Shown here: positions 1-64,000 of the stretch, in pieces
How the letters are laid out: each line of letters starts with the position of its first letter
Position numbering within the stretch: position 1 is the first letter of the stretch
Assembly: GCA_965216755.1 (NCBI GenBank)
Contig: CBDCGL010000011.1
Coordinates: 3,317,536-3,381,535 of the forward strand
DNA: 64,000 nt
Source: Alphaproteobacteria bacterium
GTDB lineage: Bacteria > Pseudomonadota > Alphaproteobacteria > UBA7887
Direction: 5' to 3'
Notes under the pieces: generated by a model
What the model saw: the letters and a program-made list of their open reading frames with translations, nothing else
The model's database searches: none
Told to the model about the DNA's origin: nothing
Made by a program: the position numbers and the translations under genes

Positions 1-3000
1 CCACGACGAACATCTTGCGGCGGTCCTGGAACGGCGCTATGGCGACGCATTTCCGGCCGGTTATCGGGAACGATTTGGCGTCCGCCACGCGGTCTTCGAC
101 ACCGAACGCGTCGAAGCCGCGATCGCCGCCGACAAGCCTGAGCTGAACTTGTATCGGCCGCCCGAGTCGCCGGACAATGAAGCCCGTTTCAAGATCTATC
201 AGCCAAACATCGCTTTGCCGCTGTCAGACGTGCTGCCGGTGCTGGAGAATATGGGGCTCAAGGTCATCAACGAGTTCCCCTATCGCCTCGCGCCGAGCGA
301 CGGCACGGCCGAAGTTTGGATCCACGACTTCGGTGTCAAGGATCGCTCGGACACGACCATAGATATCGCCGCGGTTAAGGCCGCGTTCCAGGACGCGTTC
401 GGCCAGGTATGGCATGGCCGGGTGGAGAATGACGGCTTTAACCGTTTGATCGTCCGCGCCGGTTTGTCGTGGCGCCAGATCGTGATCCTGCGCGCCTACT
501 GCAAATATTTGCGCCAGGCGAAGATCCCATTCAGCCAAGACTACATGGAGCAGACGCTGACATCGCAACCGCGTGTGGCGCGTTTGTTGGTCGAATTCTT
601 TGATTGCCGATTCAACCCGAAGACGGGATCGGAAGAGCGTGCCGGCGCGATCGAGACGGAGATCATCGCGGCGCTCGACGACATCAGCAACCTGGATGAC
701 GACCGCATCATCCGACGATACCTCAACATCATCAAGGCGACGCTGCGCACCAACTACTACCAGAGTGATGCCGATGGCACGCCGAAACCCTACCTGTCGT
801 TCAAAATCGACAGTGCGGCGGTCACCGATTTGCCGCTGCCGCGGCCCATGGCCGAGATATGGGTTTACGCGGTTGGCACCGAGGGCGTGCATTTGCGTGG
901 CGGCCCGGTGGCGCGCGGTGGCTTGCGCTGGTCCGATCGCCCGGAAGATTTCAGGACCGAAGTTCTCGGTTTGATGAAAGCGCAGATGGTCAAGAATTCG
1001 GTGATCGTGCCGGTGGGCGCCAAGGGCGGCTTTGTCGTCAAGCGGCCGCCCGTGGGCGCCGATCGCGAGACGTTGATGGCCGAGGTCGTGTCGTGCTACC
1101 GGACTTTCATTAGTGGGCTATTGGATATCACCGACAATCTGGTCGAAGGCCAGGTTGTGCCGCCGCAAGACCTGTTGCGCTATGACGGCGACGACCCGTA
1201 TTTGGTGGTCGCCGCGGACAAGGGCACAGCAACCTTTTCCGATATCGCCAATGAAACAGCATTGGCGTATGGCTTTTGGCTCGGCGATGCGTTCGCCAGC
1301 GGCGGCTCCGCGGGTTATGACCACAAGAAGATGGGCATCACGGCGCGCGGCGCTTGGGAATCGGTCAAACGCCATTTCCGGGAGTTCGGTCACGATACGC
1401 AGAACGCGCCTTTCACGGTGATCGGCGTCGGTGATATGTCGGGCGACGTGTTCGGCAATGGCATGTTGCTTTCGCCGCACATCAAATTACAGGCTGCGTT
1501 CAACCATCTTCACATATTTGTCGACCCTGATCCCGAACCGGCTGGGAGTTTTGCCGAGCGCAAACGGTTGTTCGAACTGACGCGTTCGTCGTGGAGTGAC
1601 TACGATACCGCACTCATTTCGACGGGTGGCGGTGTATTCGACCGCAAGGCGAAGGCGATATCCCTGAGCGCAGAAATGCAAAAGCTGGTTGGCGCCACGA
1701 AAGAGTCGATGACACCAAACGAGTTCATTTCCGCTTTGCTCAGGGCGCCGGTGGATCTGTTGTGGAACGGCGGCATCGGCACCTATGTCAAGGCGCACGA
1801 CGAAAGCGATGCACAGGTTGGCGACCGCGCCAATGATGCGTTGCGCGTCGACGCGCGTGACCTGCGCTGTCGTGTCATTGGCGAAGGCGGCAATTTGGGG
1901 CTGACCCAACGCGCCCGAATCGAAGCAGCCAGCCGGGGCGTCAAGGTCAATACCGATGCGATCGACAATTCGGCCGGTGTCGATTGCTCCGACCATGAAG
2001 TCAACATCAAGATCTTGCTGGGTGAAATTGTCACCGCCGGCGATATGACCATGAAGCAGCGCGACCAACTGTTGGTCGATATGACCGATGACGTGGCGGC
2101 TTCTTGTTTGCGCGACAATTATTTGCAAAGCCAAGGTATATCGGTGATTGAAAGCCAAGGCGCGGAACGGTTGGCTTATCAGGCGCGCCTGATGCAATCG
2201 ATGGAACGTGCGGGGTTACTTGATCGCGCGATCGAGTTCCTGCCCGACTCGGAAGAAATCGAAGAACGTCGGGTGGCCAAACGCGGATTGACCCGTCCGG
2301 AGATCTCGGTGTTGTTCGCCTATGTCAAGAACGCGTTGTACGATGAGTTGCTGGCCTCGGATTTGCCGGACGATGCGTATTTGGAAGGCGATTTGATCGA
2401 TTATTTCCCCAAGGCGTTGCGCAAGAAATACGCGCGCCGGATCAAGAGCCATCGCTTGCGGCGCGAGATCATTGCGACCCACGTTGCCAATAGCTTGATC
2501 AACCGGTCGAGCATGGTGTTCCCGCTGATGGCCGCCGAGCAAACCGGGCAAGCGGCGGCCAACGTGGCGCGCGCTTATGTGGTGACCCGCGAGGCGTTCG
2601 ACCTGCGACGGTTCTGGGCCGACATCGACGGCCTGGACAATCATGTGCCCGCCGATGTGCAAACGCGCATGATCTTTGCCTTCCGCCGGTTGATGGAGCA
2701 TGCTTGCCTGTGGTTCCTGCGCGAGCAACCACAGCCGATGGACAGCGCCGCCGTGATTGCGCGTTTCAAGCCGGGCATCAGCGAATTGTTGGGCATGCTC
2801 GACGATGTGCTGCCGTTGACGGCGCAACGCGATGTCGAATCGCGTGCAACGGCGCTCGGCGCCGAAGGGGTCCCGGACTCGCTGGCGCGCGTGGTCAGCG
2901 CTGTCAACGCACTCTATGGTGCCGTCGATATCGTCGAAGTGGCCAACGCCGCCAATCAAGACGTGCGGCAAACGGCGATGACATATTACGGTTTGGGGGA

Positions 3001-3301
3001 TCGCTTAGGCTACGACTGGTTGCGTGCCGGCGCGCGCGACCTGAAGACCGAAAGCCATTGGCAGCGGCAAGCGGCGAACGCTCTGATCGACGATATCTAT
3101 GCGCAACAACGGGCTTTGACCGCGCAAGTCATTGCCGACGGCGGCACCGGCGATGGTGCCATCGAAGCCTGGTTCGACGCCAAGCATGAGTCGGTCGAGG
3201 CGACCGAGCATCTGATGAGTGAAATGCGTTCCGCACGGTCGGTCGAACTTGCCATGCTGACCGTCGCCAGCGGCCGCATGCGCGCTTTGCTGTCGCGGTA
3301 A
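1..3301 (+). CDS. NAD-specific glutamate dehydrogenase, large (about 1600 aa) form; 5'-partial, the gene starts upstream of the window
   Basis: The frame is open from base 2 (HDEHLAAVLERRYGDAFPAGYRERF...) and continuous with the 1050-aa ORF 149..3301. Long-form NAD-GDH C-terminal domain pattern, including the GGLRWSDRPEDFRTEVLGLMKAQMVKNSVIVPVGAKGGF segment. Confidence 0.85.
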   Translation, partial: HDEHLAAVLERRYGDAFPAGYRERFGVRHAVFDTERVEAAIAADKPELNLYRPPESPDNEARFKIYQPNIALPLSDVLPVLENMGLKVINEFPYRLAPSDGTAEVWIHDFGVKDRSDTTIDIAAVKAAFQDAFGQVWHGRVENDGFNRLIVRAGLSWRQIVILRAYCKYLRQAKIPFSQDYMEQTLTSQPRVARLLVEFFDCRFNPKTGSEERAGAIETEIIAALDDISNLDDDRIIRRYLNIIKATLRTNYYQSDADGTPKPYLSFKIDSAAVTDLPLPRPMAEIWVYAVGTEGVHLRGGPVARGGLRWSDRPEDFRTEVLGLMKAQMVKNSVIVPVGAKGGFVVKRPPVGADRETLMAEVVSCYRTFISGLLDITDNLVEGQVVPPQDLLRYDGDDPYLVVAADKGTATFSDIANETALAYGFWLGDAFASGGSAGYDHKKMGITARGAWESVKRHFREFGHDTQNAPFTVIGVGDMSGDVFGNGMLLSPHIKLQAAFNHLHIFVDPDPEPAGSFAERKRLFELTRSSWSDYDTALISTGGGVFDRKAKAISLSAEMQKLVGATKESMTPNEFISALLRAPVDLLWNGGIGTYVKAHDESDAQVGDRANDALRVDARDLRCRVIGEGGNLGLTQRARIEAASRGVKVNTDAIDNSAGVDCSDHEVNIKILLGEIVTAGDMTMKQRDQLLVDMTDDVAASCLRDNYLQSQGISVIESQGAERLAYQARLMQSMERAGLLDRAIEFLPDSEEIEERRVAKRGLTRPEISVLFAYVKNALYDELLASDLPDDAYLEGDLIDYFPKALRKKYARRIKSHRLRREIIATHVANSLINRSSMVFPLMAAEQTGQAAANVARAYVVTREAFDLRRFWADIDGLDNHVPADVQTRMIFAFRRLMEHACLWFLREQPQPMDSAAVIARFKPGISELLGMLDDVLPLTAQRDVESRATALGAEGVPDSLARVVSAVNALYGAVDIVEVANAANQDVRQTAMTYYGLGDRLGYDWLRAGARDLKTESHWQRQAANALIDDIYAQQRALTAQVIADGGTGDGAIEAWFDAKHESVEATEHLMSEMRSARSVELAMLTVASGRMRALLSR

Positions 3302-3426
3302 ACATCCCTTCACCCCTGGCGGGCGCCGGTGGCGCGCGCCCTGCGCGGCAGAATTGATTCAATATTGTTGGTCACTGCTCTAAGGTCACCGGTCTGAGTA
3401 TTGCGCCTATTGAAAGGGGGCGGCGG

Positions 3427-4755
3427 ATGCGGCAGGGGCGTGAACGGGCGGCGCATCCGCCCATGGGCGCGGGTTGGCGGGGTGCCGCGGCATGGTGCCT
3501 GTTCGACTGGGCCAACTCGCCGTTCCCGACAGTGATCGTCACTTTCGTTTTTGGGGTCTATTTTCAGCGCGGCATCGTTGGCGACGAAGTGCGGGCGACC
3601 GCGCTTTGGGGCAACGCGCTGGCGGTGAGTGCATTCGTGGTTGCCGTGCTGGCGCCGTTTTTTGGCGCAGCCGCCGACGCCGCCGGCCGGCGCAAGCCTT
3701 GGCTGTTGGCATGCGCGATGGTCACCATTGTGGCGACTGCGGGCCTATGGACCGCGACGCCGGTTCCGGAATCGATTTGGCGCACGCTGATATTGGTGGC
3801 GGTGGCCAACATAGGTTTCGAACTCGGCATGGTGTTTTACAATGCCATGTTGCCGGATCTGGCGCCGGCCGACCGCGTCGGCCGATTGTCAGGCTGGGCT
3901 TGGGGCCTTGGATATTTCGGCGGTCTGGCTTGTTTGGTCGTGACGCTGTTTGGCCTGGTCCAAACCGATACGCCGCCATTTGGTCTCGACCCGGCAGAGG
4001 CCGAGCCAGTGCGCGCGGCTGCCATTTTGGTCGCGGTGTGGTTTGTAGTTTTCGGCTGGCCGATGTTTGCGTTTACGCCGGACCGACCCGACCAGGGTCT
4101 CGGTTTGTCCAAGGCGTTGGCGCAAGGGTGGCGGCGGCTTGGCACCGGCATCGCCTATCTGCGGCAAGCCCCCAACATGCTGCGGTTCTTGATCGCGCGC
4201 ATGATTTATATCGATGGCTTGAACACCCTGTTCGCCTTTGGCGGCATTTATGCGGCGGGCAGTTTCGGCATGGAAATGATCGAAGTGCTGCAATTCGGAA
4301 TCGCATTAAATATCGCGGCCGGGATCGGCGCCGTCGGCTTCGCCTGGGTCGACGATTGGATCGGTGCCAAGCGAACCATCGTCATTTCATTGTTGTGTTT
4401 GATTGGCCTGGGCGTGGCGATCTTGTCGGTGGAAAGCAAGGTGCTGTTTTGGGGTCTTGGTCTGGCGATCGGAATTTTCATGGGCCCTGTGCAGTCGGCG
4501 AGTCGCTCGCTGATGGCGCGACTGGCGCCGGAAGAGTTGTGCACCGAAATGTTCGGCGTGTTTGCCTTGACCGGCAAGGCGACCGCGTTTGTCGGGCCGT
4601 GGTTGGTTGGCGCGTTGACCGTGTTGGGCGACAGCCAACGCGTCGGCATGGCCAGCATCGTGGTGTTTTTCGCGGTCGGTTTGGTGTTGCTTTTGTCGGT
4701 GGTCGAACCGGATGCCGGCCAGCGCGCTAGTGTCGGAAGTGGCGAACGCCCGTGA
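3427..4755 (+). CDS. MFS transporter, UMF1 (Atg22-like) family
   Basis: 442-aa polytopic protein with the [23 protein letters not shown]-terminal signature of UMF1 MFS permeases. ATG at 3427 is preceded by a strong SD (gaaagggggcggcgg). Confidence 0.75.
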
Positions 4756-6307
4756 ACACCATGGCGATGTCGCGCGCGTCGGCGGCGGCAATCACCTCGT
4801 CGTCGCGCACCGATCCGCCGGGTTGAATGATCGCCGTGGCGCCGGCGTCGGCGGCGGCGATCAAGCCGTCGGCAAATGGGAAGAACGCATCTGAGGCGAC
4901 CACGGAATCGCGCGTGCGCGCGCCTGTTTCACCAGCCGCGCTGGCCGCGTCTGCTGCTTTCAGCGCGGCAATTCGGGTGGAATCGACGCGACTCATTTGG
5001 CCCGCGCCGATGCCGACGGTGGCGCCGTCGCGGGCAAACACGATGGCGTTTGACTTGACATGTTTGCAGACAGTGAAGGCGAAGCGCATGGTTTCGATTT
5101 CCGCGTCGGTTGGGGCGCGTTTGCTGACCACACGCAGGTCGTCATGTGCCAGCCGGTGATGATCGCCGTCTTGCACCAATAGGCCGCCGGCGACGGCCTT
5201 GACGACAGTTGCCACCGCCGGATCAGGCATCGAGCCGGTCAACAACAGACGCAGGTTCTTCTTTTCGGCGAACACGGCACGCGCGTTGTCGTCGGCCGCC
5301 GGCGCGATGACGACTTCGGTGAATATTCCGGTGATGGCGGCGGCGGTGGCGCCATCCAATGGGCGATTGACCGCGACGATACCCCCAAATGCACTGACCG
5401 GATCGCAGGCGTGGGCACGGGCGTAGGCATCGGCAAGCGTCGCACCGATGGCGACGCCGCACGGATTGGCGTGTTTGACGATCACCGTTGCCGGCTGTTC
5501 GAATTCGGCGGCCAGCGCAAATGCCGCGTCGGTATCGTTGATATTGTTGTAGCTCAGCTCTTTGCCTTGCACTTGTTCGGCCGTGGCGACACTCGGCTGG
5601 GCGCGGTCGGACACATAAAACGCGGCGCGTTGATGGGGGTTTTCGCCATAACGCAAGTCTTGTCGGCGGCTGCCGCCGAACGCCACATGGCGCGGAAACG
5701 GTTCGCCGACTTGGGCACTGAACCAGCCACTGACCGCCGCATCATAAGCGGCCGTGCGCGCGTAGGCGGCCGCCGCCAGGAGACGGCGCAAATCCGCGCT
5801 GATGGCACCGCCGCGGGCGGTGAGTTCGTCAAGCACCGTTTGATAGTCCGCCGGGTCGGTGACCACGGTCACGAAGGCATGGTTCTTTGCGGCCGCGCGG
5901 ATCAATGCCGGGCCGCCAATGTCGATATTCTCGATACACGCAGCGAAATCGCCACCACCTGCGACGGTGTTCTCGAACGGGTACAAATTGACGACCACCA
6001 AATCGATCGTCGGCACGTCATGTGCCAGCAAAGCATCTTGGTGCGACGCCATGTCGCGGCGCGCCAGGATGCCGCCATGGATGGATGGGTGCAGCGTCTT
6101 CACGCGCCCGTCGAGAATCTCCGGGAATCCGGTGACGCGCGCAACGTCTTGCACCGCAACTCCGGCTTCGGCCAATTGTCGCGCCGAACCGCCGGTTGAG
6201 ATCAATTCAATGCCACGATCGGCAAGCGCGCGTGCAAAAGGAACCAGATCGCGCTTGTCGGACACGGACAATAGCGCGCGCCGAATGATGGGGTCGGATG
6301 CCGTCAT
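4727..6307 (-). CDS. purH: bifunctional AICAR transformylase / IMP cyclohydrolase
   Basis: 526-aa protein; N-terminal MGS-like IMP cyclohydrolase domain ([29 protein letters not shown]) and C-terminal AICARFT domain. ATG at 6307. Confidence 0.93.
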
Positions 6308-6344
6308 AAGCCAAACGCCTTGGTCATTCGTGAAGGTGGCGACT

Positions 6345-8249
6345 TTATTGGACCGCCGAAACAGGTTCGTCGTCGCCGCGATGGTATTCCGGCACCAACA
6401 GGGTCAATAGACCTAAGGCGGCATCGACTCGCCGGTGACGGGCATGCGCTTCCAGTTCCTCCAACCGTCGCTCCAGGAGTTCGGCATCGGCGGCCCTTGG
6501 CGTCGCGAACCGGATCGACTCGTGCGGCGTCGGTTGTAGCGTCTCGCTCTCGTGAAAAAGTTGCTCATGCAATTTCTCGCCGGGCCGCAAACCGACATAG
6601 CTGATGCCGACGTCGACACCCGGACGTAGTCCGGCGAGGCGTATCATCTGGCGCGCCAGGTCATCAATCCGCAGCGGCGCGCCCATCTCCAACACAAAGA
6701 TGCCGCGGCCATGACCCGCACCGCCTAGGCCCATGGCCGTTGCTTGCAAGACCAGCTCAACCGCCTCACGTGTGGTCATGAAATAGCGCGTCATCTCGGG
6801 ATGGGTCACGGTCAAGGGCCCACCGGCGGCAAGTTGCTTTTGGAACAGTGGCACGACCGAGCCGGTCGAGCCCAAGACATTGCCGAAGCGCACCGTGACA
6901 AAACGCGTCTCGGTGTCGGCGACACCATCCAGGGCTTGGCAATAGCTTTCGGCGAGGCGCTTGGTCGCGCCCATGACGCTGCTGGGATTGACGGCCTTGT
7001 CGGTTGAGATCAGCAACATCGCCGCCACGCCGGCGGCGCGGCTGGCGGCGGCGACGTTGCGCGTGCCGATCACGTTGGTCAGCACGCTTTCGCAGATATT
7101 GGTTTCGGCGATCGGGACATGTTTGATCGCCGCGGCGTGCAAGACCAAATCCGGTGATTCCTGGGCAAACAATTGCCGCAAACGGCCAGAATCGCGGACA
7201 TCACCCAACACGGCACGGCGCGATAGACCGGCGGCGCGGGCCGCGATCTCTTGGTCGATCTGGTATAGGTTGAATTCGGCGTTATCGAGCAGAACCACGC
7301 GTTTGGGACCGTAGCCAACCACTTGACGGGTCAACTCGCCGCCGATCGTGCCGCCAGCGCCGGTTACCAAAATACAACGACCGCCGATGAGGCGCGCCAT
7401 GGCGTCACGGTCCAGGCGCACCTGCGGGCGGCCAAGCAAGTCTTCGATGGCCACTGGCTTGATCTCAAGTTTGGCGCCGCCTTCGGCGCGGAAATCGGTA
7501 AGCCGTGGCAGCCGCGCCAGGGTCATGCCATGGGCATCGGCGGTTTCCAGCAGGCGGCCCACCGTGGCGCCGTCGGCATGGGGGTCCGATATCAACAACC
7601 GGCGCGGAGGATGGCCTTTGCGCCTGAGCTTGCGCAGCTGATCGTCGAGCGTGTCGGGCGTGCCGAGCACCGGGACGCCGTGAATATGTCGCCCGGTGGC
7701 GCGGGGGTCGTCATCGACCAAACCAACCACCCGATAGCGTTGACCAGGCCGCTGCATTTCGCGCAAGAACAGTTCCGCCATGTCGCCGGCGCCGATTAGC
7801 ACCACCGGTACGCGCTGGTCAAAGGTCGGATCGGCAATACCGGTCAAATTGCCATCCTTGAGCAACCGGTAGGCAAGCCGCGGCCCGCCCAGCAGCAAAA
7901 CCAAAACCAGCCAATTGATCGCCAGGGTCGAGCGCGGCATGGCGTCCAGTCGGGTCAACAAAAACATGCCGAGCAGGAACACCAACATGATGATCGTCGC
8001 CGCCTTGGCGATGGCCATCAAGTCGTTGATCGAGGCATAGCGCCACACGCCGCGATACAGATGCATGCCCGAAAAGACGGCGCCGCTGACCACGGTGAAA
8101 ATCACCGTGCCTTCCCACAAAAAGCCCTGGGTTTGGTTCCAGAACTCGTCGCCCAGGCGAAGATAAAGCGACAGCACAAAGGATGCCGCGGCCATGACCA
8201 AATCATGAACCGCGGCCGCCCGCCGTCTGTCGAAACGAATGGCCATCAT
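6345..8249 (-). CDS. membrane-associated UDP-N-acetylglucosamine 4,6-dehydratase (WbpM/PglF/CapD family)
   Basis: N-terminal TM helices, then two Rossmann regions (VVGLVDDDP...; [13 protein letters not shown]) and the SDR dehydratase core. Likely start is the MMAIRF Met at 8249; the ORF-track extension to 8729 starts on TTG and is Arg/Pro-rich. Confidence 0.85.
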
Positions 8250-8308
8250 GTGTTGTCGGGCGTCTTTTCGTGTCGTGTCAATATCTGGTGCGTCACGGCG
8301 GGAATCAC

Positions 8309-9325
8309 TCAAGGTGTTGGCGCCCGTGCGGCGCGCTGAAGGTACCATAACAATCCGGCGACCAACACCGCGCTGATGCATCCAGCCGCAACCATGACCG
8401 GCAAGGTGCCATGGGCGGTCGCCGCGGCGGCGCAGCCGATCAGTCCAAGATTGACCCACGCCACGCGGCGGCTGACCGCGGCATGGCTGAGGCCACCTTG
8501 AACCGCGCGCTGATAGAAATGTTCGCGGTGGGCACGCCAGACTGCCTGACCGCGGTGGGCGCGCGCGCCGAGCGTGAGGGTCGCGTCGGCCCAATAGTAG
8601 GCCGGCACGATCAGCGCCGGCAGCCAGTGGCCGCGCGCCGCCAAGTCGAGCACGATCCAACCCAAAACAAAGCCAAGCGGAATGCTGCCGACATCGCCCA
8701 AAAAAATGCGCGCCGGATGCCAATTCCAATGGACGAAACCGATCGCGGCGGCGGCGACCAACAGATGGAACAGGATATGATCGGACGAGGCACCAGCGAG
8801 CGCCAGAACCACGGCCGCGCCCAGGGCCACGGATGTGGTTTCAACGGCGGCGAGACCGTCGATGCCGTCCATGAAATTGAACAGATTTAGAAACCAAACC
8901 CACAATACGCCCGCCACAAGCGCATCGAGCGCCGCGGGCAACAGGCCTTGAAAAACCGGGCCAAGCGGCTGCAACCACAGCACAAGACCAATGATCACAA
9001 TGTGGCTGGCCAGGCGCAGCCAGGGCGGCAGCTCGCGCACGTCATCAAGCCATGACAGAATCGCCAGAATCGCCGCGCCAACCACCAAATAGGGGATCAT
9101 GGCCGGCGCGTGCCAGCCCAACGACAGACTCACCAGGGCACAGGCCAGAACCGCCATGACAACGGCCAGACCGGCTCCGCGCGGCGTTGGCCTGGTGTGA
9201 CTGGAGCGCGCGTTGGGATGGTCCAGCACCGCGCCGCGGATTAAAACGCGCGCCAAAAGTGCGGTGCCCGCCGCCGACAAGGCCGCGCACAACACGACAA
9301 TCGCGGTGAGGGCAAGGTCCGACAT
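8309..9325 (-). CDS. polyprenyl-phosphate N-acetylhexosamine-1-phosphate transferase (WecA/WbpL, MraY-like GT4 family); initiating glycosyltransferase
   Basis: About 338-aa polytopic protein with the NLFNFMDGIDGLAAVETT (NxxNxxDGxDGLA) motif. ATG at 9325 (MSDLALTAIVV...). Confidence 0.85.
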   Translation of the reverse strand: MSDLALTAIVVLCAALSAAGTALLARVLIRGAVLDHPNARSSHTRPTPRGAGLAVVMAVLACALVSLSLGWHAPAMIPYLVVGAAILAILSWLDDVRELPPWLRLASHIVIIGLVLWLQPLGPVFQGLLPAALDALVAGVLWVWFLNLFNFMDGIDGLAAVETTSVALGAAVVLALAGASSDHILFHLLVAAAAIGFVHWNWHPARIFLGDVGSIPLGFVLGWIVLDLAARGHWLPALIVPAYYWADATLTLGARAHRGQAVWRAHREHFYQRAVQGGLSHAAVSRRVAWVNLGLIGCAAAATAHGTLPVMVAAGCISAVLVAGLLWYLQRAARAPTP

Positions 9326-9332
9326 GTTGCGA

Positions 9333-10805
9333 CTACCCCTGCAAACGCGACGTGGTCGGTACGTCCGCTGTCGGGTCGGCGCGCCGCCCCGGCGCCGCCC
9401 ACGCCATGGCAAACAGCACAATCAGTGCCGGCTCGGCTGGATGACGGTATTTCGCCGATGCGATCGGCCCGTTGATCGCCAGCACATAGCCAATCCAGGC
9501 GACCAGAACGAACGCCGCTGCGCGAGCAAGGCGATCACCACGCAGCAATGTCCACAGGCCCCAAAGCTGAATGACACGGACGATGCCGACACCCAGCGCG
9601 CTGAGCAGCAATACCCATCCGTACAGTGGATTGTCATTGCGAAACAAAAACGCGAACACCTTCTCGCCTTTTGACGTGCCGGGCGTGTCATAGAAGCCGG
9701 TGCGTGGCAAACCGCGCACCGGTGGCGACAAGATAATTGCCGGAGCGCCGAGATTGATAGCGGCGCCAAACGCATAGGCCTTTGCGACCGCGCGCGCGCC
9801 ATAGTCGACCAGCGTGCGCAACGCGAGATCCGTTTTGGCACGACTCTCCCGCAACGGGTTGCGCGGCGCGTCCACCTGGTCCACCCGGGCGCGGGCTTCC
9901 AGCGTCGCATTCAGGGCGGCTGCGGAGACGTCATGGGGCGTGCCATCGATTGTTTCCCGCACCAAAGGCACGACCCAAAGCAGAAAGTGATCACCGCCCT
10001 GGCTGGATAGGCTGTAGCTGCCGAACATGTCGTGGTTGCGTTGCGCAATTGGGGTCACAGCAATTATCAGGGCGATGCCGATCGCGGCCAACGCGGGCCA
10101 AACGCGGCGACTGAATCGGCCCGCGATTATGACGGCTATCAGCATGACGATCGGCAAGGCGAGCGCCCACGGAAACGCCATCGCGCGCACCAATATCGCG
10201 CCGCCGATGGCGCCGCCCAAGGCCAAGGCGTGGTACAGGCGTGGCCGCGTCAGATAGCGCAGCGCGCACCACAACATCAACGCACAACAAAAGGTGAAAA
10301 GGGTTTCTGTCAGCAGCAGACCGCCAATAACGATCTGGGTCGGATTGAAGACCGCCGCCAGCCCGGCCACGAGTCCGGTGCGCGCCGACAGCAGCGCGGC
10401 GCTGCTGGCGATGATGACGCATGTCAAACTATCGATAATGCCTTGGCCAAGCACCGGCACAAGGTGGTTCGCGTCTCCAAATACCCGCATGAGGGCAACC
10501 AAGAACCAGAAATAGGCCGGCATGTAGCTGGTGTCGGGAAGGCTGGCGGTGCCCGCCATGATCGGATAAGCAGCCCCAGTTTCGCGCATCAACCGTGCGG
10601 CGGCGATATAAGCGCCCGAATCCTCGATCGACAAACCAGCATCACCCAGGCCGATGTAAAGGACCAAGCTATACGTCCATCGGACAGCCAGGGCACCGCA
10701 AAAAATCAACAACAAAGGATGTCGGGCCATCAGAGTCGCGGCCCATGGACTCACGCCGCGCGCGCATCTATTCGGTGTTGTTGGTTGTGAGGAAACGGAA
10801 GACAT
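9333..10805 (-). CDS. polytopic GT-C type membrane glycosyltransferase (ArnT/PMT GT39/83-like); start uncertain (10805 or 10730)
   Basis: More than 10 predicted TM helices, extracytoplasmic-loop acidic motif near the N-terminus, resembles ArnT/PMT-type lipid-linked-sugar transferases. An O-antigen polymerase/ligase cannot be excluded without an HMM search. Confidence 0.5.
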   Translation of the reverse strand: MSSVSSQPTTPNRCARGVSPWAATLMARHPLLLIFCGALAVRWTYSLVLYIGLGDAGLSIEDSGAYIAAARLMRETGAAYPIMAGTASLPDTSYMPAYFWFLVALMRVFGDANHLVPVLGQGIIDSLTCVIIASSAALLSARTGLVAGLAAVFNPTQIVIGGLLLTETLFTFCCALMLWCALRYLTRPRLYHALALGGAIGGAILVRAMAFPWALALPIVMLIAVIIAGRFSRRVWPALAAIGIALIIAVTPIAQRNHDMFGSYSLSSQGGDHFLLWVVPLVRETIDGTPHDVSAAALNATLEARARVDQVDAPRNPLRESRAKTDLALRTLVDYGARAVAKAYAFGAAINLGAPAIILSPPVRGLPRTGFYDTPGTSKGEKVFAFLFRNDNPLYGWVLLLSALGVGIVRVIQLWGLWTLLRGDRLARAAAFVLVAWIGYVLAINGPIASAKYRHPAEPALIVLFAMAWAAPGRRADPTADVPTTSRLQG

Positions 10806-11015
10806 GGGTTGGCTCTGATGTACCCGATCGCCAGCCATCCGAACAGGGGGGCCGCCACGTGGATTACATTGTGTCGGATGGCGCGTGCCGCGCGTGATTT
10901 ATGTTCTTCGTCATTTCCTGGTTACTCATGGCTCCGATTTATGCCTCTATGTCGATGCATAGAGTTTCTTCAGACATTTGACTGTTGCTATAGCCCCGCA
11001 TGACATTGCTTGCTG

Positions 11016-12506
11016 CTAGACGGTTTTCATTTTGCGCCAAGCTAAGAGGACCATGCGAATCAAGAGCCAGCCATCGCGAAACCTAGAGATTTGTGTTTCC
11101 CCATAGGAACGTGCCAAGTAACGAATAGGAACTTCTACGATTTTCAAATTCATTTTCGCTGCGCCAAGGATCAAATCGAAATCTCCGAAAGGATCTAGGG
11201 CACCGAAATAGGAACGCTGCGCGGAAAGACGATCATAGTGTTCTTTGGTCAGCGCTTTCGTGCCGCACAATGTATCTGTCAGCCTTTGATTCAACAGCCA
11301 TGAAAACAAACGAGAAAATGTTCGATTCGCAAGCAAATTAAGGAACCGCATGGCATAGGTATCCATCGGATAAACCAATCGCGTGCCATTGACAAAATTT
11401 CCTTTTCCCGAAACCAAGGCATCATAAAACTTCGGTAAATCTTCTGGTGGGACCGTCAGGTCCGCATCCAATATGATCAAGATATCTCCGTTTGCATTGG
11501 CGAAACCCTTGCGCACGGCGTCGCCTTTGCCATGCCCGTCCTGCCGCAAGACGCGAATGTTCCATTGCGGATAGGCATCGATGACGCGTTCGATTTCTTC
11601 GTATGTGCCGTCTGTCGAATTGCCCTCGACAAACAGGATTTCCAAGTCGCGGCAAAAGCGCGGCATGCGGTGTACGGCTTGTTCGATATTGCCGCGTTCG
11701 TTGCGGCACGGCACCAACACGGTCGCGGATGGTTGGCCCAAGGCGACGTCGCGCAGCGGACGCGCGACAATGTAGTTGCGCAACGAAAGGCGGCGCAACC
11801 CCGGCAGCGGCCCCAGAAAACGGTTGATTATCGCACCCAGTCCGAATAGCCGTTTCGGCACCAATTGCCGCCACTCGCGCTTGATGACTTCAAAGTCGGC
11901 CAGCCGAAGCAGCCCTTCCATATCGGCCGTCGACAGCCAATTCTGTGGCGCTTGTTGTTGCTTTGCGCCGACTCTCGCCGCAGCGATCAAAATCGGCTCC
12001 CAAAGCCGCGAGTAATAGGACACGATCAGCCGGGTTTCGCGTGTGCACAGGCCGTGCAGAGCCTCCAACGTCGATTCGATATCTTCCAAGCTGCCGATGG
12101 TGTCGGACAGAATTATGATGTCAAACGGGCCGCGCACCGCGGCCAACACCTGCGGATCCTCGATATCGCCGCAAATGAATTCGAACTCAGGATGATCGGC
12201 TTGCGCGCGCGCGATGGTCTTGCGGCTTAGGTCGACACCGACGCCGCGCATCGGCTTAACGGCGGCGAGCAAACCGCCGGTGCCACAGCCCAAATCCAAG
12301 ACACGCGCGCCCTCGGGCACCAAAAAACGCATATAGGCATAATGGTTGTCATAGTAAAAACGGTTGCGCGCGATCCATTGTGAGCGTACCGGCGCAATTT
12401 GATCGGCAAGCGCTTGGATTGTAGCCTTGCGTTGCGACAGCGGCCGCGACACGGCGATCGGCGAGGATGATGCGTGTGCCTGGGCTTGCGACCTTGCACT
12501 CCTCAT
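11016..12506 (-). CDS. bifunctional class-I SAM methyltransferase / family-2 glycosyltransferase (fusion protein)
   Basis: N-terminal half has the VLDLGCGTGG SAM motif I. C-terminal half has the GT2 signature (VLVPCRNERGNIEQAV ... ILDADL DxD). Start ATG at 12506 overlaps the upstream stop (ATGA). The C-terminal GT2 half and the downstream intergenic region are markedly AT-rich relative to the rest of the window. Confidence 0.8.
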   Translation of the reverse strand: MRSARSQAQAHASSSPIAVSRPLSQRKATIQALADQIAPVRSQWIARNRFYYDNHYAYMRFLVPEGARVLDLGCGTGGLLAAVKPMRGVGVDLSRKTIARAQADHPEFEFICGDIEDPQVLAAVRGPFDIIILSDTIGSLEDIESTLEALHGLCTRETRLIVSYYSRLWEPILIAAARVGAKQQQAPQNWLSTADMEGLLRLADFEVIKREWRQLVPKRLFGLGAIINRFLGPLPGLRRLSLRNYIVARPLRDVALGQPSATVLVPCRNERGNIEQAVHRMPRFCRDLEILFVEGNSTDGTYEEIERVIDAYPQWNIRVLRQDGHGKGDAVRKGFANANGDILIILDADLTVPPEDLPKFYDALVSGKGNFVNGTRLVYPMDTYAMRFLNLLANRTFSRLFSWLLNQRLTDTLCGTKALTKEHYDRLSAQRSYFGALDPFGDFDLILGAAKMNLKIVEVPIRYLARSYGETQISRFRDGWLLIRMVLLAWRKMKTV

Positions 12507-13666
12507 GCCGCCCACCCATCGACCGCGCCGGGCGACGCGGTGTGAACCACGGCATCGAAGGCCGGCCAGGCCACGGCCGGATCGAACCGATGGCCGCCCG
12601 CAATTTCGACCGCCTTGATCCGGTCCGGCGCGCCATAGGCGGCATAAGCGGATTGGGCGCCGGCAATCACCCGGCGTGCGCCCGCAAACGGAAAAATGTG
12701 GTCGTCGGTGCCCGACATGCCAACGAACGGTCGCGGCGCGCACATCGCCACCACATCATCCAAGTCGAGCCAATTGAGAATACCCGGGATCGTGTTTTGA
12801 CCGCCGCTGTCGCGCCGTGCGCCAAGGGTATCTGCAATCGGGCCCAAACAGCCGGACGCCATAACCGCCGCGATGCGTGGATCCAAGGCCGCGGCATGTA
12901 AAGCTGTGGTCCCGCCTGATGAATGTCCAACGATCGCAATCCGGCTGAGATCCAGATATTTGAGCTCGGTCACGGTGTCACGCGCACCGCCGGCCTGCAG
13001 CCAATCGATCACCGCCGAAACATCGCTGGCGCGATCGCCGACCAATGTACGTCCGACCAATAGGGCTTGGTGAAACGCATCCACGCACGGATCGGCCGAG
13101 CGCGGTGTCAAGACTTGCTCGCGCCGTTCCCCGAAACAGATTTGTTCGAGACACAGCGCGACATGGCCGCGCGCGACGGCCTGTCGGGCAAGGTCCAAGC
13201 CGGCCGCGATCTTGACCGGGTCCGGCGGCATGCGCAGCGCTCCCCAGCTTAGATGGGCGCCGGCATTGGTGCCCTGCAAACAAATCACGACCGGCGTCGG
13301 CCCGGCCAACGGCGATTGCCAAAGAACATCGATCGGGATATCGCCGTTCGGTTCGGCGCGCAGATAGGCCCGCCAATGGCGCAGGCCACGGCTGTCGACG
13401 TCGTCGGCGAACCAGGTCGCCAGGGTTTCGCAACGGGCCGCTGGTCGCCAACCGCTTAGCGTCGCCAGCTTGTCCCGTGCCCGCCTTTGCCAAGCCGCGA
13501 CATCGTCAGGGTGATGTGCCCAGGCCAGGGCTTTGGGCGCATCCACACACGCGCGACCGTAGGCTAAGCTCGGGCTCAGCCGCGCCCCGGCGGGTGGTTC
13601 CGGATAGGGGTCGTAGCCACCCTTGCGGCGGATCGCCAAGCGCCGCCTTATCGCCAGCGCGTACAT
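12503..13666 (-). CDS. alpha/beta-hydrolase fold protein (esterase / dienelactone-hydrolase-like)
   Basis: GHSSGG nucleophile elbow (GxSxG), about 390 aa. Start ambiguous: ATG 13666 or GTG 13702. Translationally coupled to the downstream MT-GT2 gene. Confidence 0.6.
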   Translation of the reverse strand: MYALAIRRRLAIRRKGGYDPYPEPPAGARLSPSLAYGRACVDAPKALAWAHHPDDVAAWQRRARDKLATLSGWRPAARCETLATWFADDVDSRGLRHWRAYLRAEPNGDIPIDVLWQSPLAGPTPVVICLQGTNAGAHLSWGALRMPPDPVKIAAGLDLARQAVARGHVALCLEQICFGERREQVLTPRSADPCVDAFHQALLVGRTLVGDRASDVSAVIDWLQAGGARDTVTELKYLDLSRIAIVGHSSGGTTALHAAALDPRIAAVMASGCLGPIADTLGARRDSGGQNTIPGILNWLDLDDVVAMCAPRPFVGMSGTDDHIFPFAGARRVIAGAQSAYAAYGAPDRIKAVEIAGGHRFDPAVAWPAFDAVVHTASPGAVDGWAA

Positions 13667-13884
13667 GGCCGCGCGCGGCCAGCGCGAAAGCGCAGATATC
13701 ACGTCTGTATTCGCCGGCCCACCATGGTCGACGCCCCGCCATCAATTCGTCGTCCGCATGCGGATGTCCACTAACATCGCACACGCATGCGCCATCTCGG
13801 TCTGCCTTACTCCTGGTCGCCGCCGCCGCATCGCGGGGCCGTCCGGGCCAGATAGAGTGACCGTTCGTGTGACTGTAGCACGAA

Positions 13885-14781
13885 TTACCAATGGGAAGGA
13901 TCTACGACCCCTTCAGGCAGATCGCGGCCGATGGTCAAGGCCGTGGCGATCAGGTTCGAGTCGAGCCGCGTGCCGGTGTCCGTCGATGCCGGCAACTGGT
14001 CTTTGCTATCGACTCCAACCACAATCGATGCCACCCCCGGCACCGCCCGCACAACGCCTATGGCCAATTGCCATGGCGACAAACCGGCGTCGCTGGCCAA
14101 GGCGTGCAAGCGCGCGACCGGTTCTTTAAGAGCGGCCAACCGTGCGGTGATCGCGTCCGGTTGTGCCAACAGCAGGCCCTGCAGAAACACGCTGCGCGCC
14201 CACACGAAGACCCCGGCCGTGGCCGCCTCTGCAATCACGTCGGAGCGGATAAAGGCCTGATTGAAAACATTGATGGGAATCTGCAGCAGACGCAGATTTG
14301 GCACGGCCAGCGCAGCACGGGCCTGCGCAACGGTATAGACCGAGGCGCCGAACGCCCCAACTTGACCTGTCTCGGCGGCGCGGCACAGCGTGTCGACGAT
14401 GTCGTTGCGCGCCAAATTGTCGGGCCGATGGGCAAGATAGCCGTCGATTCGCGCCGCTCCAAGCCGGCGTCGAGATTGGTCCAATTGGCGGTGGAGTTCC
14501 GCAGCGTCGCCGCAGTCGCCGAATTTACTGATCAACAAAGGCGTGTGGGCGCGCGTCCGGCGCCAGGCACCGATCCGCATTTCGGCATCGCCATAGGCGT
14601 GGGCGGTGTCAAAACAAGTCATTCCCGCCGCCCATGCGGCATCCAAGACCGCCAGGGCAGCCGCCTCTGTCGGTTTGCCTTCGCGGTTGGCAATACCATA
14701 GGCCATGCCGAGCTGGGCCGTCCCCAAGGTCAGCGTTGGGATCGATCGTTTGCCGGGGCCGGGGAATAGCTGATCTGCCAT
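13885..14781 (-). CDS. aldo/keto reductase family oxidoreductase
   Basis: 298 aa; AKR pattern (LGTAQLGMAYG ... FDTAHAYG). ATG at 14781. The antisense 292-aa ORF 13891..14769 is a shadow frame. Confidence 0.8.
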   Translation of the reverse strand: MADQLFPGPGKRSIPTLTLGTAQLGMAYGIANREGKPTEAAALAVLDAAWAAGMTCFDTAHAYGDAEMRIGAWRRTRAHTPLLISKFGDCGDAAELHRQLDQSRRRLGAARIDGYLAHRPDNLARNDIVDTLCRAAETGQVGAFGASVYTVAQARAALAVPNLRLLQIPINVFNQAFIRSDVIAEAATAGVFVWARSVFLQGLLLAQPDAITARLAALKEPVARLHALASDAGLSPWQLAIGVVRAVPGVASIVVGVDSKDQLPASTDTGTRLDSNLIATALTIGRDLPEGVVDPSHW

Positions 14782-14859
14782 GATCGTGATTTATGCGAAA
14801 GGTGTATCCTGCACCCGCGCCGCCGCAGGCGCGCACATAGAATAGGGTCGCCATCGTCG

Positions 14860-15621
14860 ATGATGCGCGCGATTTTTGAACAACTGCTGTTGGTGCCGAC
14901 GGTGCTGGTGTGGATTGCCGTGTTCGGTTTGCTGGTGTGGCGCTGGCGGCGTCTGAGCCTTGCGTGTCTAATCGCCGCCATTGGCGGCTTGTTTGTTTTG
15001 AGTTTGCCCATTGTCGCACGCGCGCTGCTGCTGCCGCTATTGGCGACGGTGACCTTGTATGACGGTGCCGATCTGGCCGGTGATATCATATTGGTTCCGA
15101 CCGCCGGCATATTTCGCGATGTCGAAGGGACGCCTTGGCCGTCGGCCGAAAGCATTCGCCGTGCCAGCCAAGGCCGGCGGATCCAAGTCCAGACCGGTTT
15201 GCCGTTGGCAATTATCGGCGGTGATCCGCAGGGAATCGGTGTCGCAGAGGCATTCGTCGTCGCCGACGCGCTCGGCGAAACGCCGGGGCCAGTCGTGATC
15301 GACGGTGCCGCCGACAACTCGATCGAAACGGCATTTGCACTGGCGCGCATCGTCCGCGAGATCGGCGGTCGCGAGGTCATACTTGCGACCACGCCGACCC
15401 ATGTCGCGCGCATGGCGGCCAGTTTACGCCGGGTCGGCGTGGTCGTTTTGGCCGATTTGTCCGCCCATCCGGCGCGGCAGCCCGTGGCGATCACGGACTT
15501 CCTCCCCAGCGCCGGTGGCCTCGCGCAAAGTCGCCATGTGATCCGCGAATATGCTGCGATTCTGTGGTATTTGTTCGACGGCTCCATTCGCGTTGGCGAT
15601 CTGCGGCCGGCAGCGGGCTAG
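14860..15621 (+). CDS. YdcF/ElyC-like DUF218 family protein (envelope biogenesis associated)
   Basis: 253 aa, N-terminal TM helices followed by a DUF218-like Rossmann-like domain (ILVPTAGIF... VIDGAADNSIETA). Confidence 0.6.
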   Translation: MMRAIFEQLLLVPTVLVWIAVFGLLVWRWRRLSLACLIAAIGGLFVLSLPIVARALLLPLLATVTLYDGADLAGDIILVPTAGIFRDVEGTPWPSAESIRRASQGRRIQVQTGLPLAIIGGDPQGIGVAEAFVVADALGETPGPVVIDGAADNSIETAFALARIVREIGGREVILATTPTHVARMAASLRRVGVVVLADLSAHPARQPVAITDFLPSAGGLAQSRHVIREYAAILWYLFDGSIRVGDLRPAAG

Positions 15622-15636
15622 TAAGGACGTGACACG

Positions 15637-16137
15637 GTGAAGCGCTGGTTTGTGGTTCATACGCGCGCCCATGGCGAACAGCGCGCCTACGAAAACCTCT
15701 GCCGCCAAGGTTTCGACGCTTGGTTGCCGCGCTACCGCAAGAAGCGCCGCCACGCAGGTCGCCTGGAAACTGTTTTGCGACCTCTCTTCCCCAGATATCT
15801 GTTTGTGTCCGTGGATTTGGCGGCCGAACGTTGGCGCGCCATCCTATCGACCTTTGGGGTCGCCGGGTTGGTGGGCGCCGTAGATGGCCCAGAGCCGGTG
15901 CCCGACGGCGTTGTCAACGCCTTGCGTGCGCGCGCCGACGCCGATGGCTGTTTCACGTTGCATCGGGCGGCGACGATGAAACCGGGCCAGCCGGTGCGTA
16001 TCGGCGCCGGCCCCTTTCAAGACATCGAAGGGATTTTTCAAGCCCCTAGCGACGCCGAGCGGGTGGTTATTCTGCTGCAACTGATGGGGCGCACGGTTTC
16101 GATCACCGTGCCGGCATCGGATATCGACGCGCTCTGA
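15637..16137 (+). CDS. NusG-paralog transcription antiterminator, RfaH-like (NGN + KOW domains)
   Basis: 166 aa; MKRWFVVHTRAHGEQRAYENL (NGN domain, compare RfaH WYLLYCKRGQ), PLFPRYLFVSVD (RfaH PLFPNYLFVEFD), C-terminal KOW-like GQPVRIGAGPFQDIEGIF. Encoded inside the glycan island, and an exact ops element occurs at 23100-23111. Confidence 0.8.
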   Translation: MKRWFVVHTRAHGEQRAYENLCRQGFDAWLPRYRKKRRHAGRLETVLRPLFPRYLFVSVDLAAERWRAILSTFGVAGLVGAVDGPEPVPDGVVNALRARADADGCFTLHRAATMKPGQPVRIGAGPFQDIEGIFQAPSDAERVVILLQLMGRTVSITVPASDIDAL

Positions 16138-16147
16138 TGTTTCGGTG

Positions 16148-16253
16148 TTTCGGCATTTCGGTGACAGTTTACTAAATACACCATATTCAGCGTATTCTCG
16201 GCAGGCACTACAGCTTGTGGTGTATTTAGTAAACTGTCACCGAAATGCCGAAA
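16148..16253. repeat. perfect 36-bp inverted repeat (arms 16148-16183 and 16218-16253, 34-nt loop) flanked by tttcggtg-type 8-mer repeats; fills the convergent gap between the rfaH-like gene and cysQ
   Basis: Read directly: TTTCGGCATTTCGGTGACAGTTTACTAAATACACCA ... TGGTGTATTTAGTAAACTGTCACCGAAATGCCGAAA, no mismatches. Three tandem 8-mers (tttcggtg tttcggca tttcggtg) on the left are mirrored on the right. No U-tract on either side. Confidence 0.9.
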
Positions 16254-16255
16254 TA

Positions 16256-17029
16256 TCAGGCGCCGCGGGCGATGAAAAAGCCGTTGCGGAAATCCGTCTT
16301 GCCGTAAAGAAACGGTTCGTCGTCTGGCGTACGTACGCTGCCGCCTGCGGCCAACAATACCGCATGACCGGCCGCGGTGTCCCATTCCATGGTTGGTCCG
16401 AAACGAGGATATAGATCGGCCTCGCCCAGGGCGACCACACAGAATTTGTAGGACGAGCCGGCCTGGTGCAGACCGGCGACACGAACGGATTTGAGCCAGG
16501 CTTCGGTTTCGGCGCTGAAATGGGAGCGACTGGCGACCACCGTCGCCCCATCCGCCGGGGCGGCCCGAACATGTATGGGTTCGATCGGGCCGTCGCCCTG
16601 CCGGCGAAATGCCTGACCGGGCGTATAGCCCCAGACCAAAACATCTTTGGCCGGCAGCTGCACGACCCCCAGAACCGGCAGGCTGTTTTCGATCAACGCG
16701 ATGTTCACCGTGAATTCGTCGCGGTTCTTGATGAACTCCTTGGTGCCGTCCAGCGGGTCGACCAGCCAAAACAAATCATTGTCCGGAATGCCGGCGGCCA
16801 CCGACTCGGTACTTTCCTCAGACACGATCGGGATATCCGGGGTCAAGGCCCGCAGGCCGTCGACGATGACCCGGTTAGCGGCCAGATCCGCCTCGGTCAC
16901 CGGCGAGCGGTCATCCTTGGTCTCGACGGTGATGCCACGCGCGCGCACGGCCAGGATTTCGCGTCCGGCGCGGCGCGCGATATCGCAAATGGGCGGCGCC
17001 AACGCCGCCAGATCAATGGTATCTGTCAT
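16256..17029 (-). CDS. cysQ: 3'(2'),5'-bisphosphate nucleotidase (PAP phosphatase)
   Basis: 257 aa, inositol-monophosphatase fold motifs ([17 protein letters not shown]). ATG at 17029 overlaps the cysNC stop. Confidence 0.85.
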
Positions 17030-18927
17030 ACCGTGTACTGAAACCGCTGGTCGATATACGTCAAGATTTCACGGGCGCAGTCATCGACCGACCGCGCGGC
17101 CGTGTCGACGACCAAATCCGGCGTCTCGGGCAATTCATAAGGTGCACTGACGCCGGTGAACTCGCTGATTTCGCCCTTGCGCGCGCGCTTGTACAGGCCT
17201 TTGGGGTCACGCGCCTCACAGGTTGCCAAATCAGCCTTGATATAGACTTCATGAAAACCACCCTCCAAAGACAGCCGGTCGGTGGCTTCGCGGGCACGGT
17301 GGCGGTCGGCGCGATAGGGCGAAATAAACGCCGTCAGAACGATCATGCCGGCATCCGCGAACAAGGCGGCAGCTTCGCCAACCCGGCGAATATTCTCGGC
17401 GCGATCTTCCGGCGAAAAGCCGAGATTGGCGTTCAGGCCCATCCGGACATTATCGCCGTCCAGCACATAGACATGGTAGCCGCGGGCGAACATCAAGCGC
17501 TCGACCGCGCGCGCCAGGGTCGATTTGCCGGCGCCGGACAGGCCGGTGAACCACACCACGCCGCCGCCATGGCCGTTCCGCTTGCTTCGCGCGTCCTCGT
17601 CGATCGTGCCGCGTTCTTCATAGACATTGGTCGACTTGACCGTGATCAACGAGCGCTGATCCGGATAGCCTTCCATGCTGACAATGCCGCCGCCGGCGAT
17701 CTCGTAACCGTCGACCAAGACAAAGCGTCCGGTGCGCGGATTGCGGGCATATTCATCCAAAGCGAGCATCGATCGCGCTCGCAGCACGACTTCGCCGACG
17801 GTGTTTTGCTCCATGCGGTCGGCGGCGACATGGTCGAGGGATTCGGAATCGATCGCATGTTCAATCGACTGCACGGTGACCGCCGTTTCGATGGTGTTGA
17901 GCTTGAGCTTGTATTGGTTGCCCGGCGCCAGCGCCCGCTCGCCCAGCCAAAACACACGCGCTCGAAACACGTTTGACTCAACCGGCGGGCGGTCGATATG
18001 GCTGGCAATTTCGCCACGCTCGACAAACAGCTGCTCGTCCAGCGTCACGCCGACCGATTGGCCGGCGCGCACTTCGATCGGTGGGTCGGCGTGCCAGGCC
18101 TCAATCGAGCGGACCCGCGCGGTCTTGTTCGACGGCGAAAACAACAAAGTATCGCCGACGCGCACAATGCCACTTTCGATACGGCCCGCGAAAATGCGCC
18201 GTTCGTCGAATTTGTAGACGTCTTGGACGGCAAATCGCAGCGGCAGATCGGTCGGTGGCGGCAGTGGCTCGAAGCCGTCCAACGCCTCGAGCAGGCCCGG
18301 GCCCTCGTACCACGGCGTGCGTTCGGAATTGACGACGATATTGTCGCCTTCCCGGGCCGACACCGGTAAAACATGTCGCGGTGTCACGCCCAGTTCGCTC
18401 AAATAAGCACAGAATTCCTTCTCGACTTGCGCGAAACGGCCGGCGTCATAATCGATCCGGTCGATCTTGTTGATCACCAGGATCACCTGCGTGATGCCCA
18501 AAAGGTGCAGCAGGTAACCATGTCGGCGCGACTGCTCGCGCACGCCTTCTTCGGCGTCGATCAACAACACCGCGGCGTCGGCGGCCGCGGCGCCGGTGAC
18601 CATGTTGCGCAGGAATTCTTTGTGGCCGGGCGCGTCGATGATGACATAGTCGCGCAAGGCACTGCGAAACCAGATGTGGGCGGTATCTATGGTCACGCCC
18701 TGATCGCGTTCACCCTGCAAGGCATCGGTCAGAAACGCCCATTCGAAAGGCATGCCGCGGCGTCGACACATCTCTTGTATGGCCTCGAACCGACCCTCGG
18801 GCAAACTGCCGGTGTCGTGAAATAACCGTCCAACCAAAGTCGATTTGCCGTGGTCGACATGGCCGACAATGACGATCCGCAATGGATCGCCCAACGGCGC
18901 CACGGGGTGTGTTTTGCGCGCTGCCAT
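17026..18927 (-). CDS. cysNC: bifunctional sulfate adenylyltransferase subunit 1 / adenylylsulfate (APS) kinase (CysN-CysC fusion, NodQ-like)
   Basis: 633 aa; N-terminal GTPase ([11 protein letters not shown]) of the CysN type and C-terminal APS kinase P-loop ([15 protein letters not shown]). Confidence 0.9.
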
Positions 18928-18933
18928 GGCGTT

Positions 18934-19731
18934 CTACATATAGCCATCGGCGCGCAAGCGCTCGAAGGCATCCTCTGCTTCGTGGTCCATTGCGCGCCCC
19001 GACCGTTCCGGGACCCGCGTTGTCTCGAGTTCCGCGATGATCTCCTCGACCGTGCTGGCGTCGCTGTCGATCGGCGACGTGATGTCCTCGTCGCCCAGCG
19101 AGCGATAGCGCTTGCCGTCTTTCGAGAAATACAGATCGACGATCGGGATGTGTTCGCGGGCGATATAGCGCCAGATATCGATTTCCGTCCAATGCAACAA
19201 GGGATGCACGCGGACATGCGTGCCCGGTGGGAAATCGACGTTGTATTGATCCCAGAATTCGGGCGGCTGCTTGCGCACATTCCAGGCGGCATCGATGCCG
19301 CGCGGACTGAACACGCGCTCTTTTGCGCGGGTGCCTTCCTCGTCGCGGCGAATGCCGGCGATAAGGCCCGTATAGCCTTGGCGTTCGATCATCGCCTTCA
19401 GGCCGCCGGTCTTGCGCGCCGCCGAACGGGCCGCGGGCGGTAGCGAGGGATCGATCTCTTCAATCGGCGGACAATCGCCGGTGACCAGATCCAATTCCCA
19501 TTCGCGCGCGTAGCGTTCGCGAAAGGCATACATTTCCGCAAATTTCTTACCGGTGTCGACGTGGACAACCGGGAACGGCACCCTGCCGAAAAACGCCTTT
19601 TTGGCGAGCCAGACCAGAACGTTGGAATCTTTTCCCAACGACCACAGCATCGCCAGATTGTCGATGCGGTTAAAGGCCTCGCGAAAAATATAGACGCTTT
19701 GGCTTTCCAGCCGGTCTAAATGTGATGTCAC
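18934..19731 (-). CDS. cysD: sulfate adenylyltransferase subunit 2 (CysD/NodP)
   Basis: 265 aa; LESQSVYIFREAF ... PAPS-reductase-like PP-loop (LWSLGKDS). GTG start at 19731. Confidence 0.88.
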   Translation of the reverse strand: MTSHLDRLESQSVYIFREAFNRIDNLAMLWSLGKDSNVLVWLAKKAFFGRVPFPVVHVDTGKKFAEMYAFRERYAREWELDLVTGDCPPIEEIDPSLPPAARSAARKTGGLKAMIERQGYTGLIAGIRRDEEGTRAKERVFSPRGIDAAWNVRKQPPEFWDQYNVDFPPGTHVRVHPLLHWTEIDIWRYIAREHIPIVDLYFSKDGKRYRSLGDEDITSPIDSDASTVEEIIAELETTRVPERSGRAMDHEAEDAFERLRADGYM

Positions 19732-19990
19732 GCCTTGCCACCGCCCTTTTTGGGGCGGCGCCCTTGGTTCAATTTATCGGAGGCCCCCGGCTAAGCCGGA
19801 CGGGCCTTATACGGCGATGTCACGCGCCGCGCAACCGCAATGGCGCGCAGACTAAGGGCGGCCGCTTAAGTCTTTCCTAATGGGTCGCCGGCGAGCACCG
19901 AATTTGATGACATCGGCGGGCGATGCCTGGCGCCGTGGTGACCGCGCTGGCGTCCTCAGCGTACGCAAAAAATGATCCGCGTTCAAAACG

Positions 19991-21010
19991 TTACAGAACG
20001 TAGTCCGAACTGGCCCGGACATCCCCGCGCTGCAAGCGCCGTCGCCACCAGTCGATGGTTCGCGCCAAGCCATCGCGCAAGCTGGTCTCAGGTTGCCATC
20101 CTGTATGAGATGAAAAACGCTGCCAATCGGCGAGCAGAGCGCGCACTTCCGATCCCGGCGGTCGCTGTCGTCGCGGGTCCTCTCGAATCGGCTTGGTGGT
20201 GCCGGTCAGTTCGCGCACCATTTCGACCATTGCGCCGATGGTCACCGCGACGCCGGTGCCGGCATTGTAGGGCATGCCATGGTCCAATCCCGTGGTGGCG
20301 CCGGCAGCGAGAAAGGCGGCGGCGGTGTCGCCGACAAAGGTGAAGTCACGGGACGGGCTTAAATCACCCAATGCGATGCTGTCGCAATCGGGATCCAAGG
20401 CCTGGCGGATCGTGCTGGCGATGACGGCGCGCTCGCTTTGACGCGGACCGTAAGTGTTGAACGGGCGCAGCACGACGGCCGGTACTTCAAAGCTCAGGGC
20501 GTAAGCCTGGGCCATCATATCGGCCGCGATCTTACTCGCCGCATAGGGCGATTGGCCGGTCAACGGATGGTCTTCATCAATCGGCGTGCGCCGCGCCGTG
20601 CCATAGACCTCGCTGGTCGAGGTCATCACGACCCGTTCGGGACGGTGATTCCGTGCCGCTTCCAGCAAGTTGACGGCGCCGCCGACATTGACGTCAAGGT
20701 AGCTCTGGGCCGCCCGATAGGAATACGGGATCGCGATCAACGCCGCCAAATGAAAGATGATCTCCTGATCGGCGCACAGACGTCGCACGAAGTGGGCGTC
20801 GCGCATATCGCCGCGCACCAGCGTTAATTGGGCGCGGATGCCAGAGTCGAGACTGTCCAGCCAGCCATGGCTATCGCCGGCATTGTAAAGCGCCAACGCC
20901 GTCACCCGCGCCCCTTGTCCGACCAATGCCTCGGCCACATGAGAGCCAATGAAGCCGTCGGCGCCGGTCACCAAAATGCGGCGACCTTGATAGCTGCTTG
21001 TCTGGGTCAT
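19991..21010 (-). CDS. NAD-dependent sugar-nucleotide epimerase/dehydratase (extended SDR family; UDP-glucuronate decarboxylase / 4-epimerase-like)
   Basis: 339 aa; ILVTGADGFIGSHV Rossmann motif and YxxxK (YAASK). First gene of the minus-strand operon that continues into cysD-cysNC-cysQ. Confidence 0.75.
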   Translation of the reverse strand: MTQTSSYQGRRILVTGADGFIGSHVAEALVGQGARVTALALYNAGDSHGWLDSLDSGIRAQLTLVRGDMRDAHFVRRLCADQEIIFHLAALIAIPYSYRAAQSYLDVNVGGAVNLLEAARNHRPERVVMTSTSEVYGTARRTPIDEDHPLTGQSPYAASKIAADMMAQAYALSFEVPAVVLRPFNTYGPRQSERAVIASTIRQALDPDCDSIALGDLSPSRDFTFVGDTAAAFLAAGATTGLDHGMPYNAGTGVAVTIGAMVEMVRELTGTTKPIREDPRRQRPPGSEVRALLADWQRFSSHTGWQPETSLRDGLARTIDWWRRRLQRGDVRASSDYVL

Positions 21011-21105
21011 GTGCGCCTGACTTGCTGAACCAAAACTGCGCCCGGCACCTTAACCGAAAATCGACACCGGTCCAGACGTGCGGCTTAGGCTTTCCTTAAA
21101 CCCGT

Positions 21106-21117
21106 GTTGGTAGGGTG
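21106..21117 (+). promoter_or_regulatory. ops-like element (GTTGGTAGGGTG) in the 5' leader of the glycosyltransferase gene
   Basis: Matches the ops consensus GGCGGTAGnnTG at 8 of 10 specified positions; shares the 8-mer GTAGGGTG with the leader at 56958-56965. Confidence 0.35.
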
Positions 21118-21172
21118 GTCATCGCGATATCCACGCCCGGCGCAGAGGCGCCCAAGTCCAACGGTGACTGTC

Positions 21173-21886
21173 ATGACTGTCGAACCCATCCGCGTTTTTG
21201 TCGGCTACGACCCCCGCGAAGCGGTGACCTTCAGCGTCCTTGCGCACAGCATCCATCGTCATGCCAGCGTACCGGTTTCAATTACGCCGCTGATGCTGTC
21301 GCAGCTGGGCGGTGTGATGACCCGGCCGCGCGATCCCTTGCAGTCCACCGACTTCTCGTTTTCGCGCTTTCTGACGCCCTATCTGTGCGGCTTTCAGGGT
21401 TGGTCGTTGTTTACCGACTGCGACATGATCGTGTGCGACGATATCGCCAAGCTATGGGCGTTACGCGATGATCGTTATGCCGTGATGTGCGTTCAGCACG
21501 ACCACAAGCCGACCGAGTCGGTGAAGTTCTTGGGCGCGGTCCAAACCAAATATGACAAAAAGAACTGGTCCAGCGTGATGCTATTCAACAATGCCAAATG
21601 CGCCGCGTTGACGCCTGAGTATGTCAATTCGGCCAGTGGCTTGGAACTGCACCAGTTCAAGTGGCTCGACGACGACTCCTTGATCGGCGCGGTGCCGCAA
21701 GACTGGAACCACCTGGTCGACGTGAATCCCGCAAACGCCGATGCGAAGTTGGTCCACTACACGCTCGGCGGGCCGTATTTTAACGAATATATGAACTGCG
21801 AATTCGCTGCCGAATGGTTCGATGAATATAGCCAAACCGTGCGGTGCGACCAACGGGTTGCCGAAAAACCAGCCAAGACCGGCTGA
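21173..21886 (+). CDS. GT-A fold DxD glycosyltransferase (GT8-like nucleotide-diphospho-sugar transferase)
   Basis: About 237 aa from ATG 21173 (MTVEPIRVFVGYDPRE...), DxD-type motif TDCDMIVCDD. The ORF-track N-terminal extension from 21104 is unlikely. Confidence 0.55.
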   Translation: MTVEPIRVFVGYDPREAVTFSVLAHSIHRHASVPVSITPLMLSQLGGVMTRPRDPLQSTDFSFSRFLTPYLCGFQGWSLFTDCDMIVCDDIAKLWALRDDRYAVMCVQHDHKPTESVKFLGAVQTKYDKKNWSSVMLFNNAKCAALTPEYVNSASGLELHQFKWLDDDSLIGAVPQDWNHLVDVNPANADAKLVHYTLGGPYFNEYMNCEFAAEWFDEYSQTVRCDQRVAEKPAKTG

Positions 21887-21904
21887 TTCGGCCACCGCGG
21901 CGCA

Positions 21905-22843
21905 CTATTCCGTGGCGATCATGTCGCGATAGGTTTGGTCGAGCCGTTCAAATAGCTCGTCGCACATTTGTTGAATGCGTGGATCGCGTGCCGCGAACGG
22001 GCTTTTGCGCACCGATGTGGCGAAGATCGACGACAGGAATCGTGGTGACAGCTTGCAACCGATCGCTTCAAAAATGCGCGCGAAACTGGTTTCTGGTTGG
22101 GCGACCAGATCCTCGTATTTGACCAGTAACACGCGCGGATTGCTGTCCAGCGCTTGGGCGAAATAGAACTGATTGCGCAAATACCAAAACACCGCCGCGG
22201 CGTCTTCGGCGGGCATATCGTCGGCATATAATTCCGAGACGCGCGCGATCAGCGCCGGTGTCAACCGTTCCGCGCGCCAGCCGAGCTTGGGCCACGCGCC
22301 GTCGCGGATCCATCGCAGAACGTCTTTTTGATGTTCGCCCCAATAGCGCACCGCCGAATTCGCCACATCGCCGTAATGGCGAAAAATCCAGATAGCGACG
22401 GCGCGCGAATCCAGTTCCAAGATCCGATCCGCCGCTTGGGAATTCATGATCGGCTTAAACGCGATGGTCGGCGCATGGCTGTGCGCGATCAGACCCTTAA
22501 TGGTGTCCGCATCGCGCAGCAGTCCGTATTTCAAGGCCGCGTTGGTGCCTTCCGGATAAACCCAAATCTCCGGCGATTGATCCAAGATCTCGCCCAGCAT
22601 TGTGGTGCCTGATCGTTGGCAACCCAGAATGAAGACGGGTGTTTTCGGTTGGTTGGCCCGATAGCGCAGGCGTTGCCACAGATATTTGCGCGCCAATTTC
22701 AGGCGCGTGGCGGCCGCGCGCCAAGCCCGCCCCATGGTCATCGGGTCAGGTTCCGGGCCCTGAATGCGCAAATCATAGTTGCCGAATTCAGATTGCGGGC
22801 GCGTCTCGTGTCTGTCGTCCGAATCCGAGACCTTGATGTTCAT
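21905..22843 (-). CDS. PAPS-dependent sulfotransferase
   Basis: 5'-PSB motif FILGCQRSGTTMLGEIL and downstream 3'-PB-like region. ATG at 22843. Divergent from the mega-operon promoter region. Confidence 0.7.
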   Translation of the reverse strand: MNIKVSDSDDRHETRPQSEFGNYDLRIQGPEPDPMTMGRAWRAAATRLKLARKYLWQRLRYRANQPKTPVFILGCQRSGTTMLGEILDQSPEIWVYPEGTNAALKYGLLRDADTIKGLIAHSHAPTIAFKPIMNSQAADRILELDSRAVAIWIFRHYGDVANSAVRYWGEHQKDVLRWIRDGAWPKLGWRAERLTPALIARVSELYADDMPAEDAAAVFWYLRNQFYFAQALDSNPRVLLVKYEDLVAQPETSFARIFEAIGCKLSPRFLSSIFATSVRKSPFAARDPRIQQMCDELFERLDQTYRDMIATE

Positions 22844-22988
22844 GGTCGGGACGTTTTTTGGGATCCGCTGTTTGGTGCGGCGAAGGGCGAAGTTGGTCCA
22901 GAATATAGAGGCCACACCGGTGAAGACAACGCCGCTTTGCGGGCGCCGAGTCGGACGCGCGCGAGCTTTTGTTTGAAGCTTGACCTGG

Positions 22989-23027
22989 CGTTCAAATTAT
23001 GAACACCTTTCGCGTTCATAATGTGAA
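22989..23027. promoter_or_regulatory. pair of 15-bp palindromic operator-like sites, GTTCAAATTATGAAC (22989-23003) and GTTCATAATGTGAAC (23013-23027); a -35-like TTGACC lies at 22979-22984
   Basis: Read directly. Both sites have perfect GTTCA/TGAAC outer half-sites with AT-rich 5-bp centres, centres 24 bp apart. Located in the divergent promoter region between the sulfotransferase (-) and the mega-operon (+), about 75-120 bp upstream of the ops element. Confidence 0.45.
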
Positions 23028-23099
23028 CGCATTGCCGCGCCCCGGCGCGGCAGGGTTTGCCTCAGACGCTCTAACCTGGTGAAGCCTTTCACCCGGAAT

Positions 23100-23111
23100 G
23101 GCGGTAGCGTG
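23100..23111 (+). promoter_or_regulatory. exact ops (operon polarity suppressor) element GGCGGTAGCGTG, the RfaH recruitment site, 21 nt upstream of the first ATG of the mega-operon
   Basis: Perfect 12/12 match to the canonical ops sequence on the coding strand of the leader. The first gene lacks a recognisable SD, as expected if RfaH couples the ribosome. An RfaH-like gene is present at 15637-16137. Chance expectation of an exact 12-mer in 2 x 64 kb is about 0.008. Confidence 0.75.
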
Positions 23112-23132
23112 CCCCGCGGCCGTCAATTGTTC

Positions 23133-24272
23133 ATGATACCCAGCTCGCAAACAACCTATGTTCGGCAAACGCCATTGCCGGCAACGGGTGCGCCGTGGCC
23201 GCGTCGCGCGGCGACCGACTTGTGGCGGCATTTCGTCCGGCGCCTCTATCGGAGCCCGCGTTTGGCGGTGACCGAGGCCGACGTGGTGCAGGCCGCGCGG
23301 CCGCGCGATGTCGGGGCGGAAAGCATCAATATTTGCAATGCCCGGTGCACGTTTTGCGGCTATGGCAAGGGGCCTGACGGCAAGGCCGCGGACGCGCGGC
23401 GCAAGGGCAAGTTATCCGCGGACGTGTTTCGTCACACTTTGCGGCTTTACTCTGCCGCGGGCGGCGGTGTCTTCGCCCTGTCGCCGATCTTGGGTGAAGT
23501 GTCGGCGGACCCGCGCTGGCTCGACATGGTGCGCGAGGCGCGCAGCTTCGACAACATCACCGGTGTCAGCTGTTTCACCAATGCCATCCTCCTGCATCGC
23601 TTCGGCGCCGATGCCATCGTCACCGCGGGCATCACCCATATGGCGTTGTCAACCTCGCTTGGCTCGGCGGAACAGTACCGGCGGCTCTATGGGGTCGACA
23701 AATATGATCAGGTGGTGGCCAACATTCTGGACCTGTTGCGTGCCAACCAGCGCCATGGCGCGCCGGTCGATATCAGCATTCATTTGCGCATCGACAAGCC
23801 GTTTTCGAGATTCTTTCGCTCGGACATTTATGCCGAACTGCTGAAATATGTGCCGGCGTCGCGTATTCAAATCTTGGATGATGGCTGGGACGATTTCAAA
23901 GGCCTGATTGGTTCGGACGGCCTGCCCGGTGGTCAACAGTTCAAGGTTCAATATCCAGACAAATCTGTGCCGTGCTATGCGATTTATAGAAAGTTGCAGG
24001 TGCTGAAGGACGGCACGATCCAAGGCTGTTCGTGCCGGATCGAACCCGATCTGTGGGTCGGCAACATCATGGACTTTGACAGCATGGAAGCGGCGTGGCG
24101 CAACCCGGCCTTTGAAGCGCTGCGGGCAAACTGGCATGCGGGCACGATCCCAAACAGCTGCAAGAATTGTAGCCATTACGAGCCCTACACCAATTTGCTG
24201 CGCGCGGCACGACCCGTCACCGTGGCACGGGCGATTGTCGGCAAGCTCAAACGCGTGCTGGGACGGGCCTGA
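23133..24272 (+). CDS. radical SAM protein with C-terminal SPASM-like Cys cluster
   Basis: CNARCTFC (Cx3Cx2C) radical-SAM motif followed by additional Cys motifs (CSCRIEPD ... CKNCSHY). About 379 aa from ATG 23133. Function in glycan modification unknown. Confidence 0.7.
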   Translation: MIPSSQTTYVRQTPLPATGAPWPRRAATDLWRHFVRRLYRSPRLAVTEADVVQAARPRDVGAESINICNARCTFCGYGKGPDGKAADARRKGKLSADVFRHTLRLYSAAGGGVFALSPILGEVSADPRWLDMVREARSFDNITGVSCFTNAILLHRFGADAIVTAGITHMALSTSLGSAEQYRRLYGVDKYDQVVANILDLLRANQRHGAPVDISIHLRIDKPFSRFFRSDIYAELLKYVPASRIQILDDGWDDFKGLIGSDGLPGGQQFKVQYPDKSVPCYAIYRKLQVLKDGTIQGCSCRIEPDLWVGNIMDFDSMEAAWRNPAFEALRANWHAGTIPNSCKNCSHYEPYTNLLRAARPVTVARAIVGKLKRVLGRA

Positions 24273-24899
24273 ATGGCGCGCGAACCGACCGCGCGCGACG
24301 GTCGCGAACAAGCGATTGTTCGCGAAGTTCTTGAACGGATCGACGAATCGCAAGAGATCAGTCAGCGGCAATTGGCCTCGGATTTGGGGATCGCCTTGGG
24401 CATGGCCAACGCCTATATCAAGCGCTGCATTCGCAAGGGCTGGATCAAGGTCAACGAGGCGCCGGCCCGCCGCTATCGCTATTACCTGACGCCAAAAGGG
24501 TTCGCCGAAAAAAGCCGACTGACGGCGCAATACTTTTCTGATTCCCTGCGTTTTTTCGGCCGCGCCCGGCAAAGTTACGATGCCTTGTTCGCGCAATTGG
24601 TGCGGCGCGGCGCGCGCCGCGTGGTGCTGTGCGGTGCCGATGAGCTGACTGAAATCGCGGCACTGTGCGCCCTGAAACACGATGTTAAGGTGGTCGGCGT
24701 GCTGCGCGGCGATGGGCGCGATGATCCGCTTGCCGGGCTACCGGCGATCGGCGAAGCATCTGCGGGCAATGTCGACTATTGGGTGATCGCCAGCTCCAGC
24801 GACGCCGCGCCGCTCTATACGCGAATTGGCGCCGCCAAAGGGCTTGATCATGTTGCCTATCCAGAGCTGTTGCGCCGGGTGGTGGGCGCGGCGCAATGA
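24273..24899 (+). CDS. winged-helix (MarR/ArsR-like wHTH) regulator with C-terminal Rossmann-like domain
   Basis: N-terminal wHTH (REVLERIDESQEISQRQLASDLGIALGMANAYIKRCIRKGWIKV). ATG overlaps the upstream stop (TGAATG region). Confidence 0.55.
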   Translation: MAREPTARDGREQAIVREVLERIDESQEISQRQLASDLGIALGMANAYIKRCIRKGWIKVNEAPARRYRYYLTPKGFAEKSRLTAQYFSDSLRFFGRARQSYDALFAQLVRRGARRVVLCGADELTEIAALCALKHDVKVVGVLRGDGRDDPLAGLPAIGEASAGNVDYWVIASSSDAAPLYTRIGAAKGLDHVAYPELLRRVVGAAQ

Positions 24900-26029
24900 G
24901 CGTGCCATCTGCGCGGCGGCCCTTGCACATGTTTGAACCCGATTTGGGTGATGCCGAAGAGCAGGCGGTCGTGGCGGTTTTGCGGTCTGGCTGGGTTGCC
25001 ATGGGGCCCAAGGTCGAGGCCTTTGAAGAACGATTTGCTGCGTTGACCGGGTCCGGCCACGCGGTTGCAGTGGGGTCGTGTACCGCCGCCCTACATTTGA
25101 CCAATCTGGCCCTGGACATCGGACCAGGCGACGACGTGATCGTGCCGTCGCTGACCTTCGCGGCGACCGCCAACGCCGTCCACATGACCGGCGCGACCCC
25201 GGTGTTCGCCGATGTTGTCGGGCCTGACGATTGGACGATCTCCGCCGATGACGTGGCGCGAAAATTGACCGACCGGACGCGGGCGGTCATCGCCATGCAT
25301 TATGCTGGCCACGCGGCTGACATGGATCGCCTGGCGGCGGTGTGCCAAAAGGCTGATGTCGACTTGATCGAAGACGCCTGCCACGGTCTGGGTGGGCAGC
25401 TTGGTGATCGCGCGCTCGGCGCCATCGGTCGAGCCGGATGTTTTAGTTTCTATAGTAATAAATTGATCACCACCGGCGAGGGCGGCATGGTGACCACCGA
25501 TGACCAAGCGCTGGCGGAACGGATCAAACGCTTGCGTTCGCACGGCATGACCGCGACGGCGATCGATCGCGTGCGCGGTGCCATGATCTATGACGTGACC
25601 GAACCTGGCCTCAACTATCGTCTGGATGACCTGCGCGCGGCCCTGGGCCTGGCACAGTTGGATCGGATCAATGACAAATTGGCCCGTCGGCACGAATTGG
25701 TCGCCCGATACGAGTCGCGCTTGGCGGTTATGGACGGCGTCGCAACGCCCGATTGCGGCCGGCGCGGTCGCTCGGCCCACTATCTGATGCCGGTGCGGCT
25801 GACGCAAGCCGATCGTGATGCGGTGCGTCGCCGATTGCAGGCCGATGGCATTCAAACGTCGGTGCATTACCGCCCGGTCCATCAATTTGCACACTATCGT
25901 GATCAGGCCACACCTTTGCCGCTGACCGAGGACATCGGCGCCAAGACTCTCAGTTTGCCACTCTATCCAAGCATGACTTTGGACCAAGTCGACCGCGTCT
26001 GTGACGCCCTGGCCGAGGCCGCGGGATAA
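24896..26029 (+). CDS. DegT/DnrJ/EryC1/StrS family PLP-dependent sugar aminotransferase (LegC/PglE-like)
   Basis: 377 aa; aspartate-aminotransferase fold type I sugar aminotransferase pattern with conserved Lys region (FSFYSNKLITTGEGG). Confidence 0.85.
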   Translation: MSVPSARRPLHMFEPDLGDAEEQAVVAVLRSGWVAMGPKVEAFEERFAALTGSGHAVAVGSCTAALHLTNLALDIGPGDDVIVPSLTFAATANAVHMTGATPVFADVVGPDDWTISADDVARKLTDRTRAVIAMHYAGHAADMDRLAAVCQKADVDLIEDACHGLGGQLGDRALGAIGRAGCFSFYSNKLITTGEGGMVTTDDQALAERIKRLRSHGMTATAIDRVRGAMIYDVTEPGLNYRLDDLRAALGLAQLDRINDKLARRHELVARYESRLAVMDGVATPDCGRRGRSAHYLMPVRLTQADRDAVRRRLQADGIQTSVHYRPVHQFAHYRDQATPLPLTEDIGAKTLSLPLYPSMTLDQVDRVCDALAEAAG

Positions 26030-26053
26030 ATCGTCGAGGCACCCGTAAATCGC

Positions 26054-26650
26054 GTGTTGGTATTTGGCTATAGCGTCGAAGCGATGGTCCTGTTGCGCGG
26101 CTTGGGTCATCATGTGGTTGCCGTCGCCGATCCGATACCGCGAGCGGCGCACGCGCGCCCGGCGGCCGATGACGCGCTTGTTTGGCATGACGATGACGAC
26201 GCCGCGCTGGCCGCGGGCGGCTTTGATCGGGTTGCCGTGATGATCGACGATCCGACGGCGCGCGCGCGGGTGCATGGCAGGCTTGCTGCCCGTGATTTGG
26301 CACCGCTGGACGTCGTCGCCGGCATCGTCGACGCGGGCGTTGACCACGGGCCCGGGTTGTGTGTGCAACGCTTGGCCAATGTTTCGGCCGGCACAAGCTT
26401 TGGCGCCGGCGGCCGGCTCAATATCGGCGCGAATGTCATGCATGATTGCCGGATCGGTGATTTCGTCACCGTCGCCCCGGGGGCCGTTGTGCTGGGCCAT
26501 GTGACGATCGGCGCACAAAGCTATATCGGTGCCAATGCAACCATATTGCCGACGCGCACAATCGGTGACGGTTGCGTGGTCGGTGCCGGCGCGGTGGTCA
26601 CCCGTGACGTGCCCGACGGCGCCGTTGTCAAAGGCAACCCGGCGCAATGA
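26054..26650 (+). CDS. left-handed beta-helix sugar N-acetyltransferase (PglD/NeuD/LegH-like)
   Basis: 198 aa; N-terminal Rossmann-like half plus hexapeptide repeats (IGANATILPTRTIGDGCVVGAGAVV). Confidence 0.8.
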   Translation: MLVFGYSVEAMVLLRGLGHHVVAVADPIPRAAHARPAADDALVWHDDDDAALAAGGFDRVAVMIDDPTARARVHGRLAARDLAPLDVVAGIVDAGVDHGPGLCVQRLANVSAGTSFGAGGRLNIGANVMHDCRIGDFVTVAPGAVVLGHVTIGAQSYIGANATILPTRTIGDGCVVGAGAVVTRDVPDGAVVKGNPAQ

Positions 26651-27639
26651 CGCACCTGATCCAGGCGTGCGACGTTTTGTTTGTCGTCGATGCGTCGGCG
26701 GATGTTGGGTTCGGCCACGCCGCGCGGTGCTTGCACCTGGCAGATCTGGTGCGGCAGCGCCGGCCGCGCGCAGGTATCGCGTTTCAGGGGTCATTCACCG
26801 ATGCGGCGCAGGTGCGCATCGCCAGGGCCAAGATTGACATTGTCGCGACAGACCATCGCGTTAACGCGCCGATTTGTTTCGTCGATCGATTGGCCACGCC
26901 GGACAACGCGGACATTTGTGATCCGGCGCAAATTCGTGACCTGCAACAACGCTGTGGCCGGGTGGTCTACATGGCGTCTGGTGTCCGGGCACCAGAGCTT
27001 CCTGACGGCGTGATCTGTATCGGTTATCAACCAGGCGGGCCACCTGAGCGGCCGCCGTGGCTTTTGTGGGGGTGGCGCTTTGCGCCAGTGCCCGAGGGGT
27101 TTTCGCGGTTGGCTGAAACCCCGCCTGAGCACGGGTCGGTGCTGATCGCGCTCGGCGGTGGCGCGGACGCGGCCACGCTGCGCCGCGTTGTCGACGCTGT
27201 GCGCGCGACGGACCAGGCTGCAAAGATCGATATTCTGGGGTCGCCGGTATGGCGGAGCGATCTTGTGGACGCGATCGGCGCAGACCGGATTTTGTGGCAC
27301 AAAGATGTGCCCGACGTGCGCCCCTTGTTGGCGGGCGCAGCGTTGGTCGTTGCCAGCCAGGGCAACTTTGCCTATGAAGCGATGGCCGCCGCGCGACCGT
27401 TGGTAATTCTGGGGCTCAAGGCATTTCAAGCCAATATCGGGCATCGTCTGGCTGAGGCCGGCCTTGCGGTCTATGGCGGCACCGGTACGGCACAAGACAG
27501 TGCGCGTTTGGCGTCGGCGTTGGCGCGGGGTCGTGCAGACGCGGCGGCGTTGCGCGCGACCATGCGCGAGACGATTGATGATCGGGGCTTTGTGCGCATC
27601 GCCGATCAACTTCTGGAAGATCGTAGGGTGACCGTGTGA
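26647..27639 (+). CDS. PseG-like UDP-sugar hydrolase (GT28/MurG-like C-terminal domain)
   Basis: 330 aa; N-terminal VDASADVGFGHAARCLHLA (GxGHxxR-type motif of PseG-family nucleotidases), GT-B like. Confidence 0.6.
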   Translation: MTHLIQACDVLFVVDASADVGFGHAARCLHLADLVRQRRPRAGIAFQGSFTDAAQVRIARAKIDIVATDHRVNAPICFVDRLATPDNADICDPAQIRDLQQRCGRVVYMASGVRAPELPDGVICIGYQPGGPPERPPWLLWGWRFAPVPEGFSRLAETPPEHGSVLIALGGGADAATLRRVVDAVRATDQAAKIDILGSPVWRSDLVDAIGADRILWHKDVPDVRPLLAGAALVVASQGNFAYEAMAAARPLVILGLKAFQANIGHRLAEAGLAVYGGTGTAQDSARLASALARGRADAAALRATMRETIDDRGFVRIADQLLEDRRVTV

Positions 27640-28340
27640 CGGCGTCGGTGGTCGCGGTTATTCAGGCGCGCATGGGATCGAAACGATTACCTGGCAAAGT
27701 GCTGGCGCCGCTGGCTGGCGCGCCTCTGCTGCAGCACTTGGTCGCGCGGGTGCGGCGTTCCCGGCGCCTTGACGACGTGGTTGTCGCGACCAGCGATCAG
27801 GCCGCGGACGATGCCATCACCGCGCTGTGCGCGACACTTGGCGTCGCGTGTTTTCGCGGCAGTGAATGGGATGTCTTGGATCGGGTGTTGGCGGCGGCGG
27901 GCAACGCCGAGATCGTTGTGCGGTTGACGGCCGACAATCCGTTCGTTGATGGCGCCTTGATTGATTATGTGTTGGCCGCGGCGCTGCCGACCATGCCGCC
28001 GGCGGTCTATGCCAGCAATATTGCGTGCGGCGACTTCCCGGTGGGACTCTATGTGGAGGTCGCCGCCAAAGCGGCGTTGCTGGTGGCCGCTGAGAGTAGC
28101 GATCCCGCCGATCGTGAACATGTCACCTGGTATTTGCGCCGCCAACCTGAACGATTTCCGGCGACCGATGTTGGCGCGCCAGGCCGGTTTCCCGATATGC
28201 CGCTGACCATCGACACGGCGGCGGATCTCACAAGGGTCGGCGGGTTGTTCGCCGCGTTCCATGGCCGCGATCCGAACTTCAATTATCGCGATCTTATGGC
28301 CCTGGCCATACCCAAACAGGAAAGGCAAGCGGCGCCATGA
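27636..28340 (+). CDS. acylneuraminate (nonulosonate) cytidylyltransferase (PseF/LegF/SpsF family)
   Basis: VIQARMGSKRLPGKVL N-terminal CMP-transferase motif; 234 aa. Confidence 0.85.
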   Translation: MTASVVAVIQARMGSKRLPGKVLAPLAGAPLLQHLVARVRRSRRLDDVVVATSDQAADDAITALCATLGVACFRGSEWDVLDRVLAAAGNAEIVVRLTADNPFVDGALIDYVLAAALPTMPPAVYASNIACGDFPVGLYVEVAAKAALLVAAESSDPADREHVTWYLRRQPERFPATDVGAPGRFPDMPLTIDTAADLTRVGGLFAAFHGRDPNFNYRDLMALAIPKQERQAAP

Positions 28341-29344
28341 CCGATGCGCTGATGATTAGCCAAACAAAGATTGGTGACGGTGCGCCACCCTATTTGATCG
28401 CCGAAATCGGCATCAATCACGGTGGCGACGTTGGTTTGGCGGCGCGCATGATCAAAGAGGCGCGGGCTGCTGGCGCCCAGGCCGCCAAGTTGCAAGCGTT
28501 CCGCACCGCTGCTTTGGTGGCGCGCACCAGCCCCTATTTTCAGGTGCTTGACGATGCCGCGCTCAGCAAATCGGCGTTGGCGCAACTGGTGGGAGTCGCG
28601 CGCGACGCGGGCGTTGCCATGTTCGCCTCTGTCTTCGATGAAGACAGTGCAGACACCATGGCGGATCTGGATGCGCCGGCGTTCAAGATCGCGTCCGGCG
28701 ACATCAACCATTTGCCCCTGTTGCGCCATGTCGCGGCGTTCGGACGGCCAATGATCATCTCGACCGGCGGCGCGACCATGGGTGATATCGAACGCGCGCT
28801 GTCGGCCGTGTCCCAAGGCGGCGCTGCGCCCGTGGCGTTGCTGCATTGTGTGTCGCACTATCCGACTCCGGCGGCGCAAGCCAATTTGGCTTGCTTGCCG
28901 ACCATCAAGGCGCAGTTCGGTGTCCCGGTTGGCTTTTCCGATCACACAATGGGCGAAGCGGTGGCCCTGGCGGCCGCCGCGTTGGGCGCCGACATCATCG
29001 AGAAACACTTCACCTTCGATCGCGACGCGCCGGGCCCGGACCATGCCTTGTCGTCGGATCCGGCCGGTTTGACGCGCTTGGCTGAAGGGCTGCAGACGGT
29101 TTGGCAAGCGGTCGGCCACAGTCAAAAAATGCCGGTCGAGACCACAGATCACGTCACTCAAATTCGCCGCTGTGTCACGGCGGACGTGGCCATCCCGGCA
29201 GGCACCGAGGTTCGCGCCGACATGCTGGCGGTGAAACGGCCGGGCACGGGTCTCGCGCCGGACGCCCGCGACCTGGTGGTCGGCCGCCGCGCGCGCCAAG
29301 ACATCCCGGCCGAAACCGCCATCGACTGGTCTATGATCGATTGA
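28337..29344 (+). CDS. NeuB-family nonulosonic acid synthase (N-acetylneuraminate / legionaminate / pseudaminate synthase), copy 1
   Basis: YLIAEIGINHGGDVGLAARMIKEARAAGAQAAKLQAF TIM-barrel NeuB signature and C-terminal SAF/antifreeze-like domain. Confidence 0.88.
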   Translation: MTDALMISQTKIGDGAPPYLIAEIGINHGGDVGLAARMIKEARAAGAQAAKLQAFRTAALVARTSPYFQVLDDAALSKSALAQLVGVARDAGVAMFASVFDEDSADTMADLDAPAFKIASGDINHLPLLRHVAAFGRPMIISTGGATMGDIERALSAVSQGGAAPVALLHCVSHYPTPAAQANLACLPTIKAQFGVPVGFSDHTMGEAVALAAAALGADIIEKHFTFDRDAPGPDHALSSDPAGLTRLAEGLQTVWQAVGHSQKMPVETTDHVTQIRRCVTADVAIPAGTEVRADMLAVKRPGTGLAPDARDLVVGRRARQDIPAETAIDWSMID

Positions 29345-29973
29345 TGACGACGGCGGCGGTCAGTGTCGTTGATTACGGAATTGGCAATATCGGCTCGGTG
29401 GTCAACGCGTGTCGGCGTGTTGGCGCCGCGGCGGCCGTGGCCGAAACTGGTGCGGACCTTCGCGGCCAAGCGCCGGCGGCAATCGTGCTGCCTGGCGTCG
29501 GCGCGATCAAATCAGCGCTCCAGGCGTTGCGCGCACGCGGTTTCGAATCGGCCCTGCAGCATCTTGTCCGCGAAAATGGCACACCCTTTCTGGGTATTTG
29601 TGTGGGTATGCAGATCCTGGCAGAACGTTGTCATGAGTTTGGCGTGCATCAGGGTTTCGGCTGGATCGCCGGCCAGGTCGAACGGATCGTGCCACCGTCG
29701 GACAATGTACGCGTGCCGCATGTCGGTTGGAACGACGTGGCGGTGAGGGGGGCTGATCCGGTGCTTGATGGTCTCGACGGTGCCCACTTCTATTTCGTCC
29801 ACTCTTGCGCGTTGCGTTGCAATGGGTCGGTTACCACGGCGAGCGCGGACTATGGCGGCCCGTTTGCGGCGGCGGTGCGCGACGGGGTCGTACGCGGGGT
29901 CCAGTTTCATCCGGAGAAAAGTTCGGGCGCCGGCGAACAATTGCTGGCACAGTTTTTTGCGACCTGTCATTGA
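29344..29973 (+). CDS. HisH-like class-I glutamine amidotransferase (WbuY paralog of imidazole glycerol phosphate synthase)
   Basis: VVDYGIGNIGSV ... LPGVGA ... GICVGMQ (catalytic Cys) ... HVGWN ... QFHPEKS. Real start ATG 29344 (1-nt overlap with the NeuB stop); the ORF-track start at 29101 is a shadow extension. Confidence 0.85.
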   Translation: MTTAAVSVVDYGIGNIGSVVNACRRVGAAAAVAETGADLRGQAPAAIVLPGVGAIKSALQALRARGFESALQHLVRENGTPFLGICVGMQILAERCHEFGVHQGFGWIAGQVERIVPPSDNVRVPHVGWNDVAVRGADPVLDGLDGAHFYFVHSCALRCNGSVTTASADYGGPFAAAVRDGVVRGVQFHPEKSSGAGEQLLAQFFATCH

Positions 29974-29979
29974 GAACCT

Positions 29980-30771
29980 ATGCTCAAACGACGATTGATT
30001 CCGGTGTTGCTTTTGCAGCATGGTTGGATGGTGCGCAGCGAACTGTTTCGAACCCATCAGGTGATCGGCAATCCCGTGGTGCATGTCGAACGGATGGTGC
30101 AATGGGATGTCGACGAACTGATCGTGTTGGATATCAGCGCTGGCGCCGCCACGGATTTCGGTCACAATCGCGACGACTATCGCGAACCGGGGGCGACCGA
30201 CTTGCTGGCGTTCATTCGCAAGATCGCCGCCGAATGTCGTATTCCGCTGACCTTTGGCGGTCGTATTCGGTCGCTTGACGATATGGGCCTGCGGATCCAG
30301 AACGGTGCGGACAAGGTCACCCTGAATACCGCGGCGCTCGACGACCCGGAATTAATCCGTCGGGGCGCGGAAACCTTCGGCGCCCAGGCCGTGGTGGTGA
30401 GTATCGATTATCGCCACGGCTCTGACGGCGCCGTCGTCTTTCGCGACAATGGTCGGGTCAATACCGGGCGTGCGCTCGCCGATTGGGCGCGGTCGGCCGA
30501 AGACCATGGTGCCGGCGAAATCCTGGTTAACGCCATTGACCGAGATGGGGTTGCGAACGGTTATGATTTGGAAACCATTGCCGCGATCGCAGACACAGTC
30601 CGCATTCCGGTGATCGCCTGTGGCGGTGCTGGCCATATGCGCCACTTTGCCAAATGCTTTGAAAGCACCGATGCGAGCGCGGTTGCCGCAGCCAACATTT
30701 TCCATTTTACGGAAAACGCCTATCCGCGCGCGAAAAGATATTTGCGAGGCGAACGTGACGATATCCGCTGA
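29980..30771 (+). CDS. HisF-like cyclase subunit (WbuZ paralog)
   Basis: 263 aa (beta/alpha)8 HisF/HisA family pattern (RLIPVLLLQHGWMV ... IPLTFGGRIRS ... ACGGAG). Confidence 0.85.
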   Translation: MLKRRLIPVLLLQHGWMVRSELFRTHQVIGNPVVHVERMVQWDVDELIVLDISAGAATDFGHNRDDYREPGATDLLAFIRKIAAECRIPLTFGGRIRSLDDMGLRIQNGADKVTLNTAALDDPELIRRGAETFGAQAVVVSIDYRHGSDGAVVFRDNGRVNTGRALADWARSAEDHGAGEILVNAIDRDGVANGYDLETIAAIADTVRIPVIACGGAGHMRHFAKCFESTDASAVAAANIFHFTENAYPRAKRYLRGERDDIR

Positions 30772-31930
30772 AGTAAGGGCGTCGACGGGAATAGCGGACT
30801 TGCCGCCCCTTCGCTGGTGTACGCGCTGCGTCTATCCATCCAGTTCGGCGGTTGCGCTGGTGTTTGACGATAATGGCGTGTGCAGCGGCTGCCGGGTCCA
30901 CGACCAGAAAAAGACCATCGACTGGGATGAACGGCTGGCGTGGCTTTTGGAAGAGATCGAACCCTATCGGCGCCCGTCGGGTTATGAATGTGTGATCGGC
31001 GTCTCCGGCGGCAAGGACAGCTACTATCAGGTGCATTTCGTCAAGGAAAAGCTCGGTCTCAATCCGTTGCTCGTTACATATAACGGCAACAATTATTTGG
31101 ATATCGGCTGGCAAAACCTGATGCGGATGAAGGCCGTTTTCGGCGTCGATCACATGATCATATCGCCTTCGGAAGAACTATTAATTCGCATGAATCGCTT
31201 AGCGTTTCGCATGATGGGCGACATGAATTGGCAAAACCATGCCGGAATCGCCACGGTGCCCATGCAGATGGCCGTGCGCATGGGCATTCCCCTGGTGTTT
31301 TGGGGCGAACATGGTTGGACCGATCTGGGCGGCATGCATTCGATGCATGATCTGGTCGAATATACCGCGCGCTATCGAAAGGATCAGCTGCTGCGTGGTT
31401 ACGATTGGCACGACATGATGGGCGATGAAGAGGACCCGATCGCCGCGCACGAACTCGAGTGTTTCAAATATCCGCGCGATGCCGAAATCGAGTCGGTCGG
31501 CCTGCGCGGGATATTCATTGGCAATTACGATCCCTGGGACGCCAATGCCCACGCCCAATTGGTGATGGAACGCTATGGGTGGCTACCATCGCCGGTGCCG
31601 TTTGAACGCACCTATCGGCGCATGTCGAATTTGGACGACCGCTATGAAAACGGTGCCCACGACTATTTGAAGTATATCAAGTTCGGTTATGGCCGGGCGA
31701 CCGATCACGCCTGCAAAGACATCCGCAGCGGCTATATGAGTCGCGACGAAGGCATCGCCATGGTGAAACGGTACGATCATGTGCGGTCGTCGGATTTGAC
31801 CTATTGGCTCGACTATGTCGATCGCGGCGAACAATGGTTTGACCAAATCGCCGACGGGTTTCGTAGCCCGAAGGTGTGGCGGCGGGACAGCGCCGGGCAG
31901 TGGCACAAACGAAATTTGTGGGACCAATGA
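30755..31930 (+). CDS. N-acetyl sugar amidotransferase (WbuX/PseA-like, PP-loop ATP pyrophosphatase)
   Basis: CTRCVYPSS...GVCSGC zinc-ribbon, SGGKDS PP-loop. Start assigned to GTG 30755, preceded by GAGG SD; alternative TTG 30800. Confidence 0.8.
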   Translation: MTISAEVRASTGIADLPPLRWCTRCVYPSSSAVALVFDDNGVCSGCRVHDQKKTIDWDERLAWLLEEIEPYRRPSGYECVIGVSGGKDSYYQVHFVKEKLGLNPLLVTYNGNNYLDIGWQNLMRMKAVFGVDHMIISPSEELLIRMNRLAFRMMGDMNWQNHAGIATVPMQMAVRMGIPLVFWGEHGWTDLGGMHSMHDLVEYTARYRKDQLLRGYDWHDMMGDEEDPIAAHELECFKYPRDAEIESVGLRGIFIGNYDPWDANAHAQLVMERYGWLPSPVPFERTYRRMSNLDDRYENGAHDYLKYIKFGYGRATDHACKDIRSGYMSRDEGIAMVKRYDHVRSSDLTYWLDYVDRGEQWFDQIADGFRSPKVWRRDSAGQWHKRNLWDQ

Positions 31931-32949
31931 CGGTCGCCGCCGACCGCCCGGGTTTTTCAGTCGATGATATCCGCCCCGCCGCGGTCATGGCCGATCAGCA
32001 GGCGGCCATGCAGCACGATATTGATTGGCTGGCGCAGCATCGCAACCAATTCGAAGCCGTGTCATGCCCGGCCTGTGGGCAAGCGGATGCGGTGGCGCTC
32101 TACGAAAAATATGGCATGCATCATGTGCGTTGCGGCGCATGTGTGACCCAATATGTATCGCCGCGGCCCAGCCAACCCCTGTTGGCGCGCTTTTATGCGC
32201 AGTCCGCGAACTATGCCTATTGGGCGCAGCATATCTTTCCGGCCAGCGCGGACGCCCGGCGCGTAAACCTGTTCCGCCCGCGCGCGCGGCACGCCGCGGC
32301 GCTAATGCGAGCGGCGAACGTCGATGGTGGCACATTGGTCGAAGTTGGCGCGGCATTCGGCTTGTTTTGCGACGAAGCGCGCGCGACCGGCGCCTTCGAT
32401 CGGGTGGTGGCGATTGAGCCGACACCGGACTTGGCTGCGATCTGCCGCGACCTGGGCCTGGAAACCCACCAATGCCCCTATGAAAAGGTGACCATCGACC
32501 ACGGCGCGCACATGGTTGCGGCGTTCGAAGTGATCGAGCACCTGCATACACCTGTCGATTTTCTACATTGGTGCCACGGGATATTGCGCCCCGGCGGGCT
32601 GGTGATGCTGACCTGTCCGAACAGTCGCGGTTTGGAAACCTTGGCGCTCGGCAAGGCCGCCGGCGCCGTCGACCATGAGCACCTCAATCTGTTCCATCCG
32701 GACTCATTGCGCGCCTTGGCGGCGCGCTGCGGCTTTGTTGATGTCGCCATCACGACCCCGGGCGAACTCGACGTGGAGTTGGTGGCGGCTGCGCTTGATG
32801 ACGGTGCTATCGACGAAAAAGCGTTGGGGCCGTTCATTGGCGCAGTCATGGCGGATCGCGACCCGATTGTGTTGGCCAAGCTGCAGGCGTTCGTTCGCGA
32901 CGCCGGCTACTCGTCGCACATGATGATGGTGGCGCGGCGCGTGCCATGA
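31927..32949 (+). CDS. class-I SAM-dependent methyltransferase with N-terminal Cys4 zinc ribbon
   Basis: CPACG...CGAC ribbon, then methyltransferase fold (LVEVGAAFG ... AFEVIEHL). ATG 31927 overlaps the upstream stop (ATGA). Confidence 0.7.
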   Translation: MTVAADRPGFSVDDIRPAAVMADQQAAMQHDIDWLAQHRNQFEAVSCPACGQADAVALYEKYGMHHVRCGACVTQYVSPRPSQPLLARFYAQSANYAYWAQHIFPASADARRVNLFRPRARHAAALMRAANVDGGTLVEVGAAFGLFCDEARATGAFDRVVAIEPTPDLAAICRDLGLETHQCPYEKVTIDHGAHMVAAFEVIEHLHTPVDFLHWCHGILRPGGLVMLTCPNSRGLETLALGKAAGAVDHEHLNLFHPDSLRALAARCGFVDVAITTPGELDVELVAAALDDGAIDEKALGPFIGAVMADRDPIVLAKLQAFVRDAGYSSHMMMVARRVP

Positions 32950-34148
32950 TCGCGGTTTTTCTGGGTAACAAGCTGGTCAGTTGCGACACGGTGCTGCCGA
33001 TCATGATGACGGTCAAGCGCCGCCATCCGGGCGAAGCTATCAATATCTATTGCATCGGCCGGGCGACATTCGATGTTATCCACCGCAATCAAGTGTTGTG
33101 GGATGGTATTCACAAGATTGGACGCCTCTACAATCTGGGCCGCGTGGGCCACGGCCGCGGGTCGTGGCTCGTGCACCGCGCCAAAGCATTTGCGTTTTTG
33201 TTGCGTTTGTCTTGGTTGGGGCTGATCGGCCGCGCGACATTTGTTCATTTCGGCCGCTTGAATGCCTGGCCGTTTCGCCTACTGTTTTTCAGCAATCCTC
33301 GCAACACGGTCTTGATGCAGCAGGTCTCCGCCGGGCACGGACCACTGGAAGCGGGGATCGATGCCTTGAAGCGTGCGCGCCGCGATCGCACGTCCGACCA
33401 AGCGGCGGGAAGACTGATGGGGTTTGGGCCAAACTGGCCAGCATTCGCGCAAGCCGGGGTGCCGCAAAGTCGTTGCCACGTCTTGGGCGTGCCCCACTTG
33501 GCGCCGGCGTGGCGCGACTATATCGATGGACGCGCGGCGCGGGATTTCGACGGCGCCGGCCATGGCGAGAGCGCCGAGATTTTGGCCTTCATGCTGGGTT
33601 TTTTTGGACCGCTCGATTTCTTACCGAGCGCAGACACCGTGCAACAACTGTTCGAGGAATCCCTGGATATATTGGTTGCCGCCGGGGGCGGCCGGCCGGT
33701 GTTTATCAAGCCCCATGCCATTACCGACTTGAAGATTGTCGACACCGCGCTGAAGGCACGCGCCGGTGCGCCGTTGGTGGTCAGCCATTTGCATCCCAAC
33801 GTGCTCGCGACGCGGGCGCGGCTGTGCATCGCGAATTATTACAGCGCGACACTGTATACAATGCGTGCCTTGGGTGTGCCGACGATCGAATACACGGATT
33901 ATACCGAACAGGCTTTGGTCGCGACCGATGACGGCTCGATGCGTCCGGACGCCGTGAGCCACTTTGTCCAACGGGACCGTGCGGGGCTCGATCGTCTTGT
34001 TCGCGACCTCGTGCAACGGCCGCGCAACCATATCGCGCCACGTGACTTGGACCCAAGCGCCATCGACGCATTGGCGCGTCGCCCTTATCCTCGTGGGACG
34101 GGTTCCGTTCGTGGCGCCGACCTTGAACACATGGTGACCAAGCCATGA
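32946..34148 (+). CDS. uncharacterised 400-aa protein; candidate Capsule_synth (KpsC/KpsS)-like ulosonic-acid transferase
   Basis: No confident family hit by eye. C-terminal half carries PVFIKPHAITD ... NYYSATLYTMRALGVPTIEY, a pattern also seen in 46097..47677 and 49780..51672 and reminiscent of the KpsS/KpsC HP and NST...GkPv motifs. Confidence 0.35.
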   Translation: MIAVFLGNKLVSCDTVLPIMMTVKRRHPGEAINIYCIGRATFDVIHRNQVLWDGIHKIGRLYNLGRVGHGRGSWLVHRAKAFAFLLRLSWLGLIGRATFVHFGRLNAWPFRLLFFSNPRNTVLMQQVSAGHGPLEAGIDALKRARRDRTSDQAAGRLMGFGPNWPAFAQAGVPQSRCHVLGVPHLAPAWRDYIDGRAARDFDGAGHGESAEILAFMLGFFGPLDFLPSADTVQQLFEESLDILVAAGGGRPVFIKPHAITDLKIVDTALKARAGAPLVVSHLHPNVLATRARLCIANYYSATLYTMRALGVPTIEYTDYTEQALVATDDGSMRPDAVSHFVQRDRAGLDRLVRDLVQRPRNHIAPRDLDPSAIDALARRPYPRGTGSVRGADLEHMVTKP

Positions 34149-35212
34149 GCGTACAAAGGATCGATCGATTCGAAACCATGGTGTGCCCGCCGAACATGTC
34201 GTTGCGGGGCGTCATGGGCCGGATGACTGCAACCGGGCATTTATTCCAGGTCGTGTTGGATGGCGGGGGGCGGGTTCTGGGCACGGTGACCGACGGCGAT
34301 CTGCGCCGGGCGATTCTCAACGGTGTCGGCGTCGAATCGGATATCGCGGTGTGCATGCAAAAGAATGCCGTAATCGGCAAGCTGGGCGCCCAGGATCACA
34401 ATCGACGGCTGCTAGAAAATCTTCAACAAATCAGTCCGAACGCGGCGTTGTTGCCGGTCACCGACGACGATGGTGTCCTCAATGAGATTCTTTTGTTGGC
34501 CGGCGATGTGGTCGAGGCCCCGGCGGCGCTGGTGATGGCGGGCGGCATGGGCCGCAGACTTGGCGCGCGCACGCGCAATACACCAAAACCGCTGTTGCCA
34601 GTTGGTGGCAAAGCGATTTTGGAACACATTCTTGGCCGCCTGGAGACCGCGTCGATAACCCGCATTCTGATTTCGGTGCACTATCTGGCGGAACAAATCG
34701 AAGCATTTGTCACCGCACGGAGCAATACGGCGCATGTCGATTTGGTCCGTGAAGAGCAACCGTTGGGGACGGCGGGCGCGATTGGGGAAATCGACGATGT
34801 GCCGGGCGGTGGCCTGATGGTCTTGAACGGCGATGTGCTGACACAAGTCGATTTCGACGCTCTGATCAGTTTTCATCGGCGCAGCGGCCACGACGCCACC
34901 CTTGCCGTTGCGCAGTATGAAGTGGCCGTGCCTTATGGCGTGGTCAAGCACAGCGATGACGGCTTGTTCCAGGGGATCGAGGAAAAACCGCGCATGCGCC
35001 AATTTGTCGCCGCGGGGATCTATTTGTTGTCACGCGAATTTTGTGCTTTGCCGCAAGCCGGCCAGCGTATCGACATGCCGGAATTGATCAATATGGGGCG
35101 GAGCATAGGTCTTAAAGTCGGCTTGTTTCCGATCCACGAATATTGGAAGGATGTCGGACAGGTCGCCGATTTGGAATCGGCAGAACGCGACCACAATGGT
35201 GGGCCGGCTTAA
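34145..35212 (+). CDS. CBS-domain sugar-1-phosphate nucleotidyltransferase (PtmE-like; GlcNAc-1-P guanylyltransferase-type)
   Basis: N-terminal CBS pair region followed by nucleotidyltransferase domain (LVMAGGMGRRLG ... KPLLPVGGKAILEH). The architecture matches the PtmE enzyme of the GDP-dependent legionaminic acid pathway. Confidence 0.7.
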   Translation: MSVQRIDRFETMVCPPNMSLRGVMGRMTATGHLFQVVLDGGGRVLGTVTDGDLRRAILNGVGVESDIAVCMQKNAVIGKLGAQDHNRRLLENLQQISPNAALLPVTDDDGVLNEILLLAGDVVEAPAALVMAGGMGRRLGARTRNTPKPLLPVGGKAILEHILGRLETASITRILISVHYLAEQIEAFVTARSNTAHVDLVREEQPLGTAGAIGEIDDVPGGGLMVLNGDVLTQVDFDALISFHRRSGHDATLAVAQYEVAVPYGVVKHSDDGLFQGIEEKPRMRQFVAAGIYLLSREFCALPQAGQRIDMPELINMGRSIGLKVGLFPIHEYWKDVGQVADLESAERDHNGGPA

Positions 35213-36368
35213 GGTGGAGCGGCGCTACGATATCCCTTTGAGCGTGCCGGATTTGCGCGGCCGCGAACGCGAGTATCTGACTCGTTGTGTCGACGAGAAT
35301 TGGGTGTCGACCGCCGGGCCATTCGTCGATCAGGTCGAAGATGGTTTGGCGGCCATAAGTGACCAAGACCACGCCGTGGCGACTTGTACGGGGACCGCGG
35401 CGCTGCATTTGGCGTTATTGGCGGTGGGGGTCAAGGCCGGCGACCTGGTCATCGTGCCGGATTGGACATTCGGGGCAACAGCGAACGCGGTGTATCATGC
35501 CGGGGCGACGCCGCTTTTGGTCGATGTGCAATCAACCTGTTGGACCTTGGATCCGGCGCGGGTCGAAGATGTGCTCAACACGCGCGCAGTGGCGGCGGTC
35601 ATCGCCGTTGACGCGCTCGGGCATCCGGCTGACATGGACGCGCTTGGCGCCGTGTGCCGCGACCACAATGTGCCGTTGATTGAAGATGCCGCTGGTGCCA
35701 TTGGCGCGCGCTACAAGGGGCGCCCGGCCGGCGGCTTGGCCGATGTCGGCATCTATTCGTTCAACGGCAACAAGACCATTACCGCGGGTGGCGGCGGCGC
35801 GGCGGTGACCAATCGCGACGACTATGCAACGCTTATGGCTCAACTGGCGGTGCATCGGGTCAGCGACGCCAGCCGTGCGCCCGGCGGGTTCTATCGCTAT
35901 GACGTGATCGGCTTCAACTATCGCATGACCAATATCAGCGCCGCGCTGGCGTTGGCGCAATTGGAGCGGTTGGATCAGATGTTGGCGCGCAAAAGGGCGA
36001 TTGCAGCCTGTTACGACCAGGGCCTGGCCGGACGCGACGACCTGCGGCCCATGCCGCGGGCGGCGTGGGCGGACCCGAACTGCTGGATGTATTCGGTCAT
36101 GTGCGGGTCGGCGGATGATGCGGACCGCCTGGTCCGCCATTTGGAACAGCAGCGCGTGCAGGCACGGATATTTTGGCAGGCCCTGTCCTCACAAACGGCG
36201 TACGATTCGGCGCCGCGCGACATTGGCGGGGTGGCACAAGCGATCGGTGCCCGAACGGTCGCCTTGCCATGCAGCAGCAATCTTACCGAAGATCAACAGC
36301 ACTATGTGCTCGGGTTGCTCCGCGAATGGCAGGGCAACCCGGTGGCGGAGCTGGCGCAGGCTTCATGA
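35196..36368 (+). CDS. DegT-family PLP-dependent sugar aminotransferase (LegC-like)
   Basis: IPLSVPDLRGREREYLTRCVDENWVS N-terminal DegT signature, FNGNKTITAGGGG Lys region. Start ATG 35196 (alternative GTG 35214). Confidence 0.85.
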   Translation: MVGRLKVERRYDIPLSVPDLRGREREYLTRCVDENWVSTAGPFVDQVEDGLAAISDQDHAVATCTGTAALHLALLAVGVKAGDLVIVPDWTFGATANAVYHAGATPLLVDVQSTCWTLDPARVEDVLNTRAVAAVIAVDALGHPADMDALGAVCRDHNVPLIEDAAGAIGARYKGRPAGGLADVGIYSFNGNKTITAGGGGAAVTNRDDYATLMAQLAVHRVSDASRAPGGFYRYDVIGFNYRMTNISAALALAQLERLDQMLARKRAIAACYDQGLAGRDDLRPMPRAAWADPNCWMYSVMCGSADDADRLVRHLEQQRVQARIFWQALSSQTAYDSAPRDIGGVAQAIGARTVALPCSSNLTEDQQHYVLGLLREWQGNPVAELAQAS

Positions 36369-37387
36369 CGTCGACGCCGCCAACGGTGATCGCCGAAGCC
36401 GGAGTCAATCACAATGGCGATTTGGCACGCGCCCGCGAAATGGTGGCCGCGGTCGCCGCGACTGGGGCCGACATTGTTAAGTTCCAGGCCTTCCAGGCTG
36501 ATCGCCTGGTCACCAAGACCGCCGCAACCGCTGCCTATCAACACTCCAACACCGGCTTGCGCAACCAGGTCGATATGTTGCAAGCCTTGGAATTGACTCT
36601 GTATGACTTCGCCGTCTTGGCGGATGATTGCCGTAACAACAAAATTGAATTTCTGTGCACGCCATTCGATATCGATTCTCTGAACGGCCTGATGGCGATT
36701 GGCATGGCGCGTGTCAAGGTGGCATCGGGCGAACTGACCAATTTGCCATTGTTGCGCGCGATTGGCGGCTACGGCGTGCCAGTGATCCTGTCCACCGGCA
36801 TGGCGAATGTGGATGAGGTCGCGGTGGCGCTGGCTGCCTTGCGCGACAACGGCGCCGGCCCGGTGACTTTGTTGCATTGCACGTCGCAATATCCGGCGCC
36901 GATAGACTCGCTCAATTTGCGCGCGATCGTCAGCCTGCGTGACCGGTTTGGCGTTTCGGTTGGCTATTCCGATCATAGTGTGGGGAACATGGCGGCGATC
37001 GCGGCGGTCGCGCTCGGCGCGACAGTGATCGAGAAGCACTTTACTTTGGATCGGTCGTTGCCGGGCCCGGATCACGCGGCATCGCTGTTGCCGAATGAAG
37101 TCGCTGACTTGGTAGCGGCCGTGCGTGACGCGGCGCGTGCATTGGGCAACGGCCGTAAACAACCGACAGCCGCGGAACTGGAAACCGCGCGCTTGGTGCG
37201 ACAAAGCTGGCATGCCGCGCGCAATTTGGCGAGAGGACACGTGATTGGCGATGGCGATGCGGTGCTAAAAAGACCAGACACCGGCTTAGCGCCGGCTATG
37301 TCGCCGGTCGGGCGCAGTTTGCGCGTTGATGTGATGGCAGACATGCCCCTGCGGGCCGACGATTTGGTCGAGGACGTGCGCCCATGA
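36365..37387 (+). CDS. NeuB-family nonulosonic acid synthase, copy 2 (LegI-like)
   Basis: VIAEAGVNHNGDLARAREMV ... KFQAF NeuB signature. ATG 36365 overlaps the upstream stop (ATGA); the upstream 64 codons of the ORF-track entry are a shadow extension. Confidence 0.88.
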   Translation: MTSTPPTVIAEAGVNHNGDLARAREMVAAVAATGADIVKFQAFQADRLVTKTAATAAYQHSNTGLRNQVDMLQALELTLYDFAVLADDCRNNKIEFLCTPFDIDSLNGLMAIGMARVKVASGELTNLPLLRAIGGYGVPVILSTGMANVDEVAVALAALRDNGAGPVTLLHCTSQYPAPIDSLNLRAIVSLRDRFGVSVGYSDHSVGNMAAIAAVALGATVIEKHFTLDRSLPGPDHAASLLPNEVADLVAAVRDAARALGNGRKQPTAAELETARLVRQSWHAARNLARGHVIGDGDAVLKRPDTGLAPAMSPVGRSLRVDVMADMPLRADDLVEDVRP

Positions 37388-38550
37388 CACGAGTCATGAG
37401 CGTCACGTCTGGCCGCGCCGATGTGGGAATCTTGGCGTCGGTCTGGCACGCCTTGGCCGCGCGTGACGGCGTCGATCTCGAGATTTTCGTGACCGGCATG
37501 CATTGCCGCCACGGCGCCGCGTGTGAATTGCCGTTGCCACATGGCGCGACTGTCCATGCCGGGGGCGCGGATTTGGCCGGCACTAGATCGGGCGCGGCGT
37601 CTGCCATGGCAAGGATTTTGGACGACGCGGCGCGGGCTTTCGAACGGGCGGCGCCGGATATCGTCTTGGTCGTCGGCGACCGGCTCGACATGATGCCGGC
37701 GGCCATGGCAACGCTGGCCGGCAACATCCCGCTTGCCCATGTGCATGGTGGTGAATTGACCTTGGGGGCCGTCGACGACCGGATCCGCCATGCCGTCACC
37801 AAGATGGCGCATCTGCACATGGTGTCGTGCCACAGTGCCGCCGACCGGGTCGTGCAAATGGGTGAAGAACCGTGGCGCGTGCACGTCACCGGCGCACCGG
37901 GCCTGGATACCTTGCGTGCCCAACCGTCGATGACGGCCGCTGCGGTGGCGGCGGCGCTTGGGCTGGTGAACATTGACGGTCTGCGCGTCGTCACCGTTCA
38001 CCCCGAAACCAATGCGCCGAATCCGTCGGCGCCACTTCAGGCGGTGCTCGGCGCTTTGGCGGCCCAGCCGGCGCCGACCGTGATCACCGCGCCCAACACC
38101 GACCCCGGTAGCACGGCCATGGCCGCGCCAATCGCCGCATTTGTTGCGGCACATCCGTGGGCCCAGTTTCACGACACGTTGGGCACGCGCCTTTATGCCA
38201 ATGTTTTGCGCCAGGCCAGCATGATGGTTGGCAATTCCTCGAGCGGATTGATCGAAGCACCGCTGGTCGGCTTGCCCGTCGTCAATGTGGGCGGCCGACA
38301 GGACGGACGCGAGCGCGCGCCGACGGTGATTGACTGTGCGCCAACAGCCGCGGCCGTTACGACGGCAATGACCCGTGCCGCCGCCTTGGCGCCGCCAACC
38401 GATCCGGCCAGTCCTTATGGTGATGGTCAGGCCGCCGAGCGGATTGCCGATATCCTGGCTGACTTACCATCCCGCGAATCTTTGCTGTACAAACCATTCT
38501 ATGCCACCGGCACCGATCAGGCCAATGTGGCTGTGCGGGCGCGCGCGTGA
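37384..38550 (+). CDS. hydrolysing UDP-N-acetylglucosamine 2-epimerase (NeuC/LegG family)
   Basis: 388 aa; GT-B-like epimerase pattern (HVHGGELTLGAVDD ... HLHMVS ... HVTGAPGLD). Confidence 0.82.
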   Translation: MTRVMSVTSGRADVGILASVWHALAARDGVDLEIFVTGMHCRHGAACELPLPHGATVHAGGADLAGTRSGAASAMARILDDAARAFERAAPDIVLVVGDRLDMMPAAMATLAGNIPLAHVHGGELTLGAVDDRIRHAVTKMAHLHMVSCHSAADRVVQMGEEPWRVHVTGAPGLDTLRAQPSMTAAAVAAALGLVNIDGLRVVTVHPETNAPNPSAPLQAVLGALAAQPAPTVITAPNTDPGSTAMAAPIAAFVAAHPWAQFHDTLGTRLYANVLRQASMMVGNSSSGLIEAPLVGLPVVNVGGRQDGRERAPTVIDCAPTAAAVTTAMTRAAALAPPTDPASPYGDGQAAERIADILADLPSRESLLYKPFYATGTDQANVAVRARA

Positions 38551-39926
38551 CCGGCACCGTTTATATCGTGCATGCTGTCGATGCCGAGGGCCCGCTCTAC
38601 GAATCCCTTACTGCCAAGTTCGAACGGCTGCACGACCTGTTCGGCGTGACCGATATCGCGCCAACCGCCGATAATCTTGCTCGGTTGCAGCGCCAAGAGC
38701 TTGACTTGGGCGGCCAAGAAGTGGCGGTGGCCCGGGCGCTGTCTGCCCACCGCAATCGCTACATGGAAAGTTGGGATCAGGTCGACGGCATGCTCGATCG
38801 TGTCACCACGCCCGACTTTCGCGATCGAATGATTGACAGTGACGGACAGGGCTGGGTCTTCAACTGGTTTTGTCTAGACCATGTCGACTTTGCCTACAAT
38901 CCGCGCCGGCGCGATATGGGCTACCATAATGTGTCCGATCACTATGCGGCGCGGCGTGCACAGACGCCATCGCCCGACGAATTGCATTGGCATTTCCATC
39001 CCATGTCGACCTATGGCGATGCCCATCGGTGCGCGACACACTATTTTCGCACGGACCATGTCTTTCAGATCTTGTGCCGCAAGATCATCGAACGGGGCTG
39101 GTTTCCAAGCGTCTTTCGGGCCGGTTTTCAAACCGAGCGCCCGGATAGCCATTGGTTTCTGGAGCAATGGATTCCCTTCGACATTTCGAACATGGCGCTT
39201 GATGATAATCATGAGCTCGACAATAGTATAGATTTTCGTTATGGTCGCTCGGGTGACTGGCGGCGCGCACCGGCGGATTGGTCGGTATATCACCCGAGCC
39301 ATGACGACTATCAGGTCCCGGGTCGTTGCCGGCGCTGGATCGGCCGGGCGCTGAACGTGTTGAACCGATTGGCGGATATCGACCAGCGTGAAATGGACAA
39401 GGCGTTCGCGCGCGCGGCAGATGGCGCCGACGCCCTTGTTGGTTTGGCAAGCCACGATTTTCGTGATCTTGGGCCAGAGGTCGACCATGTCCGCGCTTTG
39501 GTCGCCGCGGCCAGCACCAAACATCCGGGGGTTCGGTTTCGGTTTTGTGGTGCCCTGGACGCCTTCCAGAACGTTACCATGGCAACCGATACCGCCGCCT
39601 TGGATTTGGATGTGATTTTCCATCCGGCGGCCGATGGCGATGTCGCGCGTATCGAAGTGGTGACCCGCGCCGGCCGGGTGTTCGGTCCGCAGCCATTTCT
39701 TGCCATCGAAACACGGTCGCGGCGATTTCTGCATGACAATTTCGATTTCGCGCCGTGTGGCACGCGTTGGCACTACGCGTTTCACGGCGATACGTTGCCG
39801 ATCGAAGACGTTGCCGGTATCGGCATCGCCGCCAATGATGTCCAGGGGCGCAGCTGCGTGCGCCGGTTGGCGTTCCCGGCGGTGGCACCACTTAGTGCGG
39901 CACCGGTTCCCGTCGCCGCACCGTGA
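38547..39926 (+). CDS. hypothetical protein (459 aa), no recognisable family
   Basis: His/Trp-rich central region (HWHFHPMSTYGDAHRCATHY). Conserved position between the NeuC-like gene and the second HisF/HisH/WbuX triad. GTG start overlapping the upstream stop. Confidence 0.35.
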   Translation: MTGTVYIVHAVDAEGPLYESLTAKFERLHDLFGVTDIAPTADNLARLQRQELDLGGQEVAVARALSAHRNRYMESWDQVDGMLDRVTTPDFRDRMIDSDGQGWVFNWFCLDHVDFAYNPRRRDMGYHNVSDHYAARRAQTPSPDELHWHFHPMSTYGDAHRCATHYFRTDHVFQILCRKIIERGWFPSVFRAGFQTERPDSHWFLEQWIPFDISNMALDDNHELDNSIDFRYGRSGDWRRAPADWSVYHPSHDDYQVPGRCRRWIGRALNVLNRLADIDQREMDKAFARAADGADALVGLASHDFRDLGPEVDHVRALVAAASTKHPGVRFRFCGALDAFQNVTMATDTAALDLDVIFHPAADGDVARIEVVTRAGRVFGPQPFLAIETRSRRFLHDNFDFAPCGTRWHYAFHGDTLPIEDVAGIGIAANDVQGRSCVRRLAFPAVAPLSAAPVPVAAP

Positions 39927-40681
39927 CGCCAGCCCGAATTGTCGCGCGCCTGGACATCAAGGGCGAAAACGTCATCAAAGGCGTGCATCTGGAAGGCTTG
40001 AAACTGGTCGGCAAGCCGGGCGATCTGGCGCGCCGCTATTATGCCGAGGGCGCCGACGAACTGATCTATATGGATGTCGTCGCTTCGCTCTATGGGCGCA
40101 ACAACATATTGGCGGTGGTCGAAGAGGCCGCCCGCGATGTGTTCATCCCACTCACCGTTGGTGGTGGCCTGCGCGGCCTTGATGACATTGTTGCCGCGCT
40201 CAGAAGTGGCGCGGACAAGGTGGCGATCAATACGGCGGCGATCGCGCGACCGGCGTTTCTGGACGAGGCGGCCAAAGCATTTGGCAGCCAGTGCATCATG
40301 TTGTCGGTTGAGGCCAAACAGCGCGCTCCGGGCCGGTGGGAGGCATTGACCGACAATGGCCGCGAACGCACCGATATCGATGTTCTGGCTTGGGTGGCCG
40401 AGGCCGAGCGGCGGGGTGCGGGCGAGATCTTGCTGACCTCGGTGGATCAGGAAGGCACGCAAAAGGGATTTGATGTCGAACTGATACGGGCCGTGCGCGA
40501 GCGCGTGCGCATTCCGGTGATTGCCTGCGGGGGCGCTGGATGCGGCGATCATGTCGGCGCCATGTTGGCGGAAACCGCGTGCGACGCGGTCGGTTGCGCG
40601 TCACTGTTTCATTACGATCTGTGCGCGATCCCTGATTTGAAAAACACGCTTTCGGCCAGAGGGCAGCGCGTGCGCCGATGA
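39923..40681 (+). CDS. HisF-like cyclase subunit, copy 2
   Basis: RIVARLDIKGENVIKGVHLEGLKLVGKP ... IPLTVGGGLR ... ACGGAG; GTG start overlapping the upstream stop. Confidence 0.85.
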   Translation: MTPARIVARLDIKGENVIKGVHLEGLKLVGKPGDLARRYYAEGADELIYMDVVASLYGRNNILAVVEEAARDVFIPLTVGGGLRGLDDIVAALRSGADKVAINTAAIARPAFLDEAAKAFGSQCIMLSVEAKQRAPGRWEALTDNGRERTDIDVLAWVAEAERRGAGEILLTSVDQEGTQKGFDVELIRAVRERVRIPVIACGGAGCGDHVGAMLAETACDAVGCASLFHYDLCAIPDLKNTLSARGQRVRR

Positions 40682-41292
40682 TCGCCATTGTCGATTATGG
40701 CCGTGGCAACTTGCTCAGCATCGCCCAAGCCGTGCGCCACGTTGGCGGCACATGCGAAGTGACATCGGACAGTGATCGGCTGTGCGCGGCACGGCACGTT
40801 ATCCTGCCGGGGGTCGGTGCTTTTGGCGATGCCATGCGCGGCTTGGTGGACCGCCGGTTGGCGGCGCCCTTGCGCGACATCGTTGGCCGCGGCACGCCGC
40901 TGTTGGGTATTTGCTTAGGGATGCAAGTGTTAACCGATTCGAGCACCGAATTTGGCCGCCATGATGGTCTCGGCTTTATGTCGGGCCATGTTGAGCGGCT
41001 GCCCGAAGGCGCTATGCGCATCCCCAACGTTGGCTGGCGGCCGTTGCACTGCAACCGCGCGGACGACTTCACGGCCGGCCTGCCGGACGGGGCGATGATG
41101 TATTTCGTTCACTCCTATACCCCGGTTATGGCGAATGTCGCCGACGTCACGGCCACGATTGCGATCAATGGTCGCGACATAGCCGCGATCATCCGCAAAG
41201 AGCGTGTCATCGGCTGTCAGTTTCACCCGGAAAAAAGCGGGCCGGAGGGACTCAACCTGATCCGCAATTTCGTCAATCTCCCGGCTGATTGA
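40678..41292 (+). CDS. HisH-like glutamine amidotransferase, copy 2
   Basis: IAIVDYGRGNLLSIAQA ... LPGVGAFGDAM ... GICLGMQ ... QFHPEKSG. Confidence 0.85.
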   Translation: MIAIVDYGRGNLLSIAQAVRHVGGTCEVTSDSDRLCAARHVILPGVGAFGDAMRGLVDRRLAAPLRDIVGRGTPLLGICLGMQVLTDSSTEFGRHDGLGFMSGHVERLPEGAMRIPNVGWRPLHCNRADDFTAGLPDGAMMYFVHSYTPVMANVADVTATIAINGRDIAAIIRKERVIGCQFHPEKSGPEGLNLIRNFVNLPAD

Positions 41293-41314
41293 CGGCCGGC
41301 CTGTTAGGAAATCC

Positions 41315-42562
41315 ATGGCAAACAAAGTAACGACGACGGTTGACGACAACGGGGAAACGCTAGAGGTCAAATATGGCCTGCCGGCGGAGGTGCGGTTTTG
41401 TAAGAAATGTGTCATCTCCAATCAACGGCCGGCGTCAGCTGTCGAGTTTGCCCACCGCCGCGATTCGAAAAAGACCACCATTCGATTTGATGCCGACGGC
41501 ATTTGCGACGCCTGCCGCTATGCGGAACAGAAAGACGCCGGCATCGATTGGCAGGACCGTGAACGGGAACTGATGGCGCTGTGCGACAAATTCCGCTCGC
41601 GCAACGGGTCTTACGACTGCTTGGTCCCTGGATCGGGCGGTAAGGATTCGGTCTACGCCTCGCATATTCTCAAGGCCAAATATGGCATGACGCCGCTGAC
41701 CGTGACATGGGCGCCGCATCTTTACACCGACGTCGGCTGGCAGAATTTCCAGAACTGGTTGCATGTCGGCGGTTTTGACAACTACCTGTTTACGCCCGAC
41801 GGCCGCGTGCATCGCATATTGACTCAACTGGCGTTCCGAAATTTGCTGCATCCGTTTCAGCCGTTCATTTTTGGGCAGAAGAATTTTGCCCCCAAAATGG
41901 CCATGCGGTTTGGCTTGCCGTTGGTGTTTTACGGCGAGAACGAGGCTGAGTATGGCAATCCCATCGACGAGAATGTCAGCGCACGTCGCGATGCCGACTA
42001 TTTCGCCCGCCATGAGGGCGACAACAAAGCGCTGTTTTTTGGTGGGGTCGCCATGGAAGATTTGCCCGCGCACGGTATCGCGCGCGGCCAGATCGAGCCC
42101 TATTTGCCGGCCGATATCAGCGCCATGCGCGACGCGCAAATCGAGGTCCATTACCTTGGCTACTATCTCAAATGGACACCCCAACAGAACTACTACTATT
42201 CGGTCGAACATGCCGGCTTTCGAGCCAATGATGAACGGACGGAAGGCACCTATTCCAAATACAACAGCATCGATGACAAGACCGATCCCTATCACTATTG
42301 GACGACGTTGGTGAAGTTCGGTATCGGTCGGGCCACTTACGACGCGTCTCAGGAAATTCGCAACCACCACATTACGCGCGACGAAGGCGTCGCCTTGGTA
42401 CGGCGTTACGATCAGGAGTTTCCGCGCAAATATTTCGCCGCGTTCTTGGATTATCTGGCGATGGACGAGGCCGAGTTTTTTGCCATAGCCGATTCGTTTC
42501 GCTCGCCACATTTGTGGCGGCTGACGCCCGATGGATGGCAATTGCGCCATGTGGTGACGTGA
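41315..42562 (+). CDS. N-acetyl sugar amidotransferase (WbuX/PseA-like), copy 2
   Basis: FCKKCVISNQRP ... ICDACRY zinc ribbon, SGGKDS PP-loop. ATG 41315 with AGGAA SD. Confidence 0.82.
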   Translation: MANKVTTTVDDNGETLEVKYGLPAEVRFCKKCVISNQRPASAVEFAHRRDSKKTTIRFDADGICDACRYAEQKDAGIDWQDRERELMALCDKFRSRNGSYDCLVPGSGGKDSVYASHILKAKYGMTPLTVTWAPHLYTDVGWQNFQNWLHVGGFDNYLFTPDGRVHRILTQLAFRNLLHPFQPFIFGQKNFAPKMAMRFGLPLVFYGENEAEYGNPIDENVSARRDADYFARHEGDNKALFFGGVAMEDLPAHGIARGQIEPYLPADISAMRDAQIEVHYLGYYLKWTPQQNYYYSVEHAGFRANDERTEGTYSKYNSIDDKTDPYHYWTTLVKFGIGRATYDASQEIRNHHITRDEGVALVRRYDQEFPRKYFAAFLDYLAMDEAEFFAIADSFRSPHLWRLTPDGWQLRHVVT

Positions 42563-43269
42563 CCGCGGCGGGTGGACTTCTCATTGTGGTACCCGCCCGT
42601 GGCGGTTCCAAGCGCTTGCCTGGCAAGAATCTGGCGCGGATCGCCGGACATAGTTTGCTGGCCCATACGGCGGCGGTCATACGGGTCGCCGGCCTGTCGG
42701 CGCCGGTCGTGTTGAGCACCGATGACGACGACATCGCGGCAGAAGGAGCACGGCTCGGTTGGCACGTGCCTTTTCGCCGGCCGGCGCGTTTGTCGGACGA
42801 TCAGGCGACCACTGTGGATACGGTGCGTCACGCGGTCGATTCCTATCGTGCGGCAACAGACTATAACCCTGACACCGTCATGGTGTTACAAGCAACATCG
42901 CCGTTTCGCCCGCCAAACTTGCTGTCCGAAGCGGTCGACATCCTGCGGTTGCGGCCCGCCGTGGATGCGGTCGTCGCCATCAGTCCGTTGGCGCGCAGCC
43001 CGCGCACTGTGTTCCGGTGCCAAGACGGCGATTCCCTGGTGCCGGTTGGCGACGACACTGCGCCGCTGTATACGCCCAACGGCGCTTTGTACCTGATTCG
43101 TTCAACTGTTCTCTCTGTGTACCAAGATTTTTTTCCGCCGCGCACCGTTGGGGTGCCGGTGACGCGCGATCGGGCGCTCGATATCGATACGGTCGACGAC
43201 CTTGCTTTGGCGGCGCTGATGGCCGCTGACCGACCGAACTTGGTCGCCGCTGCGGGGCTGACGCCGTGA
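42559..43269 (+). CDS. acylneuraminate cytidylyltransferase family protein, copy 2
   Basis: LLIVVPARGGSKRLPGKNL motif. Probable GTG start 42559 overlapping the upstream stop (GTGA); the ORF-track upstream extension to 42298 is in a different context (shadow). Confidence 0.78.
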   Translation: MTAAGGLLIVVPARGGSKRLPGKNLARIAGHSLLAHTAAVIRVAGLSAPVVLSTDDDDIAAEGARLGWHVPFRRPARLSDDQATTVDTVRHAVDSYRAATDYNPDTVMVLQATSPFRPPNLLSEAVDILRLRPAVDAVVAISPLARSPRTVFRCQDGDSLVPVGDDTAPLYTPNGALYLIRSTVLSVYQDFFPPRTVGVPVTRDRALDIDTVDDLALAALMAADRPNLVAAAGLTP

Positions 43270-45110
43270 AGCGCGTGCTGCCCTACTTGTTGCCGCCGGA
43301 ATGGCGCAATCAGCTGCGCACATTGCGGCACCTGAATCTGATCTTTTGGCCCGACGCGCTGATTATTGGTGCCAGCGGCGTAGCGGCGTTGGCGTTCGAA
43401 GTGTTCAGCGTCGCGATGATCTTGCCATTGCTGGACTATATCGAAGCGGGCCGCGACATAGCGGTGTTGACCGCGCGATCGCAGTTATGGCGCATGATCG
43501 CCGACGTTGCCGGCGTGCTAAACGTGCCGATATCTTTGGCATCGCTGTCGGCGACCATCGTTGTTCTGGTGGTGCTGCGCCAAATCGCCAATTACATCCA
43601 TATGCTGCAGGTCATTCGGATCAAGCAACGCGTTGGCCGCGATTTGTCGGCGACGTGTTTTCGCGCGGTTCTCGAGAGCAGCGCGGCATTCATGAAAGAT
43701 GTTAATTCGGGCAAATTCGTCAATTTGCTTAACAATCAGTGCCAGCATGTGGCGTCACTGATCCGCAGCTATGCGGCGATCGTGCAGACATTGTTGTCGT
43801 TCTTGGCCTATGGCACGGTCATGGTGGTGACCGCGCCCGGCGCCAGTTTGTTGGCACTGGCCGTGGCGGTATTGGTGGTGTTGAGCTTGAGCCGCTATAT
43901 CCGCATGTCGCGGCGAATCAGCCAGCGTACCATGCAGGTGCGCCGTGAATTCTGTGGCTTTATGGCCGAACGCCATCAAGCGTGGCCGGTCATCAAATTG
44001 TCCGACACGCTGCCCACCGAGACCGAGAAATTCATCGCGTGGGCACAGCGGTTCTTTCATCTCAGCGTCGATTTGCAACGGGTCGCCGGGCGCATCCAAT
44101 TGATTGTGGCGCCGCTGATGACGGCATGCGCGTTGGCCGCGCTCTATGGCGGTGTCGAATATTTCGCTCTCAGCCTATCGGTTGTCACGCTTTTTGTTCT
44201 GATGATCTTGCGTTTGGTGCCGGTCGCCCAAGGCTTGGCCAACCAACGGCAGGCCTTGGCGACCCATGGCGCTGCGCTTGACGAGGTGGTCGAAACACTC
44301 GCGGCGGCGCGCCAACATCGCGAGCGGGATACCGGAACCGCGCAGTTCGAAGGTGTGGCTAAAGCCATTACCTTCCGCAATGTCCATTTTCGCTATGCAA
44401 CCAGTGACCGCGCTGCGATCAATGGCGTCGATGTCACCATCCCGGCGGCGGCGATGACCGCGGTGATGGGCCCATCGGGGGCCGGCAAGTCGACCCTGGT
44501 TGATATGATCCCGCGTCTGGTGGGGCCCGACAGCGGCACGATCTTACTCGACGGCCAGCCGCTTGAGTCTTTCACATTGTCCAGTTTGCGCCGCGGTATT
44601 TCCTATGCCCCGCAACAGCACTTTGTATTCAACGCTTCGGTGACCGAGAACGTGCGCTATGGCCGACCGGACGCCGCCGAAGCCGACGTTAGGGCGGCGT
44701 GCGAGGCCGCGCACGCGGCGTCGTTTATCGAACGATTGCCGCAAGGCTACGATACCCTGTTGGGCGAAAGTGGCGGGCGGCTGTCCGGAGGGCAACGCCA
44801 GCGGATCGCGCTGGCGCGGGCGTTTGTATCGCGCGCGCGCATTTTGATTTTGGACGAGCCGACCAGCGAGTTGGACTATGAGTCGGAGCGGGAGATCCGC
44901 GCGGCACTGGAAACCATGGTGCGCGCCGCGGGCATGACCGTGATCGTCGTCGCCCATCGCATGAGTACGGTGCGCAGCGCCGACCACGTCGTCGTTTTGA
45001 CCGACGGACGCGTGCTGGAACAAGGACCGCCGGCGGCGCTTGGTCATGACGATCAGTGGTACGGCGCCATGTTGGCGCTGGACCGCGGCGCGTCGGCAGC
45101 GGCTGAATGA
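43266..45110 (+). CDS. ABC transporter, fused permease/ATPase (type I exporter, MsbA-like)
   Basis: Six N-terminal TM helices, Walker A GPSGAGKST, signature LSGGQRQRIALARA, Walker B ILILDEPTS. Confidence 0.88.
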   Translation: MKRVLPYLLPPEWRNQLRTLRHLNLIFWPDALIIGASGVAALAFEVFSVAMILPLLDYIEAGRDIAVLTARSQLWRMIADVAGVLNVPISLASLSATIVVLVVLRQIANYIHMLQVIRIKQRVGRDLSATCFRAVLESSAAFMKDVNSGKFVNLLNNQCQHVASLIRSYAAIVQTLLSFLAYGTVMVVTAPGASLLALAVAVLVVLSLSRYIRMSRRISQRTMQVRREFCGFMAERHQAWPVIKLSDTLPTETEKFIAWAQRFFHLSVDLQRVAGRIQLIVAPLMTACALAALYGGVEYFALSLSVVTLFVLMILRLVPVAQGLANQRQALATHGAALDEVVETLAAARQHRERDTGTAQFEGVAKAITFRNVHFRYATSDRAAINGVDVTIPAAAMTAVMGPSGAGKSTLVDMIPRLVGPDSGTILLDGQPLESFTLSSLRRGISYAPQQHFVFNASVTENVRYGRPDAAEADVRAACEAAHAASFIERLPQGYDTLLGESGGRLSGGQRQRIALARAFVSRARILILDEPTSELDYESEREIRAALETMVRAAGMTVIVVAHRMSTVRSADHVVVLTDGRVLEQGPPAALGHDDQWYGAMLALDRGASAAAE

Positions 45111-46078
45111 ACACCGGCACGGGTTCTGAAGACCTGGCCCAGTGGGGTGAGACCGACACCGCGTTTCATCCTTTGGTTGTCAGTGGGCCGCCGCGTTCGG
45201 GCACGACTCTGCTCTATAGTTTGTTTGATCATCATCCCGATGTGTTCTGGTTGGTGACGGAAGGTTATCTGTTCGAATATCTCTATGACATGCCGCAGCA
45301 GGCGACGGCACAGTTTGTCGATGCTCTATCCCTCTCCGTGCCGGCGATCATCGATGGCTTGCGCGCCAAGCATGTCATGCCGCCTTTGCATCAAAACGTT
45401 CGCTTAGGGACCACCAATCCCGTCATCGCCCAGGAAACGGTTGCCCCGGCGTGGTCGGATACGGCGTTCGAAGCTGCGTTCGCCGGCGCGCCGGTCCGCG
45501 ATGTCGCCGAGCTGTGGTATCGGTTGGCGCGTGCCTACGCCGCCGCGCTCGACAGCCCGCCGAAAAGGTTTTGTTGCATCAAAGCGCCGGACTATGGCCG
45601 ATCCGCCGTGGTTGCCACGACACATATCGCGGCGGCCAAGGCGATCATTATTGTGCGCCATCCGTTGCGGGCGTTGGACAGTCTCAAGCGCGTCCGCGAA
45701 CTGCGCGACGACGAGGCAAAGCGCTTGACCTGGCCGGTCTTGGCCCGTTGTGTCGCCGACATGAACGCCATGGCCGCGCGTCTGGCGGCGTGCGACCCGG
45801 ACCGCGTGACATGGTTACGCTACGAGGGTTTGACCGCCGATCCGCAGTCGACCATGCGCGGCTTGGCACAGTGGGCGGGATTGCAGTATTGCGAGACGCT
45901 GGCACGGCCGAGCGCGTTCGGCCGCGACACGCCAAGCAATTCAAGTTTCGCGGCTGTTCACGGCATCCGCAACGACGGCGAGGACCGGGCATTACAACGG
46001 CTCACCGATGAAGAGGTGGATTATATTTTGCGTAACACCGAAACGTTTCGCCGTTTTTTCGCCTATCCAGACACTTAG
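45107..46078 (+). CDS. PAPS-dependent sulfotransferase
   Basis: 5'-PSB motif VVSGPPRSGTTLLYSL and 3'-PB-like IIVRHPLRALDS. ATG overlaps the upstream stop. Confidence 0.75.
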   Translation: MNTGTGSEDLAQWGETDTAFHPLVVSGPPRSGTTLLYSLFDHHPDVFWLVTEGYLFEYLYDMPQQATAQFVDALSLSVPAIIDGLRAKHVMPPLHQNVRLGTTNPVIAQETVAPAWSDTAFEAAFAGAPVRDVAELWYRLARAYAAALDSPPKRFCCIKAPDYGRSAVVATTHIAAAKAIIIVRHPLRALDSLKRVRELRDDEAKRLTWPVLARCVADMNAMAARLAACDPDRVTWLRYEGLTADPQSTMRGLAQWAGLQYCETLARPSAFGRDTPSNSSFAAVHGIRNDGEDRALQRLTDEEVDYILRNTETFRRFFAYPDT

Positions 46079-46096
46079 CCGCATGGAGCCTTAGGC

Positions 46097-47677
46097 GTGG
46101 AACAAGATATTAAAGAGCCGGCGACGGATACGCGCACGGCCATCGAAGACCAGCCGCCGCCGCCGCGATGCGTCATGATTTCCGCCTTGACGCTTTACGA
46201 ATGGCTGAATACAGCGATCAGCGACGTGATGCGGCGCCGTTATGGTACGCGCTTCGTGGTGTTGGTGGGCAGTCCGCGTCAGGCACAGACCGTGGCGCGC
46301 TGGTGCCGCGAGGACGATCGGATCATCCAAATGGATGACATCGCGGCCGACAGCCGCGCGTTGTCGGGGACGCTCTCAGACGACGATGTCTTCGCGCAAG
46401 CGCGCGCCATCGAGGCGCGCTATGAAATCGCTTACTTTCGCGACGTGGTGCAACAGGATCGCACCATCTATGGCGGGTACTTGGCGTATGCCGATGGGCC
46501 TTTGGCGGACGTGAAACCGCCGGCCGCGGTCGATCTGTGCCGCCAAATCAACGGCTACTTTGCCATGTTCGAAAAGCTGTTCGCGGCGCACGGCGTCGAT
46601 TTGGTATTGAGCCGCCCGGGCAGTCTTATGGACACCAGCGCTCTATACGTGGCCATGGGCCAAGGACTACCGGTGACCATGGCCCGCCATGCCCGGATCG
46701 GTTCAAAGGTCACCTGGACGTTTGGGCCCTACAGCAACGGATATTTGGCGCAGCAACGTTACGAACAGACGCCGGAGACCGCGGCCGTGCCATTGGATCA
46801 GGTGCGACCGCCCAGCAGCGCAGCCAAGGTTTTCGCCGCATTTACGACGCGCTATGGCTGGCGGGGCGTGGCCAAGGAACTGTTGGTGATGAGCCACACC
46901 TATTTGGTGAAGTATTTTATTCCGTTTTTGAAGACAGGGCGTTTTAATGCCATGCGGCCCTATCGCAAGGCGATCTTCGGCATTCTGAAAACCGCCCGCG
47001 CGGCCCGCTGGATGAAGGGTGTTGCGATCGCGGATTTGGATCGGATCGCGGAACAACCATTTGTTTTCTTTCCTTTGCCCAAGGAACCGGAATATACCGT
47101 GCAGTCGTTGGCACGGAATTTCAGTAACGTCCAAGCCATGATCGAACAACTGTCGCTGTCATTGCCGGCCGGCTTTCGTCTGGTCGTCAAGGAGCATTCG
47201 CGGCTCGGCGACCGGCGGCGGACGTTTTATCGTGACCTTTTGAAGTTGCCCAACGTCGTATTTGCAGACCCGACTCTGCCGGGCGTTGACGTCAGCGCGC
47301 GCGCATGTGCCGTCGCCACGGTCGCTGGCACCGCGGCCTTTGAGGCCTTATCGCTGGGCAAACCGGCGATTGTTTTCGCCAGCGACGTCGAATACGGTTT
47401 TCTCCCAGATATTTATTTGGTGAGGCAATTTGCCGACCTGCCGATGATCGTACGCCACGCGGTTGCCGAACGTAGCGCGGCCAAGGCGTTGGCCACGCGC
47501 CAGGCCGCGGCGCGCTTTCGCGCCGCCTATGGTCAGTTGTCTTTCGACGCTGACGGCACCAAGGCTTTTGGTGGCACGGCGGCGTTGCCCATGGACCAAG
47601 CCGAACGCGCGGTCGATTTATTGCTGGAGACGGCCAGCGCCGCGCGCGCTTATCTCGCCGCCGGCAACAAGCTGTAA
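46097..47677 (+). CDS. Capsule_synth (KpsC/KpsS)-like protein; candidate CMP-ulosonic/nonulosonic acid glycosyltransferase
   Basis: 526 aa; FVFFPLPKEPEYTVQS ... LVVKEHSR ... VATVAGTAAFEALSLGKPAIVFAS resembles the FFPLQ..DSQ, KxHP and NStvg.EAl.lgkPvi motifs of KpsS/KpsC. Confidence 0.5.
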   Translation: MEQDIKEPATDTRTAIEDQPPPPRCVMISALTLYEWLNTAISDVMRRRYGTRFVVLVGSPRQAQTVARWCREDDRIIQMDDIAADSRALSGTLSDDDVFAQARAIEARYEIAYFRDVVQQDRTIYGGYLAYADGPLADVKPPAAVDLCRQINGYFAMFEKLFAAHGVDLVLSRPGSLMDTSALYVAMGQGLPVTMARHARIGSKVTWTFGPYSNGYLAQQRYEQTPETAAVPLDQVRPPSSAAKVFAAFTTRYGWRGVAKELLVMSHTYLVKYFIPFLKTGRFNAMRPYRKAIFGILKTARAARWMKGVAIADLDRIAEQPFVFFPLPKEPEYTVQSLARNFSNVQAMIEQLSLSLPAGFRLVVKEHSRLGDRRRTFYRDLLKLPNVVFADPTLPGVDVSARACAVATVAGTAAFEALSLGKPAIVFASDVEYGFLPDIYLVRQFADLPMIVRHAVAERSAAKALATRQAAARFRAAYGQLSFDADGTKAFGGTAALPMDQAERAVDLLLETASAARAYLAAGNKL

Positions 47678-47712
47678 CGTTAGTCCCCGATGCGATCCCT
47701 GGAGCATAAACT

Positions 47713-48726
47713 GTGACCACATCCACCCGCCCGTCGCTTGACGACAAATCGATCCTTGTCACCGGCGGGACGGGGTCGTTCGGCCAGCGTTTTGTCGATA
47801 CAATTGTGTCACAGCATCGGCCACGCCGCTTGATCGTGTTCTCGCGGGATGAAGCCAAGCAATATGAAATGGCGCAGCGTTTTGATATGGTGCGCTATCC
47901 GTTTCTTCGCTATTTTATTGGCGATGTGCGCGATGCCGATCGGCTGGAGATGGCGATGCGTGACATCGATATCGTTATCCATGCGGCGGCGCTGAAGCAT
48001 GTCCCGGTGGCTGAATACAATCCGTTCGAATGCATCCACACCAATGTGCTGGGGGCAGAGAATGTGGTGCGGGCGGCGATCCGCAGCGGCGTCAAACAGA
48101 CCTTGGCCCTGTCGACCGACAAAGCCTGCAGTCCGATCAATCTTTATGGCGCGAGCAAATTGGCGGCCGACAAGATATTTGTCGCCGCGAACAATCTTAG
48201 TCCGAAGGACGGCACGCAATTTTCGGTCGTGCGCTATGGCAACGTTCTCGGCTCGCGCGGCAGCGTCGCGCCTTTGTTCCAGCGCCTGGTGCGCGAGGGC
48301 GCCGATCACTTGCCGATTACCGATGCGCGCATGACCAGGTTTTGGATCACGCTGCAAAACGGTGTCGATTTCGTGCTCAGTTGCATTGACCAAATGGTTG
48401 GCGGCGAGATTTTCGTGCCTAAGATCCCGAGTATGCGCGTGGTCGACTTGGCGCGCGCGATCGGGCCGAGCCTGCCCCACAAGATGGTCGGGATTCGGCC
48501 CGGCGAGAAGCTGCATGAAGTCTTAATCACCGAAGACGACGCGCGCAATACGTTGGAGTTAGAGGACCGCTATATCATCCAGCCGGTGTTTCAGTATTGG
48601 ACACGCCAACGTTTGGCGAGCGATGCTGCCAGAGCCGTTGACGAATCGTTTCGTTATGCCAGCGACACGAATGAAAATTGGCTCGATCCGGCGCAATTGG
48701 CGCGCCTGATGGCGCAACCACAATGA
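47713..48726 (+). CDS. UDP-N-acetylglucosamine 4,6-dehydratase (inverting), PseB/FlaA1-type short CapD
   Basis: ILVTGGTGSFG ... YGASK, 337 aa, typical PseB length and motifs. Confidence 0.85.
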   Translation: MTTSTRPSLDDKSILVTGGTGSFGQRFVDTIVSQHRPRRLIVFSRDEAKQYEMAQRFDMVRYPFLRYFIGDVRDADRLEMAMRDIDIVIHAAALKHVPVAEYNPFECIHTNVLGAENVVRAAIRSGVKQTLALSTDKACSPINLYGASKLAADKIFVAANNLSPKDGTQFSVVRYGNVLGSRGSVAPLFQRLVREGADHLPITDARMTRFWITLQNGVDFVLSCIDQMVGGEIFVPKIPSMRVVDLARAIGPSLPHKMVGIRPGEKLHEVLITEDDARNTLELEDRYIIQPVFQYWTRQRLASDAARAVDESFRYASDTNENWLDPAQLARLMAQPQ

Positions 48727-49766
48727 TGCACGCAATTGGCGCACAACCCGCGGCACCCAACGTGACACCACGCTGGGGATTTCGCGTCGCCTCCAGCCCA
48801 ACAGTCGGTGCTGGCCACATGGTCCGCAGTCTGGCTGTGGCGCAGGCGATCGGGGCGCCGGTCCATTTTTTTGTCGATCCCGATAGTCAGTGGGACACCG
48901 CCTTGGCCGCTGGCGATTTCGCGTCGACCAAGGAAAACGCGACGCATAGCGTTGCCGCGTTATTCGAAGCGGTCGTGGCCGGCCAAGTGAATGCGGTTTT
49001 GTTTGATGGCTATGGATTTCGCGAACGCGTGATCGAAACCGTCAGCCGCAAGGCTTTTACGGCGGCCTTCTCCGATGATGGTGTCGGCCGGCCAGCGACA
49101 TTGCTGATCAATCCATGCCCGGACGGACGCCGCGACGATCGAACCCTGACCGGTTTGGAATACGCACCCCTGGCCGCCGCCTATGCTGACATGCACAGCC
49201 GCGCCTATCGGCGCAGCGACGCCGAAGCACCACATGTGCTGATCGCATTCGGCAGCCGCGACAGCAGCAACTGTACGGGCCTCGCTTTGGATGCCCTGAC
49301 CGCGGTCGATGCTCCGCTTCCCGTGACCGTTGTGCTCGGCGCGCGGGCGCCGCACCAGGCTGAGGTTCGGCGCCAAATCGCCGCCCTGCCGCAGGCGCAG
49401 TTGTTGATCGATTGCGACGATATGGCAAGCCTCTACATGTCGGCGACGTTGGCCATCGGTGCGCCCGGCGTGTCATTTTTCGAACGCATGTGTTGTGGTC
49501 TGCCGTCGATCTTGGTGTTGCAGAACGCCACCCAGCGACCGGTGGCGCGCTGGGCGCGCGACCGGGATGTCGCGGCCGTGGCGGAAACGGATAGCGCCGC
49601 AGTTGCAACTGTTCTGCGTCGGGTGATGGACGATGCAACATGGCGCCGGGCGGTACGGCGGCGGGGCCTTGAGTGGGTCGATGGACGGGGCGCCGATCGG
49701 CTCGCCGCGGCGTTGAATGCGCGCGCGGCAGGGGCGGCGCGGAGTGCGTCGTCGTCAACGGGATAA
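48723..49766 (+). CDS. PseG-like UDP-sugar hydrolase, copy 2
   Basis: TVGAGHMVRSLAVA GxGHxxR motif, GT-B-like C-terminal half. ATG 48723 overlaps the PseB stop (ATGA). Confidence 0.6.
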   Translation: MMHAIGAQPAAPNVTPRWGFRVASSPTVGAGHMVRSLAVAQAIGAPVHFFVDPDSQWDTALAAGDFASTKENATHSVAALFEAVVAGQVNAVLFDGYGFRERVIETVSRKAFTAAFSDDGVGRPATLLINPCPDGRRDDRTLTGLEYAPLAAAYADMHSRAYRRSDAEAPHVLIAFGSRDSSNCTGLALDALTAVDAPLPVTVVLGARAPHQAEVRRQIAALPQAQLLIDCDDMASLYMSATLAIGAPGVSFFERMCCGLPSILVLQNATQRPVARWARDRDVAAVAETDSAAVATVLRRVMDDATWRRAVRRRGLEWVDGRGADRLAAALNARAAGAARSASSSTG

Positions 49767-49779
49767 TCTCGTCATCGCC

Positions 49780-51672
49780 ATGATGACCCTGTGTTTCGTC
49801 GATAGTCTGGACGGTGTGCATCGGGCCCAGGCCATCGCCAAGGACTGCGTGCTTGCCAGCGATAATCCACTTCTGGCGCATGATCCCGCCGTGGCTGGGC
49901 GCATCGACGATACCAGCCGATATCTGGATCAGCGTGCCGCGACGCGGCTGGGCCATCGCGCCATAGATATTTTGTTGGCTATCGATGAGGCGTTAGAGAA
50001 GCATGATGCGGCGGCTCGGTATGGCGGACGAACCAGCCCCGTCAATGTCACAATCGTCATGCGCGCATTGTTGGCCACGTTGATGCAGCGGGGCACCATG
50101 GCCGCGGCGGCGGCGCGCGCCAACGGCGATGGCATGCTCCACATCATGGGTCTTGACGCGCCGCGCTGGATGGTGCGCCATCCGTGGACTCTACCGCGCT
50201 TTGCCTCGCCCTTGCGGCCGTTGGCCGAACACGGCTTCTTCGGCAATCGCCGATGGCGGTTCGACCCGGTGGCCACGACCGTGCCGGCGGCGGTCAATGA
50301 CACCGCCGTCGACGATCCCTTGTTGCGCGCGCGCGTATTGCCCATGTCGGTGTTGGCCTATGAAGCCGCGCATCGTATCGGGTTGACTCGCATCGGTTGG
50401 CGGCGCGGCGTGGCGGTCGGCAAATCCAGCGAAGCGTTGCGCGAGACGTTGCCGTGGCTTGCCCTGCGCGGCCACCGGTTGGCCCGTTTCAACGTGCCGG
50501 ATTACGCAGGTGCCGCGCCCCCCAGTTACGATGTCGAACCGACGATCGACCCATGGTTGAACAGACTTGTCGCCCCCATCGTGGCGCGTGGTGCCACGGT
50601 TGACGGTTTGCTGTCAGCGGCCGAAGGTCATGCGATCGGCCGCACTTTTATGGTCTATTTGAGTGCCGGTATGGCGTCATTGGCGCAGACGGTCGCGCGC
50701 TTGGACCAAGCCCTGGAAAACAGTTTCAACGGTTACGATCGTCGTCGGGCTTTGGTGACCAGCGGCATCTATGGTCCCATGGGCACGCAGCTTCACGCGC
50801 TTTGTCGATCGCGTCGCGTGCCTGTGATCGATTTCGAGCATGGCGCCACGACGGGCTTGGCCCATACATCTGAACGTCGCCTGCGAGTTTCGGAAGCCAG
50901 CAGTTGTGACTTGTTGGCGGTGTCTTCGGATCGCGCGGCGGGCTCGTTTCGCAAAGCGCGCCGCGATGATAGGCCGCGCATCCAGGTGATCGGTTTGGCC
51001 GATCAGACCAGGCGGGTTTTGGGGCGTGGTCTACAGCGCCAGCGCGCGCGCCGGCGCCTGGGACTTGGACCCCGTGATGTTGCGGTCATGCATATCTCGA
51101 CATTGCTGTATGGCGGCAACATGCGGCCGGGCGATGACAGTCCCACGGAAAGTTATGTGTTTGAAACGGAAAAAACGCTGTTAACCGAGGTCTATGGCGA
51201 TAACGGCAAATCGGTTCTATTCAAACCCTATCCGACCCAACGATTCGTTCACCAACCATCATATGACATGCTGTTCGATTTGCCGCCTGGTGTGCGATTG
51301 ATCGATTGGGCGGACTTCCGTTATGTGCGCGCCGCCGCCGATATCATTGTCACCGGGGCCAACAGCAGCACCATCGGGTGGTGCGTTGGCGCGGACGTCC
51401 CGTTGGTGCATCTCGGTTCACGGATCGTCCACCGCCTGGTCGATGATGCCTTGGCAGATGCATTCCGCGCGGCGTTTTTTTGTGTCGATATGGATGCGGC
51501 CGACTGGCCGACACGGCTGCGCGACCTGTTAGGGCACGAGCTGTCGTGGTTTCAGGATGGCTGGCGGGAAATGCGCGCGGCGCGGCGGGCGCTGTTAACC
51601 GAAGGGATCGTTGGTCCGCAAGGGTCGGTGGGGCGCCGCGCGGCGCGGTTAGTCGAGGCAAGTCTTGCCTGA
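49780..51672 (+). CDS. uncharacterised 630-aa protein; third member of the KpsC/S-like paralog set (candidate nonulosonate transferase)
   Basis: C-terminal VLFKPYPTQ ... DIIVTGANSSTIGWCVGADVPLVHLG, the same pattern as 32946..34148 and 46097..47677. No other recognisable domain by eye. Confidence 0.35.
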   Translation: MMTLCFVDSLDGVHRAQAIAKDCVLASDNPLLAHDPAVAGRIDDTSRYLDQRAATRLGHRAIDILLAIDEALEKHDAAARYGGRTSPVNVTIVMRALLATLMQRGTMAAAAARANGDGMLHIMGLDAPRWMVRHPWTLPRFASPLRPLAEHGFFGNRRWRFDPVATTVPAAVNDTAVDDPLLRARVLPMSVLAYEAAHRIGLTRIGWRRGVAVGKSSEALRETLPWLALRGHRLARFNVPDYAGAAPPSYDVEPTIDPWLNRLVAPIVARGATVDGLLSAAEGHAIGRTFMVYLSAGMASLAQTVARLDQALENSFNGYDRRRALVTSGIYGPMGTQLHALCRSRRVPVIDFEHGATTGLAHTSERRLRVSEASSCDLLAVSSDRAAGSFRKARRDDRPRIQVIGLADQTRRVLGRGLQRQRARRRLGLGPRDVAVMHISTLLYGGNMRPGDDSPTESYVFETEKTLLTEVYGDNGKSVLFKPYPTQRFVHQPSYDMLFDLPPGVRLIDWADFRYVRAAADIIVTGANSSTIGWCVGADVPLVHLGSRIVHRLVDDALADAFRAAFFCVDMDAADWPTRLRDLLGHELSWFQDGWREMRAARRALLTEGIVGPQGSVGRRAARLVEASLA

Positions 51673-52702
51673 AACCCGCGCCATCCGGATCGGCGACCGG
51701 GTGATCGGGCCAGGACGTCCCTGCTTCGTCATTGCCGAGATCGGCATCAATCATGGCGGGGATGAACATGTCGCGGCGGCGCTGATCGAGGCGGCGGCCG
51801 GGGCCGGCGCCGATGCGGTGAAGTTTCAAACCGTGTTGCCCGACGAAAGTTATCAGCCTGGCACCGACTCGTACGCCGCCTTTCAAGGATCTGTGCTGAG
51901 CGTAGCGGCGATGCAGCGGCTGAATGCGCGCGCCGAGTCACTGGGTATTGTGCCGTTTTCGACACCCGGCGGATTTGGCGCCTTGGATTTGATGGTCGAA
52001 TCGGGCATGGCGGCGATCAAGATTTCGTCGGGTCTGTTGACCAATGGTCCATTGATCGAACGTGCCGCCGCCACGGGGTTGCCGCTGGTCCTGTCGACGG
52101 GTATGGCCGCCTGGGACGAAGTTGAGGCTGCGATCCGCACCGCGGAACAGGCCGGCGCCCACGAATTGGCCGTTCTGCAATGTACGTCGCTTTATCCGGC
52201 AGCGGCCGAAACACTCAACCTCCTTGCTATGACAACAATGGCGCAATCAATCGAATATCCGGTTGGCTATTCGGACCATCATCCCGGTCACCTGGCTGTC
52301 GTGGCGGCGGCCGCGCTGGGCGCCAACGTGATCGAAAAGCATTTTACCTTGGATGCCGCGCGATCCGGGGCGGACCATGCGATTTCCGCTGAACCCGACG
52401 CATTCGCTAATATGGTCGCGGCGTTGCGTCAAGTGGAGGTGATGCGCGGCGATGGCGTGAAGGAACCGCGCGCCGCAGAGCGGGCATTGCGCGATGCGCG
52501 CCATCGCTACTTGGTGGCCGCGCGTGGAATCGTTGCTGGCGCGGAGTTTGCCGCAGAGGACATCGCCTTGTTGCGTTGCCGGCCCGGAGTCGGCCGGCTT
52601 CCGGCCAATGCCTATCACACGGTCATCGGTGCGCGTGCACGCGCCGCGATCGCCGCCGGCACGGCCCTGGACGCGACGATGATCGAACGGCGCGGCGGCT
52701 GA
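51665..52702 (+). CDS. NeuB-family nonulosonic acid synthase, copy 3 (PseI-like)
   Basis: FVIAEIGINHGGDEHVAAALIEAAAGAGADAVKFQ NeuB signature. Start uncertain: TTG 51665 overlapping the upstream stop, or an internal GTG. Confidence 0.85.
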   Translation: MPETRAIRIGDRVIGPGRPCFVIAEIGINHGGDEHVAAALIEAAAGAGADAVKFQTVLPDESYQPGTDSYAAFQGSVLSVAAMQRLNARAESLGIVPFSTPGGFGALDLMVESGMAAIKISSGLLTNGPLIERAAATGLPLVLSTGMAAWDEVEAAIRTAEQAGAHELAVLQCTSLYPAAAETLNLLAMTTMAQSIEYPVGYSDHHPGHLAVVAAAALGANVIEKHFTLDAARSGADHAISAEPDAFANMVAALRQVEVMRGDGVKEPRAAERALRDARHRYLVAARGIVAGAEFAAEDIALLRCRPGVGRLPANAYHTVIGARARAAIAAGTALDATMIERRGG

Positions 52703-52713
52703 CCGTGCGCGTG

Positions 52714-53739
52714 ATGATCACCGCCGCCGGCGGCGCATTGGCAACCCAGACGATTGCGTGCGCCAAGACCAGTCAGCGTTATGCGATCGATGTGGTTGCG
52801 GTGGATTTGGATGACATGGCCCTTGGTCGTTACGCGGCGGATATTTTCGCCACGGTGCCGCGCGGCGATGCGCCTGGCTATGTTGACCGGGTCTGCGCGT
52901 TGGTCGCGGCGCACGACGTCGAATTGGTGCTGCCCTGCTCGGATGAAGAAGCCCTGGCCTTGGCGGCCGAACGCGCGCGCCTGACCGCATTGGGATGTGC
53001 GCTCGCCTGCGCCGATATCGAGACCTTGCGCCTGATGGCCGACAAAGGGCGCGCCTATCAGCAATTGCGCGCCGCGGGCCTGCCGGCACCGGACGGCCGC
53101 TTGGTCAAAACCGCAGCTGCGCTTGATGATGCGATTGATGTCTTTTTCCGCCGCGAAGGTGCGTTTGTTGTCAAACCGCCGTCCGGCTCGCGCGGCGGCC
53201 GCGACACGTTTATCATCCACCAAGACGTGCGCGGCGCGCGGCCGTTTTTCGGCGCGCGCGAATTGGAGATGGATTTCGATACATTTCGAAGCGATTTTCG
53301 ATCCCGGGCGTTGGAACGCTTGCCGGTCTTGGTCTGCGAACGCTTGGTGCCGCCGGCTTACGATGTCGATGTGCTGGCACGCGACGGGGTTGCTTTGCGC
53401 GCCGTGCCGCGACGGCGCCTAAATCCGGCCGGCGTCCCCTATCGCGGTTATGTGGTCGAAGCGCGGGACGATCTGGTCGATTTGGGCCGGCGCACGGCGG
53501 CGGCGCTCAACCTGTCATGGTTGTATGATTTCGATGTCATGCTCAGGACCGACGGCACGCCGGCCATTCTGGAACTCAATCCGCGCCCAAGCGGCAGCTT
53601 CGCGACCGCGATCGTCGCCGGACAACCGTTGATCGACGATTTGGTGGCTTTGGTCAAAGGCGACGAGATTGGCGCCGCGCCACCGCTGCCACACAGCCTG
53701 ACCATTGTTCCCGAGACGCTGTTGAAGGTGGTCAACTGA
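52714..53739 (+). CDS. ATP-grasp domain protein
   Basis: Three-domain ATP-grasp pattern (pre-ATP-grasp Rossmann; central GAFVVKPPSGSRG; C-terminal LELNPRPSGS). Start ATG 52714 or GTG 52705. Confidence 0.65.
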   Translation: MITAAGGALATQTIACAKTSQRYAIDVVAVDLDDMALGRYAADIFATVPRGDAPGYVDRVCALVAAHDVELVLPCSDEEALALAAERARLTALGCALACADIETLRLMADKGRAYQQLRAAGLPAPDGRLVKTAAALDDAIDVFFRREGAFVVKPPSGSRGGRDTFIIHQDVRGARPFFGARELEMDFDTFRSDFRSRALERLPVLVCERLVPPAYDVDVLARDGVALRAVPRRRLNPAGVPYRGYVVEARDDLVDLGRRTAAALNLSWLYDFDVMLRTDGTPAILELNPRPSGSFATAIVAGQPLIDDLVALVKGDEIGAAPPLPHSLTIVPETLLKVVN

Positions 53740-53768
53740 CCCACACTGTTGGCATCGTTCAAGCTCGC

Positions 53769-55760
53769 ATGGGATCGACCCGACTCCCCGGCAAGGTGTT
53801 GGCCGATATCGGCGGCATGCCGGCGATCGGGCACCTGCTGCGCCGCGCCGGGCGGGCCCGGCAGGTTGACGCTTTGTGGCTGGCCTGTAGCACGGCCGCG
53901 GCCGATGATCCGTTGGCGGATTATGTGCGTGGCCTGGGTGTCTCGGTTTTTCGCGGCGACGAACACGACGTGTTGAGCCGCTACGCCGCGGTCGCGGCGG
54001 AGACTCGTGCCGATGTCATTGTGCGGCTGACCGGCGATTGCCCCTTGATTGATCCGGCCGTGATCGATGCTGTGGTGGCACGTTTTCACAGTGCCGATGT
54101 CGATTTCGCTTCGAATACACTCCAGCGCAGCTATCCCGACGGTCTCGATGTCGAGGTGTTTGGCCGTGACGCTTTGGCGCGCGCCGATCGCGAAGCGCGT
54201 GATCCGTTCTTGCGCGAGCATGTCACGCCCTATATTCATGGTCGCCATAAAGAACGCCTGCCGTGGGGCTATTTCAGCCATGACCAGGTTGTTTTCGAAG
54301 CCGACTTCAGTCACCTGCGGTGGACGCTGGATACGGCCGCCGACTTGTATTTTTTGCGCCGTTTGGTCGAACGCGCCGGTGCCAAGGCCAGCTGGCTGAC
54401 ATTGCTCGCCGCGTCGAGCCAGTCGCCGCCGCTCTATCACAGTGTGCCGGCCGTGCCGACCGCAGTCCGCCAACCACGCACATTCGAACAGTCCAACCGA
54501 ATGTTCGAACAGGCCTCGCGGGTCATTCCACTTGCCAGCCAAACTTTTAGCAAGAGTCACCAGCAATGGGTGCGCGGCGCCGCGCCGCTGTTTCTGACCC
54601 GTGGCGACGGCTGCCGCGTGTGGGACATCGACGACAATAGCTATATCGATTTCGTCCTCGGCTTGCTGCCCGTGGTGCTTGGCTATCGCGACCCAGACGT
54701 TGACGCTGCGATCCGCGATCAGCTCAACCAGGGCATCACGTTTTCGTTGCCCCATCCGCTCGAAGCCGAGGTTGCCGCGCGTTTGGTTGATCTCATCCCG
54801 TGTGCGGACATGGTGCGCTTCGGCAAGAACGGCTCGGACGCGACGACGGCGGCCGTGCGCCTGGCGCGTGCCCATACCGGCCGCGACAAAGTCGCCTTAT
54901 GTGGCTATCACGGCTGGCATGACTGGTATATCGGCACGACCACGCGCGGCGATGGCGTGCCCGCCCCGGTGCGGGCGCTCTCGCATGTCTTTCCCTACAA
55001 CGATCCGCAGGCCCTCGACGACGCTCTGGCGGCGGACCCGGACGGTTTCGCGGCGGTGATATTGGAACCCGTTGGTGTGCAGACGCCGGCGCCGGGATTT
55101 CTTGATCATCTTCGCGCCGTGACCGCTCGCTATGGCGTCGTGCTCATTTTCGACGAGATCATCGCCGGATGTCGTGCCCACATGGGTGGCGCCCAGGCTG
55201 TTTATGGGGTGACGCCGGATCTGGCCGCGTTTGGCAAAGCCATGGCCAACGGCATGCCGCTGTCGGCCGTTGTCGGCCGTCGCGATATCATGATGGGCAT
55301 GGAAGAAATATTTTTCTCGGCAACGTTTGGTGGCGAAACTTTATCCCTGGCCGCCGCGCGCGCGACACTGGACAAACTCGTGCGGCTGGACGGTCCCGAT
55401 CGGCTGGCGCGCTTGGGCACCGACTTGGCCGACCGCGCCAATGCCCATTTCGCTGCGCACGGTCTAAATGAATGGCTCGGCATTGCCGGCGCCGCGTGGT
55501 GGCCGCGTTTGGCCATCACGGCGCCACCGGTGCCCATGAATGTGATGGTCAGCCTGCTGCGTCAGGCGTTCGTCGCCAATGGTCTGTTGCTCGGCGCCAG
55601 CCTTAATCTGTCGCTGGCGCACGACGACACAGTCGTGATCACGCATGTGGACCAGGCGTTCAACAGTGCGTGCGCGCAAGTGCGGGCCGCGCTCGACAGT
55701 CGCGACCCGGCCACGCAGGTACACGGCGCGTTGGTGCAACCGACCTTTGCCGTGCGATGA
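53769..55760 (+). CDS. fusion protein: N-terminal acylneuraminate cytidylyltransferase (PseF/SpsF-like) plus C-terminal class-III (glutamate-1-semialdehyde aminomutase-like) PLP aminotransferase
   Basis: N-terminal (IVQAR)MGSTRLPGKVL CTase motif. C-terminal class-III aminotransferase pattern (GITFSLPHPLEAEVAARL ... FDEIIAGCR ... ). The reading frame is open upstream of ATG 53769, so the true start may be an unusual codon. Confidence 0.75.
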   Translation: MGSTRLPGKVLADIGGMPAIGHLLRRAGRARQVDALWLACSTAAADDPLADYVRGLGVSVFRGDEHDVLSRYAAVAAETRADVIVRLTGDCPLIDPAVIDAVVARFHSADVDFASNTLQRSYPDGLDVEVFGRDALARADREARDPFLREHVTPYIHGRHKERLPWGYFSHDQVVFEADFSHLRWTLDTAADLYFLRRLVERAGAKASWLTLLAASSQSPPLYHSVPAVPTAVRQPRTFEQSNRMFEQASRVIPLASQTFSKSHQQWVRGAAPLFLTRGDGCRVWDIDDNSYIDFVLGLLPVVLGYRDPDVDAAIRDQLNQGITFSLPHPLEAEVAARLVDLIPCADMVRFGKNGSDATTAAVRLARAHTGRDKVALCGYHGWHDWYIGTTTRGDGVPAPVRALSHVFPYNDPQALDDALAADPDGFAAVILEPVGVQTPAPGFLDHLRAVTARYGVVLIFDEIIAGCRAHMGGAQAVYGVTPDLAAFGKAMANGMPLSAVVGRRDIMMGMEEIFFSATFGGETLSLAAARATLDKLVRLDGPDRLARLGTDLADRANAHFAAHGLNEWLGIAGAAWWPRLAITAPPVPMNVMVSLLRQAFVANGLLLGASLNLSLAHDDTVVITHVDQAFNSACAQVRAALDSRDPATQVHGALVQPTFAVR

Positions 55761-56233
55761 CCGTGACCCTACGCCGCGCCCTGGCCACGGATCGCGATCA
55801 GCTCTTGGCTTGGGTCAACAGTCCGGATTCCTTGGCTGGCAAGCTACGAACCATGGGCCCCATCGCGGCAGCCGACCACGCACAATGGTTCGCGGCGCGC
55901 CTCGCGGATGACGACTGCATGATTTGGATTATCGAGCGAAACGATACCGCCGTTGGCCAAATCCGCCTGGAAAAAGATGACGTGGGCCATGCCGTTGACA
56001 TCTATGTCGTAGCGGCCGCACGGCGCCATGGCTGTGCGGTGTCGGCACTGCGCCAAGCGCTCGACATGCATTTCGCGGGTCGGCCGGACAGTCGTGTGGT
56101 TGCGCGGATCAAACCGGACAACATCGCGTCACGACGCCTGTTTGAACGCGCCGGGTTTCAGCTGACGGCGGATGGCGACGATCATCTGATTTACGCGCTA
56201 CGGCCGCCCAAGATCGCGGGGGATGTCCCATGA
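55757..56233 (+). CDS. GNAT family N-acetyltransferase (PseH-like)
   Basis: 158 aa; GNAT core (IWIIERNDTAVGQIRLE ... AARRHGCAVSALRQAL ... RLFERAGF). ATG 55757 overlaps the upstream stop (ATGA). Confidence 0.75.
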   Translation: MTVTLRRALATDRDQLLAWVNSPDSLAGKLRTMGPIAAADHAQWFAARLADDDCMIWIIERNDTAVGQIRLEKDDVGHAVDIYVVAAARRHGCAVSALRQALDMHFAGRPDSRVVARIKPDNIASRRLFERAGFQLTADGDDHLIYALRPPKIAGDVP

Positions 56234-56904
56234 CCGCGGCCGTGATTGTCGCCCATCCCGACGACGAGGTTCTGGGCTTCGGTGGAGTCATGGCTCGCCA
56301 TGCCGATGCGGGTGAGGCGGTGCATGTGATGTTTTTGGCGACCGGCCTCGCGGCCCGTCATGAGACCAACACGGTTGACGCTGGCGCCCTGGCGGCGCTG
56401 CGCGATCAGGCTCGTGCGGCCGCAACAGTATTGGGCGCACACCCACCTGACTTCGCTGATTTTCCGGACAATCGCATGGACAGCGTCCCATTGCTCGACA
56501 TTGTCCGCGCCGTCGAAGGTTTTCTCACCGCGCATACGCCAACCACCGTCTACACCCATCACGGCGGTGACCTGAACATCGACCACGCTGTTGTTGCGCG
56601 CGCGGTACTGACCGCCTGTCGGCCGCTGCCCGGTGGGTCGGTTCGTGCGCTCTACGCGGGTGAAGTGCTGTCTTCAAGCGAGTACGGTCACCCTGACGCC
56701 CGGTTTGTGCCCCAGCGTTATGTCGACATTGATGCGCAATTGACGCGCAAATGTCAGGCCCTGCAATGCTACCATGACGAGCTGCGGTCATGGCCGCATC
56801 CGCGATCCGTCGCGGCCGTGACCCATTGCGCGCGGCTGCGTGGCAGCGAATGCGGTGTGCCGGCAGCCGAAGCATTTCAACTTATCCGTGCGGTCGAGAT
56901 TTGA
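56230..56904 (+). CDS. PIG-L/LmbE family N-acetylglucosaminyl deacetylase
   Basis: AHPDDEVLGFGG N-terminal zinc-binding motif, HHGGDLNIDH. Confidence 0.85.
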   Translation: MTAAVIVAHPDDEVLGFGGVMARHADAGEAVHVMFLATGLAARHETNTVDAGALAALRDQARAAATVLGAHPPDFADFPDNRMDSVPLLDIVRAVEGFLTAHTPTTVYTHHGGDLNIDHAVVARAVLTACRPLPGGSVRALYAGEVLSSSEYGHPDARFVPQRYVDIDAQLTRKCQALQCYHDELRSWPHPRSVAAVTHCARLRGSECGVPAAEAFQLIRAVEI

Positions 56905-56953
56905 ACCTTTGCATGTTGCGCTGCCGCAAATCCTCTGGGCAATTTGGTCGGGA

Positions 56954-56965
56954 CCGAGTAGGGTG
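56954..56965 (+). promoter_or_regulatory. ops-like element (CCGAGTAGGGTG) in the 117-bp leader upstream of the FabH-like gene
   Basis: Shares GTAGGGTG with 21110-21117 and the GTAG..TG core with the exact ops at 23100. Confidence 0.3.
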
Positions 56966-57021
56966 CGCGGCTGTCCGATGACTTATTTGTCTAGTCAGAG
57001 CCGTCGAAGAGGATTGTCAGC

Positions 57022-57942
57022 GTGATTGGTTTGGGGCCAATCGCGTATGAAATCCCGCGCCGGCGTATCGCGAATATCGATCGCCTAACGGCGTTGAACG
57101 CGTCGGAGCAGCTGCTGCATGACAAGATCGGCGTTATGGAAGTAGCGCTTAAAGAGCCCGATGACGAGTCGTCCGATCTGTGTGTCAAAGTCGCGGACAA
57201 GCTATTCGCCAGCGGCGTGATCGAACCAGCAGACGTCGAATGCGCGATCGTTGTCACCCAAAATCCGGATGACCACGGCTTGCCACACACCTCGGCGGTG
57301 GTTCACGACAAGGTCGGTTTGCCGGACCGTTGCGCCGCCTTCGACATTTCACTGGGATGCTCCGGGTTTGTTTATGCGTTGTCGGTGATGCGGGCGTTCA
57401 TGGTCGAGAATGACCTGCGCCGCGGTCTGCTGTTTACCGCCGATCCCTATTCCAAGGTGATCGACCCGACGGATCGCAATACGGCGATGCTGTTTGGCGA
57501 TGGCGCGGCGGTGACGCTGATTACGGACGAACCGACATGGATTCCCGGCAAGTTTGATTTCGGCACGCGCGGCGCGGCGCGCGACACTTTGCGGGTGCAG
57601 CCGGATGGCAAGCTTTTTATGAACGGCCGGGCGGTGGCGCAGTTCAGTGCCACCGAAGTCCCCCGCAGCATCGAACGGGCGATTACCGCCAACGGTCTGA
57701 CATTTGACGATATCGACCGGTTCGTGTTGCACCAGGGGAGCCGTTACATCGTTAACGCCATTTCCAAGCGCCTGGGGATCGAAGACCGCACGGATTTCAC
57801 CGCGCAGGAATTTGGCAACACGGTGTCGTCGTCGATTCCGATCGCCCTGGCGCGGGATTTGAAAGCCGAAGACCGGCGCGTTCTCATTTCCGGTTTCGGT
57901 GTCGGCTTGTCGTGGGCGACAACTGTTCTTGAGCGGGTCTAG
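57022..57942 (+). CDS. 3-oxoacyl-ACP synthase III (FabH-like KAS III)
   Basis: 306 aa; FDISLGCSGFVYAL active-site Cys, HQGS and NTVSSSIP His/Asn regions. GTG 57022 preceded by GAAGAGGA SD. Confidence 0.8.
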   Translation: MIGLGPIAYEIPRRRIANIDRLTALNASEQLLHDKIGVMEVALKEPDDESSDLCVKVADKLFASGVIEPADVECAIVVTQNPDDHGLPHTSAVVHDKVGLPDRCAAFDISLGCSGFVYALSVMRAFMVENDLRRGLLFTADPYSKVIDPTDRNTAMLFGDGAAVTLITDEPTWIPGKFDFGTRGAARDTLRVQPDGKLFMNGRAVAQFSATEVPRSIERAITANGLTFDDIDRFVLHQGSRYIVNAISKRLGIEDRTDFTAQEFGNTVSSSIPIALARDLKAEDRRVLISGFGVGLSWATTVLERV

Positions 57943-57966
57943 GCGCGATCCGTCAATCAACCTGAA

Positions 57967-59811
57967 ATGTCCGGTTTGTGTCTTGTGGCGGGTGCGGCCG
58001 ATGCGGCGACACGCATTCGTGGCCCGTTGGCGCGCTTGGGGGCGGATGGGACACCGTCGACCCACGTCGGCGCGCAAATCGCGATCGGCGTCGTCAACCG
58101 GAACCGCCTGGGCGTTGGCGCGACACTCGAAACATTCGCGGATGGCTTGGTCGTCGCGCTCGACGGTGAGATTCTGGATGATGGGCTGGACGGTCAAAGT
58201 CCGTCGGCGCATGTGGCAGAACTCTATGCGGCCCAGGAGCTGGACAAGTTGGCGTGGCTCAACGGTTCTTTCGCGGTGGCGATCTATGATCCCGCCCGCG
58301 CGACCGTGGTGGCCGCGAGCGATCGATTCGGGTCCCGGAGTTTGTTCATTTGGCATGACGGCGTCCGACTATCGATCGCCAGCCGTCTGGCCGTTTTGCT
58401 GGCCGACGACCGCGTGCCACGGCGGCTGAGCGGCCAGGGGATCACGGAACTGCTGCGCTTTCAACGCACGGTCGGCGACCATACCCAATATGCCGATATT
58501 CGCGCTTTGCCGGCGGCCGCCGTGTGGTTGTTCGCCGACGGACGTGTAACCCGGCGGCAATCTCGACGTTTGGCTTGGCGGCGGCCCGACTTTGATCAAC
58601 GCGAAGGCGCCCAGCTCTTGGCAGCGGCCATGCGTCGGGCAACCGCGCGCGCGGCAACGGCGGCCATGCCGGGGCTGCTGCTGTCGGGGGGCCTCGACGC
58701 CCGTTGGGTGATGGTCTGTGCACGCGCCGAGGGGCGCACTTTGTCATGTCTCACCACGGCCACCCACGACAACGACGAAGTCGCGATCGCGCGCGCCAGC
58801 GCGGCGCGCGCGCGCATGTCGTTTCGGTTTGTGCGCACGCCGCCGGATTCGCTACCGACGGTTTTCGACGCGGCAACGGTCGCGTCCGACGGTCTGTTTC
58901 AGGCGCCGATCAACCTTTACGGATTGCTGCCGGCGGCGGCGGCCGAACATGATGTCTTGTTGTCCGGTCACGGGCTCGATTATACGTTCCGTGGCTATTA
59001 TTTGCCATGCAAGTCGATTCGTTTGGGTCGTTCGACGACACGTTTGCCAATGTTGCAGCCGGTGCCGGATGGCAGGCCGGCGACCGTGCTGGCGTCGTTG
59101 CGCGTGTCGCCGGCGGCGGCGGTGGCGGGGCGCCTGTTGCGCGGCGCCATGGCCGAGGCCTGGGACGACCGCGCCGAAAGTGCAATGGCAACGGCGTTGG
59201 CCTATGCCGACATCGAGGATCCGTACAACGCCTGGGATGCTTTTATCCTTCATTGCCTAGGCCGGCACTATGCGTACTCGGATTTCGTTGCGATGCAATC
59301 GGTGGTCGGCCATCGCGCAGTGTGTTTTGATCATGCGGTGTTCGATCTCTATTTGGCGATGCCGCCGGCCTGGCGCGCATCGGGGCGCATGGCCCATGCC
59401 GCGATGATGGCGGTCGGCGCGGATTTGATGGGGTTGCCGGATGCCAACAGCGGCGTCGCCGCGCGCCACCCCTTCGGCACCCAGTTGGCACTGGCTTATG
59501 GCCGCGCGGCGTTGCGTCGCCTGGGTCTGCTGCGCACGGGGCCGCTGGGCGCGGCGGCGGAGACGCGGGGCTCGTGGGCGGACTATGGGGTCTTGCTCAG
59601 GGCTAACGCGGACATACGCGCGCGGGCGGAAAACCTGGCAACCAACGCCGCCCTGTTGGACAGCGGCATGTTCGACGCCGCCGGTGTGCGGTCGGTTGTC
59701 GCCGACCACATGGCTGGGCGGGCCAATCATAAACGGGTGCTGTTTCAACTGATGACGCTGGCGTCATGGCTGGGGACCCACGGTTATGACCGCGCCGATC
59801 TCGCCGCCTGA
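57967..59811 (+). CDS. asparagine synthetase (glutamine-hydrolysing)-like amidotransferase (AsnB/WbpS family)
   Basis: N-terminal Ntn glutaminase domain, central LLSGGLDARWV PP-loop-like region. Probable true start is TTG 57976, giving Met-Cys-Leu-Val-Ala-Gly with the catalytic Cys at position 2. Confidence 0.75.
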   Translation: MSGLCLVAGAADAATRIRGPLARLGADGTPSTHVGAQIAIGVVNRNRLGVGATLETFADGLVVALDGEILDDGLDGQSPSAHVAELYAAQELDKLAWLNGSFAVAIYDPARATVVAASDRFGSRSLFIWHDGVRLSIASRLAVLLADDRVPRRLSGQGITELLRFQRTVGDHTQYADIRALPAAAVWLFADGRVTRRQSRRLAWRRPDFDQREGAQLLAAAMRRATARAATAAMPGLLLSGGLDARWVMVCARAEGRTLSCLTTATHDNDEVAIARASAARARMSFRFVRTPPDSLPTVFDAATVASDGLFQAPINLYGLLPAAAAEHDVLLSGHGLDYTFRGYYLPCKSIRLGRSTTRLPMLQPVPDGRPATVLASLRVSPAAAVAGRLLRGAMAEAWDDRAESAMATALAYADIEDPYNAWDAFILHCLGRHYAYSDFVAMQSVVGHRAVCFDHAVFDLYLAMPPAWRASGRMAHAAMMAVGADLMGLPDANSGVAARHPFGTQLALAYGRAALRRLGLLRTGPLGAAAETRGSWADYGVLLRANADIRARAENLATNAALLDSGMFDAAGVRSVVADHMAGRANHKRVLFQLMTLASWLGTHGYDRADLAA

Positions 59812-60976
59812 TAACCGCAGCGCGCGTGTGCTGCACGTCGACATCGAAGGCGGCTGGGGCGGCTCGTCGCGCAGTTTGTACGAACTAATTCGCTGCCTCG
59901 ATCGGCGGCGGATCGTACCGCTGGTCGCACACCGTCAGCGCGGACCGATCGAGGCACGGTACCGGGCCTTGGGCGTCCCGACCGCGCATGTTCCGACGAT
60001 CGGCTCGTTTGTGCCCCGGGCCGAGAAATGCGCGCGCAATTTTGTCGCGTCGCTGCCGCGTTTGGCCAAACTGCCGACGGCCGCTGCGCAACTGACGGCG
60101 CTGGCCCGGTCGCACCGGGCGGACCTGATACATCTCAACTATGAAGGTTTGTTCTTGTTGGCACCGAAGCTCAAACGCCGCCTTAACCTGCCGATCGTTT
60201 GTCATTGCCGCGCCTTGTTGCCGACCAATCCCTGGGGCCGTTGGCTTGCTAACAAATTGCGCCAATGCGCGGATCATCTGTTTTTTATATCGCCGCAAGA
60301 GGCTGAGCGTTTCGCCGAATTGGTCGATCATCAACCGCATCGCGGCACGGTGGTCTGGAACATCGCCGGCGGCGTCGATACGCCGCAAACCATGGCGACG
60401 CCGCCGGAAGCGGTTTATCTGGGCAGTATCGATCCGTTCAAAGGCACCGACCGCTTGATCGATATTGCGGTCGCTTTGGCGCGCGCCAAGTCGCCCCCAT
60501 TGATCATTGCGGTCTATGGTGAAAATCGCGCGCGGCCCGGCTATCGCGCCGCCCTGGAACGTCAAGCGCGCGATGTTGGCGTCGCCGACCGGATCGTGTT
60601 TCGTGGGCATACCGCCGAACCGGAACGCGCGATTGCCGGTGCCTTGGCAGTGATCCGGCCGTCGCGCGGCAATGACCCCTGGGGGCGCGACGTGATTGAG
60701 GCGACGGCGTTGGGTGTGCCGGTTCTGGCCACCGGCAGTTATGACGGCGTCGTCGCACCAGGTCGCACGGGTTATTTATATGATCCGTTTGATGCCGACG
60801 CCATGGCTGCGCAGTTAGTGCGCATGGCCACGAATCCGACACATCGCGCGCAGCTATCGCAGGCCGCGCGCGCCAAAGGGGCGGCACGGTTCGGCGGCGG
60901 CGCCCAGGCCCGGACGGTCACGGATATATTTCTTGAACTCGCCGCCTTGCGCGACACGGATAAGGCTGCGGCATGA
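59786..60976 (+). CDS. glycosyltransferase family 4 (GT-B, group 1)
   Basis: C-terminal EAxxxGxPV-type region (DVIEATALGVPVLATGSYDG). Start uncertain (ATG 59786 overlapping AsnB by 26 nt, or GTG 59828). Confidence 0.75.
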   Translation: MTAPISPPDNRSARVLHVDIEGGWGGSSRSLYELIRCLDRRRIVPLVAHRQRGPIEARYRALGVPTAHVPTIGSFVPRAEKCARNFVASLPRLAKLPTAAAQLTALARSHRADLIHLNYEGLFLLAPKLKRRLNLPIVCHCRALLPTNPWGRWLANKLRQCADHLFFISPQEAERFAELVDHQPHRGTVVWNIAGGVDTPQTMATPPEAVYLGSIDPFKGTDRLIDIAVALARAKSPPLIIAVYGENRARPGYRAALERQARDVGVADRIVFRGHTAEPERAIAGALAVIRPSRGNDPWGRDVIEATALGVPVLATGSYDGVVAPGRTGYLYDPFDADAMAAQLVRMATNPTHRAQLSQAARAKGAARFGGGAQARTVTDIFLELAALRDTDKAAA

Positions 60977-61980
60977 GTGAGGAGGTGGCGCGCGTCGGCG
61001 TGATTGGGGTTGGGCATTGGGGCCGCAACTTGGTGCGCAACTATGCCCAGCTGCAGGCGCTGGCCGGTTTTGCGGAAGCCGATCCGGAGAGGCAGGCGTG
61101 GACACGGCAGAACTATCCACGTGCGACGTGCTATGAGTCGGTGGACGCGCTGCTCGGCGATGAAGACCTCGACGCCGTGGCGATCGCGACGCCGGCGGCA
61201 AGCCACGGTGCTTTGGTTTCGCGGGCACTGGACACGAACAAGCACGTGTTTGTTGAAAAACCGTTTTGTTTGGATGTTGCCGAAGGTCGGCAATTGGCGG
61301 ACCGGGCCGTCGCGCAAGGCCGGGTTTTGATGGTTGGCCATTTGTTGCTCTACCATCCAGCTTTTTGCGCCTTGCAAAGCACCGTGACCAACGGGCATTT
61401 GGGACGCTTGCGTTATATCTATTCGAACCGTTTGAGTTTGGGCAAAATCCGTCGCGAGGAAAACGCGTTGTGGTCTTTTGCGCCACATGACATCTCGATG
61501 ATTTTGGCGCTGACCGGTCGCATGCCGACGCGCGTCGTCGCCAACGGCGGCGCCTATTTGTCCCCATCGGTTGCCGACACGACATTGTCGCACCTGACGT
61601 TTCCTGACGATGTGCAAGCGCATATTTTTGTCTCGTGGTTGCACCCCTACAAGGATCACCGTCTGATTGTGGTCGGCACCGACGCGATGGCCGTATTTGA
61701 TGACGTGTTGTCCGGCGCCGACAAATTGCGGCTTTATCGTCATGACGTCGGTTGGAACGGCAACCTGCCGACGGTCGATCGCGCCGCTGCCGAACCCATT
61801 GATTATGACGCGGGCGAACCGCTACGCGCCGAATGCGCGCATTTCTTGGATTGTGTTGGCAGCGGTGCCACGCCGCGATCCGATGCCAACGAAGGGCTGC
61901 GTGTGCTCGCCGTTCTAACCGCGTGCCAGCGGGCGCTGGCGCAAAACATGCCGGTCGCCCTTGGACCCGAGGTAACATGA
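60973..61980 (+). CDS. Gfo/Idh/MocA family NAD-dependent oxidoreductase (WbpB-like UDP-sugar 3-dehydrogenase)
   Basis: VGVIGVGHWGRNLVRNY Rossmann motif, EKP motif (VFVEKPF). Confidence 0.8.
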   Translation: MSEEVARVGVIGVGHWGRNLVRNYAQLQALAGFAEADPERQAWTRQNYPRATCYESVDALLGDEDLDAVAIATPAASHGALVSRALDTNKHVFVEKPFCLDVAEGRQLADRAVAQGRVLMVGHLLLYHPAFCALQSTVTNGHLGRLRYIYSNRLSLGKIRREENALWSFAPHDISMILALTGRMPTRVVANGGAYLSPSVADTTLSHLTFPDDVQAHIFVSWLHPYKDHRLIVVGTDAMAVFDDVLSGADKLRLYRHDVGWNGNLPTVDRAAAEPIDYDAGEPLRAECAHFLDCVGSGATPRSDANEGLRVLAVLTACQRALAQNMPVALGPEVT

Positions 61981-62546
61981 ACGCCGCACGGATTCATCCG
62001 ACCGCCGTGGTTGCCGATGAGGCCGTTATCGGCGACGGGACGCGGGTTTGGCATTTTAGCCATATCATGGCCGGCGCCCGCATCGGCGCGCGCTGCGTCA
62101 TTGGCCAAAACGTGATGGTCGCGGCCGGTGTCAGGGTTGGCGATGGATGCAAACTACAGAACAATGTTGCGCTTTATGCAGGCGTTGAACTGGAAGACGA
62201 CGTGTTCTGCGGTCCCAGCATGGTGTTCACCAATGTGTTGACGCCACGCGCGTTCGTCGACCGCAAACAGGAATTTGCCACCACGCGCGTCTGCCAAGGC
62301 GCCACGATAGGTGCCAATGCAACCGTTATCTGTGGCGTGACCATCGGCCGCTTCGCGATGATTGGCGCCGGTGCGGTGGTCACCAAGGATGTGTCCGCCT
62401 ATCAACTGGTTGTCGGCAACCCGGCCCACCCGGCCGGCTGGGTGAGCCGTACCGGCGATCGTCTCGGCGACGATCTGGTCTGTCCACGCACGGGCGCGCG
62501 TTATCGTCTCGACGATGGCGTTCTCTCGCCTCTATCCACCGACTGA
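61977..62546 (+). CDS. left-handed beta-helix N-acetyltransferase (WbpD-like)
   Basis: Hexapeptide repeats throughout (IGDGTRVWHFSHIMAGARIGARCVIGQNVMV...). ATG 61977 with GAGGT SD, overlaps the upstream stop. Confidence 0.82.
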   Translation: MNAARIHPTAVVADEAVIGDGTRVWHFSHIMAGARIGARCVIGQNVMVAAGVRVGDGCKLQNNVALYAGVELEDDVFCGPSMVFTNVLTPRAFVDRKQEFATTRVCQGATIGANATVICGVTIGRFAMIGAGAVVTKDVSAYQLVVGNPAHPAGWVSRTGDRLGDDLVCPRTGARYRLDDGVLSPLSTD

Positions 62547-62547
62547 A

Positions 62548-63693
62548 ATGGGACCGCATATGGTGGCCGACCCGATTCCCTTTGTTGATCTGAAAGCCCA
62601 ATATGCGGCTTTGAAACCGACGATCGATCAGGCCATTCAAACGGTGCTCGATCACGGCCGCTTCATCTTGGGGCCGGAAGTTGCCACCTTGGAACGTGCG
62701 TTGGCCGAATTCAGTGGTTGCGATCATGTCGTCACCGTCGCCAACGGCACCGATGCGCTGATCATTGCTTTGCTGGCCGAGGGCGTCGGGCCGGGCGACG
62801 CGGTCTTTCTACCCGCCTTTACATTTCCGGCGACCGCCGAGGCCCCGCTTCTGCTGGGCGCGACACCTGTGTTTGTCGATGTGTGCGCGGATAGCTTCAA
62901 TATCGACCCGGTCGATTTGACGCAAAAAGTGGGCGCCGTGGCCGCCGGCGGCCGTTTCAAGCCGCGCGCCGTCATCGCGGTCGATTTGTTTGGACACCCG
63001 GCCGATTATGCGGCGATCAACCAAGTGGCTGTTGAGCATGGTTTGTTTGTGCTGGCCGATGCCGCGCAAAGCTTTGGCGCCCGGTGCGGTCACACACAGG
63101 TCGGCCGTTTGGCGTCCGCCACGGCCACCAGTTTTTTTCCCGCCAAACCGTTGGGTTGCTATGGCGATGGCGGCGCGCTGTTGACCGAAGACCCAGATCG
63201 CGCCGCGGCATATCGCGCGATCCGCGTTCATGGGGCTGGCCGTGAAAAGTATGAAATCGCACGGCTCGGTATGAATAGCCGCTTGGATAGTCTGCAAGCC
63301 GCGATTTTGTTGGCCAAACTCAAGGTCTATGACGCGGAATTGCGACGTCGTGATGAAATTGCCAAGCGCTATGACGCGGCGCTTGGCGATGTGGTCAAAT
63401 TGCCGCCCCGCGCCACTGGAGTCGCGGGCGCGTGGGCGCAATACACGATCCGCGTTGACGACCGTGACGACCTGGCCACGCGTTTGCGCGATGTGGGCAT
63501 CCCGACGGCGATCTATTACCCGGCTCCCCTGCACATGCAAAAGGCGTATGCTAGTTTTGGCGGCGGCCCTGGCAGTTTACCGGTCAGCGAACATTTGGCA
63601 CGGCATGTGCTGAGCTTGCCGATGCATGCCTATTTGAAAGCCGCGACGCAACAACGCATTATCGATGGCATTCGTGACGCGGCGCATCGGTAG
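62548..63693 (+). CDS. DegT-family PLP-dependent aminotransferase (WbpE-like)
   Basis: IPFVDLKAQYAALKPTIDQAI ... DHGRFILGPEV classic DegT N-terminus. Start ATG 62548 or 62560. Confidence 0.85.
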   Translation: MGPHMVADPIPFVDLKAQYAALKPTIDQAIQTVLDHGRFILGPEVATLERALAEFSGCDHVVTVANGTDALIIALLAEGVGPGDAVFLPAFTFPATAEAPLLLGATPVFVDVCADSFNIDPVDLTQKVGAVAAGGRFKPRAVIAVDLFGHPADYAAINQVAVEHGLFVLADAAQSFGARCGHTQVGRLASATATSFFPAKPLGCYGDGGALLTEDPDRAAAYRAIRVHGAGREKYEIARLGMNSRLDSLQAAILLAKLKVYDAELRRRDEIAKRYDAALGDVVKLPPRATGVAGAWAQYTIRVDDRDDLATRLRDVGIPTAIYYPAPLHMQKAYASFGGGPGSLPVSEHLARHVLSLPMHAYLKAATQQRIIDGIRDAAHR

Positions 63694-63837
63694 CGACATT
63701 GCGTTACGTGTACCGCGCGTCACGGCCAAGTTCCGATCTGCACGTTGGGCGTAAAGGGTTGTCGGCCTTGGCTATTTCGGGGTGACACAGCGGCTTGCAT
63801 TCGATGTGCTCAACTTTGCCGGCGGCGGCGCGGCGGG

Positions 63838-64000
63838 TCAGGAGTTTGGCTTGGTGGCGACCAAGACGCAGCCGCTGACGGCCAGGTCTTCGTCGCGCAA
63901 TGGTCGCAGCGACGCCGCCAATCGCGGCCGAATCGTGCGCACCGCCGCCAACGCGAGGGCGCGCTTATCGGCATCGATGTCGCCCCATCGCGCCGGTGGC
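63838..64000 (-). CDS. 3'-terminal fragment of an unidentified minus-strand CDS that continues beyond the window
   Basis: Open frame on the minus strand (...DIDADKRALALAAVRTIRPRLAASLRPLRDEDLAVSGCVLVATKPNS*) ending at TGA 63840..63838. Too short to assign. Confidence 0.3.
   Translation of the reverse strand, partial: PPARWGDIDADKRALALAAVRTIRPRLAASLRPLRDEDLAVSGCVLVATKPNS

Follow-up and report, generated by a model that had tools for sequence, protein, structure and literature searches.

The window, which is the whole stretch of 64,000 nucleotides that was analysed, carries on its + strand (15637–16137) a gene for a 166-aa RfaH-like specialised NusG paralog. The ORF begins 16 nt past a DUF218/ElyC-like gene (14860–15621) and has cysQ downstream, a context different from secE-nusG-rplK(AJL), and its GTG start aligns with M1 of the homologues. 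Pfam recognized the NusG NGN domain (PF02357, 73 bits, residues 2–96), the motif PLFPRYLFV is present in the translation, and the full-length alignment with E. coli RfaH spanned residues 1–159, covering the NGN and a C-terminal domain of KOW length. The best family was NCBIfam RfaH (TIGR01955) with 121.2 bits, under the equivalog cutoff of 144.5; NusG (TIGR00922) gave 53.2 bits (cutoff 135.7), and both UpxY (NF033644, 82.8 bits, cutoff 100) and LoaP (NF033641, 45.9 bits, cutoff 125) stayed under their cutoffs and under the RfaH score. The top PDB sequence match was E. coli RfaH (2oug, E 2e-14), and the best fold matches of the AF2 model were with autoinhibited RfaH (5ond/8pfg, rmsd 5.8 Å). Homologues carry the annotation 'transcriptional activator RfaH' in Alphaproteobacteria. 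Comparisons of sequence and of the predicted model support that this protein is an RfaH-type specialised NusG paralog, RfaH-like and not a strict NCBI equivalog. The preliminary description of this DNA had located a NusG paralog with an RfaH-like NGN here and had proposed classifying it by HMM or structure; RfaH prevails by both, and the possibility that the gene is the housekeeping nusG is contradicted by the low NusG score and by the gene context.

The hallmark of RfaH is an alpha-helical, autoinhibited C-terminal domain that refolds to a beta-barrel, with the E48-R138 salt bridge, I93 and F130 as its residues. In the window protein F130 and R138 are retained (as F134 and R142), I93 is replaced by V and, unlike E. 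coli RfaH, the salt-bridge residue E48 is replaced by R. The AF2 model gave a low-confidence mixed alpha/beta C-terminal domain, with short strands and a helix at 139–149 (pLDDT 57–77). Homologues with a mixed predicted C-terminal domain were inactive in an E. coli reporter devoid of a ribosome-binding site (PMC13015549). On the DNA-binding side, R16 and five positions that contact DNA in E. coli (R23, Q24, T72, G74 and V75) are either conserved or invariant across the clade, and K10, which is R in the window protein, is variable. Two further positions depart from the E. coli protein: at H20 the window protein has N, as do 37 of the 40 clade members, and at R73 it has F, the clade having mostly F or Y (F 20, Y 13, R 4). 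In E. coli both residues belong to the four that read G5 and T6 of the ops element.

Some 7 kb further on, at the distance initially described and beyond a block of PAPS-synthesis and sulfotransferase genes, with opposite-strand genes in between, a + strand run of genes covers 23133 to 56904, at least 33.8 kb in which no intergenic gap exceeds 35 nt; this agrees with the near gap-free, single-strand operon of about 34 kb proposed before. Its first gene (23133–24272) encodes a radical SAM/SPASM protein (Pfam Radical_SAM and SPASM). The homologues of this protein conserve an N-terminal WRxFVRxLY motif (window residues 32–40) and a G-x-P-x-P patch before it, and therefore the start must lie at or before about 23187, leaving ATG 23133, TTG 23127 and TTG 23175; by the same motifs, a shorter 336-aa database version of the gene was rejected as too short. 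The 20 nt ahead of ATG 23133 gave an anti-SD pairing of −1.7 kcal/mol, where a typical array gene reaches about −6, and so the reported lack of a Shine-Dalgarno sequence holds for this likely start. The second gene (24273–24899, + strand) encodes a MarR-like winged-helix (wHTH) regulator with a Rossmann-like C-terminal domain (Pfam HTH_24).

The remaining, tightly packed part of the operon (24896–56904, + strand) is the putative target of antitermination. It contains three NeuB genes, three or four CMP-sugar cytidylyltransferases, two DegT genes, PseB-, PseG- and NeuC-like enzymes, two WbuX genes with HisH/HisF-like partners, an ABC exporter, a sulfotransferase, an ATP-grasp protein, a GNAT and a PIG-L protein. 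To judge from this predicted content of nonulosonic-acid and glycan genes, the earlier identification of the operon as a glycan island holds, the island being built around legionaminic/pseudaminic-type nonulosonic acids. Terminator-like and promoter-like sites inside the operon were at chance level. Beyond a 117-nt gap, genes on the + strand at 57022–63693 (KAS III-like, AsnB-like, GT4, GFO/IDH/MocA, hexapeptide acetyltransferase and DegT) probably continue the same-strand glycan array, to at least 63693.

The 12-mer GGCGGTAGCGTG, identical to the E. coli ops element, lies at 23100–23111 on the + (coding, non-template) strand, 21 nt ahead of ATG 23133, which is in frame with the ORF 23079–24272. 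As in ops/JUMPstart leaders, GGCGGTAGnnTG thereby precedes a long polysaccharide operon and lies on its non-template strand. The exact copy is the only one on either strand of the window, where base composition predicts about 0.011 per strand or 0.022 on both; the chance figure of 0.008 given in the preliminary description is of the same order, and all of its coordinates, including position, strand and spacing of ops, were correct on checking. A one-mismatch copy at 19436–19447, antisense within cysD, corresponds to chance level (0.59 expected with at most one mismatch). Directly 5' of ops, inverted-repeat search and RNAfold identified a hairpin at 23075–23096 (+ strand; 5' CCTGGTGAA / TTCACCCGG 3', 4-nt loop, inverted repeat I5) that ends 3 nt ahead of ops and 14 nt ahead of the predicted pause base T11 (23110). 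A covariance model of hairpin plus ops matched 23072–23113 with 28.4 bits (E 8e-7), its sole significant match in the window, and the scan found no second ops or hairpin element there. A further GC-rich perfect hairpin lies upstream at 23033–23052 (+ strand; TGCCGCGCC-CC-GGCGCGGCA, inverted repeat I4, 9 bp, 100% complementary). Its sequence is not conserved among the relatives, the region being variable in the alignment, and it may be a 5' leader stem-loop.

Comparison with related alphaproteobacterial rfaH loci revealed that hairpin and ops form a composite, [7–10 bp hairpin GGGTG/CACCC]-N2–4-(G/T)GCGGTAGCNTG. Among the 78 loci with enough downstream sequence, 62 contain one copy each, which without exception lies 3' of rfaH and on its strand; in the other 16 no recognisable element was found within the downstream sequence examined. 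All 52 occurrences of GCGGTAGCNTG in 1.43 Mb fall inside the composite. The first genes 3' of the element are sugar-nucleotide or export genes that differ by locus and are non-homologous, so the element behaves as a portable operon-head signal. The possibility that a chance 12-mer sits beside a functionally unlinked, unrelated NusG paralog could appeal to an expectation of about 0.01–0.02 exact copies in 64 kb, which is rare yet possible, and to the score of the protein under the RfaH equivalog cutoff. However, a composite present once per locus in 62 loci, with constant strand and order with respect to rfaH and with none elsewhere in 1.43 Mb, refutes this reading for practical purposes and leaves it a negligible probability. 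The 12-mer is no chance match, in agreement with the initial claim.

The clade consensus of ops is (G/T)GCGGTAGC-N-TG. Positions C3–C9 and T11 are invariant and positions 1 and 10 vary, the consensus often having T where E. coli has G at position 1. Within the central G4-G5-T6-A7-G8, one of the 62 elements departs (T6C in L072), and the T11/G12 pause dinucleotide is present and conserved. In E. coli, positions 3–8 are required for RfaH recruitment, the single-base defect at T11 is among the strongest, and the pause is triggered by the dinucleotide T11/G12 (Zuber et al., 2018, PMC5995543). In the alignment, the clade-invariant bases are seen to coincide with those that E. coli RfaH needs, namely positions 3–8 and T11.

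In most relatives rfaH lies typically 50–250 nt upstream of ops, and the composite is at most 300 nt from the rfaH stop codon in 48 of the 62 loci. This proximity suits an explanation in which the RfaH-like protein is recruited in cis, its specificity coming from being made beside its target, or is constitutively active (monomorphic or not autoinhibited), with the 12-mer as nothing but a strong, hairpin-reinforced RNA polymerase pause that offers no sequence-specific docking site. The replacements of E48 by R, H20 by N and R73 by F or Y point in the same direction, as does the mixed alpha/beta C-terminal domain of the AF2 model, since a 2026 preprint associates C-terminal domains of the mixed or monomorphic kind with long adjacent operons and proposes cis recruitment without ops (PMC13015549); moreover, ops itself matches the consensus pause (PMC5995543). 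Nevertheless, G4-G5-T6-A7-G8 is invariant although pausing does not need it and the consensus pause varies there, E. coli requiring it only for RfaH contact (PMC5995543), and the DNA-binding patch R16, R23, Q24, T72, G74 and V75 is conserved. In addition, the element is fully conserved in the window and in 11 other loci where ops is more than 3 kb from rfaH, and in the window and the loci L002, L015, L017 and L019 it is the exact E. coli 12-mer. In the window this distance and the opposite-strand genes in between make cis coupling impossible. We therefore consider this explanation unlikely. The module being split in the window, RfaH must act in trans over 7 kb, and this layout shows what appears, from the comparison of loci, to be a rearranged version of an ancestral cis arrangement.

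Upstream of both hairpins, a putative regulated promoter region (22980–23028) includes a TTGACC hexamer (22980–22985), whose TTGAC block is conserved in the alignment of relatives, and tandem palindromic operators GTTCA-N5-TGAAC at 22990–23004 and 23014–23028, 24 bp apart, which emerged from the search for direct and inverted repeats and are the only two in the 64-kb window. A simple scan of the + strand found no canonical sigma-70 promoter upstream of ops. Wherever ops of a related locus is preceded by an upstream region of its own, two or three copies of the operator lie 65–175 nt before ops; in most other loci they lie upstream of the wHTH-rfaH pair (background 0.06 per 550 nt). A homologue of the wHTH protein was detected by tblastn in 66 of 80 rfaH loci, usually between the operators and rfaH, close behind the former and immediately ahead of the latter. 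The window protein (24273–24899) scored 63.8 bits with NCBIfam TIGR04176, 'MarR family EPS-associated regulator', under the cutoff of 88, and its AF2 model (pLDDT 83) gave no significant PDB fold match. The wHTH protein, whose gene is the conserved partner of rfaH in this clade, is a candidate binder of the operators and through them probably controls initiation. By these comparisons, tandem operators, MarR-like wHTH gene, rfaH, hairpin plus ops and glycan genes form a conserved module; ops, hairpin, RfaH-like gene and partner regulator are found together in dozens of related genomes. The common layout, with the parts in this order, is probably one transcription unit. Since rfaH is directly upstream of ops in that layout, RfaH would be made beside its loading site. 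The layout of the relatives, in which transcription would read through from rfaH into ops, and the covariation of the hairpin both suggest that ops is located in the transcribed leader.

In about 60 loci the hairpin keeps GGGTG/CACCC, and its flanks covary. Its cells are paired in 86% of cases, against 31–52% in slid controls, covariation scores 0.211 where shuffles give 0.117±0.011 (0/500 reach it), and the pairing of native arms is stronger than that of swapped ones (0/5000 permutations). Sequence conservation of the 3' arm CACCC exceeds the requirements of pairing. Such covariation implies selection on a single-stranded fold and, together with the conservation of the 3' arm and the position of the element just 21 nt from an SD-less start codon, favours the view that hairpin and 12-mer act mainly at the RNA level, as a leader RNA to which the RfaH-like protein binds, as an element for stability or translation, or as the wHTH target, the ops match reflecting shared sequence ancestry and not a DNA-loading mechanism. 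There is a precedent in RirA, an E. coli 5' fragment containing JUMPstart/ops that binds RfaH (PMC5736990). On the other hand, RNA and DNA roles are mutually compatible, the conservation profile of the 12-mer fits the needs of DNA-hairpin readout and pausing, and it is the operators, not ops, that are palindromic as a wHTH dimer site should be. An action mainly at the RNA level is accordingly rated as highly improbable.

The locus is thus very probably a genuine RfaH/ops transcription-elongation circuit in a Rhodospirillaceae-like alphaproteobacterium. Observed directly are the family of the protein, the exact ops and the covarying hairpin, the glycan genes of the operon and, across the clade, the linkage of ops to rfaH by position and strand. 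Points that weigh against the circuit are the negative scan for a canonical sigma-70 promoter, the departures at K10, H20, R73 and E48, the mixed C-terminal domain of the AF2 model, the RfaH score under the equivalog cutoff and the 16 loci in which no element was recognised. The island would be transcribed from a start between the operators (22990–23028) and the hairpin at 23075, and the leader RNA would fold the conserved hairpin (23075–23096). RNA polymerase would then pause at T11 of ops (23110), a site matching the consensus pause, and the paused complex would expose non-template GGCGGTAGCGTG. The RfaH-like protein, produced from its gene 7 kb upstream, would bind the exposed strand, displace NusG and travel with the polymerase, suppressing pausing and Rho-dependent polarity over at least 34 kb, and might also bring a ribosome to a first gene that lacks an SD. 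Several of these steps are inferred by analogy with E. coli RfaH biology: the pause, loading on non-template DNA, the exclusion of NusG and Rho, and the recruitment of the ribosome. The dedicated antitermination circuit on the glycan island proposed in the preliminary description is supported by the RfaH assignment and the comparative linkage of ops; its description as ops plus RfaH stands and is amended with the covarying hairpin, the tandem operators and the MarR-like gene.

In E. coli and Salmonella, RfaH together with ops in the JUMPstart leader (Rfam RF01707) controls the waa, rfb, kps, hly and tra operons. The circuit described here shares with that system an NGN and KOW NusG paralog whose best HMM and structure matches are RfaH, an identical non-template 12-mer in the leader that precedes a very long operon for envelope glycans, an SD-less first gene and, in the window, action in trans. 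Unlike E. coli rfaH, which is monocistronic and unlinked, rfaH of most relatives is directly upstream of ops, behind the wHTH gene. As in the E. coli JUMPstart, the hairpin is directly 5' of ops, ending about 12 nt ahead of the pause base (12 nt before U11 in E. coli, 12–14 nt in the alphaproteobacterial elements); in contrast, it has 7–10 bp of GGGTG/CACCC and that of E. coli 5 bp of CUGGU/GCCAG. RF01707 gave no match at E up to 10 in window positions 22700–23400 or in the three related loci L049, L068 and L002, the E. coli waaQ leader serving as positive control (55 bits), and our covariance model matched E. coli via ops only (11 bits). At the level of sequence models, hairpin plus ops shares its architecture with JUMPstart but not its sequence family.

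Bacteroides UpxY/UpxZ and Bacillus LoaP are specialised NusG paralog systems encoded within their target clusters, and LoaP binds a leader hairpin. The present loci resemble the former in that polysaccharide loci begin with a specialised NusG paralog paired with another small regulator gene, and the latter in the leader hairpin, which in LoaP is required for recruitment. They differ from both in the lower UpxY and LoaP HMM scores and in the presence of the ops 12-mer, and the partner here is a DNA-binding wHTH protein whereas UpxZ is an inhibitor. The regulators of the 2026 preprint (PMC13015549) likewise stand at the head of or next to a long operon and have a mixed non-canonical C-terminal domain in AF2; unlike the ops-independent cis recruitment proposed for them, a near-canonical ops is kept here and the window gene is uncoupled by 7 kb. 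Wang et al. (2020, mBio, PMC7593976) reported that 18% of rfaH genes are alphaproteobacterial, that cluster CL4 goes with an HTH regulator and that CL2–CL8 adjoin envelope-biogenesis genes. Our loci agree with their alphaproteobacterial clusters in the HTH regulator beside rfaH and the adjacent polysaccharide genes; they disagree with the scheme of that paper, which places ops contacts 'late' in RfaH evolution, as a near-identical ops is conserved in this alphaproteobacterial clade. Alphaproteobacterial RfaH is already known and annotated, and the circuit is a lineage-specific version of a known system.

RfaH/ops is the textbook sequence-specific elongation factor, and to our knowledge its loading mechanism has been examined in enterobacteria only. 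Two linked ideas are advanced tentatively, as possible more than probable: that ops recognition is ancient in the alphaproteobacterial RfaH clade and that the hairpin is a second recruitment determinant. Because the clade keeps a near-identical ops without H20, R73 and E48 and with rfaH mostly encoded in cis, ops recognition would predate the split between alpha- and gammaproteobacterial RfaH. If true, this would conflict with the stepwise model in which ops contacts and autoinhibition are late and cis-encoded homologues load without ops. The diverged pocket (N20, F/Y73, R48) would be a natural experiment on the contacts needed to read ops, and the genome of the window, as the uncoupled, trans-acting state of an otherwise cis module, would test the cis-to-trans evolutionary model. 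The function of the hairpin 5' of ops has, as far as we know, never been explained; that it precedes ops at the same distance in two proteobacterial classes points to a possible role. If the second idea is true, it would be a pause-stabilising or RfaH-binding RNA, and the loading signal would be bipartite, formed by an RNA hairpin and a non-template DNA hairpin. The covariance model flags the starts of RfaH-dependent glycan operons in Alphaproteobacteria, where Rfam finds nothing, and the prediction is that the surface nonulosonic-acid glycans of these bacteria would depend on one small regulator.

The exact copy of ops, the 12-base loading signal of RfaH, that the preliminary description had placed at 23100-23111 on the + strand is present (GGCGGTAGCGTG), and no other exact copy was found on the two strands of the window. 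The chance estimate of 0.008 given with it was of the right order, about 0.011 copies per strand being expected at 61% G+C. The signal lies 21 nt upstream of the ATG at 23133, as had been described, and this ATG is in frame with the ORF 23079-24272. A second match with one mismatch (19436-19447) was attributed to chance: it is antisense within cysD, lacks the hairpin described below, and 0.59 such matches are expected. From 23133 to 56904 all genes are on the + strand with gaps of 35 nt or less, confirming the almost gap-free operon; after a 117-nt gap the + strand run resumes and extends to at least 63693.

The first gene of the operon (23133-24272, +) encodes a radical-SAM/SPASM protein. In its homologues a G-x-P-x-P patch and, after it, the motif WRxFVRxLY (residues 32-40 of the window protein) are conserved and, as a consequence, the start should be 23133, or else 23127 or 23175. 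The recorded start, TTG at 23262 (336-aa version), was rejected because it cuts off the conserved WRxFVRxLY, the real start being some 43 codons upstream. The GTG at 23283 was also discarded on the basis of the homologue N-termini, despite its good Shine-Dalgarno sequence, and GC3 analysis of the start of this gene gave no discrimination. The first gene had been said to lack a Shine-Dalgarno sequence and, in fact, anti-Shine-Dalgarno pairing before 23133 reaches −1.7 kcal/mol, among the weakest values in the array. RfaH targets lack ribosome-binding sites; the weak signal of the first gene agrees with this, without being proof of ribosome recruitment.

The candidate RfaH is encoded by the ORF 15637-16137 (+), whose 166-aa translation contains PLFPRYLFV as previously noticed. 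A NusG NGN domain was identified with Pfam. Among the NCBIfam models RfaH (TIGR01955) scored best, with 121.2 bits (equivalog cutoff 144.5, not reached), versus 82.8 for UpxY, 53.2 for NusG (cutoff 135.7) and 45.9 for LoaP. In addition, the gene is located directly 3' of a DUF218/ElyC-like gene and not in a secE-nusG-rplK context. E. coli RfaH was the best relative of solved structure by sequence (E 2e-14; ungapped, residues 1-103), and the best Foldseek matches of the AF2 model (pLDDT 78; only 57-77 in the C-terminal domain) were autoinhibited RfaH structures (5ond, 8pfg). On this evidence the protein is RfaH-like and not NusG. The C-terminal domain was modelled as short strands mixed with one helix, as in the "mixed alpha/beta" class of Tabilo-Agurto et al. 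(2026; PMC13015549). A search at E up to 1e-5 gave 494 homologues, from Alphaproteobacteria and Rhodospirillaceae MAGs, whose existing annotation is "transcriptional activator RfaH"; Alphaproteobacteria account for 18% of rfaH genes (Wang et al., 2020; PMC7593976).

Regarding the E. coli RfaH residues that touch ops (PMC5995543), R16, R23, Q24, T72, G74 and V75 (E. coli numbering) are kept and are invariant or nearly so in the clade. K10 is replaced by R and varies in the clade, H20 is replaced by N, and R73 by F, the clade having F, Y or R at this position. E48, which forms the autoinhibition salt bridge in E. coli, is replaced by R, and F130 and R138 are kept.

The signal was then studied in relatives. 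From an alignment of 40 homologues, 80 rfaH loci were fetched from GTDB genomes with 10-kb flanks, one per species (1.37 Mb); the source genome itself is outside this set (best identity among the 80 species representatives, 68%). All the full-ops matches obtained by searching for the core were preceded by CACCCGGAAT, as in the window. The pattern CACC[CT]-N2-6-NGCGGTAGCNTN occurs in exactly one copy in each of 57 loci and in the window, always on the rfaH strand, and five further loci carry single-base variants of the element. In the 1.43 Mb searched on both strands, 52 of the 52 occurrences of GCGGTAGCNTG lie inside the hairpin-ops composite and none elsewhere. The most frequent 12-mers were TGCGGTAGCGTG (20), GGCGGTAGCGTG (13) and TGCGGTAGCATG (12), with a few others.

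In the 57 pattern-matched loci and the window, ops positions 2-9 and 11 are invariant and position 12 nearly so, while positions 1 and 10 vary. Substitutions of bases 3-8 in E. coli cut or abolish RfaH recruitment leaving pausing unaffected, and T11 and G12 drive the pause (PMC5995543). At the level of sequence, the conservation profile of the clade is that expected from this mutagenesis. Natural variants at E. coli-critical positions were found at four related loci: T6C in L072 (10558-10599), T11C in L046 (about 10552-10590) and L070 (about 10547-10585), and, in L063, a diverging 3' end. Such elements may be decaying or retuned.

The element was located downstream of rfaH in 62 of the 78 loci having at least 300 nt downstream of this gene: at 51-242 nt from the rfaH stop codon in 48 of them, at about 1.1-1.3 kb in two and at 3.1-6.7 kb in 12. 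The distance in the window is 7.0 kb, and the closest relatives of its protein are those of the 3.1-6.7 kb group. The first gene after the element changes from locus to locus (PseB-like dehydratase, ABC exporter, nucleotidyltransferase, DegT, CysD or winged-helix gene), so that the element is a portable signal of operon heads and belongs to no single gene. No hairpin and ops were detected in the sequence searched for the other 16 of the 78 same-clade loci (L005, L006, L008, L009, L020, L023 and L025 among them). These have different downstream genes, e.g., a transporter-like ORF that overlaps the stop codon of rfaH, and their RfaH targets, if any, lie elsewhere.

Every instance of the element contains an inverted repeat (5' GGGTG / CACCC 3') ending 2–4 nt before the 12-mer, with its last paired base 12–14 nt upstream of T11; in the window the arms are CCTGGTGAA and TTCACCCGG, at 23075-23096. 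MAFFT alignment of the ops flanks left the 5' arm unaligned, and an anchored ungapped helix table and a covariance model were used instead. In the helix table, pairing in the core is 79–97%, and both partners of the flanking pairs change; one position, for example, has A-T 29 times, C-G eight, G-T five and G-C three. When arms were swapped between loci, each 3' arm paired with its own 5' region at −13.8 kcal/mol versus −11.2 kcal/mol with that of another locus, and the native value was reached in none of 5000 permutations. The covariance model (19 seeds, 10 bp) matched the window element at 23072-23113 (28.4 bits, E 8e-7), which was the only significant match in the window, and gave full-length + strand matches in about 60 loci. 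In 53 aligned instances, 86% of the cells were paired, as opposed to 31–52% with slid partners, and the covariation score of 0.211 was reached by none of 500 shuffles (0.117 ± 0.011); it should be noted that this alignment was fitted to the model. The RNAfold z-scores of individual leaders (−0.3 to −4) were weak owing to the high GC content of the sequences and were not taken as evidence, the swap test and covariation being used in their place. A perfect 9-bp GC hairpin was also observed in the window at 23033-23052, between the ops hairpin and the palindromes described below, and is not kept in relatives.

A hairpin followed by ops is also the layout of the E. coli JUMPstart element. The Rfam model of JUMPstart (RF01707) scores 55 bits on the E. 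coli K-12 waaQ leader (L081, 12183-12221), where a 5-bp hairpin ends 1 nt before ops, i.e., 12 nt before U11. The gammaproteobacterial and alphaproteobacterial elements share this layout, but their hairpins differ in sequence and stem length. At E up to 10, RF01707 matched neither the window leader nor any of the three alphaproteobacterial loci searched, and our covariance model matches E. coli through ops only (11 bits). More generally, no known Rfam family was found in the leader (E up to 10) or in the whole window (gathering thresholds). Both hairpins end about 12 nt (12–14 nt) upstream of the pause base U11. This spacing is typical of pause-stabilising RNA hairpins, and from it the hairpin could be pause-stabilising or RfaH-contacting. 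In E. coli the same piece of the leader is known as RirA, an sRNA that binds RfaH (PMC5736990).

Upstream of the window ops there are two 22-nt direct repeats, each with a perfect GTTCA-N5-TGAAC palindrome (22990-23004 and 23014-23028, within the region 22980-23028), and the motif is found nowhere else in the window. In every locus with ops separated from rfaH, two or three copies are present 65–175 nt upstream of ops, the background being 0.06 per 550 nt. In most related loci the copies are 24–34 bp apart, often after TTGAC, and precede either the ops leader or a pair formed by a winged-helix gene and rfaH (e.g., L049 9265-9306 and L007 13450-13530). The motif did not match any nameable regulator. 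In the window, a half-operator-like GTTCATGAT at 23128-23137, which repeats GTTCATAAT of the second palindrome, overlaps the start codon at 23133. Upstream of ops, no sigma-70 promoter emerged on the + strand from a simple scan, and searches for sigma-70 and EcfG-type promoters by eye and by scan gave nothing convincing on this strand; the conserved TTGAC block beside the palindromes is the sole promoter candidate.

The second gene of the operon (24273-24899, +) encodes a MarR-like winged-helix regulator (Pfam HTH_24); against NCBIfam TIGR04176 ("MarR family EPS-associated regulator") it scores 63.8 bits, short of the cutoff (88). A homologue accompanies rfaH in 66 of the 80 loci. The family has over 2000 members, whose sole annotation is "winged helix-turn-helix regulator". 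The AF2 model (pLDDT 83) combines the winged helix with a long helix and, at the C-terminus, a Rossmann-like domain predicted with confidence. A PDB fold search with this model gave nothing significant, and a weak match suggesting a Rex-repressor-like architecture (E 0.04) was not relied on. The palindromes are probably operator sites for this MarR-like partner, which would bind them.

The usual order in the clade is operators (about 100 nt upstream), winged-helix gene, rfaH, hairpin and ops, and glycan genes. It fits the rfaH cluster "CL4, associated with an HTH regulator" (Wang et al., 2020; PMC7593976). In this order rfaH and ops would share one transcript, and RfaH would be made beside its loading site. 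In the window, rfaH stands behind the DUF218 gene, and PAPS and sulfotransferase genes of the opposite strand lie between rfaH and ops; therefore, RfaH must act in trans here.

The genes after ops have the nonulosonic-acid glycan content announced for this island. They comprise two DegT aminotransferases, acetyltransferases, three NeuB synthases, three or four CMP-sugar cytidylyltransferases, PseB-, PseG- and NeuC-like enzymes, two WbuX genes with HisH/HisF-like amidotransferases, an ABC exporter, a sulfotransferase, and ATP-grasp, GNAT and PIG-L proteins. Beyond 57022 there are KAS III-like, AsnB-like, GT4, oxidoreductase, acetyltransferase and DegT genes. The nonulosonic-acid genes are those at 28337-29344, 36173-37387, 51665-52702 and their neighbours, and a LegB-like enzyme is also encoded. 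From the multiple NeuB, cytidylyltransferase and WbuX/HisH/HisF sets together with the PseB/PseG-, LegB- and NeuC-like enzymes, several different nonulosonic-acid pathways, with acetamidino modification, seem to be encoded in the island. A complete PAPS supply set (cysQ, fused cysN/cysC and cysD; 16256-19731, −) and two sulfotransferases (21905-22915, −; 45107-46078, +) flank the island or sit inside it, which suggests that the glycan is sulfated. Terminator-like and promoter-like matches within the operon were at chance level only and uninformative.

Taken together, these results support the antitermination circuit proposed in the preliminary description, and we consider it likely that the glycan island is controlled through RfaH and ops. 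By analogy with E. coli, the mechanism would involve a fold switch, pausing, exclusion of NusG and Rho, and ribosome recruitment. RfaH/ops itself is already known, as is the hairpin-ops layout (JUMPstart). Alphaproteobacterial RfaH associated with HTH and polysaccharide genes (PMC7593976) and, on IncX plasmids, an RfaH encoded in cis and having an ops-like site (PMC11880322) have also been reported. Our literature search found no description of a near-canonical ops conserved across the alphaproteobacterial RfaH clade, of its lineage-specific hairpin or of the module formed by operators, winged-helix gene, rfaH and ops. According to published views, the ops contacts evolved late (PMC7593976) and operon-adjacent homologues load without ops (PMC13015549). 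The conservation of ops in this alphaproteobacterial RfaH clade sits awkwardly with both the late origin of ops contacts and ops-free loading.

Follow-up and report, generated by a model that had tools for sequence, protein, structure and literature searches.

The Correia elements of Neisseria and the ERIC elements are small palindromic, non-coding insertions that lie between genes and are transcribed as long hairpins. Closer to the element described here are repeats that accompany transposases of the Y1 (HUH) type. REPINs are non-autonomous and consist of inverted units which, together with a short spacer, make up a long hairpin; a related Y1 gene, the RAYT, is flanked by such units or dimers, and the arms are more conserved than the spacer (Bertels & Rainey 2011, PMC3116915). 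[quoted passage not shown] 2013, PMC3733652). No REP-like partner sequences have been reported for the TnpAY1 subclass 2.1 (Quentin et al. 2018, PMC6006769); by RAYT group 1 we mean the group set out by Bertels et al. 2017 (PMC5581495).

Here we analyse a long palindrome between two convergent genes in a 64-kb window (by window we mean the whole stretch of DNA that was analysed, 64,000 nucleotides). With a probability of about 85%, we consider it to be a gene-less TIR dimer of a TIRtron, that is, a REPIN- or MITE-like element with no transposase gene within it.

To the left of the palindrome lies the gene of a NusG paralogue (15637..16137, + strand; Pfam NusG, 2.7e-20) with its stop codon at 16135-16137, and to the right lies cysQ (16256..17029, - strand; TIGR01331 CysQ, 277 bits, above the cut-off) with its stop codon at 16256-16258. 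Both stops are TGA, both sit within the base of the imperfect palindrome, and 118 bp separate them. An earlier reading, made from the sequence only, had the element fill this convergent gap, which the ORF ends confirm. It had also called the upstream gene rfaH-like: the gene does encode a NusG paralogue, but the NCBIfam model for RfaH gives it 121 bits, below the cut-off of 144.5. The same reading was right that two overlapping ORFs share one peptide, FRHFGDSLLNTP being encoded in both of these spurious ORFs (16145-16414 on the + strand and 16038-16769 on the - strand). The genes themselves form part of a conserved block (window 13885-18927, L036:794-5778; about 60% protein identity) of an aldo/keto reductase, a DUF218 (ElyC-like) protein and the NusG paralogue, with cysQ and cysNC converging on the latter; the first codon of cysQ and the stop of cysNC overlap (17026-17029). 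The presence of a specialised NusG paralogue beside genes for sulfate activation may hint that the locus serves a sulfated polysaccharide.

The inverted-repeat scan places the left arm of the palindrome at 16148..16183 (+) and the right arm at 16218..16253 (-), each of 36 nt and 100% complementary to the other, around a loop of 34 nt (16184..16217), exactly the mismatch-free geometry that had been described before. In a scan of the 64-kb window this is the longest inverted repeat and the sole perfect one of its size, the next best being 24 nt long at 88%; a match to the 28-mer core of the arm was found in none of 100 shuffles. If an 8-bp indel is allowed, pairing runs on imperfectly to CTGAT (16134-16138) and ATCAG (16255-16259), the folds pairing CUGAU with AUCAG, and the whole element thus extends over 16134..16259. 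Either strand gives one long hairpin, with an RNA folding energy of -76.3 kcal/mol for the + strand (z -13.8), -71.2 kcal/mol for the - strand (z -13.6) and a DNA folding energy of -43.8 kcal/mol. The G+C content of the arms is about 39% in a neighbourhood of about 60-70%, which points to imported sequence.

Neither strand has a T/U tract after the stem, where we find TATCAGGCGCC (+) and CACCGAAACATCAG (-), and at 36 bp the stem is far longer than terminator stems; in both respects the earlier description holds. The big hairpin was not called by the terminator scan. What the scan did flag is a 6-bp stem followed by GGTGTATTTA inside the loop (16201-16218, +), probably a chance call, with 3 terminator-like sites in the region against 1.6 expected. 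There is no direct repeat at the flanks of the element (CTGATG on the left, TATCAG on the right) that would mark a target-site duplication; Y1 enzymes are expected to leave none, in contrast to what is seen with DDE-type MITEs. Rfam has no gathering-level match across the whole window; its sole match, to the plant miRNA-hairpin model MIR2587 (44.7 bits, threshold 75.5), was dismissed as a generic match to a long stem. A sigma-70-like promoter that we suspected by eye inside the repeat unit was dropped as well, a scan having found no promoter-like site in the window copy of the unit.

Each arm contains a unit of about 33 bp with the consensus AATTACGGTGACAGTTTACTAAATACACCAAATT. With an nhmmer profile built from 34 units, the left TIR unit (ATTTCGGTGACAGTTTACTAAATACACCATATT) is found at 16155..16187 (+; 43.2 bits, E 6e-12), its inner end CACC facing the loop, and the right unit, which is inverted and likewise has its inner end towards the loop ("-> <-"), at 16214..16246 (-; 42.0 bits, E 1.4e-11). 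Apart from these two arms, nothing in the 64-kb window matches the profile, so that the window has no further copy of the unit. Taken alone, one unit does not fold significantly (DNA, -2.5 kcal/mol, z -1.3; equalled by 22 of 200 shuffles) and is therefore not a palindrome of the REP type.

The unit is widespread. In a scan of one genome per species its 20-nt core GACAGTTTACTAAATACACC matched exactly at 33 loci, a count that, like those from the metagenome scan below, is a lower bound and biased to conserved copies, because exact cores were needed. Alpha-, Beta-, Gamma- and Zetaproteobacteria account for 32 of these loci and a Bacteroidota MAG for one. Conservation reaches beyond the 20-mer that was searched, from about -8 to +24, and ten units have the TTTCGG variant that is seen in the window. 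The element was matched neither in the plasmid collection, in near and distant modes (we saw one short and unrelated match to cysQ), nor in viral contigs, and the unit sequence is absent from the searchable literature and from the supplements of PMC3733652 and PMC6006769.

In the Bacteroidota MAG (Puia sp., L018:3417-3444), the sole non-proteobacterial genome with a core match, the unit has a different outer part (ATTAGTGGTG) and a TIRYT is not nearby; this match may reflect a genuine transfer, contamination or mere coincidence over 20 nt. In one Mariprofundus MAG, about 110 nt inside the unit are nearly identical, with one short indel, between L005:683-719 and L011:2469-2503; the unit is here the end of a larger repeated element without a directly adjacent TIRYT, and a distant TIRYT-like ORF (37% identical) lies about 2.4 kb off at L011.

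At four loci (L003, L017, L020 and L033) two inverted units, 679-688 bp apart, enclose an ORF of 218-224 aa, which starts about 15-25 nt inside one unit and has its stop in the inner edge of the other. The enclosed protein matches Pfam Y1_Tnp (2e-8) and the E. coli TnpArep structure (PDB 4er8); with NCBIfam REP_Tyr_transpos it scores 73.9 bits, under the cut-off of 80. Compared end to end, it is 55% identical to bbt5382 and 54% identical to gsu2396, both listed as TIRYTs by Di Nocera et al. (2013), but only 23% identical to the E. coli RAYT. Its motifs (NHVH, WQ, Y..NP and a WSS tail) are those of TnpAY1 subclass 2.1, or RAYT group 1 (Table 1 in PMC6006769). As an independent test we took four TIRYT genes picked solely by protein similarity, and all four are bracketed by inverted copies of this very unit. 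A protein search finds at least 7,992 TIRYT relatives that score E <= 1e-20. In the 64-kb window, on the other hand, there is no TIRYT gene (best tblastn E of the TIRYTs, 0.04). The downstream unit of the TIRtrons ends with CACT-TAATT, and both arms in the window are of the "CACC" type, which is the one upstream of the gene.

Some further observations concern the surroundings of these genes. Among the matches listed, the close TIRYT homologues (P0122-P0240) are mostly on contigs of about 0.7-2 kb, hardly longer than a single TIRtron, which suggests that assemblies break at the flanking repeats and hence that the units are multi-copy in those samples. L020:4971-6254 has tandem TIRYT copies, one of them a complete ORF of 218 aa and the other a stretch of 157 aa that is 97% identical, with units at 4971-4999(+), 5504-5531(+) and 6216-6254(-); a TIRtron seems to have been duplicated here locally and not long ago. 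At L013:2289-2645 three units of the same orientation are found within 360 bp, with a 77-aa TIRYT fragment (79% identical) between them, either a cluster or a decayed TIRtron.

Gene-less dimers are found elsewhere too. Among the first 33 loci, pairs of the form "-> <-" occur in L026, L023, L031 and L019, their units being separated by 8-125 nt. When metagenomes were scanned for two cores at a distance of 9-39 nt, 14 contigs were obtained, which yielded nine distinct dimers of 93 nt with an inner distance of 37 nt and one more, in L045, with 34 nt; the corresponding distance in the window is 38. The perfect arms of these dimers are 29-34 nt long and their loops 25-34 nt, as compared with 36 and 34 nt in the window. 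Up to four dimers per 5-14 kb are seen on the metagenome contigs, and in L037, L040, L044 and L049 the TIRYT gene itself is bracketed by dimers. Between dimers the arms are 87-93% identical and the loop centres 56%, measured only at positions outside the search pattern, as one would expect if selection (recognition) acts on the arms. The loop of the window element is unrelated to the loops of the other dimers. A possible homology of this loop to the 5'-UTR or 3' end of a TIRtron was considered and rejected; there is just a weak CAAGCTG-TGTG likeness to L033, on which we do not rely. Dimers elsewhere occupy varied contexts and not only convergent gaps, while that of L045 again abuts the ends of two convergent ORFs. 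No direct repeat is evident at the other dimers. There is also a second dimer form, in which units truncated at the inner side make perfect arms of 28-29 nt around a loop of 3 nt (L037:1194-1254 and 2240-2298, and also L040, L044 and L049); these tight dimers adjoin ordinary ones with loops of 25-31 nt and the TIRYT gene.

A further feature of the element is the repetition of the outer 8 nt of its units. Two extra copies, TTTCGGTG and TTTCGGCA, lie outside the left unit (16140..16155, +), and one extra copy, again TTTCGGCA and thus with the GT>CA variant already seen on the left, lies outside the right unit (16246..16253, -). In total TTTCGGYR occurs five times within 114 bp, three times on the left (16140-16163) and twice on the right (16238-16253). 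The sequence-only reading had the tandem 8-mers of the left mirrored on the right; there are indeed repeats on both sides, but their numbers differ. In the window as a whole the 8-mer is about twice as common as in shuffles (31 against 16), the other occurrences being single copies scattered inside genes.

We see the same in the family at large. Reiteration of the outer end within 52 nt outside the unit was found for 24 of 68 non-redundant units, as compared with 2 of 68 in a control on the inner side, and it follows that the 8-mers are a property of the repeat family and not the binding array of a regulator. In many genomes, the units are preceded on their outside by partial copies that always take in the outer end and extend from there over 8 to at least 15 nt; in L017, L033, L038, L052 and L054, ATTACGGTG is repeated 2-4 times. 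We infer that the reiterations stem from abortive or repeated cleavage and rejoining, or from re-initiation, at the outer end. That the variant TTTCGGCA is common to both arms of the window element suggests either that one of them served as the template for the other or that the dimer was afterwards propagated as a unit. Since both arms are of the CACC type and both carry this atypical copy, a simple internal deletion of a TIRtron is not a direct explanation, and copying from arm to arm, or propagation as a dimer, must therefore be assumed.

For the history of the locus we can compare the window with L036, a syntenic relative in which cysNC and cysQ converge on the nusG-like gene and DUF218, followed by the aldo/keto reductase. 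Here 27 bp lie between the stops and there is no unit. The proteins are 59-61% identical (the NusG-like protein 61%), and their ends differ: in L036 the NusG-like protein ends with DASG* and CysQ with ARGAE*, in the window with DAL* and ARGA*, respectively. Judged from these sequences, the difference fits an insertion into or beside the gene ends, at a distance too large for a reconstruction. The nearest CysQ proteins in the protein database are 59-63% identical, so that the source genome has no close relative there. L034 and L035 were considered as empty-site comparators and rejected, as they are not syntenic.

How well does the element compare with the known systems? Like the TIRtrons (PMC3733652), the family has a Y1/HUH gene between long non-REP inverted repeats at fixed distances, and its repeats are found away from the gene too, as singles, dimers and clusters. 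In a comparison confined to the motif, the GGTGACAG of the unit is a candidate for the reported TIR motif GGGGWSAS, with which it agrees at 7 of 8 positions. On the other hand, the near-invariance across classes, the fixed geometry of the dimers and the outer-end reiterations of the present unit are not described there (PMC3733652, PMC6006769), and the window has an orphan dimer alone, with no cognate TIRYT in 64 kb. A canonical REPIN, i.e. two inverted REPs of the GTAG type that are mobilised by a single-copy RAYT of group 2 or 3, would have the same architecture of inverted units, short spacer and long hairpin, an associated protein that is a RAYT relative, and arms that are more conserved than the loop. 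However, the present unit lacks the GT[AG]G tag (there is no GTAG or GTGG at its end), and it is not a palindrome, a lone unit folding insignificantly (-2.5 kcal/mol, z -1.3). Its protein belongs with the TIRYTs (group 1 / subclass 2.1), with 23% identity to the E. coli RAYT and a score below the NCBIfam cut-off, and the unit is nearly invariant across bacterial classes whereas REPs are lineage-specific. We thus regard a canonical REPIN as very unlikely. Even less probable is a classical MITE, an internally deleted DDE-type IS with TIRs and a target-site duplication: the element is small, non-coding and intergenic and has terminal inverted repeats, but the flanking direct repeat is missing, and the gene between these TIRs elsewhere codes for a Y1/HUH enzyme and not for a DDE transposase. 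The same differences (no target-site duplication, a HUH and not a DDE parent) set the window element apart from the Correia and ERIC elements, to which it is not known to be similar in sequence. Of the four candidates that the sequence-only reading named without deciding between them, the "MITE-like" one is nevertheless borne out, in that the arms are the TIR of a transposase element present in many genomes, gene-less dimers recur, and the gap in L036 is only 27 bp long. As a label, "MITE" applies loosely; given the parent and the lack of a target-site duplication, "TIR dimer" or "REPIN-like" is more exact.

One could think of an RNA structure that evolved in situ to regulate the nusG-like gene and cysQ, be it a bidirectional terminator without U tract, a stabilising 3' hairpin or an RNase III site. 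The hairpin is very stable on both strands, fills the convergent gap and touches both stops, it shares with intrinsic terminators the position of a stem-loop directly after the stops of convergent genes, and the dimer of L045 is placed likewise. Yet it differs from intrinsic terminators in its 36-bp stem of 39% G+C, far beyond terminator length, in its 34-nt loop and in the missing U tract. It belongs to no Rfam family, and its composition is foreign to the neighbourhood. Moreover, the syntenic L036 copes with a 27-bp gap, dimers elsewhere are found in varied contexts, and dozens of genomes have the TIR unit at loci unrelated to this one, where it flanks transposase genes. An origin in situ is, on this evidence, as improbable as a canonical REPIN, and the locus-specific regulatory structure that had been proposed from the sequence is unsupported as an origin; a role of the RNA structure may be an acquired, secondary effect. 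Least probable of all is an array of binding sites (iterons or operators) for a host regulator, with the 8-mers as sites, although five TTTCGGYR copies within 114 bp and the twofold excess of the 8-mer in the window might suggest it. What the 8-mers repeat is the outer end of the TIR unit, as is seen in a third of the units of the family, with repeat lengths that vary elsewhere from 8 to at least 15 nt; the other 8-mers in the window are scattered singly inside genes, and the site is at the 3' ends of two genes, with no promoter-like site found. The regulator-binding array among the earlier candidates thus finds no support as an origin either, the 8-mers being outer-end reiterations typical of the family. 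If anything binds them, it is likely the cognate TIRYT.

We therefore prefer the reading as a gene-less TIR dimer: a putatively mobile element, selfish DNA of a sort that is already known, which did not arise in order to regulate the nusG-like/cysQ locus. By analogy with the TnpA of IS200/IS605 and the TnpA-REP of E. coli, both of which act on single-stranded DNA, the dimer would form a long hairpin whenever it is single-stranded, for example on the lagging-strand template. A cognate TIRYT would then recognise the conserved unit and cut and rejoin the dimer in trans, and by the same analogy it would act on the outer TT(A/T)C-GGTG end, where the partial copies pile up. Insertion into the short convergent gap would have left the element as it is now, abutting or supplying both stop codons. 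Once transcribed, the hairpin would provide a 3'-end structure for both convergent mRNAs that starts at the stop codons, probably as a by-product. Such a 3' hairpin could act as a barrier to exonucleases or to read-through, or as an RNase III substrate. It might also hinder the decoding of the termination codons; E. coli REPs near stop codons reportedly cause ribosome stalling and impede the decoding of the termination codon.

One can go further and suppose that the unit and its dimers of fixed geometry are a true REPIN-like replicating population of the Y1 transposases of group 1 / subclass 2.1, with a recognition sequence that is near-invariant across proteobacterial classes. The outer-end TT(A/T)C-GGTG pile-ups would then be the scars of cutting and rejoining, and in the present locus the element would have supplied both TGA stops and a bidirectional 3' hairpin that tunes the NusG paralogue and cysQ. 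Taken as a whole this picture is tentative and rather unlikely to be correct.

In summary, what seemed to be a puzzling "regulatory" palindrome in this genome turns into the relic of a mobile element, which also explains why two spurious ORFs share a peptide. Its kind is already known (TIR repeats of TIRtrons, REPIN-like), while the specific unit is new to the searchable literature. We know of no biochemical study of TIRYT or group 1 RAYT enzymes; the conserved 33-bp unit, its geometrically uniform hairpin dimers and the repeats of the outer end offer substrates and a predicted cleavage region for work on TIRYTs in vitro. Finally, the element illustrates how insertions can form the last codon, the stop and the 3' structure of two convergent genes together.

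Follow-up and report, generated by a model that had tools for sequence, protein, structure and literature searches.

A sulfate-activation operon and two predicted sulfotransferases in a candidate surface-glycan superlocus of an alphaproteobacterium

The sulfate-activation operon and its neighbours

The window, a stretch of 64,000 nucleotides of alphaproteobacterial DNA, contains the following genes on the left side of a nonulosonate operon:

15637-16137, plus strand: NusG paralog, RfaH-like candidate, adjoining cysQ (Pfam NusG, 3e-20)
16256-17029, minus strand: cysQ, 3'(2'),5'-bisphosphate nucleotidase (Pfam Inositol_P, ~1e-51; NCBIfam TIGR01331)
17026-18927, minus strand: cysN-cysC fusion, ATP sulfurylase GTPase subunit plus APS kinase (Pfam GTP_EFTU and APS_kinase)
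18934-19731, minus strand: cysD, ATP sulfurylase small subunit (PAPS_reduct, 2e-33; NF003587)
19991-21010, minus strand: LegB-like NAD-dependent 4,6-dehydratase-family SDR (best NCBIfam match TIGR04180, LegB)
21104-21886, plus strand: weakly GT8-like ORF, located between the SDR gene and ST1 (Glyco_transf_8, E = 8e-4, under the gathering score)
21905-22843, minus strand: ST1, predicted cytoplasmic PAPS-type sulfotransferase (Sulfotransfer_3 and Sulfotransfer_1)

In NCBIfam searches, CysQ scored 277 bits with TIGR01331 (cut-off 228.8) and CysD 343 bits with the CysD model NF003587 (cut-off 195). CysNC, in which GTP_EFTU and APS_kinase were matched with E-values of 1e-42 and 1e-63, reached 370 with TIGR02034 (cut-off 336) and 240 with the apsK model TIGR00455 (cut-off 139); the fusion model PRK05506 gave 638, under its cut-off of 715. 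The P-loop, LDGD, FISP and DPKGLY motifs of the APS kinase domain are all intact, DPLDGT and WDTAAG are readable in CysQ, and CysD is 78-82% identical to the CysD of syntenic relatives. Since cysD and cysNC are only 6 nt apart and the start of cysQ overlaps the stop of cysNC by 4 nt, the spacing is operon-like, and the full gene set for PAPS synthesis and PAP removal is present as one tightly packed minus-strand unit. PAP is the inhibitory by-product of sulfotransfer and is removed by CysQ.

The initial annotation had described these three genes, and all of them were found with matching family profiles. It had also counted a sugar epimerase into the operon, and this part did not stand: the SDR gene shares the strand of cysD but is separated from it by 259 nt on the upstream side, and epimerase was rejected as its function because its top NCBIfam match is the 4,6-dehydratase LegB (366 bits, under the cut-off of 475). 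No terminator-like site was found in the 259-nt gap. In the relatives L123, L124 and L126 the SDR homolog (65-70% identical) belongs with the MT-GT2/PMT_2 genes, adjoining MT-GT2, and is not beside cysD. The ORF at 21104-21886 had no NCBIfam or PDB match and no homolog across the fetched loci. A cysH/cysI/cysJ neighbourhood, together with these being the only assimilatory cys copies of the genome, had been named as the case against a role in sulfation; none of the three genes was found within the window, where the only PAPS_reduct match is CysD.

Two sulfotransferases and the nonulosonate operon

The second sulfotransferase, ST2, is part of the plus-strand operon, of which these features are relevant here:

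23100-23111, plus strand: GGCGGTAGCGTG, an ops-like 12-mer heading the nonulosonate mega-operon (expected 0.07 per window)
24273-24899, plus strand: MarR-family EPS-associated regulator, conserved in relatives as the gene that opens the nonulosonate operon (HTH_24, 1e-8)
34145-43269, plus strand: legionaminic-acid-type sub-cluster (Pfam; WbuX by TIGR03573)
43266-45110, plus strand: fused TMD-NBD ABC exporter of MsbA/PglK architecture (ABC_membrane, 4e-16; ABC_tran, 2e-32)
45107-46078, plus strand: ST2, predicted cytoplasmic PAPS-type sulfotransferase of a rare nonulosonate-linked family (Sulfotransfer_3)
46097-47677, plus strand: distant KpsC/KpsS-like protein of 526 aa, putative CMP-nonulosonate glycosyltransferase (family-level Capsule_synth match)

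ST1 (312 aa, identical to database entry P0001) matched Sulfotransfer_3 with 59 bits and Sulfotransfer_1 with 37 bits, ST2 matched Sulfotransfer_3 with 74 bits, all over the Pfam thresholds. On alignment, the PAPS-binding residues are intact in both: each keeps the 5'-PSB loop, the 3'-PB Arg/Ser pair and the conserved Glu. Family-invariant are G74, Q76, R77, S78, G79, T80, R155 and S163 in ST1, whose E98 is at least 90% conserved, and G27, R30, S31, G32, E52, R184 and S192 in ST2. The AF2 models had pLDDT values of 88.9 (ST1) and 89.6 (ST2). Among the 50 Foldseek matches listed for ST1, all but one (Teg14, 3nib) are described as sulfotransferases, with tyrosylprotein sulfotransferases (TPST) at the top; for ST2, all 50 of the 50 listed are sulfotransferases, led by the CurM sulfotransferase and TPST. 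A TM segment was predicted for neither protein. With intact motifs and a modelled PAPS sulfotransferase fold, both look functional, and the earlier call of two PAPS-motif sulfotransferases holds.

As had been annotated, ST2 lies between an ABC exporter and a KpsC/S-like gene: its start overlaps the exporter stop by 4 nt and the KpsC-like ORF begins 19 nt after its end. The exporter has six TM-like segments, and homologs of it occur in the ST2 loci L081, L082, L084, L093, L098 and L110. The KpsC-like protein itself had no Pfam or NCBIfam match; 11 of the 13 members of its family match PF05159, Capsule_synth (KpsC/KpsS), with a best E of 3e-12, and the family profile matched the KpsC structure 6mgb marginally (E = 0.0015 over ~70 residues). 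The operon contains three NeuB synthases, and the sub-cluster upstream of the exporter encodes a CBS-nucleotidyltransferase, a DegT aminotransferase, NeuB-2, a hydrolysing 2-epimerase, an unknown protein of 459 aa, HisF, HisH, the amidotransferase WbuX (365 bits with TIGR03573, cut-off 203) and a CMP-transferase. In other loci, it is this gene set that accompanies ST2 homologs. The MarR regulator scored 64 bits with TIGR04176 (MarR_EPS), under the cut-off of 88, and is 56-61% identical in L082, L124 and L126; the same 8- to 12-mer as in the window's leader is found in the equivalent position of L124/125, L126 and L082. Homologs of the NusG paralog (60-67% identity) hold the same position in L123, L124/125 and L126/127. 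Further enzymes encoded in the superlocus are a WbpM-like dehydratase, a GT4 initiating transferase, GT2, GT1 and a GT-C enzyme, and tailoring functions abound in the cluster (rSAM/SPASM, methyltransferases, ATP-grasp and AsnB-like proteins).

The two sulfotransferases differ in what their relatives suggest about the acceptor. That ST1 does not modify a glycan but sulfates a peptide or small molecule like RaxST or TPST, and was recently inserted, along with the GT8-like ORF, into the interval that separates cysD from the nonulosonate operon, is quite conceivable but not probable. Its closest homologs (42-49% identity) sit in non-glycan neighbourhoods, an ortholog was found neither in any ST2 locus nor in the syntenic relatives, the cysD-MarR_EPS interval of these relatives lacks ST1, the GT8-like ORF and the rSAM gene, and tyrosylprotein sulfotransferases lead its structural matches. 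However, matches to TPST, CurM and heparan-sulfate sulfotransferase are about equally good and hold no substrate information, a C39-peptidase exporter or precursor-like gene was not seen, and ST1 is located within the island, 900 bp from the SDR gene and less than 3 kb from the PAPS genes. It is this position that ties ST1 to the polymer, which it may sulfate.

When ST2 was compared with solved structures, the CurM/olefin-synthase sulfotransferase domain came out first by sequence and also by structure; in that domain sulfate serves as a leaving group, not as decoration. ST2 could, therefore, activate a hydroxyl for elimination or substitution during nonulosonate tailoring, with a sulfate-free final product, and tailoring enzymes are abundant in the cluster. 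We regard this as highly improbable: the matches are remote (15-18% identity, TM ~0.5), and the conserved partner of ST2 is not thioesterase-like but a glycosyltransferase-like protein.

Related loci and the source of PAPS

We found 31 proteins of the ST2 family. Twelve related loci are at least 8 kb long, and in each of them the ST2 homolog is inside a legionaminic-acid-type cluster, surrounded by NeuB, 2-epimerase, CMP-transferase and the WbuX/HisF/HisH acetamidino genes, and in ~14 loci a KpsC-like gene is directly beside it. At least eight loci, from hosts with GC contents of 27-71%, also carry adjacent sulfate-activation genes:

L082: cysD, cysNC and cysQ beside the ST2 homolog
L084: Sat-type ATP sulfurylase
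L097 and L106: CysD
L102, L105 and L107: APS kinase
L104: CysN-APS kinase fusion

Given this range of GC contents, the association of ST2 with nonulosonate genes is not the accident of one lineage, and since other ST2 loci have their own sulfate-activation genes, a private supply is a recurring theme of this cluster type. As a control, three homologs of the other sulfotransferase family, that of ST1, had neither a nonulosonate nor a sulfate-activation context. The sulfate could still be placed on the island glycan but on another repeat or primer sugar, for instance a hexosamine or 6-deoxyhexose whose synthesis the flanking genes would encode. Enzymes for other sugars are encoded, as listed above, and marine bacteria are known to make sulfated O-polysaccharides: PMC7281560 and PMC9912281 cite titles on a 2-O-sulfated 3,6-dideoxyglucose derivative from Idiomarina and on sulfated O-polysaccharides from Poseidonocella. 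Nevertheless, this placement appears unlikely to us, since the specific companions of ST2 homologs, on small contigs too, are the Leg-type synthesis genes and the KpsC-like gene, and other glycosyltransferases are not conserved alongside them.

The initial annotation had called the PAPS supply of the island dedicated. We regard this as doubtful, because the closest relatives hold cysDNCQ at the same superlocus position without a visible sulfotransferase. In L123, L124/125 and L126/127 (CysNC 70-75% identical), the operon occupies the same slot of a purH-flanked glycan superlocus with the shared order purH, WbpM-like, GT4, PMT_2, MT-GT2, SDR, DUF218, NusG paralog, cysQ-cysNC-cysD, MarR_EPS and nonulosonate genes, and homologs of three sulfotransferase families were not found within 10 kb there. 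Among the 31 ST2-family proteins, none comes from the 4.79-Mb relative L125. We lean slightly towards the view that cysD-cysNC-cysQ is the ordinary, possibly the only, sulfate-activation operon of this lineage, located in the superlocus by descent, and that the sulfotransferases draw on the general PAPS pool; the operon would then feed sulfur assimilation as well. Besides the recurring slot, island-type CysNC forms one clade as deep as the presumably housekeeping clades next to leuS/yggS or cysH, CysNC identity declines continuously (75, 73, 71, 70, then 67% and lower), and in the 120 best matches, which reach down to ~64% identity, a second CysNC is missing both for the 4.85-Mb source genome and for the 4.79-Mb relative. 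On the other side, these 120 matches would not include a copy below that identity, an unfused CysN or a Sat-type sulfurylase, cysQ is operonic here yet missing from 78 of 80 more distant cysDNC loci, and in other ST2 loci, from unrelated hosts, a local APS kinase or sulfurylase does accompany the sulfotransferase. The cys operon may be the only sulfate-activation operon of the cell, and its position may be ancestral and not a consequence of sulfation. A general pool fits a sulfated glycan and conflicts with the headline of a dedicated supply. In ten related alphaproteobacterial cys loci, cysH is directly upstream of cysD, and the cysH product of the representative examined, L014, has the CC...CxxC cysteines typical of APS reductases. 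An organism of this kind can assimilate sulfate without the APS kinase, whose role is then sulfotransfer, and we count this in favour of sulfation.

A proposed sulfated nonulosonate glycan and known systems

Taken together, the window probably holds a large alphaproteobacterial surface-glycan superlocus that makes at least one CMP-activated nonulosonic acid, with ST2 sulfating the nonulosonate sugar or its glycan. APS would be made by CysD and the CysN domain and converted to PAPS by the fused CysC domain. In the cytoplasm, ST2 would then sulfate a hydroxyl of a legionaminic-acid-type, acetamidino-bearing sugar or of the glycan built by the KpsC-like protein, ST1 may act similarly, CysQ would hydrolyse the PAP, and the sulfated, lipid-linked product would leave via the co-transcribed ABC exporter. 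We infer the acceptor from the gene neighbourhood; the position of the sulfate and the order of steps are likewise part of the model. A sulfated nonulosonate-containing glycan had been predicted before, and for ST2 this is well founded, because its family is tied to legionaminic-type clusters and sulfate-activation genes in unrelated hosts. The non-glycan context of the ST1 homologs, the cysDNCQ slot of the relatives, the lack of an ST2-family protein in L125 and the leaving-group chemistry of CurM speak against it. Our literature search found no paper on a sulfated nonulosonate glycan in bacteria, no bacterial counterpart of sulfated sialic acids and no sulfated legionaminic or pseudaminic acid. 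The cell probably makes a sulfated sialic-acid-like sugar chain, which, if true, is a modification undescribed for bacteria.

In Xanthomonas, CysD- and CysNC-like genes (RaxP/RaxQ) reportedly supply PAPS to the Sulfotransfer-type enzyme RaxST. The structural matches of ST1 are headed by tyrosylprotein sulfotransferases, but we saw neither an ABC exporter with a peptidase domain nor a gene for a precursor peptide in the window, whose exporter is devoid of a C39 domain. The polylegionaminic acid O-antigen of Legionella pneumophila is said to consist of O-acetylated 5-acetamidino legionaminic acid and to be ABC-transporter dependent. Legionaminic-type synthesis genes, the WbuX/HisH/HisF set and ABC-type export are common to both, whereas the window tailors by a sulfotransferase and not an O-acetyltransferase, has a fused MsbA-like exporter instead of Wzm/Wzt, a KpsC-like putative transferase and up to three nonulosonate pathways in one operon. 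Nonulosonates, like Kdo, are CMP-activated. The neighbour of ST2 distantly belongs to the same Capsule_synth superfamily as the retaining beta-Kdo transferases KpsC/KpsS and WbbB (6mgb, 8fuw, 5fa0), although it is itself below Pfam significance; as the window showed no Kdo-8-P synthase, its donor is more likely CMP-nonulosonate than CMP-Kdo.

The parallel drawn earlier to nodPQ/lpsS-type sulfation applies to function and not to family kinship. In rhizobia, also alphaproteobacteria, NodP/NodQ, a CysD homolog and a CysN-APS kinase fusion, feed PAPS to NodH, NoeE or LpsS, sulfotransferases of surface or secreted glycoconjugates, as in the sulfation of Nod factor and LPS in Sinorhizobium meliloti (for LpsS, PMC12445080). 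The NoeE model gave only 33 and 21 bits with the window sulfotransferases (cut-off 500), and LpsS is annotated as Stf0-family, which is not listed among the Pfam matches of ST1 (Sulfotransfer_3/_1) or ST2 (Sulfotransfer_3). Unlike in rhizobia, a sulfotransferase sits here among the genes of a nonulosonate operon, the cys operon includes cysQ, and the cys genes may not be duplicated. The O-sulfated sialic acids of echinoderms and vertebrates are made by eukaryotic Golgi enzymes on Neu5Ac or Neu5Gc, but, like the proposed product, they are nine-carbon 2-keto-3-deoxy sugars with a sulfate ester that depends on PAPS (PMC9304399, PMC13634767).

Gene content of the glycan island

The open reading frames (ORFs) of the window, which has a GC content of approximately 62%, were mapped from ORF lists and from Pfam and NCBIfam scans. 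The map confirmed the cys genes and the two sulfotransferase genes listed in the initial annotation.

Main features of the window (coordinates, strand, description)
4727-6307, minus, purH
after purH, minus, glycan block with a WbpM-like dehydratase, a GT4 initiating transferase, a PMT_2 GT-C enzyme, a methyltransferase-GT2 fusion, an alpha/beta hydrolase and an aldo-keto reductase
up to 16137, plus, a DUF218 gene followed by a NusG paralog (15637-16137)
16256-17029, minus, cysQ
17026-18927, minus, cysN-cysC fusion (product CysNC)
18934-19731, minus, cysD
19991-21010, minus, SDR gene
21104-21886, plus, weak GT8-like ORF
21905-22843, minus, PAPS-type sulfotransferase ST1
from 23079, plus, array with an rSAM/SPASM protein and a MarR_EPS regulator
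28337, 36173 and 51665, plus, three NeuB synthases, with three CMP-transferases
in the same array, plus, two WbuX amidotransferases with HisF/HisH partners
in the same array, plus, a PseB equivalog (514 bits)
43266-45110, plus, ABC exporter
45107-46078, plus, PAPS-type sulfotransferase ST2
46097-47677, plus, ORF of 526 aa (of a distantly KpsC-like family)

The plus-strand array is unbroken from 23079 up to the window's end and is also rich in tailoring enzymes. The stretch 24896-63693 is a single operon-like array in which the three NeuB synthases, the three CMP-transferases (one fused to a class-III aminotransferase), the two WbuX genes and the PseB equivalog are accompanied by ATP-grasp, FabH-like, AsnB-like, PIG-L and GNAT genes; its products may be up to three differently tailored nonulosonic acids. 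Two large, conserved proteins encoded on the plus strand, of 651 aa (49717-51672) and 459 aa (38547-39926), had no Pfam or NCBIfam match and were 41-51% and 70% identical, respectively, to neighbours of Pse-type and Leg-type genes in the comparison loci L081 and L084; they are candidates for additional nonulosonate transferases. The GT8-like ORF had no match in a PDB sequence search. A known plasmid island was rejected as the origin of the region, since megablast of 15600-23000 against plasmids returned just trivial cys matches of 60-80 nt, and a flagellin-glycosylation island was set aside because the Pfam families listed for the ORFs of the window included neither Maf nor flagellar proteins.

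The NusG paralog (Pfam NusG, 3e-20) has a possible target where the plus-strand nonulosonate operon, 40 kb long, begins. An exact E. coli-type ops element, GGCGGTAGCGTG, is present at 23100-23111 (plus strand); this is its single copy in the window, where 0.07 would be expected. An 8- to 12-mer of this ops-like element is kept at the same leader position in relatives, where GGCGGTAG(CGTG/CATG/CATT) points into the operon in L124/125 (8903, minus), L126 (8948, minus) and L082 (2941, plus). The NusG paralog is kept in L124/125 and L126; the flank fetched for L082 ends at cysQ. The sequence pattern by which RfaH/ops systems are recognised pairs a NusG-family paralog with a long polysaccharide operon whose leader carries an ops element; its presence here suggests RfaH-like antitermination in an alphaproteobacterial lineage. 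The ops-like 12-mer lies within the rSAM ORF as called mechanically; the gene itself probably starts downstream of 23079.

The two sulfotransferases and their genomic contexts

Both proteins annotated as PAPS-motif sulfotransferases fit this assignment by family, motif and fold. ST1 matched PF13469 (Sulfotransfer_3, 59.3 bits) and PF00685 (Sulfotransfer_1, 37.4 bits) and ST2 matched PF13469 (73.6 bits), all over the gathering scores. Alignments of 21 sequences per family revealed intact PAPS-binding residues: G27, R30, S31 and G32 (5'-phosphosulfate loop) and R184 and S192 (3'-phosphate) are invariant in ST2, as are G74, Q76, R77, S78, G79 and T80 (loop) and R155 and S163 (3'-phosphate) in ST1. 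The GxxRSGT loop, the Arg...Ser pair and a Glu approximately 20 residues past the loop are invariant or nearly so in both families, and the ST2 motifs align to PRSGSTLL and VRHPYxxxES of the CurM/olefin-synthase sulfotransferases. AlphaFold models (AF2 pLDDT 89.6 for ST2 and 88.9 for ST1) were compared with the PDB by Foldseek; all 50 matches listed for ST2 were sulfotransferases, and 49 of the 50 listed for ST1 are described as such, the one without this label being Teg14 (3nib). The TM-scores were 0.4-0.57, and the matches included CurM and olefin-synthase sulfotransferase domains, TPST1/2, Stf1/Stf9 and heparan-sulfate 3-OSTs. A transmembrane segment was predicted in neither ST1 nor ST2, which fits the use of cytoplasmic PAPS.

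The family of ST2 is rare; 31 proteins were found among 5.8 billion, the best being 59% identical. Their contexts were collected by exact look-ups and a metagenome scan, and the loci were compared with all proteins of the window. Twelve of the loci span at least 8 kb, and each of these has the ST2 homolog amid genes for a NeuB-2-type synthase, a hydrolysing 2-epimerase, a CMP-transferase and WbuX/HisF/HisH. The same neighbours were found on most of the shorter contigs; none were present on L091 (1.3 kb), L103 and L108 (both ~3 kb). PseB-like genes accompany several ST2 loci. The GC content of the loci ranges from 27 to 71%, and the linkage of ST2 to nonulosonate genes has thus been kept or re-created in very different hosts.

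Genes for sulfate activation were also found beside ST2 homologs. The replacement of CysDN by the non-orthologous Sat is good evidence that PAPS itself is the functional requirement.

Sulfate-activation genes at ST2 loci
L082, cysD, cysNC and cysQ adjoining the cluster
L084, Sat-type ATP sulfurylase and a second sulfotransferase
L097 and L106, CysD-type gene directly downstream of the ST2 homolog
L102 and L105, APS kinase directly upstream of the ST2 homolog
L104, CysN-APS kinase fusion directly upstream of the ST2 homolog
L107, APS kinase directly downstream of the ST2 homolog

A homolog of the ORF at 46097-47677 directly adjoins the ST2 homolog in approximately 14 loci. This neighbour had been called KpsC/S-like, which holds weakly and at the level of the family: 11 of 13 aligned members match PF05159 (Capsule_synth, best E = 3e-12) and the family profile matches the KpsC structure 6mgb with E = 0.0015 over ~70 residues, but the protein of the window itself has no Pfam match.

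For ST1, three family members examined as a control were located in unrelated, cyanobacterial-looking neighbourhoods. Second sulfotransferases in L081 and L084 were considered as ST1 orthologs and rejected on comparison.

The rSAM/SPASM protein (23079-24272, plus), the first ORF of the plus-strand operon, has homologs of 40% and 25% identity in two unrelated nonulosonate clusters, L094 (17688-18713) and L107 (14643-15722), a few kb downstream of the ST2 homologs. It had no match in a PDB sequence search, all its NCBIfam matches were far under the cut-offs, and it may be a sugar-tailoring radical enzyme.

Sulfate activation and the supply of PAPS

The cysD, cysNC and cysQ genes (cysDNCQ) form, as annotated initially, a complete unit for APS/PAPS synthesis and PAP recycling. 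The curated NCBIfam cut-offs were passed by CysQ (TIGR01331, 277 against 228.8), CysN (TIGR02034, 370 against 336), the APS-kinase domain (apsK TIGR00455, 240 against 139) and CysD (NF003587, 343 against 195), while the whole-fusion model PRK05506 scored 638 for CysNC, just under its cut-off of 715. The P-loop, LDGD, FISP and DPKGLY motifs of the APS kinase are all intact in CysNC, as are the metal-binding motifs of CysQ. Since cysD and cysNC are separated by 6 nt and cysNC and cysQ overlap by 4 nt, the three genes almost certainly form one transcript. Searches of the window with Pfam and NCBIfam models found no cysH, cysI or cysJ.

An epimerase gene had been placed in the same operon. The SDR gene indeed lies upstream of cysD, but at a distance of 259 nt, and a joint operon is not established. 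A promoter/terminator scan, whose sites were no more numerous than in shuffled sequences, detected no clear terminator in the gap, and a search of 13000-25000 with Rfam detected no riboswitch there. The best match of the SDR was LegB (TIGR04180, GDP-GlcNAc 4,6-dehydratase) with 366 bits, under the cut-off of 475, and its homologs in relatives are linked to methyltransferase-GT2 genes, not to Leg genes; judged from the family match, "epimerase" is too generic a label.

The sole Rfam match in 13000-25000, a spurious plant miRNA (MIR2587), arises from a long hairpin at 16144-16257. This perfect inverted repeat, with exact arms of 36 nt and a spacer of 34 nt, takes up the interval in which the NusG-paralog and cysQ genes converge. 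When folded, ~42 bp are paired (RNA fold -73.9 kcal/mol, z = -15). The repeat occurs nowhere else in the window and has a higher AT content than the sequence around it; it may act as a terminator in both directions or be a MITE-like element.

Whether the operon is a dedicated duplicate or also the assimilatory copy was addressed with relatives of CysNC. Named-genome contigs, a set that does not include the source species, gave a best match of 67% identity. The 80 related loci from this set (57-67% identity) mostly adjoin leuS/lptE/holA/parAB and yggS; cysH was found upstream in 10 and an unrelated sulfotransferase upstream in 9, and cysQ was present in only 2. The closest relatives, L123 (75%), L124/125 (71%), L126/127 (70%) and L082 (70%), share the superlocus order of the window, and in L126/127 the 10-kb flank reaches the flanking purH. 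HMMs of three sulfotransferase families detected no sulfotransferase within 10 kb in L123, L124/125 and L126/127. In a neighbour-joining tree the island-type CysNC copies form one clade that is no deeper than others, a topology that does not separate orthology from paralogy. A second CysNC was found neither from the source contig (4,853,305 bp) nor from the 4.79-Mb relative (L125) among the best 120 matches, which reach down to ~64% identity and are insensitive to more divergent or non-orthologous copies.

These data are most simply read as cysDNCQ being a resident operon, possibly the only one of its kind, in the glycan superlocus of this lineage, with ST2 and ST1 added later and exploiting it. 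We consider it slightly favoured that cysDNCQ is also the assimilatory copy, and somewhat less likely than not that it is a dedicated duplicate. For annotation, a cysDNC-cysQ operon inside a glycan locus is not automatically a dedicated duplicate. A resident or shared operon does not weaken the case that it feeds ST1 and ST2. Some relatives show a cysH, and the representative examined has the cysteine pattern of APS reductases. In organisms of that kind, the APS-kinase domain and CysQ are needed for nothing but sulfotransfer, and we infer the same for this genome.

In nine related alphaproteobacterial genomes (L013, L018, L021, L023, L024, L025, L027, L030 and L065), a Sulfotransfer_1-like gene with a PKSGNTW loop is located directly upstream of cysD, and cysD-cysNC adjoins leuS and/or yggS. 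This sulfotransferase is unrelated to ST1 and ST2; in this class, then, cysDNC is found repeatedly with a sulfotransferase gene.

Proposed sulfation of the island product and known systems

In the proposed pathway, the Leg-type sub-cluster (34145-43269) would produce a CMP-activated di-N-acyl nonulosonate whose acetamidino group comes from the WbuX/HisF/HisH set. The KpsC-like enzyme would polymerise the sugar or transfer it to a lipid-linked acceptor, and ST2, translationally coupled to the exporter gene, would use PAPS to sulfate a free hydroxyl of the nonulosonate residue or of a neighbour. PAP would be cleared by CysQ and the product exported by the MsbA-like ABC protein. ST1 may contribute a second sulfate or have a different target. 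Which sugar is made is uncertain; the island also has the PseB equivalog and PseG-like genes, and several ST2 loci carry PseB-like genes.

The initial interpretation is backed in part: the family-wide context argues for the predicted sulfated nonulosonate polymer in the case of ST2; for ST1 the context does not, and the PAPS supply may not be dedicated. We consider it likely that ST2 draws on PAPS from the neighbouring operon to sulfate a product of this island. More tentatively, with a chance just short of even, the sulfate is carried by the nonulosonate itself. Similarly possible, though not favoured, is a widely scattered module, not described before, that combines an ST2-family sulfotransferase with a CMP-nonulosonate transferase of the KpsC-like type, in many cases has an APS kinase or ATP sulfurylase of its own, and yields O-sulfated legionaminic-acid-type sugars.

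Nonulosonic acids are key surface determinants in immune evasion, as phage receptors, in motility and in the biofilm matrix, and in bacteria they are known to be decorated with acyl, acetamidino, methyl and O-acetyl groups. Sulfate esters would bring in a strong fixed charge and create a new epitope. The enzymes are of ordinary kinds; what is unusual is the predicted product. The conserved pair of ST2 and KpsC-like genes is a specific marker which makes sulfated nonulosonates testable in isolates and metagenomes. A literature search found neither a bacterial sulfated legionaminic or pseudaminic acid nor a sulfotransferase tied to nonulosonic acids. Sulfated O-polysaccharides of marine bacteria, Poseidonocella among them, are on record in titles cited in PMC7281560 and PMC9912281, and granular-sludge matrices are reported to contain sialic-acid-like sugars and sulfated glycoconjugates together in bulk, with the statement that the sulfotransferases behind them were not identifiable (PMC10483923).

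The closest functional analogue is the PAPS-dependent sulfation of Nod factors and LPS in rhizobia. The parallel to nodPQ/lpsS drawn initially holds for function but not for the sulfotransferase families, which differ from those of ST1 and ST2: with 33 bits for ST1 and 21 bits for ST2, the NoeE model NF052394 (cut-off 500) matched the P-loop only, and Stf0, the family of LpsS (PMC12445080), was not listed among the Pfam matches of either protein. Sulfated sialic acids occur in animals (PMC9304399); if the scattered module does make O-sulfated legionaminic-acid-type sugars, these would be a counterpart in bacteria and the first sulfated nonulosonic acids known there.

Follow-up and report, generated by a model that had tools for sequence, protein, structure and literature searches.

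The window examined here, a stretch of 64,000 nucleotides (64 kb) of alphaproteobacterial DNA, carries a long array of nonulosonic-acid and polysaccharide genes on its plus strand. The first gene of this operon (23133..24272, +) encodes a radical SAM/SPASM protein, as deduced from the ORF list and a domain search. The position of its start codon is not certain: the longest ORF, from GTG 23079, would take in the ops element described below, and for this reason the in-frame ATG at 23133 is the more plausible start; no obvious Shine-Dalgarno sequence precedes either codon. The second gene (24273..24899, +) encodes a winged helix-turn-helix (wHTH) protein of 208 aa, hereafter the regulator, which was recognized by its Pfam HTH_24 domain (9.6e-9), by family alignment, by an AlphaFold2 model, and by its co-occurrence with the DNA motif that is the subject of this study.

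The rest of the co-directional array, ~40 kb behind the operator (24896..63693, +), was assigned by domain searches and codes for three NeuB-type synthases, three cytidylyltransferases, DegT aminotransferases, two HisH/HisF-like pairs, NeuC- and PseB-like enzymes, glycosyltransferases, an ABC exporter, and a sulfotransferase, the second of the window. The synthases, cytidylyltransferases, and HisH/HisF-like pairs are found together in this one array, at 27636-29344, 36173-37387, 42298-43269, and 51665-55760, and their numbers imply that several nonulosonic-acid pathways are probably encoded. The other sulfotransferase gene is divergent (21905..22915, −; Sulfotransfer_3, 8.6e-16), and is followed to the left by a GT8-like gene, an epimerase gene, cysD, cysNC, and cysQ. 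Because two sulfotransferases are accompanied by cysD/cysNC/cysQ, these genes point to a sulfated glycan as the likely product. Farther to the left, a DUF218 gene (14860-15621) precedes a gene for an RfaH-like NusG paralogue (15637..16137, +; Pfam NusG, 2.7e-20; 67% identity to the paralogue of L081, one of the closest relatives of the locus). The best NCBIfam match of this protein is TIGR01955 RfaH, at 121 bits with a cutoff of 144.5, and it is the presumed reader of the ops element.

Two palindromic sites lie between the divergent genes, in a segment (22979-23030) that reads cTTGACCtggcGTTCAaattaTGAACacctttcgcGTTCAtaatgTGAACgc. The core of site 1, GTTCAAATTATGAAC, occupies 22990-23004 with AATTA at its center, and the core of site 2, GTTCATAATGTGAAC, occupies 23014-23028 with TAATG at its center; neither palindrome is assigned to a strand. 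In both, the half-sites GTTCA and TGAAC are perfect, and the two centers are 24 bp apart, so that the earlier note, which had described two such 15-bp sites at this spacing, agrees with the DNA in coordinates and in sequence. The flanks are also as it had described them, with the minus-strand sulfotransferase gene on one side and the ops element and operon on the other, according to both the sequence and the domain match. The two sites match an extended 17-bp consensus, Y-GTTCA-N5-TGAAC-R, in the forms CGTTCAAATTATGAACA (site 1, 22989..23005) and CGTTCATAATGTGAACG (site 2, 23013..23029), which were located by sequence and motif scan and score 24.4 and 24.7 bits, respectively, with a position matrix built from the relatives of the locus.

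No other stretch of the 64-kb window matches GTTCA-N5-TGAAC, even if one mismatch is allowed, and the matrix scan found no weaker sites elsewhere in the window, the next best score being 4.3 bits. The number of exact matches expected per window is 0.07, and two matches were reached in 1 of 100 shuffles; two exact sites 24 bp apart are therefore far beyond chance, at an inferred probability of roughly 1e-5. By eye, no third, degenerate site could be recognized upstream of the hexamer TTGACC, where a lone TGAAG at 22974-22978 is found without a left half.

TTGACC (22980..22985, +) is the putative −35-like hexamer of a rightward promoter, on the grounds of its sequence and of the cTTGAyy-N2-6 that precedes the equivalent site in the closest relatives, in which the counterpart of site 1 is the site located 3′ of the −35. 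The sites had been thought to overlap this hexamer, but they do not, as site 1 begins 4 nt after it. If TTGACC is the −35 element, site 1 would extend from about −25 to −11 and site 2 from about −1 to +14, and the predicted transcription start falls at about site 2. The canonical promoter, with TTGAC abutting the site and TA behind it, is absent from the window and no good −10 is visible in it at 16-18 nt 3′ of TTGACC, so the overlap of the sites with a promoter in the window itself is a putative one.

The leader that follows, CACCCGGAAT-GGCGGTAGCGTG (23090..23111, +), consists of the ops 12-mer with a conserved 5′ extension that is kept in relatives, and lies 72 nt after site 2. The 12-mer is exact (GGCGGTAGCGTG, 23100-23111) and provides the ops element, GGCGGTAGnnTG, of RfaH/ops antitermination. 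The 5′ extension, CACCCGGAAy, recurs with hardly a changed letter in alphaproteobacterial relatives whose proteins are 50-60% identical, and a variant of the extended leader, GTGCGGTAGCCGTGG, occurs in Rhodobacterales plasmids. Scans of the region for Rfam families, tRNAs, and terminators gave no match.

The association of the motif with the regulator was examined in both directions. From the protein side, 80 loci were fetched solely by homology to the in-operon wHTH protein, by means of an alignment of 29 homologues; they represent different species-level genomes, nearly all Alphaproteobacteria, at 40-57% identity to the regulator. The motif, with at most one mismatch, is present within 300 bp upstream of the regulator gene in 78 of these 80 loci, gene starts in the relatives being approximate. 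One of the two exceptions has only 43 nt of upstream DNA; in the other (L004), two genes separate the regulator from sites that are 1.8 kb upstream. These intervening genes (4309-5970) encode a CBS-nucleotidyltransferase and a DUF5943/V4R protein, and they make L004 the second case, after the window, in which genes have come to lie between operator and regulator.

The 870 kb of the 80 loci hold 128 exact sites, where 0.39 are expected from composition, and the density is 4.9 per kb upstream of the regulator against 0.014 per kb elsewhere. The earlier note had looked to enrichment of the motif upstream of related operons in relatives, and this enrichment is what the 80 loci display. The spacing and orientation are specific, since the everted arrangement, direct repeats, and N3, N4, N6, or N7 spacings give 0-3 matches in the same 870 kb. 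Fourteen loci have a single site, 52 have two, 11 have three, and 1 has four; in the 64 loci with two to four copies these are 21-34 bp apart, with a start-to-start peak at 23 bp (range 21-28) and a second group at 32-34 bp. The consensus in the relatives is Y-GTTCA-N5-TGAAC-R, in which the central 5 bp are free. The AT-rich centers, which had been described as a property of the sites, are thus real in the window (AATTA and TAATG) but are not conserved in relatives and are peculiar to this locus. Secondary sites in the relatives precede PseB/DegT genes (with ops), NeuB, glycosyltransferase, and deacetylase genes, and genes for the NusG paralogue, a set that forms a coherent putative regulon.

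From the DNA side, a metagenome scan by DNA pattern alone, which asked for two sites 5-20 bp apart, yielded at least 120 matches, from which 80 loci were taken. Among the matches listed, a wHTH homologue lies immediately beside the sites in 59 of the 80 loci; ~20 of these homologues have the long, two-domain form, and ~38 are proteins of roughly 100 aa. All eight of the short proteins tested beside N5 tandem sites belong to TIGR04176 MarR_EPS, with 126-150 bits against a cutoff of 88. The 21 loci lacking a homologue include ~8 unrelated tandem repeats, several in which the contig ends 50-250 nt from the sites, and a few with the same promoter layout ahead of other genes. The repeat loci (L088, L091, L094, L110, L115, L123, L150, and L155) are false positives whose repeat units contain GTTCA-N5-TGAAC by chance, and they are mostly low-GC contigs. 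The operator/promoter layout of the relatives, described below, was also seen in L090, L112, and L132, marine contigs of 22-26% GC, and in L145, where TTTACA abuts GTTCA-N5-TGAAC-nn-TATATT and the latter abuts a further GTTCA. Because the same layout is found in such very AT-rich marine contigs, the operator/promoter cassette appears to extend to streamlined marine bacteria.

The sites of the relatives have a conserved register with respect to the promoter. The site follows TTGAC without a gap (TTGAC-GTTCA) in 51 of 78 relatives, and a T and an A located 5-6 nt past the end of the site are nearly invariant among them (46/51 and 47/51, respectively). The common layout consists of a −35 TTGACG, an operator that fills the 17-18-nt spacer, a −10 TAnnnT, and usually a second operator over the start region, with a third site upstream of the −35 in some relatives. 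Judged by its sequence, this is the geometry that a promoter-occluding repressor would have. The same layout stands ahead of a gmd/fcl/ABC-transporter/glycosyltransferase cluster in Chelatococcus plasmids, which come from cultured organisms.

The closest relatives (L081, L212, and L213; 59-61% identity to the regulator) and about a dozen others have a shifted layout, composed of a site, N6-8, cTTGAyy, N2-6, and another site, sometimes with a third site ~33 bp on, and followed after 50-130 nt by CACCCGGAAyGGCGGTAGCGTG and the regulator gene. In the nearest ones, the −35 and the site read TTGACG-N5-site, and the window, with TTGACC-N4-site 1, matches this arrangement, except that it is without the upstream site and has its second site just 24 bp downstream. 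The ops leader separates the operator from the wHTH gene in L081, L212, and L213 and in 14 of 78 other relatives, and in the three named loci the promoter diverges from cysD/cysNC/cysQ.

The half-site is shared more widely than the spacing. Rhodobacterales plasmids (L204 and L206-L210) carry a short MarR_EPS gene with a single palindrome whose half-sites are separated by N4 instead of N5 (e.g., CGTTCACGCGTGAACG). This palindrome, CGTTCA-N4-TGAACG, is located 80-118 bp upstream of the short regulator gene and is accompanied by the GTGCGGTAGCCGTGG leader. Because these short members use N4, the half-site would be a family-wide feature and the spacing a clade-dependent one.

Homologues of the regulator number more than 2,000, and even the nearest are below 62% identity. 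Its HTH_24 match defines a winged helix-turn-helix domain; the match to Pfam MarR (PF01047) is weak (E 4.4e-4; 20.5 bits, below the gathering score of 24.6), and that to TIGR04176 MarR_EPS, over residues 15-102, reaches 63.8 bits. Long-form relatives score 62-63 bits with the latter model, in comparison to the 126-150 bits of the short forms. In the AlphaFold2 model (pLDDT 83), a winged helix at residues 7-70, made of three helices and a conserved wing segment of low confidence (pLDDT below 50, residues 67-71), is followed by a long helix (74-111) and by a four-stranded alpha/beta domain (116-207) that is Rossmann-like and resembles only generic Rossmann/CoA-binding folds. The residues Q31, G43, N46, K55, G56, K59, Y70, L72, T73, P74, and G76 are invariant in long and short forms and are grouped in the turn, in the recognition helix, and in the wing, which fits the shared half-site, provided that these residues contact DNA as their positions suggest. 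As the regulator misses both the TIGR04176 cutoff and the length of that family, it belongs, on its sequence features, to a putative two-domain sister group of TIGR04176, and this two-domain form appears to read the same DNA half-site as the short form.

Taken with the promoter register, these associations make it probable that the two palindromes serve as operators for the winged-helix product of 24273-24899, which would repress its own synthesis and that of the operon. The earlier note had already seen in them the operator pair of a dimeric repressor, with the in-operon wHTH protein as the one to be footprinted on them; the link to that protein family holds in 78 of 80 and in 59 of 80 loci, and binding itself is a prediction from sequence. 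One dimer would occupy each 15-17-bp site and place one recognition helix on each GTTCA/TGAAC half-site, the half-site centers being 10 bp, or one helical turn, apart. Two dimers side by side over the core promoter would block RNA polymerase, and the regulator would thereby limit its own synthesis and the roughly 40-kb nonulosonic-acid/polysaccharide operon that starts with the ops leader. The RfaH-like paralogue (15637-16137), recruited at ops, would then take such transcripts as do start along the whole of the long operon, the ops/RfaH-like system thus acting downstream of initiation, and a release signal could act via the C-terminal Rossmann-like domain of the regulator. Several observations count against this explanation. 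The canonical promoter and a good −10 are absent from the window, as described above, the radical SAM gene between operator and regulator is found in the window alone and in none of the 80 relatives, and some relatives carry one more site on the upstream side of the −35, where activators bind as well.

The latter point belongs to an alternative in which the same wHTH protein binds the sites but activates, anti-silences, or acts both ways with partner proteins. The window promoter, having no convincing −10, might need such help, an upstream site is usual in the clade of the window, and there is a precedent in WggR of Sinorhizobium, which is an activator together with PhoB or ExpR and a repressor in other cases (PMC3233446, PMC10458429). 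This alternative is nevertheless unlikely, because 51 of 78 relatives have the operator in a spacer of the optimal 17-18 nt with a second site on the start region, and a spacer-filling operator blocks polymerase, unlike MerR-type activation, which operates on overlong spacers; moreover, the upstream site is absent from the window. Control of the leftward sulfotransferase gene by the same pair, which would add to the repressor explanation rather than replace it, is rather doubtful. The regulator promoter of the closest clade is always divergent from cysD/cysNC/cysQ, as would befit a sulfated glycan, and by heuristic orientation classes the upstream neighbor is divergent in ~37 of 62 classifiable relatives, but it is co-directional in ~25 by the same classes, and the conserved register concerns the rightward −35/−10 only. 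In the window, the sole leftward promoter-like match (22929-22902) is 61 bp from site 1 and overlaps neither site, and the possible starts of the sulfotransferase gene are 75-146 bp away. The proposal that the pair controls both directions was therefore not borne out.

Two other possibilities dispense with the regulator as the reader of the motif. A third party, such as an unlinked global regulator, might bind the motif and have the wHTH gene as just one of its targets, an arrangement that would also give co-localization; this is very improbable, given that the association is two-way, persists in relatives at 40-57% identity, and includes short and long forms whose sole common part is the wHTH domain. 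The alphaproteobacterial LexA (SOS) box is a direct repeat, GTTC-N7-GTTC, and as a candidate of this kind it was rejected, as the sites are inverted repeats and direct repeats number 0-1 against 128 palindromes in the 870 kb. The least credible of all is a role as nucleic-acid structure, in which a 15-bp hairpin or cruciform serves as terminator, attenuator, or processing site. Although the reverse complement of site 1 equals site 2 at 14 of 15 positions and the single strand has a folding energy of −14.7 kcal/mol (z = −4.0), the half-sites are conserved as sequence and not as mere complementarity, with no compensatory changes, and the centers of adjacent sites in relatives show no preference for inverted over direct similarity (1.91 versus 1.87 matches). 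In addition, the first site of most relatives lies within the promoter spacer, ahead of the transcription start, no T-run follows, and no Rfam family matches. The hairpin reading was rejected on the sequence-level conservation of the half-sites and the lack of an inverted preference in their centers.

An autoregulated winged-helix repressor on tandem palindromes is in itself a conventional, classical mechanism. Classical MarR-type repressors (MarR, OhrR) also combine a winged helix with palindromic operators whose half-sites are one helical turn apart, and their sites are often paired over their own −35/−10 for negative autoregulation. A palindromic operator upstream of the regulator's own gene, with half-sites ~10 bp apart, was found here in 78 of 80 relatives and was specific for N5. 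The regulator differs from these proteins in that its fold is shorter than the canonical MarR dimerization scaffold and has a Rossmann-like domain appended. TIGR04176 MarR_EPS is nearer: its wHTH is homologous, with the same helix-turn-helix and wing residues and a (C)GTTCA half-site, and it is found in polysaccharide/nonulosonic-acid loci beside RfaH-like genes, a surface-glycan setting that the window and its relatives share. However, the window protein stays below 88 bits, has 208 aa instead of the ~105 aa of a single-domain protein, and carries the additional C-terminal domain, whereas the short members on Rhodobacterales plasmids have a single N4 site.

Rex redox repressors likewise join a wHTH to a Rossmann domain, and their operator is TTGTGAA-N4-TTCACAA. 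The regulator resembles them in this domain order and in a half-site that contains TGAAC/GTTCA, but a Rex-like operator was rejected on orientation, sequence, and fold. Membership of the Rex family was rejected as well: the similarity is not significant, there being no PDB sequence match and a Foldseek E of 5e-3, and one glycine is conserved where Rex would have a GxGxxG loop. WggR (ExpG) of Sinorhizobium meliloti is a MarR-type regulator encoded in an exopolysaccharide cluster, and it binds palindromes that include one in its own promoter (PMC3233446). It resembles the present regulator in its place inside a polysaccharide cluster and in the palindromes of its promoters, and differs in acting mainly as a co-activator with PhoB or ExpR; homology was rejected, as none of the 21 plasmid matches at E ≤ 1e-3 comes from Sinorhizobium.

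The leader and the paralogue bring the locus close to the RfaH/ops (JUMPstart) system, as the window has an exact ops 12-mer in its leader and an RfaH-like paralogue nearby. Unlike E. coli rfaH, which stands alone, the paralogue of 53 of 80 relatives comes next after the regulator, behind the operator, beginning within a few nucleotides of the regulator stop codon, and in 19 relatives the two ORFs overlap by ~4 nt. The paralogue is upstream on the same strand in 12 other relatives (within ~5 kb) and in the window (~8 kb), and a NusG-family or RfaH gene is annotated near the short regulator in three Rhodobacterales plasmids. This direct succession of the two genes, in which the stop codon of one often overlaps the start codon of the other, suggests a conserved regulator-antiterminator module. 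UpxY/UpxZ of Bacteroides also pair a locus-linked regulator with a NusG paralogue (PMC11685472), but the partner proposed here would be a DNA-binding repressor at initiation and not an anti-antiterminator. Wang et al. 2020 remarked in passing that one RfaH cluster adjoins an HTH regulator (PMC7593976). Neither the motif nor any operator or function for MarR_EPS was found in the open-access literature that was searched.

A broader hypothesis, which is offered tentatively, is that the operator is part of a portable two-tier control cassette for surface-glycan loci. The repressor would act at GTTCA-N5-TGAAC and be co-transcribed with, or encoded near, an RfaH-like paralogue that acts on the same transcripts, namely ops-led operons of 10-40 kb, while the Rossmann-like domain would sense a pathway metabolite; the cassette would be found widely among Alphaproteobacteria and also outside them, marine contigs of very low GC being among its carriers. 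If this is true, the Rossmann-like domain of the long form would sense a nucleotide-sugar, PAPS, or CoA, thereby coupling precursor supply to expression. The motif would supply a precise and testable recognition sequence for a family known so far by a database name, TIGR04176 MarR_EPS, and for its unnamed two-domain sister, and in the capsule, O-antigen, and nonulosonic-acid loci of Alphaproteobacteria it would tie this family mechanically to RfaH-like antiterminators and to ops leaders. It allows regulon prediction across thousands of genomes and metagenome bins, and it makes the control of large, horizontally mobile glycan operons at both initiation and elongation directly testable.

One member of the short family occurs in a setting of another kind. 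On an Aliarcobacter butzleri plasmid (L205, 821-2453), an annotated MarR_EPS gene is immediately followed by tet(H), a tetracycline efflux gene, which is a context unexpected for the family, and one imperfect site, GTTCAAAGTTTAAAC, lies 57 bp upstream of the MarR_EPS gene.
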